From assembly GCA_965113315.1 (NCBI GenBank), contig OZ220369.1: a DNA stretch of 64,000 nt. One strand, written 5' to 3'. The position numbers and the translations under genes are program-made. The notes beneath the pieces are model-generated. The model was given only the letters and a program-made list of their open reading frames with translations. It searched no databases and was not told where the DNA came from. Position 1 is the stretch's first letter. Every line of letters begins with the position of its first letter. The DNA is from Podarcis vaucheri (lineage: Eukaryota). Positions 1 to 64,000 of the stretch are shown here, one piece after another.

Positions 1-824
1 GGCCCCGATTGGGAAACACTGGTTTGGAGAGCTCTTTTGGTCTCACAATCTGCTTGCATTTTCGTCATTCTAAATGACTATGAGCTCATACACACTGTCA
101 CTTAATGTGGAAAGTAAGCCTCCTGTACCTCCAGATTATTTGTGAATAAATTAAATAGCCCTGTGGTACTCTCCACAGGAACAAACCCTCCAGAGTATTC
201 TTAGACCCCTCTTGTGCCAGAGGGCAGGCAGGGTTCAGCACCACTCTTTGTCCCTTGCTCCTGGACCTAACAGCCTCCAGTGCAGGTCTGAGGACAGAGT
301 CTATCCCTCCATCACATTAGTGCCTCACACACTTCCTTGGAGATGCCTCTGTCTTTTGCCTTCTCTCTTGACTTGCCCACCCACCTCCACCTCTGGCTTT
401 TTCTGTGGCTCAGAAAACTCTTATTGCAAACCCACTACAACTGCTGTACACCCAACTTTGAGTCCAAATTTATTTTATTATTTATTAAATTTATATACTG
501 CCCTTCATCCAAAAATCTGAAGGCAGTTCACAATACATGGACAGCCAAACTATAGCCTTAACTCCAGCCTCATCACAGGCACCAGCTCCAGCCTTCAGGA
601 GCCACATTGCATGCTTTTATTTATTTATGAACATTTGCATATTATTTTTGCCTTTAAAAATTTCAAATGTTGCACTATTATGCAAAAGATAAACGTTTTC
701 CTACCATCTGCTTCCTGGTATTAAACCAGTTATTGATCCATAAGAGAACACACAATTCTGCAACTGGTAAATTGGCTTAAGATAAAGACTCTTGTTAGAA
801 GTGTTTCGGAAGTACCGGTATATA

Positions 825-995
825 GGAACACATACTGAGCCTTGGTCTGTCTAGGTCAGTGCTGTCTACACTGGCTGGCAGAAAATCTTCAGGGTTTCAG
901 GCAAGGAACATTCCCAGCCCTACCTGGAGATGCCATGAATTGAACCTGAGACCTTCTGCATGCAAAACAGCTGCTCTGCCACGAAGGTGGCCCTT
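825..995 (-). mobile_element. tRNA-derived squamate SINE (degenerate)
   Basis: Reverse-complemented tRNA-like head (ATTGAACCTGAGACCTTCTGCATGCAAA...); similar to the copy at about 61894-62088. Confidence 0.6.
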
Positions 996-1883
996 CCTTC
1001 AAAATATATAATATCTGCATAATAGCCTTTATATTTCCACATATGGTCAACATTCTCAAATAACTGTAAAAGGTTGGTACAATCGTGAATTGTGCTGGAA
1101 AACACAAGGAAGCCAGCATAGAGCTGCATCTCTGTTCTTAGCATTGTACTAGAGATTTGCTTCTAAACCACCTCCCAATGGTTCATGCCCAGGTGAGGGA
1201 ATAAAACCTTAAAGAAAGAAATCCAAGACAGATATGCAAGTTGAGCTTCCTGGTAGGAACCCAGTTTATTCAAAGAAACTATTGCCATACTGACAGTTAC
1301 TCCAAACCAGAAGTTAGGAGAACTGCTCCAAAGCACATTTTAACAAAGTTTTTTTTGTTTCTTTGCTTAAATTATATTTTTATTAAAGATTTTATTGTGC
1401 AACGCAAAAGAACATATGGTGTCTCCACTTTCAATTCATAGAGTCTTTTTCACAGTTCATTTACATTCAGTATGAGACACTGTTAACATAGACATTATGT
1501 GGCTGGGGGGGGAGGGGGAGAGAGAGATGGGGAGAAAATGATTTTTCATTCTGTTGCATAGTGTTTGTTTAGGGTTTTTGTGTCAGCGTCATGTGAGTTA
1601 TTTATTTATATAACTATTTTTGGTGGTGGTACAAAATATTAGCAGATCCAGAGCTTGGTTGGTTGTGTTCTGTTGATTGCAATGTGGTATGTTTGCATGT
1701 GTGTGTGTGGGGGGGGGGGGTGTTGTTGGGTCAGATTAGCCATATTGATTTGTATGTTGTTGTGGGGTGTGGTGGGATAGGACACTGTCTTGTTGGGCTG
1801 TATATGTGATAAAGGGGAGCCACACTGGCGTGAAGGCATCCTCCTTTGCTTGTCCCTGTGTGAGTTTAAGTTCTACAAGCATT

Positions 1884-3224
1884 TTTGTTGTTTAGTTGTT
1901 TAGTCGTGTCCGACTCTTTGTGACCCCATGGACCAGAGCACGCCAGGCACTCCTGTCTTCCACTGCCTCCCGCAGTTTGGTTAGGCTCATGTTTGTTGCT
2001 TCGAGAACACTGTCCAACCATCTCATCCTCTGTCGTCCCCTTCTCCTTGTGTCCTCCATCTTTCCCAACATCAGGATCTTTTCCAGGGTGTAGTAAAGTT
2101 AGTGTTTGTTTAGAAGCTATTCCTTGGTCAAGCAACGAGAGTGAGGCCTTGTGGGTAGCCAACAAGCCACAAGGACCATGGGAAATAAGTTCTGTCCCTG
2201 TAACCTCAGACTAACAGGCACCCAGAGTGTGAAAGGTTTATTACGGGAAAGGAAACCCCTGATTTAATGGAAGGTTTGACACCTGGGTCCGGAGTTATGT
2301 GCATTCCCTCAGTGGTGCTATCTGGCCTTGATTGCCTGGGAATGTGCATCTGCATAGGCTCCACAGAAGGGAGGAAATCCCTTTGATTTAGGCCCTGGGT
2401 TCTTAATTGGCCCAGCTGCCAGAAGTTAGATTGATTAGCCCGCAAGCCGGTCATTGGAGAATTTAAAAATAATCAAGAGTTATGATTGGTTTCGGGGGTT
2501 CCGACGCCAGGTGCAAATCGGGGGGGGGGGGAAGATCTGGGAAATGGCTGAGAAAGCGTGCTCTGCAATCCGCAAATCGCCCTACTGCTTGCGAAAGCCT
2601 CTGAATGCGGAACTTTGAAAGGACTCTAACTATTCTCTTTGCCTTATTCGTGAGTATGTAAGTTAGTTAGATTTTACAATGTTCTTATTTTTTCTTGCCT
2701 GTAACTTACTAAAAGAAGTGCCTGCTATTTTAGCATGTTTTCTTATGTTCTTTTAAAATAAATTTTAAAGAAAGAAACTGTTTTGGTTTGTGTGCCTTTC
2801 CGGGGGAAAAGCTAATTCCTAGCCTTACGCTTGGTTACGCTCTATTGTAGAATTTCTGTCTGCAAGTCTGTGGATACAACTTGTGGAGTGGGGATAACCA
2901 GCAATAACGGGGCACAGCCTTCTCCCTGGGTTGTGGCTCTGGGTTCCCCAGGACAAAGGGAGTGGTGGCAGCCTTACCGGTGTTATTTTGTCCTGTTTCT
3001 GTATAACGTAAACACGCCTGCCAGCCCTGCTCAAGAAACCTGGTCTGGCCGGAGAGCAAAGACAGGTGAGGGAGGGGCGGGTGGCTGGGGGCGAAGTTTA
3101 CCACACAGGGAGTCTTCTCTTCTCATGAGGTGGCCAAAGTATTGGAGCCTCAACTTCATGATCTGTCCTTCCAGTGAGCACTCAGGGCTGATTTCCTTAA
3201 GAATGGATATATTTGATCTTCTTG
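1884..3224 (-). mobile_element. 5'-truncated BovB (RTE) LINE 3' end, interrupted by a solo LTR
   Basis: BovB-type 3' sequence (TCGTGTCCGACTCTTTGTGACCCCATGGAC...CCAACCATCTCATCCTCTGTCGTCCCC...ATGAGGTGGCCAAAGTATTGGAG) with (CAA)n-like tail; 10-bp TSD TACAAGCATT at 1874-1883 and 3225-3234. Confidence 0.85.
2089..3105 (+). mobile_element. Solo LTR (1017 bp) nested in BovB
   Basis: Termini TGTAGTAAA...TTTACCACA; 5-bp TSD CAGGG at 2084-2088 and 3106-3110; AATAAA at 2757-2762; the BovB sequence resumes exactly after it. Confidence 0.85.
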
Positions 3225-4435
3225 TACAAGCATTAGCTCATAGAATAAAGGGAGGTCACAGATCAAGGAGTTAAAAACTGTCTTGCTCCACTTCATTATC
3301 TTCCTGTCTCTATTATCTTGTGTACCACAATACTCTGGAGCCTCAGGACTTTCTGCTTCACCTACTTACTGTTGTTTTATTGACAACCAGATCTTCAAAA
3401 TAGTCCTTATCATCCCATCCCTATAGCTTCCTAGATTCAAGGTAAAAAATGCCTTGCACATAAACATTCTGCTCCTAAATTATGTAAACAGCACTTAGAA
3501 ATACAGGGGGTCGAAATACAATGGACATGGTTGATTGAATATTTACAAACAACTTGTAAACAGGTAAAGACATTGGCAGGATTATTATTATAACCTGCAG
3601 TTTTAAAAAGAATATAGAATTAAAGCATAAGTTAAGTTAATTTAGAATATACAGGAAATGATAAGACAAATTTAAGGAACCGCAGAAAGAAGAAGGAAGT
3701 CAAATTGTTTGAAATGTTAGGATTTTTGTAAAATTATTGAAATGTATACAAATGAAAACTATAAATAAAATTTTAAAAAGAAAAAAAGAAAGGCAAGGGG
3801 CAAAGAAGTCCACATAGCATAGAACTCAAAATATCAAAGAAATAAAAGCATACATTGATACATAACTCATTATATAGAGGATAGGTGTAGGTACATAAAC
3901 TTTATTAAATGTTAAATAGGTTTCTATCTAATTTTATAACAGTATCCCATACCTGACTGCAAAATATTGAGAATGGCTGGGAGAGAACCCCTGTTTCCAT
4001 GGCCACAGCCATGCAACAGGTAAGAGAGGAAGAGCCAGAGTTTCCACAGGGCAATTGAAAAAGTTTTATAAGTCTAAATGCTGCCCATCCAGGGCAGAAA
4101 GAACACACTCCTAACCATGTCTATGCAGCCATATGCAGTCATTGGGTCTTACTCCCAGGTAAGCAGGTTTAGGATTGCAGCCTACAGTTTAGGTGTATAT
4201 CACTTCCAAGACTGAGCTGCTAGCACACCGTATTAGACATGTGAAGGCAGGAAAGGATATGGGTGAGATGCCTCTTACTAATACCAAGCTCCTCCACTTG
4301 GGAAACAAGAATCATTCATCACCACAACTACCGGCTTCACAGTTCAGGAGCATCCCAGGCTCTGGCTTTTGGGAAAGAAGAGCTAATCTCTCAATAGATT
4401 ATCCTGCAGCAACCATGAAAGGCCGCAGAACTCAC

Positions 4436-4563
4436 CTCTAGACAAGCAAGCAGGTTCTTTGACAAATCTAAGGACTGAAGGTTTTTAAAGGCTTTCAGGC
4501 CATCTCCAAGAGAGACAATTTTGGCTGCATGGGTTCCCTGCAGAGAGATGGACTCCACCTGTT
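4436..4563 (-). CDS. LRRC36: LRRC36 coding exon 2 (128 nt)
   Basis: Acceptor TTTTTTCCAG; QVESISLQGTHAAKIVSLGDGLKAFKNLQSLDLSKNLLACLE; donor GAG|GTGAGT. Confidence 0.92.
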
Positions 4564-6363
4564 CTGGAAAAAAATGGCAACTTGTAAATGTGTTTTGGTC
4601 TTTCCTACAGTTCTTAAACTGCAGTTTTTCACATATCAGAAAATTTGTTTATCTGATTTCTTTTAGCTTTGTATATTCTGACTGTGTGTGGGGGTGTGTG
4701 TGTTAGATGTAAAATATGTTGCTGTCATCCACAAGTATGAGTCCTATTAATCTGCAACCCCTAAACCCCACTGTGGTAGAAAACAATAGTGCAAACTGGC
4801 ACTAAACTGAAAAAAATTAAAGAAATAACTCTCAAGAGACACAAGTTATAAGCAGCATTCAGAGGAGGATCTCTTAGGATAGAGAAAATATTTTTAGAAG
4901 AGCTTCCATGGTGCACTAACGTTTCTTTTTATGCACTGTTGCCTCTAATCAAACAGGTTTTTGTAACCATTCAAAACCTGCAGAACCAGTTTATCTAGAG
5001 GCAAAGATGGTTTGGATGAGAACAGCGGAGGACCTTGGGGTCTCAATATTTAATTTAGCACCTCCTCCGCACCATTTGAAATAATAGTTGCAGTGCCCCC
5101 TAGGCTCCGCACCGTGTGAACGAACTGGTCAAACTCCCCTAAATCTGCCTCTGATGAGCATTTAGAAAATGAGAAGCAATTCTTTCAGATCAGATTCCAT
5201 TCTCTTGAGTGTAAACACAAACTATCTAGCATTTTCTTTCTTTCTTTCTCTTTTTCTTTCTTTCTTTCTCTTTTTCTTTCTTTCTTTCTCTTTTTCTTTC
5301 TTTCTTTCTCTTTTTCTTTCTTTCAAAAAACGATTTATCTTTGTTTTCTTTTTAATACTGTACTTTTATTAGCTGCTTTGACTGGCTGCTTTGAGAGAGA
5401 AGAGTGTGTTATAAATAGTATTAAAAACATAAAAAGGGAGGCAGGCAATCTGCCCAACACATTGAGTGGGCTTAAGGAAGCACTGAATTTGCTGCTATAG
5501 GTTTAACAATATTAAATTCCCCAACCTGGTGCCAAGGGCAGAAAGCTGTAGAAGGCTCGTGGGATCTCCCTTGTTATGTAAGATCCCCTCACAACAAAAC
5601 AAAGCTACTGCTTCACCCTAGCCTGGTTTTGCTTCAGTGCACCTGAGTTGCAGAAAAATCCCTGAAGTGACCTCGTGCTACTCAGCAAGGTACTTTGGTT
5701 GCCCTGTCCCAAGGACCAGCACCCCAACCCCAACCCCCCGCACCACCACCGTCCCCGAAAGAAGCCTCTCCCCCACTCAGTCCCCCTCTGAGTCCTCCTC
5801 TTGAGGTCCCACCGCGGAGTACTTTCGCCTCTCCTTCGCGCGCTTATAGCGAGAAGTTTTCGCCAGGGCGGAGGGACAAGAGAAGAAGCCAGAAGAAAAA
5901 AGGGAGCCGTTCCGCATGGAACAAAAGTTCAGGGGAATTAGTTCTGTTTCACACATGCCTCCTACCCCACACTACCCTCCCGACCGGCCAGCCTTCCCTG
6001 GAAACGTCCGAATGCTCTAATGAAGTCGTGGACGGTGCCAGGCTATGAAAAGGAGCGCCCCTGAGCATGTGCAGAATATCCACACCCGGTGACCGAAGGG
6101 TCCCTTAACTCTGGAAGCAGCGAGGCTTGGAAGTAGGCTTGAGCTTGGCTGGGCCTAAGTAGCCGTGGTCGCCCGGCCGGGGAGGCTGCCCCATGGCGGC
6201 GCTGGGGTGGGGGGCGCTCCTTGGGGAGACCGAGCGAGGAGGCCCCTTCGCGCGCGCCCCCGGCCAGGCCTCTCGCTAGCTGGCGGTCAGTACCTGGCTG
6301 TAGCCCCCGCAGAGCCGGCTGCCGGCGAATCCAGGCCTCGCTCAGCGGCACCGCCACCGCCAT
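4436..6363 (-). CDS. LRRC36: LRRC36 (leucine-rich repeat containing 36), 5' part: coding exons 1-2; the rest lies left of the window
   Basis: Exon 1 (6294-6363) plus exon 2 (4436-4563) splice in frame via GT-AG to give MAVAVPLSEAWIRRQPALRGLQPEQVESISLQGTHAAKIVSLGDGLKAFKNLQSLDLSKNLLACLE. This matches the recalled human LRRC36 N-terminus and an LRR (LxxLxLSxN). Head-to-head with KCTD19, as in mammals. Confidence 0.9.
5233..5323 (+). repeat. (TTTC)n-type CT microsatellite
   Basis: Seen directly. Confidence 0.9.
6294..6363 (-). CDS. LRRC36: LRRC36 coding exon 1 (70 nt)
   Basis: ATG at 6363; MAVAVPLSEAWIRRQPALRGLQP; donor CAG|GTACTG, phase 1. Confidence 0.85.
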
Positions 6364-6541
6364 GGGGCCGCCGCGCGTTGCCTGGCAACCCCGGCAAACA
6401 CTGCGCGGCGGCGGCGGAAGGCCGCGAGCCAAGGAGGCCGTTGAGCGGCCGTCGCCGCCCGGCCTTTGCTTTGCCCTGCTGGGCGCTCTGCCCCGTCCCC
6501 TCAGGATGGTCCTCCGCCCCTCTCTCCGCCTGCCCAGCAAC

Positions 6542-6544
6542 ATG
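6542..6544 (+). CDS. KCTD19: KCTD19 exon 1 coding part (ATG only)
   Basis: AGCAACATG|GTAAAA; phase 0 joins exon 2 (EESE...). An in-frame upstream ATG exists at 6506. Confidence 0.75.
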
Positions 6545-9500
6545 GTAAAAGGGATCCCCTCAGGAGAGCAGGGCAGAGAGCGCGGAAACCCCAAATGGGC
6601 CCCCTGCGCGGGGCTGGAACCGGGGGCGGGGGAGGTCTCCCTCTACACACGCCCCCCCCCCCCACGGAGTGCGCTCTCCGCCCTTTTTTCAGCGCCAGGA
6701 AAGAGCGTCTCTGAGCATGTGCAGTTGGAGAGCATGCATCCTTTCTTGCCCCGATCTCGACAGCATCCTCGGATCCGAAGCATTATCGGAGAGGCTTCTT
6801 TTTAATATAGATTTAAAAAGAGCGGGTGGGGGAGGGGAATTCACTTGCGTGGTTATTTTAAAGGCTTAGGATCTGCTCTGAGCTTGTACTGATTTCTCCC
6901 CCACCTTTCAATTAGGAAGAATCAGAAATAGTTTCTGAAGCGGAATCTTCTGAGGAAGAGCTGATTCACCTGAATGTCGGAGGCTGGTGCTTCTCAGTTC
7001 CCAAAAGCAAAATTGCCCAGTTTCCAGACTCTCTGATCTGGAAAGAGGTTTCGGCTTTGACTCAGAACGAAAACGTGCGCCTGTTCATTGACAGAGATGG
7101 TTACACCTTCAGGCATGTCCACTATTACCTGCACACCTCCAAGCTGTCCTTCTCCAGCTGTGCTGAACTGAATTTGCTGTACGAGCAGGCCATGCTTTTG
7201 CAGCTGACCCCACTATTGCAGGTACTGCCTTTCCTGGCTGTGGTTGAGAACATGCTCTATTAAGATGTAAGCTGTCAAAAGGCTGATAAGTTAGAGCCCA
7301 GTTTAATGGGACAACTTTCACAACAGTAGTTTCTTCTCTGGCTGCCCTGGAACTGTCCTTTTTGGACTGTGGAACACTTTATAGGGATGGTTGTGCAGCT
7401 CCGTCTGGCTGGGAAAGCAACTGCCTGTGTCAGTTGTACAAAAACCTTGGCAGAATTAGAAGCCAAAGCAGGGAACAGCTCAAGTTAGGCTTAACCATGG
7501 GTTTAGAATGTGGGAGCTCCATGAGAACTCACGTACTCCCAGCTTCATCTTACAACTGGGTTCTTTCCCACTACCTGTTTTTTGCCAGCCATAAGCTGCT
7601 GTGGCTTCTGGACTGGCAAACTCTATTTTCTTCACATTAATGATTTGAATCCCAGTGTGAGTTTGTACACCCTGGTTTTGTGGCTAACTGGGTTTGCCAA
7701 TTTTCATGTCTGGGTAGAGTGTGATGAATGACAAGCAGAATACAAAAGAAGGAATCTGCATGCAAGAGGAGAGAGGCCTCCCTCATGCCAAGCCATGGTT
7801 CAGTGTTACATCTGAGTTATGTATTCAAGCTGGCAATCAAAGCACTGAGGCAGATGGAGCAAAGGCAATTAGATTGAGGAGCCTGAGGTCCAGGGAAACA
7901 GAAGCCCAAGAGAACAGTAAACTGGGAGTTCTTCTCTTGTCTAGGCAGAAGCCAAAGCAGAAGCTATTTATACCTGGCTTGGCCCATCTGGAGGCCTCTT
8001 TATGCCTGCTTCACTAATGGGACTGTTGTGGGATCACCCTCCCCACTTTCCTGCTGACTCTGAAGAGGACCCTGCAAGTCCTAAGCGTACTATGGAGTAT
8101 GAGCCCTCCCCATCCTGAGTTTTCCACTTCTAGCTCTACATCCTCTATGCATGAGATAAGTTCCATTTCATTCAAGCAGATAGACTGGGCAGGAAAAGTT
8201 CTCAGTGGATTGTGCCTCCTGTGTCAGTGTTTTAAACCAAACCTAGGTGATGAGGATTTACAAGACCCACCTCAGTCTTCAGCTGCTTGCCTGTCTCACT
8301 TTCAGGCAATGAAACGGAAGGCACCAAGACCAAAGGTTGGCATTGTTCTCAGATGAGGCCATAGGCGCCGACTCCATGGGGCTTGAGGGGGCTTGAGCCC
8401 CCTCAAAAAAATTTTTTGGGGGGCTCAGCCCCCCCAATAATCTCGGGCGCCCTTGCCGCCGTCCCCCGCCTCCTCCCCACCTGCTCTCTCCCCAGCCAGC
8501 CAGCCAGCCGCGCGCCCTAGCCGGAGAGCCCCGGCCGTCCCCCGCAAGAACAGGGGAATCCCCGGGGGCGGGGGCTTCTGCCTCTAGCCCCAGGTTTCCC
8601 GCATATCAGCTGTTCCGGAGCTGATTAATAGGCAGCAGCACGCTCTCCCCTATTCGCTCACGAGGGGGCGGCGCCACTTTATTTGCATATTCATGAGCTT
8701 ATTTGCATATTCATGAGCTTATTTACATTTCACGAGCTTTCCCGGGCCCCCCCAATATTTTTTATAAGTCCGCGTCCCTGGATGAGGCATCACGGAGAAC
8801 ATAGAGAGGGAAGGATGCCTATCAACAAGTGTGGGTGGGACCTGTCACATAGACATGTGGGTGCAAGCTGGTTGATGAAGAGCTTCAGGGCTACTTAAAG
8901 CTGTTTTTTTCCTACAAGGCACAATGAATTGGACAGCAACACTGATTCATCACCTTCTTAAATTACTCAGTACCCTCATTAAGGACTCATTCAGACTGCC
9001 TTTGTGCTGTGTTTCTAGGCACAGGTCTGGACTTTAAAGTTGCATGTCTGAGCACTGTTGTTTTTTGTTCTGGCACTTTCCCCAGGAAAACCCACGTTTT
9101 ACCACTGAATTGGAACAAACAGTAATCAGGTTTTCCACATACTGTATTGCCATTTGCTCCAATTCAGTGGTAAAATGCGAGTGTTCCCAGATAAAGCACT
9201 GGGACTAAAATAAACTGTTCTGACACAGTGTTTTAAAGTGTGGACCTGTGCCTGGAGTGCACAGTGCAAAAGGAAGTCTGGATGAGCCTTATGACAGGTT
9301 ATAATGGGTCAGCCATGAACTGTCTGAGTTGACAGTAATTTACACTTCTGAGTAGGATATAGGTTATCTTTGCTAGGTTTCACAGGTCTGACTTGCCCTT
9401 TATTAAAAACATCTATGGCAGATTCCTCCTAGGCTTCTCCTGAAGACAGAAAAATAAGTTGGTTCCACTGCCTACCTTGCTGAGCTGATAACCTGTAATG

Positions 9501-11912
9501 CTGTTTGTTGCAATTACACCCTTCTTCACACAGTGCATAGTTAAACTATGGAACTTGCTCCCACAAGATGTGGTGATGGCCACCAACTTGCATGACAAGA
9601 GGAGTGGACAGCTAAGCAGGACCTGAGTTGTTGTTTGTTGAGAGTCATAAGTGGGAGAGCACTGCTGTTGCACTCAGGTTCTGCTTGCAGACTCCCTTTA
9701 GGGGCATCTGATTGGCCACTATGGAAATAGGGTGCTAGCCCTCTGGGCTGAGCCAGCTGCAAGGCTCTTGTGTTTTTCTGAAGCCTCCCTAGCTGAGCCT
9801 CTCCAGATGCCACCTCAGGAAAAGGGAGAGAAGCTACTTTCCCTCTTCCTCCTTAGTCCCTCCTTAATGAGGGAACAGAAGCACATAAAAGGTTTGCCAA
9901 AGGGAAGCATCTTTATGAGCCTGAAAATAGCATCATATATCTTAGAATAGCGCTTACATTGATGATGATGACACGGGCTTATTCAAAACTTTAAGCTTTG
10001 CATTGCTCAGGAACTCTTACTTTGTCCTGAAGCAATCAACATTGAGGGCAGTGCTGAAGGACAGTATCCTATGGGTACCTTGCTGTATTGCAGCCCTCCT
10101 ATTTTAACGCTCCTATGATTTTGTTTAAATATAATGAAAATGCATGCTTAAGAGATGTTTGCCTGTCTTAACAGACCTTAGACAATTTGAAGGAGGGAAA
10201 ACATAATTTACGTGTCCGTCCTGCGGATATACCAATAGCTGAAAGAGCATCTATGAATTACTGGAGAACACGAAAATGTATCAGCAAGCCTTCCGAATTT
10301 CCTCTTAAAAGTCCAACATTTACTGGTAAAAGTCCATTGTAAGCAACTACTTAAGGTTAGACAGGACCAAAATGACAATTGTAGTGATCATAAGCAAACA
10401 TCTTGGATAATTTTTATAAACTTCCCCTGGCTTCATTCAGCCCACATGATCCCGTGAATGGAGTGTGGGTGAAGCCCAGGAGACGTGGACTCCAAGCAAA
10501 CTCAGCCATTGCTTATTTATATCTCCCCACCCCTCAGATACATCAACAGGACTACCTAAAGTATAATATTTAATAACACATCACATGAATACATTAATAT
10601 AAGCTTAAAGCAGCAACCCTATAAAAGCATCAACCAAAAAGCATAAACACCTAGGAAAACAAAGAAGCCTTTGCCTGGTGGCACAACAACTTCAGAGTGG
10701 TCTCCAAGTGAGCCTCGGGGGGGGGGGACGACGGGGGGACGGGACCAGTTCATAATGGCTATAACATTATTAGTGTTTCACATCGAATGTAACTGATCCA
10801 TAGAAAGGACTCTATGAACTGAAAGCTGAAACACTGTATGTACTTTTGTTACCCAAGAAAATCTTCAGTAAAATTAAAAACAAAACCAGGCTCCATTGCT
10901 GAAACAGCCCATTTGCTGATAGCAACTGGCCATATCTCAGATGATGGGGGAACCCAGCGAAGGAACTCCAATGCAGATGTAAGTGTAGCGGCAGGTGAGG
11001 GGACGGGCCATCATTCAAGTACCCTGGCCCTACGTCAAGAAGGGCTTTACAGGAGAGGACTAGTGGTGCAAGATGCTTGCAATGACTCATTCCAATTAAG
11101 CCTAGCAGCTGTATTCCCAAACCTTCAGAAGCAACCCCAGGTGGCTAGGTGAGCAGATTACAGTCATTCACTTTCAGTTACAATCACATATCTCAGTAGG
11201 ATTATAAAACGAGTTGATGTTGATGTTTAATTGTTTGGCTGCATTCCAAATCACCGTTCTTCCTCCTAATAAACTTTTGCCTGACATTAATTAGAGGGCT
11301 GCCCCTTGGGTCATTTGCTCTAGAATGAGGCTTGCTTTATTTTTCACTTGTCTGGGTTATGACAGGATAAGTAGCATGCCCGTGAAGGCGCTGAATGTGG
11401 TGTGTTTGTTTTTTAAGTCCTCTGGAGAGAAATTAGCAGTTGAACTTATGCACACTGCTAAGTTGTTTGTGACAAAACTCTTAATACAAATTTGTATAAT
11501 TTTGTGAGAAACATCCCCTGAGAAACCAAACGGAAACCAAGTTCCTGTCACTTTTGGTCCCAGAGGCATGATAAAAGGCAGCAAGGCACAAGACCAGATT
11601 CATTTTGTCCCCTAGAGGTAGGAGGCTGAACTGAAAGTTGATGCTCATTGACAACAGAGAGTTGGGTCTGTTATACAGATACTGCCTTAGAGTCACTGGC
11701 ACATATTCCTGTAATTGAGCAAAGTCAAGTGTTTTATTTACCCAGATGTCTTTTCAGCTGAATTGTTACTACTAATTGCCTTTATTTTCTTAATTGTTTT
11801 CAATCTGTTTTTTTATATTATATATTATACATTATTTTTACTACATTTTACCGAGCTGGGTACATCATCCTGCCAGGTACTTTGGTAATAAGAAAGGAGA
11901 GAGAAAATGTGT

Positions 11913-11952
<40 letters not shown>

Positions 11953-14900
11953 TGAGATTATAATAACCAGTGCTATTTTTCTAGAAAAAGAGATGCTGGA
12001 GCTCACAATGAACTTCTGCCTTGTTCTCTTAGAATGGCAGTGGTTCCCTTCTGAGGTGCCAGAGCTTTATTTCCCTTCATTTTTACCGTATTTTTCGCTC
12101 TATAAGACGCACCAGACCACAAGACGCACCTAGTTTTTGGAGGAGGAAAACAAGAAAAAAATTATTCTGAATCTCAGAAGCCAGAACAGCAAGAGGGATC
12201 GCTGTGCAGTGAAAGCAGCAATCCCTCTTGCTGTTCTGGCTGCTGGGATAGCTGCGCAGCCTGCATTCGCTGCATAAGACGCACACACATTTCCCCTTAC
12301 TTTTTAGGAGGGAAAAAGTGAGTCTTATAGAGCAAAAAATACGGTAATTCCTTTGTCACATTTACTAAGATTTCACTACTCCCTTTATTGAGTTTATACC
12401 CATTAAATATACTTCAGATTTGTAAACTGTATTATGGATTTTGTTTAAATCAAATGGTGTATAAATTTTATTAAATAAATTAATTGATTAACAATGACCC
12501 AGGCTAATCTTTTGGCATAGATAATCCCAAAGCTTGCTGAAGATCAACAACCATGTGAGGTCAACTATTTCTTTGTATTTAATTTGTCGGGTCTAAAAAA
12601 AATGCAAATAGCATTAGCCAGCACAGATGATCATGAGCTTGGAATTTTTGCTCCCCTGCTTGCACCAGTGGAGAATTTCTTCTCAGTTACAAATACCAGC
12701 TCCAGATGAGGATTTTCCCACAGGACTACAGCAAGGAAAAAAGGTTGAGCTTGCTTCCTAGCCTGCTGGGATTCCTAGTGATTATCAGCTGCAACAGCTG
12801 GTGCTATTTGCATGGGATGTTGTGTGTAGACTGGGGTCACACTTACGGTACATCAAACACTGAAAGCTCATTGCTTCCCCCAAAGATTCCTGGAAACTTG
12901 TTTGCTAAAGGGTGCTGGGAATTTTAGCTCCATGAAGGGTAACCTAAAATTCCTAGGATTCTTTGGGGGAAGCCATGTGCTTTCAGTGTATGGTGTGTGT
13001 GACCCCAGGCTCTGGATTCAGATTTCTAGTCCTTTATCTGCTGTCTCTGGTCTTCCTAGCTCCTTGCTGACATTCACTTTTTCTCCCTATTAGGATTACA
13101 TGAGAAAGTCCCCCTAGGACTAATGGACACTCCGTTGCTAGATACTGAAGAAGAAGTGCATTACTGCTTTGTGCCACTAGACATGGTTGAAAAATATCCT
13201 TCCTTGGTCAATGATGACAACTTGCTGTGGCTGTCTGACAATGCTGTGCTGATAGAATGTGAAAGCAGCGAGTTTCGTTTCATAGGTAAGCCTTTTCCTT
13301 GAGGAAGACAGCAGCAGCAGTAGGCAACAAATAAACATTTCCTTCTATTTCATTTTTAAAATTATTATAACACCCTTTCTACTACTAATATGCTACCAGA
13401 GGCAGTCTCAGAACCACAGGTCATGTTGGGGCAAGTGGAATATGTGGGAGTAGGATGTGGGTTCAGGTTTGGTTTTGGTCTTGGTGCCCTGATGGGTAAC
13501 CTTCAAGAGAGTGGTGAATGGGAGTGCAACCCTGTTGCTTTTGCTAGAACTTTCAGCGGCTTTCAATTATTGTTGACCACAGTATCCTCCTGGACCAACT
13601 CTATGAACTGGGGGTGGGTGGCACTGTGTTCTGCTAGTACCTATGGGAGCAGGTTCAGAGAATCGGGTTGAGGTCTTGCTACACTCTGGGCTCATCTTTG
13701 TGTTTTTCATTTTATAATTTCTAGCTAATTTTCTTCGCTCAGAGAAGATGCTTTTGCCCGACAACTTTTCCAACATGGATGCTCTGGAGGTTGAGGCTGA
13801 GGCGCTGGGGATCCCCGAAGTCACAGAAGCAGTGAAGACCTACAAGAGGAACCCTGGTGTGGTTCTTAATTGCATCTTTCAGTGTAACTCATCTCTATAT
13901 TAATAGATTTCAAAATAAAATGGGGATTGGGCCATGGGACTTTCACTGGATTAGAAAGTCAAGAGAGGTATAAAATATAATCAGGATTCTTAATTGTTCA
14001 TTTCTCATTTGTACATTTCCCTTTTAGGAATCTACTCAGAGGGAACAGCTGACCTTCAAGGCGTTGTGAAAAGCACCATGAAGAAGCCGCAAGCTGTTCA
14101 GGAAGCAGCAAGTCTCCCTTTGTTCCCAATGGCGCTTGGTCTCTTGGTCAAATATCCTGACTCTGCTTTGGGGCAGCTTCACATGGAGAGTACCCTGGAT
14201 GGGAACAAGCTCTATATATCCGGGAACGGAGTTCTCTTTCAACATGTCATGTATGTATTTTTGCACCAAAGCAGAACCAATTAGCTGTTAGTGTGCCTAA
14301 GACCACTGGGGTGAGGTGGGATAATTAACCTTGCACTATGCTCAAACTCAAAAGAGAGGAGCTTCTCAATTGAAATTGAAAAGAGCATGACTGGGTCTTT
14401 GAGCAATTGCTGTGCCCCTAGAAAAAAGGGGAATCATTGGCGGCTTCAAAATATGTAGGGAAATGCTTTAATTTTAATACATTTGACCATACACCTATTT
14501 GGTTTTACTTTCGTGTACTTTGATGGCATTGTTTGTTTGATGGTTAATTTATATGATTCTTGACCATGTTTGCATTCCACCAGCCTTAATTACTGTTCTT
14601 CAGGTGCACAATTGCAATTGAAGGTTTTAGGCACACTGAAGTTTCTCTTAGTTGTCTAATGAATCTGATTTAAATAAAATTGGGAGTTGGGGTGGTGCTG
14701 GAGAGAATCCATGTGTAGCCAAAATAGTAGGAAAGAAATCAAATGGATATCTTTTTAAAAAATGCAAAAATAGATAAAGTAATTTCTTCTAAGTCTATTC
14801 CCCCCTTTATCCAAAGGAATTGGTTAGGCACTTGCAGACTCCCACTTATACGGAAGATGTCTGAGCTTCCTGAACTCTGTGCCTATTTGGATCAAATGGA

Positions 14901-17900
14901 TATCATATATGAGCCAATGAAGGATGCCTTGAAAACTTTTCTAAAACAAAAGGCACCATTAGAAACCATGGGAAAAGGTAAGTCAGCTGTTACTAATTTG
15001 ACCCTTCTTATTGAGTTTTAAGGGCGGGAACAATGTCTTTTTAGTAATGAACAACATGGAATATTGAAGCTATAAAAGAGCAGAATATGAGACGTTAAGT
15101 TTGAACCAATGGTTGTTACAAAATAAGTAGTCATTCCCCACAATGTGTTTATTGTCACTAACATTGCAAATTACTTTATAAGGAATATCATTGCATTTTA
15201 TGTCCATAATACTCTGATTTACAATTATAGCAGCTCAATCAGAATTCCAAACAAAAGTATATAACTGCATGTAACTGTAGGGATGTGAAGGCAGTCTGCC
15301 AGGTGTGCTCAGGCACACCCCAATGCTTAAAAATAAACCACTGCATATTCTCCAAGAGGCCTCGGGGAATATGTGTATCTTGTCAGCGTTTGGCACATTC
15401 TCCAGGTGATATGCATAACCTCCAAGACACATCAAAGAAAGTGCATATTTTAGCAGAATTGTGTACACTGCATGTTTTGTGCATATCTTGAGAGCTATTA
15501 TACATTCTCTGAGCAATATGCATTATATCCAAGAACATGCACACTTCAGCATAATCAGATTATTGCAGTGTACAAGTAACCTCAGATAATCTGCAAAAAA
15601 CAGCAACCTAAGTAGGGACTTTAGTGGACTGTCTGTAAGCACTGGCGGAGGAACAGGGGTGCGGGGGGAGTGCACCACCCCTGGTGGCACTATCCCGGCG
15701 GGGTGCCATCGTGGCTGCCCCCTCCCTGTGCTGAGCGCCACACCCCCAGGTCGCGCGCCAGCCATGCCCCCCACCTGCTCTCCGCCGCCCGCCTTGCCGG
15801 AGCTTGAAGCTCCGCCACTGTCTGCAAGTGATATAAGTGATAGCTGGCAACTGTGATGATTAAACTGAAGTTATTCTGCATATATATGCAGCAACTTTCT
15901 ACACATAAGAACCCTGCTGGATCAGACCAAAGATGCATATAATCTCACATCTTTTTCTCGCAGTGGGCAAGTAGATGCTTCTTGGAAGCCCACAAGCAGA
16001 GGAAAAAATGTTCCATTTGGATTCGTTCAAAGAGGCTCCCTGTAACTACTGATCAGTGGTTACAGTGAGCCCCTCTGAATGCATTCTCACAGCTGATTGG
16101 TGGTTACAGTGACCTTCTTTGAACTTTGGCAGGTGGCAGACACCTAATGTCAGGTGATTTACTGCTGTCAAAATTGGCCCACAGTGGTAGAATTGGGAAT
16201 CAGGCCCACTGGCTAGATCTAATTCCGTAATCTAGTTATAAACTTTCTGCCACAGTGTGCTGAAGTAAGACTAGAGCAAATTTTGACCTGCAACTGCAAA
16301 GGAGTCTTTGTAAGCATTAATAGAAGTGAGCAAAAAATGACATTATGTTGAGTAATTGGCAATATGTGCATGAATGCTGAGCTGTAGGTTGGCATGGCTG
16401 TCATTGCCCATGGGCCAGTTGAAAACTGCCCTGCTCTAAGGGCAAATGGTGGGGAAACTTGCTTGAAAACTTGCTTTTCGAGTTCAGTAGATTATCTGCA
16501 GCTCCTTGCATGGGCAAAACATTTGTATATGAGCTTGCAATAGGGAGGGATTTTGTGGATCAAGGGTGTTCACCACATTGACGAAAGCAGCAATGCCTTT
16601 AAAATTGCATTCTGTTTCTCTTTCACATGCAGGCTGGGCAGCAGGACTAACAGTCTTTTCACTCCATCATATTGTCAAAGTGTATGTTGGAAGTCACTGG
16701 TACGCAACTTACTTGCAAACATTACTGAAGGTACAGTTCTTAAGAACGTGTGACATTGCCTTTCTTGCCTTTTGATAGTCTGAACCTTCAGGCCAATTTC
16801 CTAAAAGCACTGAGGTGCTTGCACTGAACTGTATCAGCATACTTGTGGGAGGTGGCACTAAACTTCATTTCTGCTAGCGTTTTAGCATGAAAGGTTCTGA
16901 GCTCACCTTGTCACACGCTTGCTTTCTATGGGCATCTTTTAACATGTCCCCCTCCCTACATCCTAGTGGAATAGTTCATATGAACACCTGAAGCTGCCTT
17001 ATCCTAAGTCAGATCATTGGCCTGCTTGGCTTGGTGCTCTTTACTTTCCCAGCAGCTTTCCAGTGCTTCAAGTTTAGTCTCCACCATCTTCAGTTTAAAG
17101 GGTTAATTAACTGGTGATGAGAGAAGACTCTTCTCTGCCTGAGATAGTTCTGGAGAGACAGCCAGAGAAAGCTACAAGGAAGAAAGCTTCATGGCATACA
17201 AATAATCCTTAACTGGATATGCTGGAGATTAAACCTGGGACTTTGCAGGCATACTTGATAATAGTGTTACAGACTAGCACACAAACTGAAGGTAATTCAC
17301 ACCTCTACAGTACATGCTTTATTTACACATATATACAACCTGTGTCTAGACCGAGAGAGCACAGAACATTCATATCCCAAGAGGTTCCTGTTCTTCCCAT
17401 TGCTGCAGCCTCATATTCCAAGAGACTCCAACATCCTGTCTGACCTTCTCTGCAGCATAAAATGGACTGCTTGCCTCATGCTCTAGCCTACCCATCCCTG
17501 CTGCCTCAGCTTGCAAAAGGGACACTTTTCCTGTTCACTTACCTCATTGCTCACAGCATTTCTGCCCCTCCCTCCTGAAACTCTGGACTTTTGTCTCTGC
17601 TATATCTCGCCTCAAGGAGAGGCTTTCACCATTTTCTGTCGGGCCCAGAGTGTGTGTGTTATTGGCCTTCTTAATGGGTTAATGGCTCAGCTTGACTCAT
17701 TAGCCTAACTAAATCCAGGGTTTCCTGTGTTTGGCCCAGTTTAATCAAACTTTGATTAATTATAACTTTTACTAAATCCAAGAGTTATGAGTGGTTTCTG
17801 CTCACAAACTCTGGCACCCAGAACCTATAATAATACATTTTCCTTGTGGAGTAGAAAAGTTGTAAGGGTTGTTTCATTGTGGGTGAGTGTGGGCAAAAGA

Positions 17901-20900
17901 GGGCTGCTTTCTCTTTTAAACAAGTTGTGCTTCTGTTCTTCTTTATGGCCTTGTTTGTTTGTTTTTTTGCCAGTTTCCAGAGCTGCTGTCAAATAGCAAA
18001 AAGGTGTATTGGATTACTTATGGTCAGGCTCTCCTCATCCATGGAGATGGACAAATTTTTCGACACATCCTTAACTTCCTTAGATTTGGTAAACTCTTCT
18101 TGCCTTCTGAATTTAAGTAAGTGAAATGGTTGCCATTTCCTGTGTTCCTAACATGGTCAGGTCATGATTAATGCAGCCTTCTCAACCAATGCAGGACAGC
18201 CACATGGGCTTTGTCAACTGGAAGTTTATGCTTTGGCCGAAGTGGTCTTTGGGTGGAGGGGCTGCAGCAAGTCCTCCGGCAATCTTAAACTCACAGCCAC
18301 TATTCAGTGCCATCCATCAAGGGAAACTGGCCTAGGCATGTCCCGTCTGGATGCCTCCTTCCTATTAGACAGAGAGTGGAATGCTGGCTACTTCTCATAA
18401 AAGTCCATATTCTGGTGCTGTGTGAGGGATACATGTAGTGCTGTCCTGTGGAGGTGCCAGTTTCCATCTACTCTGCTTCCAGCTTGGCACTACAAAGGAA
18501 CTGAGGTGGAGCCTCCTCTGTTTGCTCAAGTCTCTTCAGCTGTATCATGTGATCCCGCCTGATCTGGATAGTGGGTGGAAGATATAACAACACACTGGGC
18601 CAGTGCCGACTTTCACAGTAAATAGCCAGTGTTCCATTTTGACTCACACCCAAGATTTGGTGTGAGTTTGCAGCAGAGTGTAAGAAGGAGAAACCTGTTA
18701 GCTCTTGAGGGAACATGTGCCACCCTGATATTTTAAGATGAGACATGAGCTTCAACACGCTTTTTAGAGCACCTGTATTTGAGTTGCACAGTCTTGTTTG
18801 TTGCCAATAATGTTTTTACAAAGTTTGACAGGGCTCTCTGCGCACTTGATTTGCATAAACAAGCCTTGAGTTTTGTTTCTAATTGTCAGAGAATGGTCTC
18901 TGCTGTGCCAGGAAGTGGCTGCGTATCAGATCCCTTCTCTTGTCGAGGCTCTTCATCAATATGACACATACAGGTATCCTCAGTTTCTTTCTACTTTATC
19001 TTTTAAAAATCACGTATCAACCAGTGATGTTCAGGGGGCATGAGAACTCCCTCTGGGTGGACGATAGGCCAGAATTACAGCAATCCAAAGCACATCTACG
19101 AGCCCCTTCCCTATAGTTGTTTGTCCCTGAATGGTAAACAGCTGGGAGGCAGTTTTAAGCAGGGGTGGGGTGGGGAGTTTGGTAGGAAACAGTCTTTTAT
19201 CCAACCCCGCCCCCTGGCCAACCTCCTGAATGGGATGTTTGTTGCATCAGCACTGTCAGGCGCAAAACCCCCTGCTTTTAAGAATGAGAAGGCATCAGTA
19301 CAATGAGGAGGTTTCGGAGGAGAGATTTCTTGATCTATGTAATTCATATCCCAACTTTCTTGCAGTATAGGACCCAAGGCAGCTCACAGTACAAATTAAA
19401 ACAAATTACTGCTAAAAATACACAGTATTGACACAAAATTGTCATGACATGCCTAATTTTATAAACTTCTATTATGTTGCCTCTTACTCACCTTTTCTCC
19501 AAACTAAAAAGTCTTAAACATTACAACCGTGCCTCTTGGGGAACAATGCTGCACCCGTTTCTCAACTTTGCAATAACGTTTTTGAGGTGAAGTCACTAGA
19601 ACTGTACGCAGTATTCCAAATTCAGTTGCACCATAGATTTAGATGATGGCATTATAATATCAGCACTTTTACTTCCAAATCCTTTCCTGATTATTCCTAG
19701 CATGGAATACATCATTTTCACAGCTGAAGCAGACTTGGTCAACATCTTCATCAAACTATCCACTAAGTTCTCAAGGTCTCATTTTTCCAGGAACTGATAC
19801 AGCCAACTCCTTCTCCTCTTCCTCTAGCTTTTGCTCACAAACTGCTTGAAATTTCTACTTTCCCCCTCCATTTTTTCAATGTCTACATCTTAATACATTT
19901 TGAAGATGCAGGCAATATTCTTAAATACGGAGGCAGGCACACTACCTCCAGAGCCATGGCTGACTTCACAGATGATTCTTGTAATGTGAACTGTTTTATT
20001 TACAGGTTATGGGTGCAACAACAGGAAGCTCAAAGAGCAGCTTTTCCATTTAGAAGTCTTGAGATTGCAGTGCCAGAGAAAGAACAAGAGTCTGGTGAAG
20101 AGCCTCAAAATGTAAGGTTATTCTTCACTCAATGTTATCATTAAGAACATAAGAAGAGCCTGCTGGATCTGGCCACTGACCCATCTAGTCTGGCTTCCTG
20201 CTCCCACTGTGGCCAACCAGATGCCTGTAAGAAACCCACAAGCAGGACCCAAGTACAAGAGCACTCGCCCCTCCAATGGTTTCCAGTAATTGGCATTCAG
20301 AAACAAACCTACCTCCATCCATGGAGGCAGAGCATAACCATTGTGGCTAGTAGCCATTGATAGCCTTACCCTCCATGAATTTGTCTAACCCTCTTTTAAG
20401 GCTGTCCAAGTTGGCCGTCATCCCTGTGGTTTAGAATGAGTGTACCTTACAAACCTCTAATGTTTAACTGTCTTAACTTTCTCCCAATCATTTCTGGAAG
20501 GTTCTATAATCCTCAGCATTTCTCAAAGAGCCCAATTTATTATTCACCCTCCAAAGATACAAAGCTGCCACACCTCATAAAATTATAACAGAATCCTGTT
20601 ATATTGCTTCTAAGGGAACTCTGATATTAAAGCAGTTGGAAAACAGGATACATTGACACTGCCAAATTACACTCTATCTTAGAATTTTAATGGAAAATTT
20701 CCCTTTTCTTTTCTTTTCTTTTTTAGCACTCCTATATTGCTGTGGATTTAGATCAATGTGCCAATAGCTGGAATATATCTAGAAATACACAAGACCTGGA
20801 AGAAAGAGACAGAGTGAATGAAAAGTCCCCCCACATTTCCCCAACCAAGGGATCAAAGCGAAGAAATAACTGGGATGGATATAGCCAGTCCACAGATGGG

Positions 20901-23900
20901 TGGGACAGTTCCTGCTGTTTCAGACAGCCTGAAAGGAAAAGAGGAGCAAAAGGCAATTTAAGCAAAAAACCGGAAAACAGAGACACTCCCATCCAGAAGC
21001 TCATTTCCCTAGTGCAGGGATGGGATATGGCGAACTATCGGTGCAGTGAAGCCCACCAGGTGGCAACATCCAATGGTGTCAAAGTGGCTGAAGAGCCTGA
21101 AAGGAGAGTGCCTTGCAATTTCCCACCAGCCACTTGCTTTGGGGTCACCAGTCCTGAGCTCACAAGTAATGGGCAGCTGCCGAAAGCTGGGCAGTGCCTG
21201 CTGGGCATCCCGGCTTCTGAGGCATGGCTTGTCAAGATTGGAAGACAAAGCATTTCTGAGGAGGTTTCTTCAGCGGCTGAAAATGTTGCAGCCAAGGAAT
21301 TGAGTAGCCAAAAAGAGAGAGATAAAGGTGAGTGAACACCTGAATTTGATGCTCATAAATTAGTGCTCTCTGAGGATGTCAGGAACAAGGAGTGCCCCCC
21401 CCCCAAAGCAGGGGTTGCTGGGACCTTTCCTTTCTCCTTGCCCCTTCTGTCTATACATAATGGCTTCTTGTTCAGCAGACATGTGGTGTTAGTAATCAAT
21501 CACCTCTGTATTCATGATGGAGAGGGGTTGGTGTAGAAGCAGGTGGGGTGGATATTATCTCATTGTCATGGTGAAGTTTGGTCTTGCGATGATTACTCCT
21601 GTCTTCAGCGGTGGGGGGCCTCTGCTGGTCCACTCTTGGAGGCTGATGGCTTTAGGGGATTTTTCATTGGGCAGAGCAAGTGATCCTATTGAGGCTCTTG
21701 TTTCGTTGTGGAACAGTGAGATGACTGGGGCCTTTGACACAATTGTTCCAAAAGGTCCTCTTTGGCACTGTGGAGACCACTCTCTGGTACTGAAGAGCTG
21801 TGGTTGATGAAGCAGGCTGGATGAAGACTGAATATAAGTGACAGAAATCAGTGCTATAAAAAGAAAAAACGAAAGAGGAAAACAGTGATTAACTTCTTCT
21901 CCTGCAAGGAGCATCTAAGGGGAAAATCTACATGATTGTTGCTCTCTGTTGAACAATTAGAGGTAGAGGCTGCAAGTCATCTGCCTCTGTGATGTTGCTG
22001 TTTCGAAAACCCACTTGGGCAGGATCTGTTCTTTAATTGCTTATGGAGTTCCATGAACTGGTTGCAGGGATCTTTAAGGGATTAAGTCTCTAGCGTTTGT
22101 ATGCAGAAAGAGGAAGGTTAGCTATTTCGTCAGTTGTTCTTCTGCTTGTTCCGAGGCTTCTGCAAGTTCATGCAAGCTCCACGGTTGCCAAAGAGGGCTT
22201 ATTTAGCTGATACTTTGCCGTGAAAAGTTGCTTGAATTGTTCAGGACTGGGCTATTCATATCTGAATAGCTTCATATTTATTTATTTTAGGGGCTTTTAT
22301 CTCATACAATGAAGAACGTAACACACCCATCAAACAGCATAAAAAGAGTCAAGAACTGGATGGTGAAGCATAAATAAAGGCCTGTGTGAACAGGTGTGCC
22401 TTAAGTAGGCAATTGAAAGAAACTACTGATGATGCCTGCTTAATATGAATAGGCAAGGAGCTCCAGGCCAAGGTGCAGACACACTAAGTTTCCTGTGAAA
22501 ACATCATGTGGTGCCCTTCATAGTGCCTCTATGCTCGGCCGCTATGAGGGGCAAGATGGTCTCTCAAGTCAGCTGTTCCCAAAGAGAGGTCCTCTTATGG
22601 ATCAGTAACTGGTTAAGAAATAGGAAGCTGAGAGGAGGACTAAATGGATAGGCCTCCCAATGGAGGGATGTAGAAAGTGGACTCCACCAAGGATTGTGTT
22701 TGGGGGTTGTGTGTTTTACTTTGTTCACTCTAGAGTTAGGGATGAACAGTGAGGTTGCCAAGTTTGCTGGTGGTACCAAATTGTTCAAAGTGTTAGAATA
22801 GAAGAGGCTTGAGAGGAGCTGTAAAAGGAAACCAATTCATAGCTTAGCCTAACCCCAAAACTGAGTGAATGGGCAATAAAATGGCAAATGAAATTAAAAA
22901 CAAGTGTAAATTGATGCATGTGGGATCAACACCCCCACCTTAATTTCACTTATGCTCAAATAGAACCAAAACTGGGGGTCACTGATGAAGAATGAGACCT
23001 TGAGGTTGTAGTGGACAGCTTGATGTAGGTGTTGATTCAGTGTATAGCAGCTGTGGAAAAAGGCAAATTCCACGTTAGAGATGATAAGGAAAGGGATTGC
23101 GAATAAAACTACCAAATATCATAATGCCATTGTACAATTTCATGGTGAAACCACCATGGGCTTAGTGTGTATAGTTCTGGTCACACCTCAAAAAGTATAT
23201 TGAAGCACTGGGAAAGGTACCAAAAAGGTAAAAGGGATGGAGCAACTGTCCTATGAGAAGAGTTACACACCTGGCACTTTTTAATTTGGGAAAAAGTGAA
23301 TAAGAGAGAATGCGAAAGAGGTGTGCACATGCTGTGGCATACATGGAGTGTAGAACTGGCCACAGAATGGTGCCTCTTTGCCTTCCATGTCTAATATGAC
23401 TTCCTAAATTCCATTGGTAGATGCAAGTCAGGATGCAACATCTGATAACTCTTTATATGCCAATACATATGTCATGTTAACAATTTTTACCCATTTCTGC
23501 CCAGGGACACTCCCTGAACAAAGCAGCAGTGCTATCATGGATGAGCCCCATGGGGACACTGGCTTGATTCTTAAAGTGGAGCATCCTCCGATTGTGGCTT
23601 GTGATGGTTCCTGCTCATCTCATGAAAGCAGCATTCTCTACAGCACACACCTGGAGGACATGAAAGTAGCTAGTGGCCTAGCACACCCCATGGCCAAAGG
23701 TACTGGGCATGGGAAGGAGATATAAAGAAGGGGCAGGGCTGAAGGGAAAGGGGGGGAGGGACTCCACCCTCAAAAAATAGAACCCCCCGATTCTGTACCC
23801 AGAATCTTCACTATTTCTCCTTGCAAAATGAGAAATTACTGTATATTTTGGCAAGAAGCTCCCACTCTTGGAACCATTTCCATAACAAAGATCTTGCCCT

Positions 23901-26900
23901 GTTGAGTTCAAGAAAAAAAATGGTTATATTGTGAAGGCCTTTTCTATTGTATTTCAGTGGGGTAATGGTGCTTCTTGAACATCAAATAATGCTACAAGTA
24001 GAGACTAGCTCTGAGCTGTATAGAGTTGTGTCCAATAATACAATTTGGTGAGACTATTCAGTGTATCTGGGATTTTCTTCTTGGGCAGTTTGGTTAGTGA
24101 ATGTCATGGAACTTGCATCTTGCTTAAGTCCCATGAGAGTGACCTGCTCTGCTAGGCCCCATATGCTGCTGCAGTTGCTCTCTTCTAGATGCCCACATGG
24201 TTGGATTGTTGGCATCAGTCAGCAGTGTGGGTTGCTGAGTAAAACAGCTTTGTCTTCAGGCAGATTATGCTAGATTAATGGTCTTCAACCAGTGGGTCAG
24301 GAGCCACGACTGGGCTGCGGTTTGATTTAAGGAGGGACACAACAGCAGCAGCACCATGCAAAGATTTGTCTAAAATATGAGAAATGGCTCCCTAAATGCA
24401 TATTTTGGTTAAAAATGAAAGTAACATAGAAATATGCTTTATAGTAGGGGAAATTGCTTTGCAAAAATATTAGGGGGAAATGTATGCATTGGGAGAAATT
24501 CACACTACAATGCTGTTGAATTTTTATTTTTTTATTTTTTTACAAACAGATAAGGAAATATAGAGAACCGAATTTAAAACTGAAAAACTGAGAGAAATAA
24601 AAATTGACAGGATCCCCTCTTCCTCACAATTCCAACTTGCCTTGGGTAGTTTTGCAGTGGCACTAGAATACTTGTGGATTGTGCTGTGACTAGCTGGATC
24701 TGTGGTGAACCAAGGATGTGACTCCTTGGCCACACTGAGTTACAGGGCCAGGCAGAAACCATGGAAGGTGGTGCCACCAAGTCAGAAACAAATTGCCCCA
24801 AAGCCAAACAAAGATCCAGTCTAGGCGGTGCCATTTTTGTAAAGAGGGTGATTGAGGGAGACACTGAAGGTCTGGCAAAGAAATGGGTGTTGATGGCACT
24901 CCCTAATTCTTTCCGCTTATAGATATTGTCTTTCTGAGCTTTCCATTGTCACAAGAGGAGATTTTTTATGCCCGAAAGTGCCACTGCTTTCTCACCGATG
25001 TCATCTTGGATTCCATAAGGCAGAAGGACCCCAAGAAAATGACTGCCAAAGTCGAGCTGCTTGTGCAGAGGCTGTGGGTAAGAAGACAACATGGCTGCTC
25101 TTGGGTTTATAGAGGCATTGGGTGCCAATCCCGAAACCATGTGGCCTATTGGCACAAGCTCTGCTCGCCTAGGGCATATCACCTGCTGAGACCTCCTTCC
25201 TGGTCTAACAGCTTGACTGTGAGCTCTGGGAATATTTGGAGACCACCAAAAGGCAATAAGCTTTGCCCTGCCCTCATCTCTCCCTTCTTCTAAGGCTTCT
25301 GCAGAAGAGAGTGGAATCCTGCAGCCATTCCTGCCTGCCTGGTCCTGGTCCTTCACCTCCCTTCCTCCCTCACAACCCTGCTAACTGCTCTTCTACACAG
25401 TTGGCTTTGGAAAATGGTTGTTGTGTGTCATTTCTTGCAGAGCCTAGAGATCACAGCTAAGGAGTTTGTGGCTGACTTGCTGAATGTGGCACCCTTTAAA
25501 GCAGATAGTCATGCTTGTGAGAAGTTACTGAAATGGATTGAAGTAAGTACGAACTATTGATTTGCTTCCTTTTGTAGTGGAGGACAGGGACTGCTGCTGA
25601 CCCAGAAAGACCAGGCTCTTGCTGCTTGCTTTGTGACTTCCTCCATTTGATTGAACAGAAGGGCTGGGGGGGGGGAGAGCCTCAGAACCCACAGTGTCAG
25701 CTTGGATAACAGGTTAATGTTTGAGCAGAGCTGAGTGAAATTTGCAGGCATAGGAGCTCATTCTGAGGATATGAACTCTGCCAAATTGGTTCAGGATTTC
25801 ACTTTTACGGAGTGCTTACTTTATACTATGAGTGTTCTTTAAAAGACAGCATCAACAAATATCTGTCACTTTTATTTCTTAGAAGAATTAGATGAAATTT
25901 GAAAGTCTAAATGTCAGGTAAATGGGTGCAGGGTTTTTTATTTTGGCAAGGGGAATGTTCGATAGATTTATTGCTTTATTGTTTGGCGCCCAGCCACGCT
26001 TTCCCTGCGGGCCTCTGTAGCTTCTGTTTACGCAGTGTGGCTTTGGAGCGGCCGTAAAGCAATTAGCAGAATTACACAGCGTCTGTGTGTCGAAAGGGCA
26101 GTAAGTAAGTCCAGACGTTTCTTCTATCCTAATATCTCTTTATTGGAAACAAAATAGCATATTTACAGTCCACAACAGCCATCAGTCTGTAGCTGCATTT
26201 TCTCTGCCTCCTCTCTCTCTCTTTGCAGCGGCTGAACTGAATGCTTTCGATTTCCACTCAGTTCACAGCATACCAAGCTGTTTACTTCACGTCCTGGCTT
26301 ACTTCCCTTGTAAGCCGGTCCCCTCAAGCACGAGGCATAGAAGGTTAACCCTTCACTACACCCAACAGGGAACATGTAAAGTTTCCTTTTTTAAAGGATC
26401 CCTTTACCCTATGGGGCCCTCATTCCTCCTCTTCAAACCCCAGTGCCTTGCTTACCTGGTTTTGGGAAGGTGGCATGAGGGCTGGTATGTGTGTGTGTCA
26501 AATGTTGCTGAGGGCCACCAAAAAAAGCCTCAAGGACTGCGTGCTGGACCACCGTGTGCTAGCTAGAGGAACAGGTGGAGAAGGTGGCCAGTAAGCCGGT
26601 TGTTCTGCTGGACCATCCACATCTAGGAGTGTCCACCAGTGGCGTAGCGTGGGGGGTGCCAGGGGTGCCGGCCGCACCGGGCGCAACATCTGGGGGGGGC
26701 GCGAGTCCAGAGGGCCCAGCCGCGTCGTGCCCTCGGCCCGCCCCTATTGTCAGAGGCTCAGCGTGGAAGTGTTAACAAAGTTTCAGAAGGGGGAGCGAGT
26801 GGGGAGGGACGCGGGGAGGGGAGGGGGTCCCCGCTTCTCTGGCAGCCTTGCAGAAGTGGCCACCGCCCGGCGGCTCTGCCTTTGCTCGCAGGCCTGCCTG

Positions 26901-29900
26901 GGGGCTCCCTCGGCTCCAGCGATCTGGGGCCTTGAATGAGGGGGGTGGGGGGAAGGCTAAGGCTGCTGGTGCTGCTGGGCCGGCCTTCTGCTCTCCTCTT
27001 CTCCCCCACCCACCCCCATTTGCAACTCTTAGACGCGCAAACTGTTGGCTTTAAGAAAACCTCGCCCCCCTCACCCCCTCCCCTCTTTCCAAATGGGGAG
27101 CGGAAATGTGGAGCGCGCAAGGCCGCTGCTGCGCTTGGAAGAGCTTCTTCCCCACATTCCTAGCATGAGTATATAATCTTAAAAAAAAATATTGTGCGCG
27201 CGCGAGGTGAAAAGAGAGCTGCGTTTGCGGGAGGAGGAGGGGGGTGGGGAGCGAGGCGCGCAAAAAACATCGCCCCTTGCGCGCGCGCGGGCACGTTCCC
27301 GTTCGCTCGCCTCAGACGCATTCCAGGGCCCAGCCAGCAACCGCCAGTCCCTGGCGGGAGATGCCGGAGGGCAGGTGGCGGGGGAGCAAAGTAAGGGGGG
27401 TTCCCCCACACCCACCCACCCCGCCAAGGGCAAACGCCCTCGGTCCGCGGCGCAAAGACTCGCCAGCCTCCCTCCAATTCGGTGCCCTCGCTCGGCTCTC
27501 CCTCTGAGCGAGGGCGCGCAATCTCCCGGCTTGCTCAAAGCCTTGGCGTGTTAACACGAGACGCCGAACTTTGGACGTGTAAACGGAAAGGCCCCCTGTG
27601 TTCCCGTTCCCCACGGCGCGCTTGGGACAGAGGTCGAGGCCTGGAGGCCCGCCTCGGGAACGCGCGCGCCTGCACCTTGGGGGTCATTTATTTCGCTTTC
27701 GCTTTGGGCTCTCGCGCCCCGAGTAAAGCATGTCAGTTTTTCTTAGCTTCTCTTCTACATCCTGTTTTTGTGTGTGTGTGTGCGCGCGCGCGAAAGGCAG
27801 CTTGGCGGGCTGAACGAGGGAGGGTTGTTTGGTTGGTTGGGCGGGCTTGTTTGGGTCTTGGTTTTTGCTCTACTCCGCTTCATGAGGGGCGATGTGGGGG
27901 GGCGACTTTGGCCCAGCAGGTCGTGGAAGGAGGGGGCGTATGAAAAGAGCTTAAACGGGTGCATTTCCAGGGAAAAACGCGTGGGGAACACACTCCTTTT
28001 TCACCCAAACCACCAGTTCCTGTTTCCTCGTGACGAGTTCTTAGAGGCCTGTTAATCTCATCGGGGAGGCGTACATATATGCATGTGTGTGTATGTACAA
28101 CTGAGTTTAACGTATCACACTAGAGGATAGTAGAGGTTAAAAGAGAATAACTTCCTGCTTGAGAGTTGCCCTGAATACATTTTCAACCATTTCTCTCGGA
28201 ACTGGCTCTACTGTACGCCAGGTTCTTGGCGTGTGGCTATTTGGCGGCCCCGATCCCGGGAGCAAAGAGGCGTCGCGGGAGCGGCTAGGCCTGCGCCAGG
28301 GCCCTAACCCGACAGCTTCTCCGGCTCCCCAAGCCGAGGACAGCCTCGGCTGTGAAGCTGCGCCTTCCGGGCTGGCCCCTTCTCGGCTGGGCCTCGCCTC
28401 TCCAGCTCCTGGTATGTGTGCTCCGCGGTGGTCCCCGCTCCTTCCAGACCCTTCCACCGCCCCCTGCCAAACTGGCTGTAGATACAAGAAGGGCAGCTGG
28501 GGTGGGCTATAGAGGACCCTGCCTCCCCCTGCGGGGCTCATCTCTGGCAATTGGCTCAAGGAGCCCCCTGAGTTTTGGCATTGTCTCTCCGCGCGCGCCC
28601 CCACCTCGCCTCTCTCCAGGAGCTTTATGGAGCTGCCTGGATCGGGTCTGCTTTGGAGGAGGGGAGCCTTCCTTGACCAGCATGTGGGGCACCCTTTGCG
28701 GCCTTTCCCTCTGGAGAGATAGTCACGCTCCCTCTAGTGCAGTTCCTAATCGCCAGTCGCCCTTCTGTGGCGTGGATTCTTCCGAGCCGGGTTCTTCCGG
28801 GGCCCTCCGGCTGCTTCTCTTTCGGGCGGCGGCGACCCTCCAGCTAAATACCCCTCGGGGGTTTGTGGCAGCCTCGCTTATTGTTCTCGGGACTCTGGTT
28901 TTACCTCGCCGCGCAATTAAGCACAATTGCAGCGCCTTCACCAGCAGTGGCGTAGCGTGGGGGGTGCAGGGGGGCCGGCCGCAACATCTGGGGGTTAGGG
29001 GGCGCAAATCCATGGGTTGGGCGCAAATCCACGGGTTAGGGGGCGCAAATTACTTGCCTTGCCCCGGGTGCTGACAACCTACACTACGCCACTGGTGTCC
29101 ACTCTCTTGTCCACTAACCAGTGTTCCTGGGGAGATGCTGTGGAGGGCAGACATTGGTTCAGGAAGTGGGGACAGATACCATCTCCCTGTTAGTTGTGAT
29201 CCTCAAGCTGTTCTTGGAGCTACAGGGCCCTTGAATGCTGCCAAAGCCACCCACAAAGAGCAGAGAAACGGCTTGAGATCTGTTTCTTCTGTGACCCTCC
29301 CAAAAGCACTTGCGATTGGAAGTAAAAAATAGCTCCAGTAAAAGCATTTCCCAATTCAAAACAGAACTGCATATCGACTCCTCTCCCTCACCCCTCCACC
29401 CTCTCTAGCATTTCCCATTTTTGCAGACGTTGAGGTACAAAATGTATCAGATTAGTTGGATGGGAAATAAAAACACCCTTCCAAGGCTTTGAGGTGGTTC
29501 TGATGCTTGGGGGACCAGTTTGCTTTGCCACAGATTGTTTTGGAATAACTTTTGATTCTCAGGGAGTCTGAATACCTCTGAAGCAAAGGGAATCACCTTG
29601 GATTTGTGCCTCATTGAAGATGTTTGCGCACAATTACTAAATTGCATTCAACCTTTTCATGCCCGAGTCCATCTTTAATCCTGACCTGCAGTGGAGGGAG
29701 TAACTTCTAAATTTTAAGCATGTGTCTCTTGAGGAGTTTGGGTGGCCTTCTATCTGGACACACACACTTCAGCCAGTGATGCTTTGGGATCTCAAATTTC
29801 AGTGGCACCCTGTGTGACACTAAAAATTGCTGACCCCCCACCTCTCACGCTCTGTTCTACAGCATTGTTGTGGCGCCCCCTGCAGCATGGCTGAATCAGT

Positions 29901-30144
29901 TGCACTACCCTGAAAGCGCCTCTGCTTCAGCTCTGAGTGTTTGGCAGCTGGTTCAACAACAAAGCCCTGAAAGGGGAATGTCATTGCCACTCCTTGAGCT
30001 GTTGCTAGCCTATTTGTTTTTCCCTTTCAGTTTACTCTGCCATTTGCCTGGAAGTACAGTTGCTGCATTGACCTGCTGATAAAAAAAGGTTACTTTCAAT
30101 CACTCTCTCATTTTGCCATAGGAAAATATTTACAGAAACCTTAA
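6542..30144 (+). CDS. KCTD19: KCTD19 (BTB/POZ domain protein, meiotic prophase regulator), complete 16-exon CDS, 2766 nt / 921 aa
   Basis: join(6542-6544,6916-7221,10175-10325,13094-13285,13725-13856,14028-14250,14817-14977,16633-16730,17974-18116,18890-18973,20006-20111,20727-21327,23505-23699,24923-25077,25441-25542,30031-30144). All introns are GT-AG and phases are consistent. Motifs [43 protein letters not shown] and FTLPFAWKY match recalled human KCTD19. Confidence 0.95.
6916..7221 (+). CDS. KCTD19: KCTD19 exon 2 (BTB domain 1)
   Basis: [44 protein letters not shown]...LLQLTPLLQ; flanked by AG and GT. Confidence 0.95.
8360..8780. mobile_element. Non-autonomous hAT element (421 bp)
   Basis: Perfect 8-bp TSD GATGAGGC at 8352-8359 and 8781-8788; imperfect terminal inverted repeats (TIRs) CATAGGCGCCGACT / AGTCCGCGTCCCTG; CpG-rich interior. 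Confidence 0.85.
8983..9288. mobile_element. Foldback MITE (PIF/Harbinger-like), copy 1
   Basis: Long imperfect inverted repeat GGACTCATTCAGAC...GTCTGGATGAGCC flanked by TAA/TTA; shares the GGAAAACCCAC...AATTGGAACAAA core with the copies at 44113 and 51569. Confidence 0.65.
10175..10325 (+). CDS. KCTD19: KCTD19 exon 3
   Basis: [50 protein letters not shown]. Confidence 0.95.
11916..11948 (+). repeat. (TA)n microsatellite
   Basis: Seen directly. Confidence 0.9.
12086..12344. mobile_element. Tc1/mariner (pogo/Tigger-like) MITE
   Basis: TIRs CCGTATTTTTCGCTCTATAAGAC / GTCTTATAGAGCAAAAAATACGG with TA on both sides. Confidence 0.85.
13094..13285 (+). CDS. KCTD19: KCTD19 exon 4
   Basis: [29 protein letters not shown]...[10 protein letters not shown]; donor GTAAGC. 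Confidence 0.95.
13725..13856 (+). CDS. KCTD19: KCTD19 exon 5
   Basis: [43 protein letters not shown]. Confidence 0.93.
14028..14250 (+). CDS. KCTD19: KCTD19 exon 6
   Basis: ...[40 protein letters not shown]. Confidence 0.93.
14817..14977 (+). CDS. KCTD19: KCTD19 exon 7
   Basis: [53 protein letters not shown]. Confidence 0.93.
15640..15820. mobile_element. hAT MITE (181 bp)
   Basis: TIRs CACTGGCGGAG / CTCCGCCACTG; 8-bp TSD TCTGTAAG / TCTGCAAG (1 mismatch). Confidence 0.8.
16633..16730 (+). CDS. KCTD19: KCTD19 exon 8
   Basis: [32 protein letters not shown]. Confidence 0.92.
17974..18116 (+). CDS. KCTD19: KCTD19 exon 9
   Basis: [47 protein letters not shown]. Confidence 0.95.
18890..18973 (+). 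CDS. KCTD19: KCTD19 exon 10
   Basis: [27 protein letters not shown]. Confidence 0.92.
19440..19790 (-). mobile_element. CR1 LINE ORF2 fragment
   Basis: Reverse-strand similarity to CR1 3' ORF2 (GCAGTATTCCAA...TCCTAGCATGGAAT...TTTTCACAGCTG); related to the copies at 22570-23350 and 50200-50475. Confidence 0.6.
20006..20111 (+). CDS. KCTD19: KCTD19 exon 11
   Basis: [35 protein letters not shown]; donor GTAAGG gives phase 0, matching the next exon. Confidence 0.85.
20140..20420. mobile_element. CR1-related 3' end repeat
   Basis: AAGAACATAAGAAGAGCCTGCTGGATC...CCATCTAGTC motif, which recurs at about 51045-51150 and 62995-63070. Confidence 0.6.
20727..21327 (+). CDS. KCTD19: KCTD19 exon 12 (large, low conservation)
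   Basis: Strong polypyrimidine acceptor; open frame containing the conserved [15 protein letters not shown] motif; donor GTGAGT. Confidence 0.9.
22570..23350 (+). mobile_element. CR1 LINE reverse-transcriptase fragment (degenerate)
   Basis: Decayed RT-like segments (GCCAAGTTTGCTGGTGGTACCAAA, resembling KFADDTK; TGGGCAATAAAATGGCAAATGAAATT, resembling WAxKWQMKF). Confidence 0.7.
23505..23699 (+). CDS. KCTD19: KCTD19 exon 13
   Basis: ...[34 protein letters not shown]... Confidence 0.9.
24923..25077 (+). CDS. KCTD19: KCTD19 exon 14
   Basis: [51 protein letters not shown]. Confidence 0.95.
25441..25542 (+). CDS. KCTD19: KCTD19 exon 15
   Basis: [34 protein letters not shown]; donor GTAAGT. Confidence 0.93.
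25956..26367 (-). mobile_element. Solo LTR (412 bp) in KCTD19 intron 15
   Basis: Termini TGTT...AACA; 5-bp TSD GGGAA at 25951-25955 and 26368-26372; minus-strand AATAAA at 26139-26144. Confidence 0.75.
26637..29094. mobile_element. Composite non-autonomous hAT element carrying about 2.2 kb of CpG-island-like cargo (Pack-hAT candidate)
   Basis: Left TIR CAGTGGCGTAG at 26637; right TIR CTACGCCACTG ending at 29094; perfect 8-bp TSD GTGTCCAC at 26629-26636 and 29095-29102; second left end at 28945; no transposase ORF. Confidence 0.85.
30031..30144 (+). CDS. KCTD19: KCTD19 exon 16 (terminal coding exon)
   Basis: [37 protein letters not shown]; stop TAA at 30142-30144. Confidence 0.93.
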   Translation, partial: FTLPFAWKYSCCIDLLIKKGYFQSLSHFAIGKYLQKP

Positions 30145-30148
30145 TAAA
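30143..30148 (+). terminator. Candidate KCTD19 polyadenylation signal overlapping the stop codon
   Basis: CCT-TAATAAAAC contains AATAAA at 30143-30148; T-rich sequence follows. Confidence 0.55.
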
Positions 30149-31229
30149 ACTGAAATCCTTTGTTTCCTCCATCCAGATAAATCGGCTGCTCCCTTCATGT
30201 GTATCTATTTAACTGGCAACAGGAGCCATGTAGAAACTTAGTGGGGGTATTAAAGTGGCACACAGGGAGAAGTGCTAAATTCTCTGCCCACAGAGCAGGG
30301 GCCTTCATTTGCCTGCGCTGCTGTCTGAAGTGATACAGTTCTGAATTCTGCTACCTTAGTGAATTGCTCTGTGTAATGTGTGAAAGAGGACCAAGAGACA
30401 GCATGTAAGTTCTCCCCTCCTACTTGCAGCAGGATGTAGGGCAGACAGCATCCCTCCAGCAAGCCCCCAAGTCCCATATTTCCTCAAAAAGGGGCAGCTT
30501 GCTCTCTTGCCTGGGTGAGCCTGCTGCAAAGAGGCCACCTGCACCCCTCTGGCTTCTCCTGCTTCATGGGAGCCTTCCAAGGCACAGGTAGGGCCTCATG
30601 GTGGAGTCTCTTTCAACATCCCTGCTCTGGCCTGTCCCCTTGATGGTCTTACAGGGCAGAGCTGCAGCACACTTGGCCTGATGTCACAACTGGCCACCTG
30701 TTTGGGTGTCTTTCTAGCTGGACTGATTACGACACATACACACTTTTCACACAAGGGCTTTACTCTGGAATTTCCCTTTCACTTTTATAGGCAATACACA
30801 TGGTATTGTAATGAATTTGCTGGCTTGCTGTGTTCAGTGTCTATATTTATTTCATTAATGGATCACTCCTGAAATGAATGAACAATAAGAACACCACCCA
30901 TAAATACCTATATAAGAAAGAAGTTCAGGTCCAATGCCTATGCAGACTGGGATAAAAATGTTCTCTTGAAAGGCTTGTTGGAAAAGGAAGGGAAAGGAAC
31001 TTACTCGGAAGTAAGTTCAGCTGACTGTAATGGGACTTACTCCCAGTGTGTACGGAAGGGTTGCAGCTGAAGCTTCTTCTCAGAGTGGATAGGTGTGCCT
31101 TTTCTTCTCTCTCTTCCCCACACCCCTGCACATCAGTCCAACCCAAGCCACCCACTGGCAGAAATCCTGGCTCCTGCTGCATAAGCTACTTCCATAGATG
31201 GTTTTGTAACGGTATTAGAGAATCAACTG

Positions 31230-33502
31230 AAAGTGTTTTTTTAACACTGCATTTATTATTTGCACAGTTTAAATATGATAATATAATAAAGAAGATTGCA
31301 CTTTCAGAGAAGCCTCCCTACAGCCAACCTGTGATACCTATTTTTGCTGCTGCCCAGCCAACCTGGGTTTGAAGTACTGAGGAGCAGGAGCAAGGCAGGG
31401 AAGGATGTTTCAAAATATTTTCCTCTTGCTCTCTTTCCCATTTTGTTTATGCAAACCTAGGGAGGGGAAATAGTTTTGCTCAGTCTTTCGTGTGTGTTGA
31501 TGAACAGCCATCAGCCTTATTGGGCTAAATTAATTTTTATATCACACGTCAGCAGACTCAAAACCACTTAAACTTGAGCAAAGCCACTTCACTTTCCTTT
31601 CAGTTCACATAAAAAATAGAGAGTTGAGTTTAAAATGCTGTTCTTCCTCTATTGTACAGATGCTTTCATAATGTCAAAATATCTCTACCCATATGGAATT
31701 GCAAAAGCAAAATTAGTCAGATCTTGTGATGACAATAGTCAAAAGCTCTTAGAAATGATCACATGCAATCAAGCTAAAATGTACTGTAAGAAACAACTTT
31801 TATTAAGTAATTCAGTCAAACTTTGAACATAACATTAGTGCCAGGCAGGCATACATTAAGGATTTTTTTCCAGCAATGAAAAAAACTGCCCAGCACAAGT
31901 AATTCCAGATACTGATTCATCCAAAATTGATCCCAGGCTTCCTCCAGTTTTCTGGGAAACACTTTGTTTATAAAAGTCAAAGTTATATTAACCAAGAAAC
32001 ATTACTTGGAAGTTTCTAAAGTCATCCCTTTCCAGCTGTGCTGCAGGTGATAGTATACCAAAGAGCTCTAGTATTCCATTCTTTGTGGGGAGTGGGCTGA
32101 AGAAATTCAGTTCATTAAATAAATGTAAAATAAGGGTTATATTTACAGCTCATGGGTTTTGGTATGAAATGGGAATATGGGTAGTAAATGGGAGGCAAGG
32201 GAGAGGCACTTGTGGACTAAAGCCAGAAGTAGAAGCACAACAGCAGAGAACTGTGTGGCACACAATTCCAGTACTGCCTGGCTTCCAGATGCTTGAGGTT
32301 CAGAAAATTGCCAGTACTTCCTCAGCTAGGTTGGCAGAAATGGCTTAGAAATGCCTCTACTAGCAATGACCTGTTCCTGACTTGCCTTGGCAGGTAGATC
32401 ACTGTGAACTCAAGTGCATTATTTCCCCTTAAGTCAAAGGAGACTGACCACTGTCCCTTGGGTCGGATCCCAGCTGGAGGTTCAGAAATGCTTAACAGCT
32501 TGTTCTACACATGAAGCAAAATAAGATATAACACTTCAGGTAGCAAATGAGAACTCCCATTTTAGAATGCTCCCCTAATGGGAAAGCGCCCTGCGGGTTA
32601 AAAACTAGCACACCAGGAAGAAAACTCTATGATTAGGTTCTTACCTGCTGTGCTAGCTTTCTATGTTCATGGACTATTTTTTGTGCAAAATTCAATAAAT
32701 GTTAAAATGTTTTTCTCTTACTTGCCCTCTGCAATGTCATTGCCCATTCTGATGCCTCTGGATTTCACCCCCTCATTCCACTGCATATTCAGACCCCCAC
32801 CCCCTGTAAGTGCTGCCCTGTGGATTAATTTAGTTTCCTAACAATGAACAGAAAGAAACAACTCTTCTAGTGACAACTTGGCTCTGAGGCACCTGTGGAA
32901 TCTGCTAATGAAGCAATTAGTGGTATGGACAAGGAAATAAATTATCTCAAGACCAGGCAAACCTATACAAAGAACTGGCCTGGATAACAAAGGAGGTTAC
33001 TCTTTTTTCAAAAAATAAATACTTTGTTTCTTTATTCTGCCCTTTGAAAAAGTTTTTTTCCTAAATGTGCAGCTTGTGGAACAAAGCAAGTCAACTGTAA
33101 AAAAGACAAGTGACCAGCCAACATCTATCTCTCTGATCCATACCCTCAACGTACTCAATGTTTCTCTATCCGTAGCCACATTAGGACCACCAAAACTTGA
33201 CAACTCTCCCCCTAAACCCCCTCCCTCAACAATGGCGCCCAAACCTTTCACTGCTGCTGCTCACTGGGCTGCCTTGTAAAACAGCAGTAGAAGGCAGCAG
33301 GAACTCACACCTGCACTGGGGGCACTCAACTCACTCCACAATTCAGTCACACAAACAAAGGCATTTTCATGTCCAGTGCTGTGGCCCAATCTAGTTAATT
33401 GCTCAGTATTCTCCACTACTATTATGGGCTCCCGGGTGCTGTGTGGGGACATACACAGGTTCCTTCTTCTTGTCTCCTGAGAAACATCACGGAAACCAGC
33501 GT
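31230..33502 (-). other. Probable PLEKHG4 3' UTR with several candidate poly(A) signals
   Basis: AT-rich stretch with no repeats I could recognise; minus-strand AATAAA at 33031-33036, 31799-31804 and 31252-31257. Confidence 0.5.
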
Positions 33503-33508
33503 TTAGAC
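33503..33508 (-). CDS. PLEKHG4: PLEKHG4 terminal exon coding part (Val + stop)
   Basis: Acceptor TGTGTTGCAG|GTC TAA, phase 0 as required. Confidence 0.65.
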   Translation of the reverse strand, partial: V

Positions 33509-36500
33509 CTGCAACACAGCATCATCCATGATCAGGGGACTCTGGGAGATTTGAACATAGATCCATGGTGAAAGGAAGGACTGGCTCTCCCCCCCCCCCC
33601 GCCCCCAAATCCTGCTTGGTGTGGGCCAGAGGAGCAGCATGTGCCACAAGCACCTGCAAACCAAGGATCCTGCCCACCCCACCCTGCCAGTCTCTAGCCC
33701 AGGAGCTGGATCCACCTCCCATCAACTCCAGCCAAGAATGATGAGAACTGATAGTTCAGCCGCATCCCAAGGGCCTCCTGTATTCCACTAAGGAAAACTC
33801 CCAGTCTCCCAACCCCAACTGCTGATTTCTAAAGTGGGGCCTCACACACTTTGTTTTGCAGAAATGGCTCAAGTTGGCTTCCCATGGTCTGTTGGAAGGA
33901 TAGAGTGTCAAGGCCACAGACAGGGCTGAGGTTCCCTGGGCAAGGCAGGGAGGACTAGTGATTCTATGGCCTGGATCCCTTGGGCACATTGGCAAGGTCC
34001 TGTCCACTTACCGCTGAAACGTACTGGCTTTTGGGGAAACAGGTTTTCTGCTCTGTGGGGGAGGGAAAAGCAGAGCCTTCGGGGATGGGGAGGGGTGAGC
34101 CAAGGTCTTCACAGAAGCTCTCCTGCGGAGCGCTGGATACGCAGCCACTGTCGGAGCCACTGGAGCCGCTCCTGGACATGCATTGGGAGGAGGATTCTGA
34201 GCTCTCAGTCGCTGGGGACAAAAAGAAATTCAGCCATTAGACAAAAGAGTCCATCAGGGGTAGAAGTATATCCCAGCCAGATGTGTAAGAAACTGCAGCC
34301 CAAAGAACCCACTCAGCTTCTGGGGAGCAGATACAGCAATGCTCTAAACACTTCCAACCTTTCCACGTTCTAGTTTAGGCCACACTCTGACTGTCCATCC
34401 CATGCTCAATGACTAGCTTATGATCTATACCAGGCTCTCCTTTTGGACTGCTTGCCCCCATTTCTAAGGTTTATAGTGCCCTCCCTTTCTTCTCAGTGTC
34501 CTTAGGAACCACAGCAGTTGGAACTGGGGAACCATCACAAAACAGCAAGTAAGTGCACAGGGGGAGGATAGCTTGCAAGAGGGCCAGAAAGTAAAGTTGC
34601 TCATAGCATGAGTGAACGATGCAGCCATGGACTGAAAGTGAGAGTCTAGAATCTCTCTCTCTCCCCCCATCCCCCATTCTGCCAAGCCAAGCAGCCATCT
34701 GCAACACACAATGGTTTTAGAAACTCCCAGAGAGCAAGGATGGCTTCTGAACAGGGCTGAGAGAACTGAGGGCTCGTACGTACTCATGGAAGGCTGGCTG
34801 CTGGTCTCGTTCTCCATCTCATCCTCCTCTATGCATGTGCCCGCATCCAAGGAGTGGCTGGTTGAGAGCATGCTGGGCAGCAGAGACTGGTTCAGGTACA
34901 TGTGCAAGTTGAGAGGCCCAAGCACTGTGCAGGAGGAGGATGGGCTGCCAGCAGGCAGTGGCGTTTGCGACCTCTTGTAAGGGTTGGCGTGGTCAAACAG
35001 AGAGACGGCAATAGAAGCCCGAGTCCTGGCTCCTGCCACAGAGCAAAAAAGGGGAGAAGCAAGTCATGAAGAGCTGGATAGCAGCTGCGTGGGTCCTTGA
35101 GGGGGGCTGGGGTGTGAGAGGGTGAGGTAGACTTACCCCTGCCTTTCATAATGTAATCAATGGCACGGTCATGGATGGCAGCTTCACTCGGCTTGATGTC
35201 CAGAAAAGGCTTGTTCCCCACACCCATGGACACCATCTCCTGCATGCGGATCTCTGGGGGTGACAACAACCATGAGGAACATGCCTAGCCTCACCAAAAA
35301 GCAGCTCTGTGAGTTCTCAGGGCCACCAAACCTAGCCTCAGTTTCTGGCAAGACAAGCAGATTTCTGGTAGAAGGGGCAACTTAGATCAAACTTGGTCCA
35401 CCAGGTGACATAGCTTGGCTGCCTCTGGAGTAGCAGCTCTGGGCACAAGGAGTCCTAAAGGACAAAGCAACCACCAGACCAAGAAGCTTGTCCCAGGCAG
35501 TTGTCAATGCTCTAGTTAATCTCTCCCAAGAAAGTAATCTTGCTGGCATCTCCCAGGTATTACATGTTAGCCAGCGGAAAAACAACTGCTGGTAGTATTG
35601 GGGAGGGTCACCTGGTGCAGTGAAGTCCTGGGCTCCTGGGCCTTGCCTAGCTGGCACTTGCAGCTCTCCTCCCTTTTGCATATACCACGACAAACTGCCC
35701 CCCCTCTCTCGGACACAGGACAGAGCACCTCTATTTCGTGTGACCAGTCACTCTAGTGGGAGTGGGGGCTTCCATGGAGAATCCCAGGAACCAATGACCT
35801 ACTTTATGTCTGCAACTGTCATGCCCGGAGAAGAACCTGGAGGCCCTATCCAACAAGCCTTCTATGCTGCCCCCTGCTTCCATGAGCCACTAATTCTGGC
35901 AGAAAGGATTCAATGGTCCCACAGGGAAGAGGGTGCCTGGGCTTTACTGACGCCAACCTTTATTGCGGGCAGCCTGCTCCCACAGGATCTTGGTAATGTC
36001 ACTGGTCCAGGCCAGCTTGGTCTCGGGGCTACTGGCCTGCAGGACGTAGGTGTCACTCGATTTCCGCCTTCTAAACCAGATCTCAAAGCGCAGCCCACTC
36101 TCGCCGGAGTTCTCAGTCAGGCCAATGTCTGCTGTCTGCAGGGACAGAGCAAGTGAGTCAGCAAGCCAGGAGGCAATTGGGGTCACATGCTGGGCTGAGG
36201 GTATACATGGTGAGGCAGAGGCGGCTCCTGAGCTGCTGCCATGATGATCCACCTCAATGGTGTGGTGTGATTTAGTGCTTACAAATGGGAAAGAGGTTCA
36301 CTCTGAAAAGTTCAGCCTTGGTAAGCTTGACAGGGAAGGTGACGTAAGATGCGCTTGGGAACATGAAGGTGTGAAAGCCCTGCCCTCCAACTCACACAGC
36401 CCACAAGCCGCACGTGGGCTCCAGAAAAACCCTAGTGCCACTGCCTACTGGCTAACTGAGCATCTGGTTGCAATGCATGCACACACCTTGATGTATCAAA

Positions 36501-39500
36501 AATCGTGCAGGTCTGCCTGAGGCAGCTGATAAAACTGGCTGCCTGAATGTGTGACATCGTGCTTCCCCCAAGTTTTCTCTTGCACAGCCTGTGAAGAAGG
36601 CATCCCCCTCCCTATCTGGTGCCATTTTAGTTTCTTGGAGAGGCAGCAGCACTCGCAAGCAGCAGTGGGCAGCTTTACCTTAAAGGAGCACTTGTAGATG
36701 TAGACATCCAGCCCCCCCTCAACCCGCTTGGGCTTGCTGAAAAGGATCAGGTCTTCAAAGAGAAAGACATGGCGCTGGCACTTCCTGCGGCCCAGACAGA
36801 CGCTGAACTCATCCTGGCGCACCAGCTGCCCCTGCTCCTTGAGGTTCACCTGGGCACAGAAACCATTCATTCATTTGCAAAAAGGTCTGGACTGGCAACA
36901 TTCTGCGGGGTGGGGAATGATGTCAGTTGTACATGGGAGTAGAGGACTGCGGGCCACGGGGACAAGCAGCAGGTGCCCTGTCGCCAAGGGCAGCCTGACA
37001 AGCCTCTGATGCCAGAGTCCCTCTGGCTCCATCCCAGAGCAGTCGGTTTCTAGCCTGCCTTGCACTCCAGGATGTGAGGCTGCTGCACCGAGATCCCTTT
37101 TCATGGGATCAAGGAGATGCAGAGGCAGCCAGGAGCTCAGCTGGTGCTGTTCCTGGAAGGAATCCCCTCCCCTCCCCTGCCCCTCCTCCTCCCAGCCCAC
37201 TCACATCACAGTCCCGGATGGCATCCATGGCCAGGAGGTCGTTGCCGTGACGCAGCTGGAAGCGCACCATCTCCTCGGCGGCTTGCAGGTAGGCCAGCTC
37301 CTGCTCCTGAGCCTCCCCACACTCCTTGATCAGGTCCTTCAGGAGGAGGGCGTACTTGCTCATGCGCTGGATGGGCTTCAGCAGGTAGGAGGCCAGGTCC
37401 ATCTTGTCCCCCAGCTGCATCTGCTTGAGCTGGAGGCCAGAGCGGGAGAGCGGAGCTGAGTGGCTGGAGCCAGAGAAAGACTCTAGTCCAACGCCTGGAA
37501 GGGGTTGCTGGGAGGGGGCAGGACTTACCCTGAAAAAAGAGTTCCCACGGCTGGCCAGGAGCGAGTCAGACTTGGGCTTGTTTTTGCTGTAGAGAGCATA
37601 CATCCCAAACTGATCTTTCTGCAAAAAGGGTTAGAAGCACACAGGCCCCCCACAAAGGGAGGCCACAGACTCTGTCAAGGGATTGGCCACAAGCACACAG
37701 GCACAAAATACAGAGCTTGGGCCTCAAGGAGAGTAGAGCGCTGCCACTACAAAAGCCTGCAGACCTTCATGCTTCCAAAGGTAATGGCAGGCCCAGGCTA
37801 GGCCATGTCCAGAGAAGATAGTGGAGGCCCCATCCTGGAGGCCTTCAGCTTGTGCTCCTGCTGACTCTCCTTTATCCTGTTCCCCTTTGCAAAATCTTCT
37901 CAGCAGGCCTTGTTCGTCTGCCTGACCACCTCTCCCTCCCGCTCCTGCAATGGTCCTTGGGCCTAGAGCCAGAAACACTGGTGTTGTGGACGGGCATTTC
38001 AAGGGCATTTCCCCTCGGGAGCCCTAATCCTTACCCTGAGGCCTGCCTGCCCACCTACCAAAGTTCCCTGCAACCAGCCCCTCCCCAGCCCTGCCCGAGT
38101 TTCTCCAGGCCCCTTACATGTCTCAGGAAGCAGTGGCTGACCCGCAGCGGGTGGTTACAGCAGTTCTCCAGTTCCCGCAGGAAGTACTGGCTATGGAAGT
38201 CATAGAGCTTCTCCAGGTTCCCAAAAATGACACTCCGCTTCCCCCGCAGGTCTTGGGGCAGGTCCAGCCGCTCCATCTCAGGGAAGTAGCTCTCAATGAT
38301 GTAGCGCAAGGACCGGACGTACTCCTGCTCAGTCATCACCATCTCCTCAATGATGTGCCGCAGTTTGCTGCAAGAGAAGAAGCCAGGAGCAAAATTGGAG
38401 GATGGTGAGAAGAGGCCTTGATTCTTCAAGGTCTGTGGGGCCAGAGGGAGAGCCTACCAGCTTGCTTGGAAAAACAAGCTCTTCCCCAACAGCTGCAGAT
38501 AAAAACACAACCCTGAAGCATTTTTAATCTGCAACTGCCCAAAAAGACGTCTCTCCAACCTCACCAGTTTCTTCTTGCCTTTTTGAACAGTGCTCCATGC
38601 TTAAGCTGCCAACTGTTCTGCCAGCTGACTCCCCCTGCTGGTCCATTCTCCCTCTCCAAAATTAAATAACAGGGAACATCTACACTACAAACATATGCTG
38701 GTGCTACTCCACTTTAACTGTCCAGCTGTAGATTGTTGACAAGCTGAGAACACCCACCTCCCTGAATGAGGAGTCCCAAAGGGACTGGCTGTTAAGCAGG
38801 CTTCTGACTGGATCTGCCCACAGCCCCACTTGGATGGCTGTTAGCAGGTGATACTCCGACCTCATCCATACCTACCTGCCCAAGCTCTTTGCCTCTGGTA
38901 TGGAGAGGCTGCTCCTCTGCTCCGCTTGCAAGCCGCCAGGTGCCCAATTGGTTGGGCCGAGGTGTTGCCGGGCCACATGCTCAGTACTGCTCACTTCCAG
39001 CCCCTTGATGAAGACGCCGGTGTTGCCATAACGGGCTGGCTCACTCAGAGTCCGCTGGCAGCCAGAGTGCAGTCCCTCTGTGCAGGGCAGGTCAAAACTC
39101 TGGGCCTTCCTCAGGGGCCTTTTGGGGAATGGCTGCTGGCTAGAGGCTGGGGTGGAGGGGCGGGAGGGTCCAGCCTCCAGGACTTCCACAATGCTCTCCA
39201 GGGTGACCTTCTCCTTCTTAGAAGCCTCTGGAATGACCTGGCTTGGGAACACAACCTGCTCCCCAGTCCACCCAGGGAGACGGAAGGGGAGTGGCCCCTC
39301 CAAAGGCGGCCTGCCCTCCTGGCTGAGCTCTCCCTCAGGCGATGGCTTCAAGTCAGGAGGGCACAGAGAACTCTTGGTCCTCAGGGCAGCTTCCAGCTTC
39401 ATCTCAAAGCCCAGCATGGTCTCCTGGCACTTGGACCAGGCTAGCTGCCATTGCTTCAGGGCACGGCTGCTCTTCAGCTGGCATGCCAGCTCCTTCATCT

Positions 39501-42500
39501 CCTGGAATCTGGCACTACTGATTTCTGGGTGCTGTCTCTTGTAGCTCTCCAGGCTCCTGAGAGCCAAAGCACAATCCTCAAGGGAGCTGCCCTCCTCTGT
39601 GCTGATGCTGGAAAGGTGGCGCATGCCCTCCAATGCCCATTCGTAGGCCTGTAGGGGTGGGACAAGGAAAGAGCGATCAGTGGAGGGAGGGAGGGTGGGG
39701 TCCACAGCTAGGCCACAACAAGAGGCTCTCTATCTGAGGCTAGGCCCTGTTCACCATGTCACCAGCCTGACTGACTGCCAGGCACGGCTGCCAGGCTGCG
39801 ATGGAGGCAGCAGCAGCTTGGCTTGCTCAGGCCCTCCCCAGGAAAGGCGGCACTTGGAACTGTCTAGGGAAGGCGTCTTCTCCTTTGTCCACAGTCTGAA
39901 AACCACATCAAGCTTTTCCATGTGCCTTCCTCTGCCCTCCACCCTACCTTTTATCTCCTGCTCCATTTTCATCTTTTTCTCTAGAATCTTGTGTGTGCAA
40001 ACGTGTGTCAAGTATCACACGGACTGCTAGGACTGGGGCACTGGCTGACTCTACAGATAGCAAAGACACAAGACTGGAAAAGGCCCCCAAGCAGAGTGCA
40101 GGGGGTGCACTGGCCTGCTGCCTGTTGTGGGAAGGTCAATGTGGCAGGATCAGTCCCGACATGCCCCACACCCACCAATACTCTGCCCAACAATAGATTT
40201 GTGGGGAGTTGTTCCAGAGAGGTATCCCCCTCTCCTACCACCACCACCAAGAAAGCAGTATGTGTTGGTTGGTGTGTGTAGTCAGAGGATGCCACCAGAG
40301 GGCGCCTTGTGTGTGTGGAATCCTCCCAGGGGTCAGCAACCTTTTTCAGCCCTGGACTCCACCGTCCCTCAGACCATGTGGTGGGCTGGACTATATTTTT
40401 TTTTGGGGGGGGATGAATGGATTCCTATGCCCCACAAATAACCCAGAGATGCATTTTAAATAAAAGCACACATTCTACTCATGTAAAAACACCAGGCAAA
40501 CCCCACAAATAACCCAGAGATGCATTTTAAATAAAAGGACATATTCTACTCATGTAAAAACACGCTGATTCCCGGACTGTCCGCAGGCCGGATTTAGAAG
40601 GCAATTGGGCCGCATTCGGCCCACGGGCCTTAGGTTGCCTACCCATGCCTCATCCCCAAACTGAAAACAACTGTCCCCAGAGGGAATGTGGAGAGCTCTG
40701 GCAGATATGGAGTAGGGCTAAGCCAAAAGAGGGATGCAGCCTTAAGGAATAGCACAAGTGGGCAAGCTGTGAATGCAGAACATGACCCCCTGCACGCCGC
40801 AATTCAGACATAACTGCATTGGAACAAAGATCGCTAATGCAACCAACTCCAAAGCGAGAGCTAGTGCAGAACATTGCCTCACATCCCAATAAAAGTGACT
40901 GCCTTTTGCCAATTTCCAAGAAAGGCTTTTGAGGGGCTCATGGTGGTGAGAAATGCAGTAGCCTATGGCTGTTTCTTCTGCTTCAGTGCGGCCTCTCCCA
41001 CGTCCGTTCAGATGATTGGCTTCGTTGTTCCTCACCCCCTCTCCCAGGTCAGGCCTGGTTGGTTCTAGTCTGGACCAGATTCTGAATAAATGTAAGCAGG
41101 CCAAAGCCTGTCAGAAACAAAGTAAGGAGTGCTGAGCAGGGCTTAGGTCCCCATGAATGCCATCTTGGTTGCCAGACTGTAGTGGGTATTTTGGGCAGAT
41201 GGGAGTGCATTCTGTAGCATGTGTGGAGAGTCCACATATTATTCCACTTTATTAATTGTTCTGTAACGCTTTCCCAAAGGGACACGGGTGGCGTTGTGGG
41301 TTACACCACAGAGCCTAGGACTTGCCAATCAGAAGGTCAGCGGTTCGGATCCCCGCAACGGGGTGAGCTCCTGTTGTTTGGTCCCTGCTCCTGCCAACCT
41401 AGCAGTTCAAAAGCACGTCAAAGTGCAAGTAGATAAATAGGTACCACTCCGGTGGGAAGGTAAACGGCATTTCTGTGCACTGCTCTGGTTCACCAGAAGC
41501 GGCTTAGTCATGCTGGCCACATGTCCCGGAAGCTGTACGCCGGCTCCCTCGGCCAATAAAGCGAGATGAGTGCCGCAACCCCAGAGTCAGTCACGACTGG
41601 ACCTAATGGTCAGGGGTCCCTTTACCTTTACCTTTAACGATTTCCCAAGTGTTGCTTTGGTATTGTTGTTTAGAGGGCAGCACTGCAAAAGTAGATCAGG
41701 AATGTCCCCACCCAGAACAGTTGTGCCACAAAATTTCCACAGGAAGCTACAGGGCGTACTGAGCAGTCTGCCCAGCTCAAAACGTTTGTAGGAGCAAACA
41801 CCACTGAAAGTGTGCCCCCACCCTGAACACAATACAGCCCATAAATGTAGAGTTTAAAGGACACAGGGCGGGGGGGTCCATAATCTCCCAGCCAATGGCT
41901 GGCCTTTACAGCCTGAGCCAGCATCCCACACAAAAGACTAATAAAACAGAGCCTACAAGAGAAAGTGTCTTCATGAAAGAACTTTGCATATCCTTGGTAT
42001 GTCCAGTCCTGTGCTCACAATACTGGTCCCACTGCAGACATGCAGAGAACTCCAAGGCCAGCCCCCAAGGGGGGGGGGTTGTGGGCTGAAAAGAAGAGCA
42101 GATGCCAAGAGTCTGATGCCTGCCACTTTGAACAGAGCAGGCTGAGCAAGGGATGTGTTCAGGCTCCCTCATTAGACATGCATTTCCAGCTGGGCCTGGA
42201 AAATCATCTGCAAGCCCAGGCTGCATCGGCAACTCTGATGCTCCCCGTCTCTAGTTTCCGTGGCACAAAAGAGATAAGAATCACAGAGTTGTAAGGGATC
42301 TTGAGGGTCATCAAATCCAACCCACTGCAATGCAGTAATCACAGCTAAATAATTCCTGACAGATGGCCACCCAACCTCTGTTAAAAAAGCTCCAGTGAAG
42401 GAGAGTCGACTACCTTCCAAGGCAGCCTGTTTCTCTGTTGGACAGCTCTTACTGTTAGACCATTTTTCCTAATGTTTAGTTGGAAGGAGGAGGAGGAGGA

Positions 42501-45500
42501 AGGTGAAGAGGATGTGAGGCCAGCAGCCCTTAGAGTATCAGTTTAACACAGAAGCAGGATCAACAAGTCAGCACAGGGACAGTCTAAGAAGTTTTGTGGT
42601 CCCCATCCTCTCCTTTTACTCATGCAGATACACCAGCATACAGTGCAAACAGAGTTCCACACTGATACATCCCCAAAAGGCCTCCTTATATTTTTACTTA
42701 TTAAGACAATGCTTGGCTAGGAAACATTTTTAATATCTATATACTTGGTGCAAAAGAAAGCGCAGATAGCCTGCCCTGAGCCTTTAATGTTGAGACCTCC
42801 AGAAGTTGTTGGGCTGCAGCCCCCACCCTCATCTCTGATCAACATCTGGAGGATCACAAGTTCCCCACCCCTATTTTCATGGGAGAGCATTTTCTATCAG
42901 TCAAAGTTGGGGTGATTGTTCCTGTGTGCCAGCTGCTCCTCCCTCTTTGCCTTCCCTCATCACAGATGAGAAATTGACCAGCCAAGAAAAAAGGCAAGAG
43001 TTGGGGGGGGAGTGGGGGGAGGCCTTCCCGCATCCTGGGTGAACCCTACACTCCCCCAAAGACAACAAGTACCTCTGCTTCCTATTTGCGTTAACTTTGT
43101 ATGGGAGGCTGCATCTCCTTTCTTTTCTTCTCCCTGCTACTGACACCCCCAAGCAGCTAAGAGAGAAAAACAGTATCCCCTCAGAAATGAACCCCCTGCA
43201 AGACAAAGGAAAGAAGCTCCAGCATACCTTCATCCTTCTGCCCAGAGCCTCTGTAGCACAGGGTGAACCACAAAAGGGTAAAGCCCAATGGAAGTCCTGC
43301 TCTTGTCTCCTCTGCAGCCAAAGCCAAACCCAGTCCCAAAAGTAACCAATGAGGGGGCTCCAGTCAAAGAGCCAGCCTATTCACAGGCAAATGCTGAAGT
43401 GCCAGATGGAAGAAGGGGGCAGGTGGGGGTGCTGGAGAGAAGGGTTGGAGTCAGCACAAGAGTGGGGGGAGGAGGAGAGGCTCCAGGGCCTGTGAGGGAC
43501 AGCACTCCATTACTGCTCCCAAGCAAAAAAGCTCTTACAGAGACAGGCACCAAAACAACCCAAACACCCCCACCCCACCTCCGCTCAGGGGTGCCTGGTG
43601 CTCTTTTGTCCTTGCTTATAGGAGATACACAGTCTCCCATTCTTTTCAGGAAATTAGAATAACCTACCCCCAACCTGAGGCATTTGAACTACTTGCTGGC
43701 CAGTGATGGCTTGTACAGGTGAATGAGTCGCCACAGATCAAACTTTACTGGCAGGACTCAAATGCCATCACTTTCAACAAAGGCAGTTAGTTCACACATT
43801 CAGCCAAGAGGAATCAAGCCTCCGTGAGTGACACATGCGTTTCCATGACTGGAATTAGGAACTATGGAATGTAACCTGTGATTCTTTGGCAAAGAATGTT
43901 GCTTTTTCTTTTTTAAGTATAGAAAGTAAGACTGTTTTCTGAGAAGCCTCAACGCCCCCCAGCCACTTGCCAAGACACAGAATATGACCCCTTGTCCCAA
44001 ATCTCTCTTGAAGCAGGGAAGGGGTGTCAGCTGCCTGACTTTTTGTTGAACCTGTTGGAAGTGCTGGGATGCAACTCAGCTTGTATTAAGGCCAGTAAGA
44101 TGGCATGGGTATGGGCTCATCCACACTTCTGCTTGTCCTGTGTCTCAAAAGCCCAAGTGATTTTCTGATTGTCTCCGGCTTTCTAGGCAAAGGCCAAGCG
44201 GTTTTGCCTTTGTCCTGCCTCATTCCCCCGGAAAACCCACTCTTTCACACAAAATTGGAACAAACAACAATGTGCAGAAAACCCAATTGCCCTTTGTTCT
44301 GATTCAGTGCTAAACCACAAGTTTTTGCAGGGGAAAGTGGAAGGGCAAAGGAAGTGTGAATGAGCCCTTAGGAAAGAGTTCCCAATTCTAGCTAGCAAGC
44401 ATGCATTTCCTATAATAAACATAGCTCTCTTATTTTCACACTCAAAGTCTCACTGTGATTGCTTTCAGGCTAAAAAGCATCCAAACAAGGATCCATTACT
44501 AAGCTCAACTTTTGCTGTGGCATATAAATGCATGGCAGTGAATCTGAACAGAAGTTACATTAGGGGACATCTGTCTCCCTCTACAGAACTCACCTGGTCA
44601 AAGAATTCATACAGCTTGATGGTCTGGCCTATCCGGCTCCTGCTGGCCTCCAGCTGGCTGCAGAACCTCAGGAACTGGGTTCTGTACATCTGCAACTTGA
44701 CACAACACCCTGCGTGCAGCTCAGCAGAGGAAGCATCTTCCCACTTGTCCATCTCTCTCAGAGATTCCCAACCCCTTCGGCAATATTCCTGGAAACAAAG
44801 CCCAACAGCAAATCATTGCATCGCCTCTGGCGGATACATGCAGCTTCTCCTGGTGTTGCAAAGATCCTGAAGGCTGATTAAGCTGACTATTCCAATGTGG
44901 TCCTGGGACCTTTCTTGGCATGAGGACCAGCCCTGGTCATATAGGCCTGCCTGGTGGAATCATCATGACTCACCAACCTCTGGAAAGGCTGTAAAATGTG
45001 GCCAAAGGCCAGGTGGGTTGAGCTGAGGGGGTCTCAACATGGGGCAGAGATGCATGAAAGTGGCCTTTCCAGACTACAACTCCCAACAGCCCTAGATGTC
45101 CAAGATCAGGGATGATGGAAGTTGTAGTCCTGAAGATCAGGGGAGCACTATGGGCCCTTTGCCTAGCAATGTGCATGTGTGTGGAGGATTGGGGGTACAT
45201 GACAAAGAAAAATAAGAGGCAGCCAGTGTATACGCCACAGCACTGCAGGCAAGAAATGTTCCTGCCAAAATCCATCTCATCTTTCCTCCTCACAAGAAGC
45301 TAAGCCACCCAGGCATAGGGCTTGCAAATGCAGGGGAAACCTCCATTCCTGAATAGAGACGAGAGCTGTCCCCAATACATTTTTCACTGCCTCGCTTGCT
45401 CTGTTCTCCTAGTGCTGGCTTGCCTGCCCCACAGCTCCATGTTCTGCTGCACTTCAGCCCCAGTTCCTAGTATCCCCGCTAGGGGGAAGTCTTTTGAAGG

Positions 45501-47529
45501 TTTCAATCCCTCCTTAACGTACTTCTCATTTCCCTTTCAGAAGACTATTTGCAAGTATACGATAGCTGGTTTTTTTCTTGCTCTCAGGGGTTAATGTTGG
45601 AGAGACAAGTTACTAAGGGTGTAAGGTAAAAAGGTAAAGGACCCCTGGATGGTTAAGTCCAGTCAAAGGCGACTAAGGGTGTAACTGGCCTGCTCTAACA
45701 GTAGGTGGTGATGTAACCTCTCTTGTCACTTGGCTAGAGTGCATAGTTTCCTCTATATTGTTCAAACATCCTCTTTAACGTCTTATTACGGTTTCTTCTG
45801 CTGAATCTAGCTGTGCAGCATTGCTTACCATTGCTTGCACAGCTGCTTACTCTTACTGTATTTTTTTCTCAGTTCTACTAGAAGTTAGAATGTTTGTCAA
45901 AATTTCATGACATGACAACAGCCCTTTTAACTGCTGCCAAGAGTCTTCAGTGCCATCGCAAGCAAAATCTCTGAGCACATTGCAATACAGACTGGAATAA
46001 GGGAGGGGGAATAGTGTCCTGCAACTTCCACTCCAACAATGTTGCAAGGAAAAAAAGATGAGTTCTGAGCAGCAACGGAGAAGAAATTTGATTCAGTTGA
46101 CATTTAAAGCCAAATCAATCATATTTGCAGTTTCCAAAATGTTATGAGAACTGAAACACAGAACAATCCTTTGAAATTCATGCTTATCCAAATTTTGTGC
46201 TGTTGTTCTCCAATCAAAGTTTACATATATGCATATATGAGGAGAAAGGGCACATAAACATGACTATATTAGTAAAAAAATAACATACAAAAGGGCATTA
46301 TCTTAAAAGAAATCACTCACAAAAATGTGTGCATTAGTCTAAACTGCATTTAATAATGTATTTATTAGGATATATTTGCACTAAATGCTGAAGAATGTCC
46401 ATTAATATTTTTTTTAATGCAAACTGCTGCAGAAATGTGGAGAACTGAATCTGAGATTGGAAAAATGAGAAAGTAAGGGCCTGTTTGCCCTGCGGTTTCT
46501 TACAATTTGCATCAAATCAGTAACACTTGTCCAAAAGCTTTTCATTTATATTCCCAATGTAGAAATGCAAAACAAAACAAAACCCCAAAATAAGCCATGC
46601 TTTTTATTGTTGTGTTAGAACAAAAGAAAAACCCCTTTAAGACCAAATAGAAATTTGTTCCCCTTCTGATCCAATCCTTTTTTGGGCACCTGAACAGAAA
46701 ACCACTCATTTTCCCTTGTGGCACATTGTGCGAGTGTTCCTCTTTCACCGATGCCTCCTTGAAATAGCATGGAGGAAGATGTGGCATGGGAACCCAGAAT
46801 CCCGCACAAAACTTGTGGCAGTACTAATCTGCACTGCGACAAGCAGAAGAACATGGAACCAATGGATGTGCAGATAAACCCCAAGAGAGATAAAGTGGAC
46901 AGATCTTTCCATCACTGATTCCAAGGTATGTATGTGCACATATGCATACAAAAATCAGGAGACTCCCAGTCTCCAGTGAGGACCTACTGCAGTTGCCCAG
47001 GCAGAGTCCTGCCTGCAGATCCTAAAGTTCACCAAGGCACAACCAATGTACAATGAAAGTTTTCTTTGAGCCAAGGTTCTTTAGGGCTTAGCCCCAGAAC
47101 CTCTTTTCATGTCATTGCTCAGCCTTGGAATATGATAGATTAATGAAAAAGTGTTTGCCTCTAAACAAAGCAGCCAGCCTGTGGATTTGTGCGGAGAGTG
47201 TCGGGAGAGGACTTACACTTGCAACGAGCTCAAAGTCCTGGAACTGCCTCTGTGCTTTAAGCAAGACCTCCAAAGAACCATCCAGCTCACTCAGCTCCGT
47301 GAGCCGTGTTTGACCAACATTCTCCATCCATCTGCTGACCTACAAGAGGCAAAAAGGTAGATCAAGGCCAAGAAGAAGCCTCTCCGCCTTCAGAGAGCAA
47401 AACCACACACTCCTGTTCCTGGAAAGAATGGGAGTCACCCCGCCCTTTGGTCTACTAGGGAATGAGTGGTGCCTCCTCCACCTCCCACTTAAGGGAATCT
47501 CCTCTCCTCTCAATCATTTAGCCTTCTAG

Positions 47530-47576
<47 letters not shown>

Positions 47577-50500
47577 ACTCTGCCATGTGATTCTATGCTA
47601 CTTTCAGATTTTGATCTCTTTCCGTGTTGTTTATTTTTATCCTGTTTTGTGTTGTAAGCTGCCTTGAGAACTTGGCTACTTAAAAATACTTAGAATGAAT
47701 AAATCCATATGCTTGTAATGACAGAGGGCGGGTTCTGGAGCTCTTTGTTCAAAACTTTGAGTATGAGGTCTCTTGACTCCAGAGATTGGGACGGTGCAAT
47801 TGTGGCACTTCACATTGCTCCTAGAGTTCCTAGATGCTGCTGCTCATGCTGCTAGCACAGTCCTTATATCATGGATGTTTTTAGGAACCTTACCTGCCAA
47901 GCCCAGGGAAAGGCCCTGTCCCACTGCTCTTCCAATAACAGAAAACATGAGTCCAAACTGGATGCAGGATGCACATCTATCTACTGACCTCTAAAATGCA
48001 AGCCTTTTTAACAAGTGGTGTTAACCTGCTCCAGTGATGGATCACAGCCAATCAACCTCAACCCCAGGCTACAAGACTGAGTGGCCAAAGGAGGTGAAAG
48101 AAACTCCCATTGGCCCAAGGCCTGCTAATCACCACTATTTCAGCCCCGTCAAGATTTAATTTCAGCCATCCCAGGTTCTGTTTAGTGGACGTTCTGCTTC
48201 ACTGTCAACACCAACCCCTGAGCCCGACTGTGCATAGTTTTTGGCCAGCACAGCAGTTAAAAGGATTGGGTTGTAAATCCATTTGAGCTGCCAGAAAAAT
48301 GTCAACAAACCTCCCGGAAGCTTTCTTCAAAGGCTCCAAAGTCTATCACCAACTCCAGGGCCTGGATGCGCTTGTTTGACATCATCACCAGCTGATGGAT
48401 GCCCTCGTCCACTCCATTGTAAAGCGCAACAGCTGCCTCCAGCGCATCTCTGAAAGGGAAGCATGGCCCAGGTATCATCAGCTGGAGTTCCAGTTTCTTA
48501 CAACCTGCTACTGTGGGTACTGCTTAAATCCCTGAGATGCTGTGACTCAAACAAAGGCCCAAGATTCCAGGACATTGGAGGGTGATGGGGTGACAGAGGA
48601 GGGCACCAGCTCATTGCACAGCCATGTGGCAGGGCAGAGAACAGATGCCAATGTCCCACTGCCCTCCAAGAGCTTCACTTCCCTTCTGATCAGGATGCAG
48701 CAAGCAGCTGCTGGTGTCCTCTCTTCTGGTTGGATTTGTGGGAGTGGGAAAGGAAGCTCTCCTTGTGAATGGCTGCATGGCTTGCCAGGCTGCCTCAAAG
48801 TTCATTTCACACCCAGCAGCATCTCAGTCTGCTCTGGAAACATCTAAATATCTGAGAACTACTGTAGGTGGAGAAGGTAGTGTGGACACTTTTTTGATTG
48901 CACTGCCACAACTGCTACCACCCCCACCACCCATTACTCCTGCTGACAAGATGACTGGCAAGCTTGCACAGAGACCTTTCCTGGTCCAGAAGCTCATCCA
49001 ATCAATGAATTCATCTTCCCTTTTCACCCCAATCTGGGGCAAACACAGCCAACGGCTGCCTGTTCTGCTCTGTGCTGTGCAGGAGGCAGCAGTCACAGCC
49101 AGCCGAAAGGGGCCTTCCCTAGGCTGTGCCCAAAGCCTTGAAGAAGGATCTGGTAAGCGGAGCAGTGGGGCAAAAAGTTTAGGATGGCAGAGCGCCAGTA
49201 TGCCTTGCCGCCTGTGCTGAGCTCAGTAAAGGAGGTTACCCCACACATACTTTCCAGATCAAATCACCAGATTCAAGCAGGCCTACAACAAAAAGGAGAC
49301 GCTTGAAGTGGGTTTAGAGCCTCCCCCTCCCCACCGGAATCTGTTTTCCTTGGCCAATGTTACTTTGTAGGGGGGTGGGGGGAAGGTTCCAACAGCAAGT
49401 GCCAACAAATGTCTTGTGTGATTCCAGGGTAATTTTAGACTCCTGTGTCTGAAAGTTGCTTTTGGCAGGACTCCTTTTTGGAGATTTCCTTACCAGGCTG
49501 AAGGCTCTTTCTCTCATTGAAGGGCTGATGGGGGTGCTTGAGAAATAAGGAAACTGAACTCACTCAATTTCAAAAGGAAAATGCAGGCACTCTTAGCGGA
49601 AAGAGGAACAGTCTTCAAAGACAGCGTCTCAAATACGGGCCAGCAGGGGGCAAGCCCTTTGTCTTATCACCACTATCCCTGGCAGGGAGAGCTCTCTGCC
49701 GCATGGAAGCTAGTCTTCAGAGTCTTCTGAGCCCACCCACAGTGCCTGAGCATGGCCACAGGCCCTTACAAGGCAAGCCACAGACTGGAAGGAGACCTTC
49801 CCAGGCTGAACCAGGTCAGAGCCAAGCAACAGGCAGAGCCAGGCCATGACTCTTGCAATAGCATCAGAGGGAACTGGCAGCCTTAGGACAGCCCAGGTGG
49901 GAGTGCAGGCATACAAAGTGGGGGTGATCCAAGTGTTGGCAGAATGGCCTGGAACTCTCTTGAGGGCAGCAGAGTTGTTGCTGCACAGCTTGTTACTTGT
50001 CAGCTAAGTGGGGCTTCATCAGCTCTCTTGGGGTCTGAGCTGAAGGTGACTAACCAGGAGATTCCTGCATTGCAGGGGGTTGGGCTAGATGACCCCCAGG
50101 GTTCCTTTCAACTCTACAATTAAATGATTCTAAAACAAAGGCTGTTTTAAGGAGGAAGGGCAGGATATAAATTCAATAAATAAATTCAATAAATAAGGCT
50201 GCAGTGGATAGCTCGATTAAGATGTCAACCCAGTGTGCGGCCGACAGCGTGAAAAAGGGCTAATTCTATGTTAGGGATCATTATTAGGAAAGAGATTAGA
50301 ACTAAAACTGCCAGCATAATAATGCCCCATTATGCAATCCTATGGTGCAACAACACCAGGAAGACTGTGTACATTTCTACTCACCTCACCCCAAAAAGGA
50401 TATTATAGGGTGTGAAAAGGTTCAAAATGATCAAGAGAGCGGAGCAACTCCCTTATGAGGAAAGGTTACAGCCTTTGGCTTCTGGTTCACTTCCAGGCAT

Positions 50501-53500
50501 CTCCTTCAGCAAAGGAATGTGGAGTCTTTGGTCCGAGGGCCAAATGTGGCCCTCCAGGGCCCCCACTCACCCACAGGACTCTCTCCAGGCCACGCCCCTT
50601 CCTGAGCCACACCCACCAGTACTGCTTTTGCCTGAGTAGAATGAACTCATTTAATACTTCTTTCTTTGTCTGCATGATGTATGCATGAACAGAAACTAGA
50701 TGGCGGTATAAAGGTAAAACAAATTCACCCCCATTGCTTTGTCCACTTTTGCCTCTAGTCCCACTCACCACTGTAATGTGGCCTCTGGAAGGCGACCCAG
50801 AAGGGAATGCGGCCCTCTGTCTGAAGAAGATTCCCCATCCCTGCTCTTGGATTCTGATTGCTGGAGGAAAGCCAACCAACTTCCATATGGAAGGGCCCTG
50901 AACTTCCGTTCAAGTGTCATGGAAAGTACCCCCAAAGGAAAGCCCTGGCTCATTGCTTGGGTCATTGGAGCTTGCTTACTGCAGACTCCCCAGAGCACTG
51001 CTGGAAAAGCGCATTGGTACAAAGAGCTGATTTGGTATTTGCAAACTTAAGAAAACCTGCTGGATCAGGCCAGTGGCATATCTAGTCCAGCATCCTGTTC
51101 TCACAGTGGCCAACCAGATGCCTGTGGGAATCTTGCAAACAAGACCTGAGTGCAACTGGAGTGGAGCTTTTCAACAGGCAGAAAGGTAAGGTAAACACAA
51201 GAAACTGGTTCAACAGCAAGGCAAAGGCAGCCAGGAGCCAAGGTCTTTGTCATGAACCTAAGTAAATCAATAAAGGCAGGGTGACAAGGGACCCCAAAGT
51301 CTGTACATGTGATCCTCCCACAAGAGCCAGACGGGTAGGGGAGATGTATTTTGCATTGCACTGTTACAGACACAAGAAGCAGCAGGCAATCCATCAAGCA
51401 CTTTTTTTTGTCTAGTCCTATATACTGCTGAAAACCAATGCGTTTCCTCCCTGTCCCCCTGAGCAGGCATGATCCAGCTCTGCTAGTGAAAGCACATCAA
51501 TAGAAGGACTGGTCTGTGCAGCCACATCCCAAGTTCAGAAGTATTCAAAGTACTGAATTTGAGACTAAGGGCTTATCCACACTTCCTCCCCCCGCCCCCC
51601 GCTTTCCCTCAGGAAAACCCACAGTTTAGTGCTGAATTGGAACAAATGGCAATTGGATTTTCTACGGGTTGCTATTTATTCTGATTTAGCACTGAAGAGT
51701 GGTTTTTCGGGGGGGGGGGGCGAACAATGGGGCAAACACAAAACTGCTCGGACCTGTGCCTAGAAAGCACGGAACAAGCAGACAGAAAACCACTCAAGCC
51801 CATGCTGTCTAGGCATGGGAGAAGCAGACATGTGGACCAGCCCCAAGAGGGTATTTTTTCTGCTTGTGCAATTCAATGCAGTTAGATTCTGCAGCCGTCA
51901 CTTGAACAACATAGCACATTTTTGCCTCTCACACTTGTGCGTGCGCACAGCAAATCCCTGCCCAAATCTCCAGAGTCCAGATCAGCAGACCTGCTGCTGT
52001 GCTTCCAGACAGGCAGCTCTCCCTTCCTCATAACCTGGAGAACCTCCAGCAGGCAGAACCAGAGGCTCTTCTCCTCCCACCCAAGGAAGCTGCAGAGGGA
52101 GCCAGGGCCTGCCTGGGAAGTGGTATGAAGAGTGTGCAAATGGAGCACCTCTATGCAAATAAACAAAAAGCATTCCATCATTGAATCATTCAAATATGTC
52201 ACTCACAAAACAGTGTGACATGGTGGATAAAGGACTGGAGCTTGCATCCCTCCTTGCCCTTGGAGCTCACTGAAGAGCTACGGGCAAGTCATTCTCAGGC
52301 TAAGCTACCTCCTTCTCAGAGGGTTGTTGGGAGGATAAAACCCCACGTATCATACTCTGAACTCCTCAGAGGGAAGGCTGGATAAGCATTAGATAGGAAA
52401 ATAATTTAATATGAGTCATTGTTATTTATGGGCATCATTTAATTTTAATTTGGGGAAAGAATCTGAATTGCCAGAGCCCCTATGGCTTCCTGCATTAGGG
52501 GGACAGAGTGGCAGTTCTTGTGTGCTTGGGGGCCTTTCACAGCACACCCATCCTTCCTGCTTTTCTCCTGGCCACCCTCCCTCCCCACTCTCTGTTTCCC
52601 TGCAGACTCACCTGTAGTCCTCCGTCAGAGTAACACAGGACTCTTCTTTCCTCAGGCGAGCAAGAAGCGCCCCTCCTTCCAGCTGCAACCTGACCAGCCG
52701 TCTATCATCAAGAACAGTCTTCATTAATTGCCTGTAGCTCTTCAGCAAGGCATCAGCCTCCTGAGAAACCAAGAAAAGCACACAGACCCTGCTCAGGGCA
52801 TTTACAATCAAATGTTTGTCTTAACCAGTATGAAAAGCAGCCTGAGAAAATTGACCACCCCTCACAAGTTCCTAAAAGTGACCTGGGAACAGAAGACAAG
52901 AATCCTCCCTCTTTGCTGAGGGATTATGATGATTTAGACCCAGTTGCTTTGCTCTGAGATCAATTGCTCCTTTTCCGTCCTTCCTGACACAATTAGGCGC
53001 TGCTCTGAGGCCGACAGGCAGCAAGAGGCACCCAAGTTTCACCCTGAAAAGATGACACAGCATGGCAGAGGGCACTGCATCCTTATATGCTGCTCTCTGC
53101 TGCAGTTGTGCTGCAAAGCCTGCTGGCCTGGCCAGGTCTTCAGGCACTCCAGGGTCTCCTCCCCAGCAAGCTGTCTCTCTGGGGCAAGAAAGGAGCACCG
53201 GGATGCCCAAGACTGACACACCATTCACTTCCCATAATACATTCTGGGCAACCGTTCTTTACTTCCTGGAGCGGACCTTCATTTCTGGCCATGGCGGCCA
53301 AACATAATAATGATGCATTGGTGTGATTGTAAATGTTAATGTTTGTAACATTTACTCAGTGCTCCCCTCCTCTTGCTTACTCTCCAAACTCTTGGAACAG
53401 GTGATGGTTGTTGCTCCAACAACTATAGATGGGAAGCAGAAGACTCACCTCCGCTTTCTCTGGCCAGCTGCTGGACTCCACAGCTTGAATGGCTTCCCTG

Positions 53501-56500
53501 AGGAAGGTGCCGGCATCTTCGCATCCATGCAGCAGGTGCTCCAGGCGCTGAAAGGCCAGCAAGCATAGAGTTGACTGACAGCCCACCTCCTTCCTTGAGG
53601 CTCTCAAACCAAGCAGTTTCCCCCTGGGTTAGGGAGGGGAACGCTGGGAGGCCCCAGAGACTGGTCTGGACTATGGCCAAAATGCTCATACCACCAAGCG
53701 GCAGCATTACTGGGCCCAGATGGGAGCATCACTCACTCACCATTCGAAAGCGCAGCCAGTCCTGATGGCAATATGGAAGGGCCCCGTCAAATTCTAGGGG
53801 CAGCTGCCCCCCCTCGATGTGCTTGTGGAGGGATTTCATGGAGGTGAGAAGTTCCCACTGAGGAGAAACAAACATGCAAGTGCAAAGCTGAGGCAAAGAG
53901 CCCTGTGCTAGGCCAATGGGCCAGCGAACTGGGCCCGGACTCTCCTGCTGGCCTTCACACCGGTAACTCCCAGCTGTGCTGCGTCTTGGATAAGGCACTT
54001 GCAGGAGAGGTTCAGAGAGGAGAGAGATTAGGGCAACAAGAGAGGAATATTGGAGGGTTCAGGACAGAGAAAAGAAAGGACTTTTTCATACAGCACCACC
54101 TAGCTGAGCTGCGGTATTTTCTCCCACAAAAGGCAGTGAAGATCAACAACTTGGCTAGCTTTATAAAGGAGGTACGACAAGCTCACAGAAGAGGGGGAAG
54201 CTATCAAGGGCTACCAGCCATGATGGCTATGTTCTGCCTCTACCTTTGGTCAGCAGTAGGGGATAGGGAGGGTCAGAGTGATTCTTAGTCACCATGGGTT
54301 AAAAACTTGTCCCAAGAGCCAAGGGATGTGTAGACACTCCTGGTGAGAGCCTGAGATTTTCCTTGGATGAAGGAGAAGTGCATGGAGTGAACACAGACTA
54401 ACAAATCAAGGCGGGTGAAGGGTGGCTGCCACAGCCCAACCCCCAACAACAGAAACTCAAGATGACCAGCTGGTTGGTGGCAGCTCAGCAGAACAGCACC
54501 AGAGCAGCTACCCAGGATCAGGCATGAGTTACAAAAGGGAAGCAATGCCCTCAGGTTTCCCCTGGTGATGGCAAAGCACTCCTTATCTAGTCCAATTGAT
54601 AATACACTCATACCTGGGAAGTTGAACGCCTTGCGAGTTGAAAGTTTTGGCTCCTGAACACCACAAACCCAGAAGTGAGTGTTCCGGTTTGCAAACGTTC
54701 TTTGGAACCTGAACATCCAACGCGGGTTCCACAGCTTCCGATTGGCTGCAGGAGCTTTCTGCAGCCAATAAGAAACCGCGCCTTGGTTTCTGAACGTTTT
54801 GGAAGTTGAACGGACTTCCGGAATGGATTCCGTTCGACTTCCGAGGTACCTGTACTTGTTTGTTGTCTTCTGCTGCTCTCCCTTCTTTCCAGAGCCTCCT
54901 TGGCTTAAGGCTTAAGCCATTTCTCCTCTAGCACTGAGAATATCTCCCCGCCTTCCCCAGCCTCCTCGCCTAGTTTAATTGCTGTCTTCCCTTTCAGCTG
55001 ACATATTGGCATGTTGATGCCTTCTGCTTGTCAGGTTTGCTCTCTCAACCTGAGAGGCTGGTTCCTTTCCACATGCTCAAGTCATGTGAAATCTAAATCA
55101 TGCACAAAAGAGTCAGGTTGTCATCCTAAAAGAGGGAAAAGTCATGAAAAGTGACTGGGCACAAAACACTTTTGTAATTTGAAACAAATATGTTCAGATC
55201 TGGAGCAAGTTGACATTCTTCACCCAAAACAATCCATACAAACAAAAACTATGATTGCATGCTTTATTCTGAACTTTTGGTTGCCACCAACTAAGTACAG
55301 TGGTGCCCCGCAAGACGAATGCCTCGCAAAACGGAAAACCCGCTAGACGAAAGGGTTTTCCGTTTTGGAGGTGCTTCGCAAAACGAATTTCCTATGGGCT
55401 TGCTTCGCAAGACGACAATGCCTTGCGAGTTCCTGCGGGTTTTTTCCCCTCCCCCCTTTTTCTAAGCCACTAAGCCGCTTATCAGCTGATCCGATCAGCA
55501 GATAAGCCGCTAAAAGCCGCTAAAAGCCGCTAATAGCGCTAATCCGCTAATCCGTCAATGGGCTTGCTTCGCAAGACGAAAAAACCGCTAGACGAAGAGA
55601 ATCACAGAACCGCTAGACGAAGAGAATCACAGAACGAGGCACCACTGTATTACACAGAGTAAACCAATTAAAATTAACAGACACAACTAACTTAAATCCA
55701 TTAATTTCAATGGGACTGTTCTGAGTTGAATGTAGCTGGAGAGAACCTTTTATATTTGGAGGACTGCAAGAGGCCACAGAGGAACGAATATCAATGCTGC
55801 AGCTGGACCAAAAGGACAACTTTTGAGCTTCTTTAGCAGCTTTGAAATAAGCTGTTTTGTCTCAGCAGTATTATGGAGGTAATGTGAAATTAATTTGTGG
55901 GAAGGGAAGAGAGAGAATCAGAGCAGCCTTTTTGTTTTTCCTATAAAGCCCTGTTCTGATGTGCTTTTTGCATTTTGGGAAATTCAAAATGGCTACAACC
56001 ATTAAAAATGTTTGGCTCTTTTTCTTCTCACTGGGAGGCAGCAGATAAATATCTACAGGGAAAAAACATTTTTACAGAAAAGTGGGCTGTTCCCCCCAGC
56101 AGTTCCTTTTATTTGAGTGGTGTAGTTAAATACCTATCCAAATAAAAGGTAGTCATTAAAGCAGGTTTGTTAAAAATATAAAGTCACAGTGTGCCAGCCC
56201 ATGCAACCTGGAATGACACACCAACAGGTCCATCCAACATGTCTTCTAAAGTCTCCCTGCAACTGAGCTTGGAAGCTAAATAAAGGAAAATAAAAGGAAG
56301 TTGAAATTCCTCCACATCCAAACTCTGTGCTAGATAAGACTACCCAGAATTTTGCTACATAGAATTGCAGAGGCAAACAAGCCTAAGAGTAAAAGAGTGA
56401 AGTGCTCAGAGATGAAAAAGGTGTGTGAATACCTCTCATACCTGTATAGAAGCTGGTTTTTCCAATCGAAAACTGATATCTTTCTCAACAAGCAACAAGG

Positions 56501-59500
56501 CCCCATGGATGCAGCGAGGGACAGCATCCTGAAAGAGCAGAAACAGAGATTGGAGGAGCCCCTGCTGTTGGCTTTGGCTCTGGTCCAAAGTCTCGTCTGG
56601 TCTTATGAACAGCTGGGCAAGGATCTGTTCTTCGCTGTTTGCTTTGCACAGACTTTGCTCTGCCTTCCTACAAGCCATTCCATTTTTTAAAGTGAAAGAG
56701 ACAAATTTGATGGCCTGATGGGCACTGCTACCCACTTGTTCTAACCAGGTTCCTCTGGTCACTCTTTAGGGTTGGGAAGAAGAGGAAAAAAGAGTTGGGA
56801 GCAAAGGCCTCACCTGCAGAACAGCTAAAGCTTTAAAGAGAGCTGGGACTGGAGAGCATCGACGGGCATCTACCAGGATAGTTAGGCCCAAAGCCTGGCA
56901 CTCGGGCCTGGAAGTCAAAAAGAAGAGAAGACTTCATTGCTGAGAATCCACACAAGCTATTCCAGAGCGCCCAACTCCAGACAATAGCCTCTCAGCAACA
57001 GCAGCCCTCAACAGCCCTCAACCCACTGGCCCTATTTCTTATACCACCAAGGGTGCTTCTAGACAGGTGGAACTTGGCACTACCCAATTATTGCCCTTCT
57101 CTTCCATGATACAAGTGGAATTGCAGCTGACTGTCCACATTGGTCCTCAGGGCTTTTATTTGAGGAATGTTCATGGAGTGGGGGGAGAGAACCACTGCAA
57201 AAGCGCACTTTAAAATCATGCATAAGGGCATTTTTAATCTTCATTTTAAATAACTACACATTTTAATGAATAAATAAATGCACATTTAATTAAATAAGTG
57301 TCATTAAACATGGATTGTAATAGTAAATTATTGTAATTCTAAGGAAACTTAGAATTTAAAATTTAACTTAACACATCAAGAACTCTGAAGGATTTATTAT
57401 TATTATTTACAAAACCCCACACAGCATAAATCTCTGGAACAGACCAACGTAGTTTCCTGTGTCTAGTGGACAACAGCAAGACAAGGATCATACTACTATG
57501 TACTGTTTACTCCATGAGAATTGCTCCTTGATAAGTATATACAGGGTTGCAGCCTGAATTGGTTAGCTTTAAAGGTGCTGATAGGGGACCCGATAGATTT
57601 TCAGACCTATGGGAAAAAGTATTCCCTTCCCCCAGCTTCTTCACTTCTACACATTTCCCCCAAAATATGGAATAAGGTGGAGAGATATTAACTGGGCTAA
57701 GATCTGGGAGATCAGGATTAAATTTCCACTATTGAACCTTGAAGCAGTGAAATCTTTAACCTTACTGTCTTGTCAGCCTAACCTACCTCACAGGGTGGTG
57801 GTGGTGATGATGATAATGATGATAATGATAATGATGATGATAACAACAACAACAATATACCCTACCCATCTGGTTGGGTTTCCCCAGCCACTCTGGGCGA
57901 CTTCCAGAACATATAAAAGCATAATAAAATGTTAAAAACTTCCCCATGGGGAAATGGAGAATCATGAGTGCAACCTTGAGCTCCTTGGGAGGAAATGAGG
58001 CAATTAATGTAATAAAGAAGATCTCTAGCCTGTCAACCCCTGGCCGGAGGGTAGTGCTTAGGCAAGGTCTGAAGTTATATAAAAACAAGTAAGTCTAAAA
58101 AGCAAAGAAAAAATAAAAAAGACACAACTAGGATTTTCTGGTCTATGCACATTAGATTCTACATGCAAGTCTTTGGCAAATCCAGCGTGTGAGTTTCTGC
58201 TGGGACGGGCTTGCCTGGGTGGGCTGTCCAGGCACAGTGTCATCCATGCTCCTATACTATGTACTGTATAGGCTTTACATACTATGTTCTCATTTGAACA
58301 GTCCCTTGCAGCTTACTACTTTTTGTAATGCCATTTAAAATTTGACAAAGCCCTTTATCATTTTTTTATCCTCTCAACTACCCAGTAAAGTAGGCCACAG
58401 TGCAATTTTAGCAAAACAACAACAAGAACAGTACTTCCATCTTGAAGGTTCATTAAGTTGCTGTGCTCAGGGCTTGATGGCCCCGATGCCTCCTGATTTT
58501 CAAAAGTATCTCTGCAAACAGCACACATGGAGAAGAAATGCAGCCTGCAGAACGGGAAACACTAGAAGGCCTACTGGTGTGATACATATATTGCGCAGTA
58601 TTTCTTCCTGCTCTAGTCACTCTCTCCTTCTTCCCTTCCTCAGACATCCCACAAACCTGAGGACACTCCGTAAGTACAGGAGGAGGCGCATCAGCTCACT
58701 AGCATTGCAGTGTGGGTTTAGCCAAATTGTATTCCTCATTGTGATGATGACCACAGCATGTCCATACTTGTCTCTGGTGCCTGTGAATAAGGATGATTTG
58801 GTTAAATCTGGCGACGGGGCAGGAATTACAGTTATGCTCTTTCCACGCACAGGAAGCCCTTGGGAAATGTTGGCCATTGGCCATTCACCTGGACAGGTAA
58901 AATGCAGGCAGACACACAGACTTTATTCTAATGAGATAACCTGTGGCTCCTAATCCTTTTAGTGGACAAAACACCTAGGAGGTTTCACCTTGGGCCTTTG
59001 ATCCAAAAGGATGTCTCTGTTGGAACCCCAACAAAGAAGATTCCCTGGGCTCTCTTCTAAACAAGACTAGCCTGACTTAGTGAGGTAGAAGGATGAAAGT
59101 GTGAAAGACGCTTGCTTTAAAAAAAAGGCAGTTCACAGTTCTTTCCTTCTTTTACTTGGGTTGGGTGCTTTTATTTGCAGGATTTTCCGGCAAATGCAGT
59201 ATGTGAAACACCATTTGAAAACTACAAGTAGTACTACTACCTAGTATTTAAGACTAGAGCCAAAAGACCAAAGACATGGACTACTGGTTTATTATCCAGT
59301 TAGCTAGTTACATCTGTCTCTTGCCTTTCTACCAAATGTTGCTCAAGAAAGCTAACTACAATAAAATGCAAAATAACAATAAAACATAAAAATAGCTGAA
59401 GTAAATCATTAACAGAACTTCCCCTCAAACCTGGAAACTTTTTTTGCCTCCTGCTATTCCCTTCCAATCACTCTTTAATATCTTTTTAAAAATATATATT

Positions 59501-62500
59501 CTGCCACCCTAAGGCGCTGATTAGCTTAAACAAATACATGGTTATTTAACGTAACATAAATAAAATCAATACAAGAACCTGCCTTCACCTGTTGCCTCCA
59601 GCCCAGCAAGGGCCACCCAGTCTAGCAGCTGCTATTGTAAGCCTCAAACCTCAGTTGGCTTTTCTCCTCCCCATCTTTAAAAAGGAGTCTTAAGCATGCA
59701 AAACCATATCCACTCATTCACCGAAGACCCACTCACGACTGCAATATTCAATGAATGAACAGAAGAATGAATGAATACCAAAAAACAAACACATTTTGAA
59801 AACCTGTATCCTAGAAGCAGAATTTGTTAACAAAGACAAATGCAAACCTGCGTACCAGTATTTAGGTCCTTAGGGCAGAATTTGGCATCTGTGGACATAC
59901 AATGAACAGAGTGCTGTCAATGAAGACCCCACTTAAGCATTAGAGTGGTCCTCTGAAAGCTCCATTTCCCCCCACATCTTCAAAACAAGCAAGCAATCTC
60001 AGCATGTGTTGGAGAGGCTACAGCACCAATGTGGGAAAGGGTTTGACAGTCAGCCACCATGCTTTGGGAATCCTGCTGTGTCAAGTCACACTGGCCCTCA
60101 GGCAAAGGCAGTGAGCAGCTCATAGCAGCCCCATCAGTGCAGGTAGTCTTGCCTCTTTCACCTTGAGATGGGTAATGTTTCGTGTCTGCTGTAAGCACTA
60201 CAAGCCAAAGGAGAAGCATAGAATGATCTGGTCTATAAGGTAAACATTAAGCTTCACTCAGGCACACACACAACCCTTCTCCACCTGCTGCCTTTTTGCA
60301 AAGGCAACAGTCTATTTCAGCAACAATCTATGAAGAGCCATGCTTATTACCTGGCAGGCAGGCAACTCCACTCCTAAGCACCTCCCAGTTTACATCCTTC
60401 ATGGAAGTGGGGACAGTTTGCTGACTTCCACCAGATGGAACGAAGGGATATTCTTGGTGTGTGGCCACTGCTGAGCCTTCTTCCCAGATAGATCCATGAT
60501 CAGCTGGCACCAGCCTAACTTGGTCACCTCCTCTGCTGAATTCTTCTACCCATTTCAATGAGGCTTCTGTAAAAGAAAAAGTCATGCTAGAAGAATAGAT
60601 CTATCACCAACTTTGTGTTGGGTATTTGGCCGTGAAGCTTGGGTTATAAAATTGTTCCTCTTAAGGCCTCTTTTGCATAGGGGAATCAGGAGAAGAAGGA
60701 AGGGTTGGTTTGGCAGGTTTGCTTGCCTGCCTTCACTTTCACTGTGCAACTACAGCCCATGCTGTTGCAGATGCACATAGAGACCCGTGTCACCACTGCC
60801 AAATAAATTCAGAGAAAATTAGTTTATTTATTAAACTGCAACAGTTAAAAATAAAGCAAATATAATAAACACAAATATACCCAATTATAGTGTGTTTAAA
60901 AGCCACTACTCCACACACCTGCTTATTCATAGCCATTGAACATCAGCCCAAAGAGGGGAGGGTAGTAACAGCTCCCATGGGAAATATACCAGCTGAGACC
61001 TAGAGAAACAACACAGGACCAAATTCAAGACGGGCAGGTTTCTAATCTGACTGCACCATTTTCCTGATCTAAATGCCCCCTAACTGAAGCTGTCCTGTAG
61101 GGGGATATAGGTGCCTAGGATAACAGCAGCTTCAGGGTTGGGGAGGCAATTTAGATTGGAAAAACAGCACAGAAGGAAAGGGTTAAATGTCTCCTGTCCA
61201 AGTGCTAATCCCCATTTATCCAATTTGGGAGGCTCTATGTCTGCATTGAAGACAGGAGTGCCTGGCATGCTCTGGTNNNNNNNNNNNNNNNNNNNNNNNN
61301 NNNNNNNNNNNNNNNNNNNNNNNNNNNNNNNNNNNNNNNNNNNNNNNNNNNNNNNNNNNNNNNNNNNNNNNNNNNNNNNNNNNNNNNNNNNNNNNNNNNN
61401 NNNNNNNNNNNNNNNNNNNNNNNNNNNNNNNNNNNNNNNNNNNNNNNNNNNNNNNNNNNNNNNNNNNNNNNNNNNNTATGTCATACCTACTTCTCTCCCC
61501 TAGAGCACACATCCTGCTGCATATAATGGAAACAGCAGTTGCTAGATGTCTGGGGCAGCCAACCTTGGTGACAAACCATCTTGATGTTTTGATAGCAAAG
61601 CTGCCAACAACTCAATTAAACACAATTTGTGTATATCGCAGCCAGACCCAAGTGAAGACTCGCAGGGAGCAAGCTTTCAGAGCCAAGCAGGGCAAGAAGT
61701 GCAACCCTGACACCACACACACACACACACACACACAGTCCCTCTCCAAAGTCTGCTGCCATAGGCCTGCTGTCTGCTGGTGTGGTGTGACATCTGGCCT
61801 CCACTCCAGGCCCTTGTGCCAAGGACCCACTTCCTCAAAAAGCACCTCTGCACAGGTCTCATTCATTTCAAGGGAGTTTGCAAATTAGAGAAATGGCTCA
61901 TAGTTCAGTGGGATAGCAACCAATTTGCCCACAGAAGGTCCAAAGGTTCTATCCCCACTGGCTTCTCCAGGATGGGATATTAAAGACTCCTCTCTGAAAC
62001 TCTGGAGAGCCACTGGAAGTCAGTGTAGACAGTACTAAGCTAGTTGGACAAATGGATTTGACTAAGCATAAGGCAACTTCCTATGTTTTAACATAAATCC
62101 AACTGGATTCTGCCCACATAGCCAACCCTGCTGGTGCAGCATATCTCTGAAGCCAACCACCAAGAAAGGACAGGGAGAAGGAGTCAGGAAGGAACAGACA
62201 GACAAATACACACTCAGGTTTCCTAAACAGCCAGTTTTTGCCTCCCACAATAGACTGAGCATGCAAGATGCTCTAACCTGCTTGAAGCATTCATCAAGAT
62301 CTTTACCTAAATGCTTCTTCAGGGAGGGAGCTTCATTTGTATTATGGATCATTTTGAAATGTGTGTTAAGCAACAACTGTGTGGGCAGGTAGGCAGGCAG
62401 GCAGCCGATTCCTCTGACTCAGCTCCAGCACGTGCCGAGCGAGCAGGCAAACTCACTCACATGCGCTCCACAAGTGCACACCAAGCAAGGCCTGTTTCTT

Positions 62501-64000
62501 TTCATGTCACAACAACAAGGACATCCCTAATGGACTGCTTCCCTGCCTATCTTCTCATCCTTCTGTTTCCACCCCAGGTGATTTTTCCTAGCTGCTGCAG
62601 CAAAAATAAGCCATGATTTGGTTTTGCATGTTGTCTGGACCCAGGCTTATGATTTGTCTCACTCCATAGCACAAGTTGCAACCAAGTGGGTTTCTAGCTC
62701 ACAGTCTGCCAGGGGGAGACAATCAGACAACATGCTAAGCCAAACCATGGTTTAGCTCAAGGTAGCAGGGCAGCAGCAGCAAGGCTGGAAGAGGAGCAAA
62801 GCTGCAACCTCATATCTGGGAACCCTCATGCCTGCATATTCACACTTACGTTTAGATTAGTGTTATAAAAGCACTGTAGAGGCCTATGTATATGCTGCAC
62901 AAACACTCAAAAAATCAAAATCCTGCAACCAGAAAATTAAATTATGTATCCAGAAAAGTTTGCACACTTCAAACGTATGCTTATTTGCACAAAATGGACT
63001 ATAGGAAGAGTCCTGTTGGATCAGGCCAATGACCCGATGCCTGTAGGAAACTGGCAAGCAGGACCCTTCATGGAACACAAGGGCTAGAAATTTGTGTGGG
63101 TTTTTTGCGGGGGGTGTGTGTATGTCATTTTTTATGGAGGATGGGAAAAGGAGAGCGGAAATTGGTAGGATTATTACTATTAATACTCAACCCACATTTA
63201 GTCAAAAAATGTCCTAGGATACTCTGAGGATGCTAAAGCTCCTCCCTGGTGCAGGGAAGCATCAGAGGAGGCCTGAACTCTCAACCTCCACCCCTTGCCT
63301 TCCTTGCATAAAAGTCCCTTTGCCAGAAGAACAAACCAACCCACATTTCCCAAATTAATGACACAAATCCTACCTGTGACTACTTGGTCCCCATTTGAGA
63401 CATTCCTGGTGCTGCCTTGTAACCTCGTTTTCACTGGTGCAGAGGGCAGGGGTGCTACTGGGCTCTCCTTATTGGGTTGGGGCTTGCCTGTCAAACATTC
63501 CACCTTTGGGGGGGTTTCCAACATCAAAGTGTTTGGTTTGCTTAGCAGGTATGGTAGGTCCACCCAGCAAGCCGCAGCTTCTTCTTTGTTACCCTGATTA
63601 GAAGCATCCTCAACTTGTGCATCTGTCTCCACTGAAGGGCTGCTGCAGCTGCTCCCCAACATTTTTGCTGTTATCCCAGAACTGAGAGGCAGAAAAGCAC
63701 TCTCAGCTTGCTGTTGAGAACAATCCACATTCTCTTGCCCAGCCTCTTGGAGCAGGTGTGCCTCTGTCTCACCTTGGAGTGTGCTTCCAGAACTGGTCTG
63801 CTTCTCCTTCTCAGAGAGGCTTTGCTTGGCTAAACATTGGAGGTTTTCCTCTCCATAAACACTGCTACCCAACCCCACTAATGCCTCTGCTGGCCTCGGG
63901 CTCACCTTCTCCAACTGCTCAACTGGGTGATGGTGCTCCACCATCCACTCAGAAGTGTGACCTGTGACTTCTACTGACAGTTCTTGTGAGAGGTGACCGT
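33503..64000 (-). CDS. PLEKHG4: PLEKHG4 (puratrophin-1-like RhoGEF: Sec14/CRAL-TRIO-like region, spectrin-like repeats, DH, PH), 5'-partial, 21 coding exons in window
   Basis: complement join(63374->64000,60351-60566,58657-58780,56814-56907,56442-56528,53741-53857,53449-53547,52612-52760,48311-48449,47217-47339,44594-44788,38876-39648,38118-38367,37529-37618,37205-37429,36679-36849,35958-36135,35137-35253,34784-35032,34012-34211,33503-33508). GT-AG introns with consistent phases. DH motifs ([34 protein letters not shown]) and PH motif ([14 protein letters not shown]). Called PLEKHG4 rather than PLEKHG4B from convergent synteny with KCTD19. Confidence 0.9.
34012..34211 (-). CDS. PLEKHG4: PLEKHG4 penultimate coding exon
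   Basis: [25 protein letters not shown]...SQYVSA; donor GCG|GTAAGT. Confidence 0.88.
34784..35032 (-). CDS. PLEKHG4: PLEKHG4 exon
   Basis: [20 protein letters not shown]...LGPLNLHMY...[17 protein letters not shown]. Confidence 0.9.
35137..35253 (-). CDS. PLEKHG4: PLEKHG4 exon
   Basis: [38 protein letters not shown]. Confidence 0.95.
35958..36135 (-). CDS. PLEKHG4: PLEKHG4 exon (PH domain)
   Basis: [59 protein letters not shown]. Confidence 0.95.
36679..36849 (-). CDS. PLEKHG4: PLEKHG4 exon (PH domain)
   Basis: [57 protein letters not shown]. Confidence 0.95.
37205..37429 (-). CDS. PLEKHG4: PLEKHG4 exon (DH domain end)
   Basis: [33 protein letters not shown]...[19 protein letters not shown]. 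Confidence 0.95.
37529..37618 (-). CDS. PLEKHG4: PLEKHG4 exon (DH domain)
   Basis: [30 protein letters not shown]. Confidence 0.95.
38118..38367 (-). CDS. PLEKHG4: PLEKHG4 exon (DH domain)
   Basis: [58 protein letters not shown]...CFLRH. Confidence 0.95.
38876..39648 (-). CDS. PLEKHG4: PLEKHG4 large exon before the DH domain
   Basis: [12 protein letters not shown]...LRKAQSFD...[24 protein letters not shown]...; donor GTAGGT. Confidence 0.92.
40291..40306 (+). promoter_or_regulatory. CTCF consensus motif
   Basis: GCCACCAGAGGGCGCC matches the CTCF core CCASYAGRKGGCRS. Confidence 0.5.
40327..40647. mobile_element. hAT (Charlie-like) MITE with an internal ~70-bp tandem duplication
   Basis: Ends CAGGGGTCAGCAACCT / AGGTTGCCTACCCATG; repeat CCCCACAAATAACCCAGAGATGCATTTTAAATAAAAG at about 40430 and 40501; TSD not clear. 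Confidence 0.7.
41278..41635 (+). mobile_element. Sauria SINE, full length
   Basis: tRNA-like head GGGACACGGGTGGCG...GGTTCGGATCCC, body ...AGTAGATAAATAGGTACC..., (ACCTTT)n tail; 13-bp TSD AACGCTTTCCCAA / AACGATTTCCCAA. Confidence 0.9.
44113..44367. mobile_element. Foldback MITE (PIF/Harbinger-like), copy 2
   Basis: TIRs GGGCTCATCCACACTTC / GAAGTGTGAATGAGCCC. Confidence 0.7.
44594..44788 (-). CDS. PLEKHG4: PLEKHG4 exon (spectrin-like)
   Basis: [20 protein letters not shown]...[21 protein letters not shown]. Confidence 0.9.
45625..45671 (-). mobile_element. Extremely 5'-truncated Sauria SINE-like tail (47 bp)
   Basis: Reverse-complemented GGGGTCCTTTACCTTTTTACC tail; perfect 13-bp TSD ACTAAGGGTGTAA at 45612-45624 and 45672-45684. 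Confidence 0.75.
47217..47339 (-). CDS. PLEKHG4: PLEKHG4 exon (spectrin-like)
   Basis: [41 protein letters not shown]. Confidence 0.9.
47531..47575 (+). repeat. (TTA)n microsatellite
   Basis: Seen directly. Confidence 0.9.
48311..48449 (-). CDS. PLEKHG4: PLEKHG4 exon
   Basis: [46 protein letters not shown]. Confidence 0.9.
50200..50475 (+). mobile_element. CR1 LINE fragment
   Basis: CAGTGTGCGG...GTGAAAAAGGGCTAATTCTATGTTAGGGATCATT...GGAGCAACTCCCTTATGAGGAAAGGTTA, typical of the CR1 ORF2 3' region. Confidence 0.65.
51569..51844. mobile_element. Foldback MITE (PIF/Harbinger-like), copy 3
   Basis: GGGCTTATCCACAC...TGTGGACCAGCCC; shares its core with copies 1 and 2. Confidence 0.65.
52612..52760 (-). 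CDS. PLEKHG4: PLEKHG4 exon
   Basis: [49 protein letters not shown]. Confidence 0.92.
53449..53547 (-). CDS. PLEKHG4: PLEKHG4 exon
   Basis: [33 protein letters not shown]. Confidence 0.9.
53741..53857 (-). CDS. PLEKHG4: PLEKHG4 exon
   Basis: [39 protein letters not shown]. Confidence 0.92.
54603..54853. mobile_element. Tigger-like MITE (degenerate left end)
   Basis: Inverted ends TACCTGGGAAGTTGAACG / CGTTCGACTTCCGAGGTA and an internal palindrome ATTGGCTGCAG...CTGCAGCCAAT. Confidence 0.6.
55298..55647. mobile_element. Tigger-like MITE
   Basis: TIRs CAGTGGTGCC / GGCACCACTG with TA on both sides; internal repeats of CGCAAGACGAA and a duplicated CCGCTAGACGAAGAGAATCACAGAA. Confidence 0.85.
56442..56528 (-). 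CDS. PLEKHG4: PLEKHG4 exon
   Basis: [29 protein letters not shown]. Confidence 0.88.
56814..56907 (-). CDS. PLEKHG4: PLEKHG4 exon (Sec14-like)
   Basis: [31 protein letters not shown]. Confidence 0.92.
57795..57856 (+). repeat. Compound trinucleotide microsatellite (GGT/GAT/ACA)
   Basis: Seen directly. Confidence 0.85.
58657..58780 (-). CDS. PLEKHG4: PLEKHG4 exon (Sec14-like)
   Basis: [40 protein letters not shown]. Confidence 0.92.
60351..60566 (-). CDS. PLEKHG4: PLEKHG4 exon
   Basis: ...[18 protein letters not shown]; acceptor TTTTACAG, donor GTAATA. Confidence 0.88.
61277..61476. other. Assembly gap (200 N)
   Basis: Run of N characters. Confidence 0.99.
61714..61737 (+). repeat. (CA)n microsatellite
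   Basis: Seen directly. Confidence 0.9.
61894..62088 (+). mobile_element. tRNA-derived squamate SINE (degenerate)
   Basis: Head with A-box/B-box-like TAGTTCAGTGG...GGTTCTATCCC; body CTGGAGAGCCACTG...AGTCAGTGTAGACAGTACT; tail AAGGCAACTTCCTATGT. Confidence 0.65.
63374..64000 (-). CDS. PLEKHG4: PLEKHG4 large N-terminal exon (runs off the right edge)
   Basis: Frame is open to the window edge ([25 protein letters not shown]...NGDQVVT); donor CAG|GTAGGA, phase 1, compatible with 60351-60566. Confidence 0.75.

Follow-up and report, generated by a model that had tools for sequence, protein, structure and literature searches.

The window analysed here, a 64-kb stretch of lizard DNA, carries a KCTD-type BTB exon on the plus strand (6916-7260) and a RhoGEF-PH gene on the minus strand (36.5-39.7 kb). 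Between them lies a 2,458-bp unit with hAT-type ends, enclosed by a perfect 8-bp duplication, GTGTCCAC (Table 1). The sequence CAGTGGCGTAG begins at the first base of the unit and its reverse complement finishes at the last; these inverted ends are identical at 11/11 bases, then at 15/18 on extension, and start with CAG. An 8-bp target-site duplication with short terminal inverted repeats (TIRs) starting with CAG is the signature of hAT transposons, whose target-site consensus is nTnnnnAn, and GTGTCCAC fits this consensus, its second base being T and its seventh A. The three occurrences of GTGTCCAC in the window are roughly what chance would give for an 8-mer; the non-chance feature is that two of them directly abut both inverted ends. 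Furthermore, the end 18-mer, allowing up to three mismatches, has 3 matches in the window compared to 0 expected from shuffles. An earlier, sequence-only reading of this DNA had described the boundaries, the duplication, the inverted ends and an anatomy of three parts (a MITE left end, a GC-rich middle and an intact MITE), all of which were confirmed on the window sequence. Its placement of the element in KCTD19 intron 15 was checked indirectly, through the KCTD-type exon and the RhoGEF-PH gene. The unit is a non-autonomous hAT element.

Table 1. Parts of the element and its target-site duplication (positions in the window).
Feature	Position	Strand	Basis or remark
Left target-site duplication GTGTCCAC	26629-26636	.	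identical to 29095-29102
Left terminus: 11-bp inverted end and MITE-type subterminal region	26637-26702	+	subfamily with 9-nt insertion
R1, left internal part of carrier repeat	26703-26921	+	contig depth and joint
Captured 1,320-bp copy of a CpG-island-like single-copy locus (true cargo)	26922-28241	+	single-copy contigs
R2, right internal part of carrier repeat, ending in TTCACCAG (28937-28944)	28242-28944	+	contig depth
Complete 150-bp hAT MITE, whose right end doubles as that of the whole element	28945-29094	+	
Right target-site duplication GTGTCCAC	29095-29102	.	filled right junction in X1

The interior of the element (26703-28944) has a GC content of 0.61. Its CpG observed/expected ratio is 0.74, compared with ratios of 0.22 and 0.12 in the flanks, and the CpG step coincides with the element ends; at 27201-27800 the ratio is about 1.0 (0.96-1.17). 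By the Gardiner-Garden and Frommer definition (>200 bp, GC >50%, CpG observed/expected >0.6), the interior would be classed as a CpG island on its base composition. An autonomous hAT transposase comprises a BED finger, an RNase-H-like core and a hAT dimerisation domain. No hAT transposase ORF was found in the element or in the whole 64-kb window, and the three longest ORFs of the element had no match in Pfam, revealing neither a transposase nor a recognisable captured exon. A protein search with the longest ORF of the cargo (27482-27940) returned no relatives, and this ORF is probably non-coding. Scripted searches of the cargo gave one weak candidate first exon (ATG at 27361, AAG/GTAAGG 31 nt on) and did not find a POLR2H N-terminal motif. 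Nothing rose above threshold in Rfam, either in a permissive search of 25500-30500 or at the gathering threshold on the whole window, and we dismissed weak sub-threshold hits at 26932-27013 as G-rich chance matches. A literature search for the end sequence gave unrelated papers only.

We compared the element with public contigs from four related organisms: X1 (organism A), X3, X5 and X7. The read evidence consists of assembled contigs, not raw reads, and the depths given below are rough. The sequence-only reading took the whole ~2.24-kb interior for captured host DNA, but the contigs of the four organisms divide it into a 219-bp stretch of repeat, 1,320 bp of single-copy DNA and a further 703 bp of repeat. 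The two outer parts, 0.92 kb in all, belong to a multi-copy family, R, of roughly 5-50 copies. In each of the four runs, contigs over 26726-26921 lie at 25-50 times the depth of single-copy DNA. Those over 28242-28602 lie at 10-28 times, and contigs in which 26921 is joined to 28242 via CTGAGC reach 7-27 times in all four runs. In addition, an X3 contig of ~5.7 times single-copy depth spans 28640-28951 and crosses the 28944/28945 boundary into the inner MITE, although X3 lacks the insertion described here. R is a carrier of ~1.14 kb, composed of a 66-bp MITE-type left end, a CpG-rich interior of ~0.92 kb and, on the right, an entire MITE. All four organisms have it at similar depth, also the three without this insertion, and it therefore predates their split; the copy in the window differs from the R consensus contigs by 1.6%.

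The right end of the carrier is formed by a complete MITE, which opens with a second CAGTGGCGTAGCGTGGGG, is directly preceded by TTCACCAG and contains ~2.8 tandem 19-nt units. It is short and non-coding, has inverted ends and is present in very high copy number: in the four organisms its contigs sum to a depth on the order of 10^4 times single-copy, depth being a rough guide. About a quarter of the aligned X1 contigs, nearly all of them on the MITE parts, are at least 99% alike, and because of this the hAT family looks recently active. The left terminal fragment reaches the same order of summed depth (10^4 times single-copy); many contigs link 26693-26702 directly to MITE interior, and other families diverge at 26703 and 26714. 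Compared with the left arm of the inner MITE, the fragment is 77% identical across 73-78 nt and contains a 9-nt insertion, indicating that it derives from a different MITE subfamily. We therefore rejected the idea that the left end duplicates that of the inner MITE, since the insertion is common to other families, and also that of a composite transposon of two complete elements, the left end being merely a 66-78-nt fragment. The sequence TTCACCAG also fits nTnnnnAn and, on this resemblance, may mark the site into which the inner MITE originally inserted. In the sequence-only reading, the doubled left end was taken to fit the capture of DNA lying upstream of a resident MITE. Both the doubled end and the inner MITE turn out to be features that the older R family already had, and since the cargo lies mid-carrier in place of 6 bp, that route leaves the cargo of this copy unexplained; at most it explains the origin of the carrier family.

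Only the central 1,320 bp represent captured single-copy DNA, which sits midway along R in place of 6 bp (CTGAGC). Single-copy-depth contigs of 0.8-2.9 kb cover this segment in all four organisms. Past 26922 they continue into DNA unlike the window for 1,884 nt in X7 and 154 nt in X5, and past 28242 for 1,643 nt in X3, 540 nt in X5 and 491 nt in X1. Since they run into unlike DNA at both ends, a parental locus exists elsewhere, bearing out the earlier suggestion of captured host DNA with a parental copy at another site. Self-BLAST of each part found no parental copy, second R copy or further MITE within the window. The left cargo junction is blunt (R stops at 26921 and the parental contigs begin at 26922), and the right one has a 1-nt overlap, with 28242 present in both. 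Repeat-family sequence (26637-26921 and 28242-29094) thus flanks single-copy DNA, the arrangement of a Pack-TIR element. We had also considered the interior of an autonomous hAT element and rejected it, as an ORF is lacking and the middle part consists of single-copy host DNA.

The cargo differs by 0.8-1.4% from the parental copies, with ~0.5% of private change. At least six substitutions are private with respect to all parental versions, and ~85-90 nt present in every one of them are missing at 27351; on this comparison the captured copy is a true paralogue. It also lacks the variants confined to the parental copy of organism A (27229, 28068 and 28069). Cargo depth in organism A is ~1-1.9 times single-copy, leaving room for at most one loaded copy besides the parent. 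The variant patterns among the four parental copies are incongruent, which suggests incomplete lineage sorting and would make any dating of the capture weaker.

The insertion itself is lineage-specific. In three relatives, ~1.3% diverged, the left flank is joined to the right flank with one GTGTCCAC and without the 2,458 bp, the empty orthologous site that the sequence-only reading predicted for a hAT-type insertion. The joint is deduced from contigs that agree in depth and length: the X3, X5 and X7 contigs over 29095-29700 (depth 102.1, 9.13 and 9.3) each reach ~130 nt further left, and the identical depths recur at 26557-26598, with one contig each. In organism A, the right flank (0 differences in 636 nt) is joined to the final 30 nt of the MITE, placing the insertion in this lineage only.

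Taken together, these findings indicate with high confidence that the element is a lineage-specific Pack-hAT, in which 1.3 kb of captured DNA ride on an older composite carrier. The order of events is a more delicate matter, and we would give an even chance to a history in which the element was loaded elsewhere first and then transposed to the GTGTCCAC site. A distant single-copy CpG-island locus would have been copied, over 1,320 bp, into one R copy, displacing CTGAGC, probably by template switching while repair synthesis filled a break or an excision gap. A hAT transposase acting in trans would then have cut and pasted the loaded 2,458-bp element, whose landing in a late intron of a KCTD gene would have made the GTGTCCAC duplication in the lineage of organism A only. 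That the loaded unit moved as one, as the earlier reading had it, is plausible. The private changes and the missing A-only variants imply a capture that took place at roughly the time of the species split or earlier, and yet the relatives have an empty site. Moreover, the parental copy is not within the window, transposed Pack-TIRs have distal, GC-rich cargo (PMC8277862), the hAT family looks recently active, and several older R copies had far longer to become loaded than one new copy. Several observations speak against this order: a further loaded copy with another duplication is not seen, the cargo depth in organism A is only ~1-1.9 times single-copy, the X1 contigs show parental letters only at the private positions of the window, and the X1 share of query words (0.65) is below that expected for an exact copy of the cargo. 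The cargo may be polymorphic, hemizygous or very young, given that contigs drop minority variants, and this would favour loading in place.

According to that alternative, an unloaded R copy inserted at GTGTCCAC in lineage A, and a later break or abortive excision copied the 1.3 kb into it. This is transposition-independent or excision-coupled gap filling, and the loaded unit would never have moved (PMC8277862). We regard it as a real possibility, but one that probably does not describe this locus. It is the main route for single-copy animal Pack-TIRs, and the breakpoints lie mid-element, as in that survey (PMC8277862); the cargo depth below 2 times single-copy in organism A, together with contigs there that show the filled right junction without private cargo letters, would fit a young or polymorphic addition. 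However, gap filling strongly favours DNA less than 5 kb away, and the 26-35 kb of sequence on each side contain no parental copy. The private substitutions and the 85-90-nt deletion also oppose a very recent event, unless repair synthesis was error-prone, and both insertion and loading would have to fit the short branch of lineage A.

The long form could instead be ancestral, with the 7-27 R copies being internal-deletion derivatives of a loaded progenitor and CTGAGC a filler left by abortive gap repair. Under such a history, the copy in the window would be the only full-length progenitor left. Ac/Ds and other hAT elements typically give rise to deletion derivatives that contain a short filler, and the deletion end points would correspond exactly to the cargo borders. 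Nevertheless, we consider this improbable, because R is older than the split of the four organisms, the cargo is closer to its parent (0.8-1.4%) than this R copy is to the R consensus contigs (1.6%), and it would be a strange coincidence if a deletion had removed precisely what was captured. An even smaller likelihood attaches to an assembly artefact, in which the assembler or a chimeric read misplaced a 1.3-kb segment inside R. X1, the one run of the same organism, indeed gives no contig with the private letters and, among the matches listed, none across the cargo junctions. On the other hand, exactly 6 bp of R are replaced with clean junctions, no repeat common to R and the parental flanks could mislead an assembler, and the private sites and deletion exclude a mis-joined parental locus. 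Finally, resident intronic DNA between two unrelated MITE insertions is refuted by the empty sites. Beyond the presence of two left ends nothing speaks for it, while three relatives have the flanks joined directly around one GTGTCCAC with none of the 2,458 bp and the CpG content steps exactly at the element ends.

Transposons of the Pack type copy parts of genes and promoters and carry them to new places, and the present case is young: the empty site persists in sister species, the parental locus is near-identical, and the carrier family and MITE look recently active. It allows one to ask directly whether a CpG island moved into the intron of a host gene remains free of methylation there and initiates transcription. 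We also entertain, as an unlikely idea, that this lineage hosts an active hAT system that repeatedly captures and spreads CpG-island or promoter DNA, R being an older amplified Pack (7-27 copies) and the element in the window a nested second capture. If true, this would be a vertebrate counterpart of the rice Pack-MULEs and a live route for promoters into new genes.

Several known systems resemble parts of this element. In macrotransposons (two Ac/Ds ends) and bacterial composite transposons, the outer ends of different elements likewise move the DNA between them; by analogy, composite transposition may explain the origin of the R carrier (left end through to TTCACCAG and the MITE), but here the left partner is a 66-bp end only, and the 1.3-kb cargo mid-carrier is left unexplained. 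Derivatives of Ac/Ds and P elements similarly have an internal segment replaced by foreign sequence copied in repair after excision or breakage, although their filler is usually tens to hundreds of bp, often from nearby or from the element itself, whereas the lizard element has 1.3 kb from a distant single-copy locus. As in plant Pack-MULEs (rice), a TIR element carries GC-rich DNA resembling 5′ gene fragments with an unlinked parent, and template switching is the proposed capture route; Pack-MULEs differ in belonging to the Mutator superfamily, with a 9-bp duplication and long inverted repeats, and number in the thousands, a third of them multicopy (summarised in PMC8277862, with general knowledge). 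Among animals, 208 Pack-hATs are known from 100 genomes (Tan et al. 2021, PMC8277862). Animal Pack-TIRs are mostly old, single-copy and made in place, by gap filling that mostly copies DNA less than 5 kb away, and only four transposed vertebrate cases were reported (PMC8277862). The closest parallel is Pack-hAT-N8_XT of Xenopus tropicalis (PMC8277862), also a non-autonomous hAT element with an 8-bp duplication and duplicated host DNA whose parent lies elsewhere. Its cargo is likewise GC-rich and of the type found in gene 5′ regions, its breakpoints lie inside the element and show hardly any microhomology or none, and the orthologous site of an outgroup lacks both transposon and cargo. The lizard element differs in the length of its cargo (1,320 bp versus 291 bp), in a carrier that is itself composite with a doubled left end, and in being found so far as one loaded copy, so that transposition of the loaded form is inferred only. 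Lizards are absent from the main text of that survey, and the lizard Pack-hAT is a well-documented new example of a mechanism already known in animals (PMC8277862).

The coordinates in the sequence-only reading, which had proposed that a hAT MITE captured about 2.2 kb of CpG-island DNA and moved it into intron 15 of KCTD19, were exact: GTGTCCAC occurs at 26629-26636 and again at 29095-29102, with a 2,458-bp unit between the two copies. This element begins with CAGTGGCGTAG at 26637 and finishes with its reverse complement at 29094, and its inverted ends match at 11/11 bases, or at 15/18 when extended. The 18-nt left-end motif was found in the window at 26637 and 28945 and, in inverted orientation, at 29077-29094, with no occurrence in shuffles. 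The left fragment (26637-26702) matched the left arm of the inner MITE at 77% over 73-78 nt, plus a 9-nt insertion, and the two left ends thus derive from different subfamilies. The hAT target-site consensus is nTnnnnAn and, as read from the sequence, it is fitted by both GTGTCCAC and TTCACCAG. The interior is 61% GC with a CpG observed/expected ratio of 0.74, reaching ~1.0 at 27200-27800; the ratio in the flanks is 0.22 and 0.12, and the step coincides with the element ends. No transposase-like ORF was found in the element, the longest ORFs being without a Pfam match.

A sequence search of public runs returned 20 runs from 8 studies, each with part of the stretch, and we compared the contigs of four of these, X1, X3, X5 and X7 (organisms A, B, C and E, respectively), with positions 26000-29700. 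The evidence from the runs consists of contigs only, so that depth is approximate and minor variants could have been lost. Contigs over 29095-29700 had depths of 102.1 (X3), 9.13 (X5) and 9.3 (X7) and reached ~130 nt further left; the same depths, in a single contig each, recurred at 26557, 26567 and 26598, in a piece that ends near 26629. Judged by these matching depths and lengths, the contigs of the three runs connect the two flanks directly through one GTGTCCAC, and the main scenario that could have undone the reading, namely resident DNA at this position, therefore fails. Their flanks differed from the window by ~1.3% (8/606), while the X1 right flank showed 0/636 differences and was connected to the final 30 nt of the MITE. 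The empty site in B, C and E, together with the filled right junction in A, indicates that the insertion is genuine and confined to lineage A. The left flank (26000-26620) is moderately repetitive, its contigs having depths of ~4-70x single-copy across the four runs, and the insertion site is thus within or next to an older repeat, of which the window contains no further copy.

Features of the window, with strand where assigned
Feature	Position	Strand	Description
CpG island	5801-6900		Immediately before the BTB exon
KCTD-type BTB exon	6916-7260	+	Pfam BTB_2, E 4e-9; best solved relatives KCTD15, KCTD1, KCTD16
Inner MITE	28945-29094		Complete, 150 bp, ~2.8 tandem 19-nt units; directly after TTCACCAG
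RhoGEF (DH) and SOS1/NGEF-like PH exons	36499-39729	-	Convergent with the KCTD gene

The CpG island and the BTB exon are probably the promoter and first coding exon of the host gene. The window's KCTD and RhoGEF-PH pair matches the arrangement in human, where KCTD19 and PLEKHG4 are tail-to-tail neighbours, and is consistent with KCTD19 next to PLEKHG4. Positions 61277-61476 are 200 consecutive N, either a gap in the assembly or masked sequence.

The interior proved to be captured DNA only in part. The segment 26922-28241 (1,320 bp) duplicates a single-copy locus, but the segments on either side of it, 26703-26921 and 28242-28944, belong to a repeat family, R, which served as the carrier. In 4/4 runs a contig of 7-27x single-copy depth joined 26921 straight to 28242 via CTGAGC; an example is X5 record 17 (561 nt), which spans 26726-26921 and 28242-28601. 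Contig depth was 25-50x single-copy at 26744-26867, 10-34x at 28232-28727 and 5-8x at 28728-28851, and an X3 contig of ~5.7x depth (28640-28951) ran across TTCACCAG and 7 nt into the inner MITE. These findings indicate that both segments, as well as the doubled left end, are parts of R, an element of ~1.14 kb that is also present in species without this insertion. The proposed event, in which a resident MITE and a foreign left end together mobilised the DNA upstream of that MITE, would fit the anatomy of R and the consensus match of TTCACCAG; it would be an older event, common to all R copies. The CpG-rich interior of R may stem from an earlier capture, or may be what is left of the 5′ region of an autonomous element. 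In tens of contigs the left end of the element gives way, at 26703 or 26714, to one of two other sequences (CTCGCAC... and AAGGGACAAG...), which indicates at least two further non-autonomous families with the same left terminus. Over the two MITE parts the depths sum to the order of 10^4x single-copy, and the MITE family looks young, since about a quarter of the X1 contigs examined, a set that falls almost entirely on the MITE parts, were at least 99% alike.

The cargo was at single-copy depth in 4/4 runs (26992-28231), and its contigs extended into DNA unlike the window both past 26922 (1,884 nt in X7, 154 nt in X5) and past 28242 (1,643 nt in X3, 540 nt in X5, 491 nt in X1), indicating that its parent lies elsewhere; no parental copy was found in the 64-kb window. 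The left cargo junction is blunt, the right has one common base (28242), and the CTGAGC of R is missing. The window cargo carries private letters at 26937, 27566, 27600, 27918, 28063 and 28122, where every covering run has the same alternative letter, and lacks ~85-90 nt present at 27351 in 4/4 parental versions, through either a post-capture deletion or a skip while copying. It also lacks the X1-only variants at 27229, 28068 and 28069. Its distance to the parental copies is ~0.8-1.4%, and it is a distinct paralogue. A weak candidate for a first exon (ATG at 27361, splice-donor-like AAG|GTAAGG) follows 10 nt downstream of the gap at 27351. The first 8 nt of the cargo, 26922-26929 (ATCTGGGG), equal the 8-mer at 26686-26693 in the left arm of the element, either by chance (probability about 3%) or perhaps as the mark of an intermediate template switch. 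Tracts of alternating (GC)n and (GT)n occur in the cargo and the right-hand R segment (27199-27207, 27280-27290, 27661-27669, 27766-27793 and 28590-28598), and contigs were broken at two such tracts (27758-27798 and 28072-28097). Tracts of this kind are capable of forming non-B DNA and of stalling forks, and could have a bearing on template switching.

We favour, at about an even chance, a course in which an R copy elsewhere would have captured the cargo and, once loaded, would have transposed to the present site, because the parent lies outside the window, the cargo is rich in CpG, the relatives have an empty site, and the age of the cargo appears close to that of the species split. The main point against this course is that X1, the sole run with a filled site, shows parental letters only in the cargo, and that its share of the query's words is 0.65, below expectation for an exact cargo copy. 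This pattern fits a hemizygous insertion, since contig building drops minority paths, but it would also fit absence of the cargo from that individual. Loading in place, after insertion of R at the site, is somewhat less likely than capture followed by transposition. An ancestral long form from which R arose by deletion is improbable, since R is older than the species split and a smaller distance separates the cargo from its parent than separates this R copy from the R consensus. Equally improbable is an assembly artefact, given the clean junctions and a cargo that differs from every parental version.

Overall, the analysis confirms the observation and supports in part the interpretation first placed on it. 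By the usage of Tan et al. 2021 (PMC8277862) the element is a Pack-hAT, because transposon sequence lies on both sides of host DNA with a parental copy elsewhere. Of the 370 Pack-TIRs that this survey recorded across 100 animal genomes, 208 were on hAT elements; most of the 370 are single-copy and formed in place via gap filling from <5 kb away, four multicopy cases (frog, alligator) carry cargo of distal origin, and the DNA captured by multicopy Pack-TIRs tends to be GC-rich (PMC8277862). The present case is a well-documented addition to a known kind.
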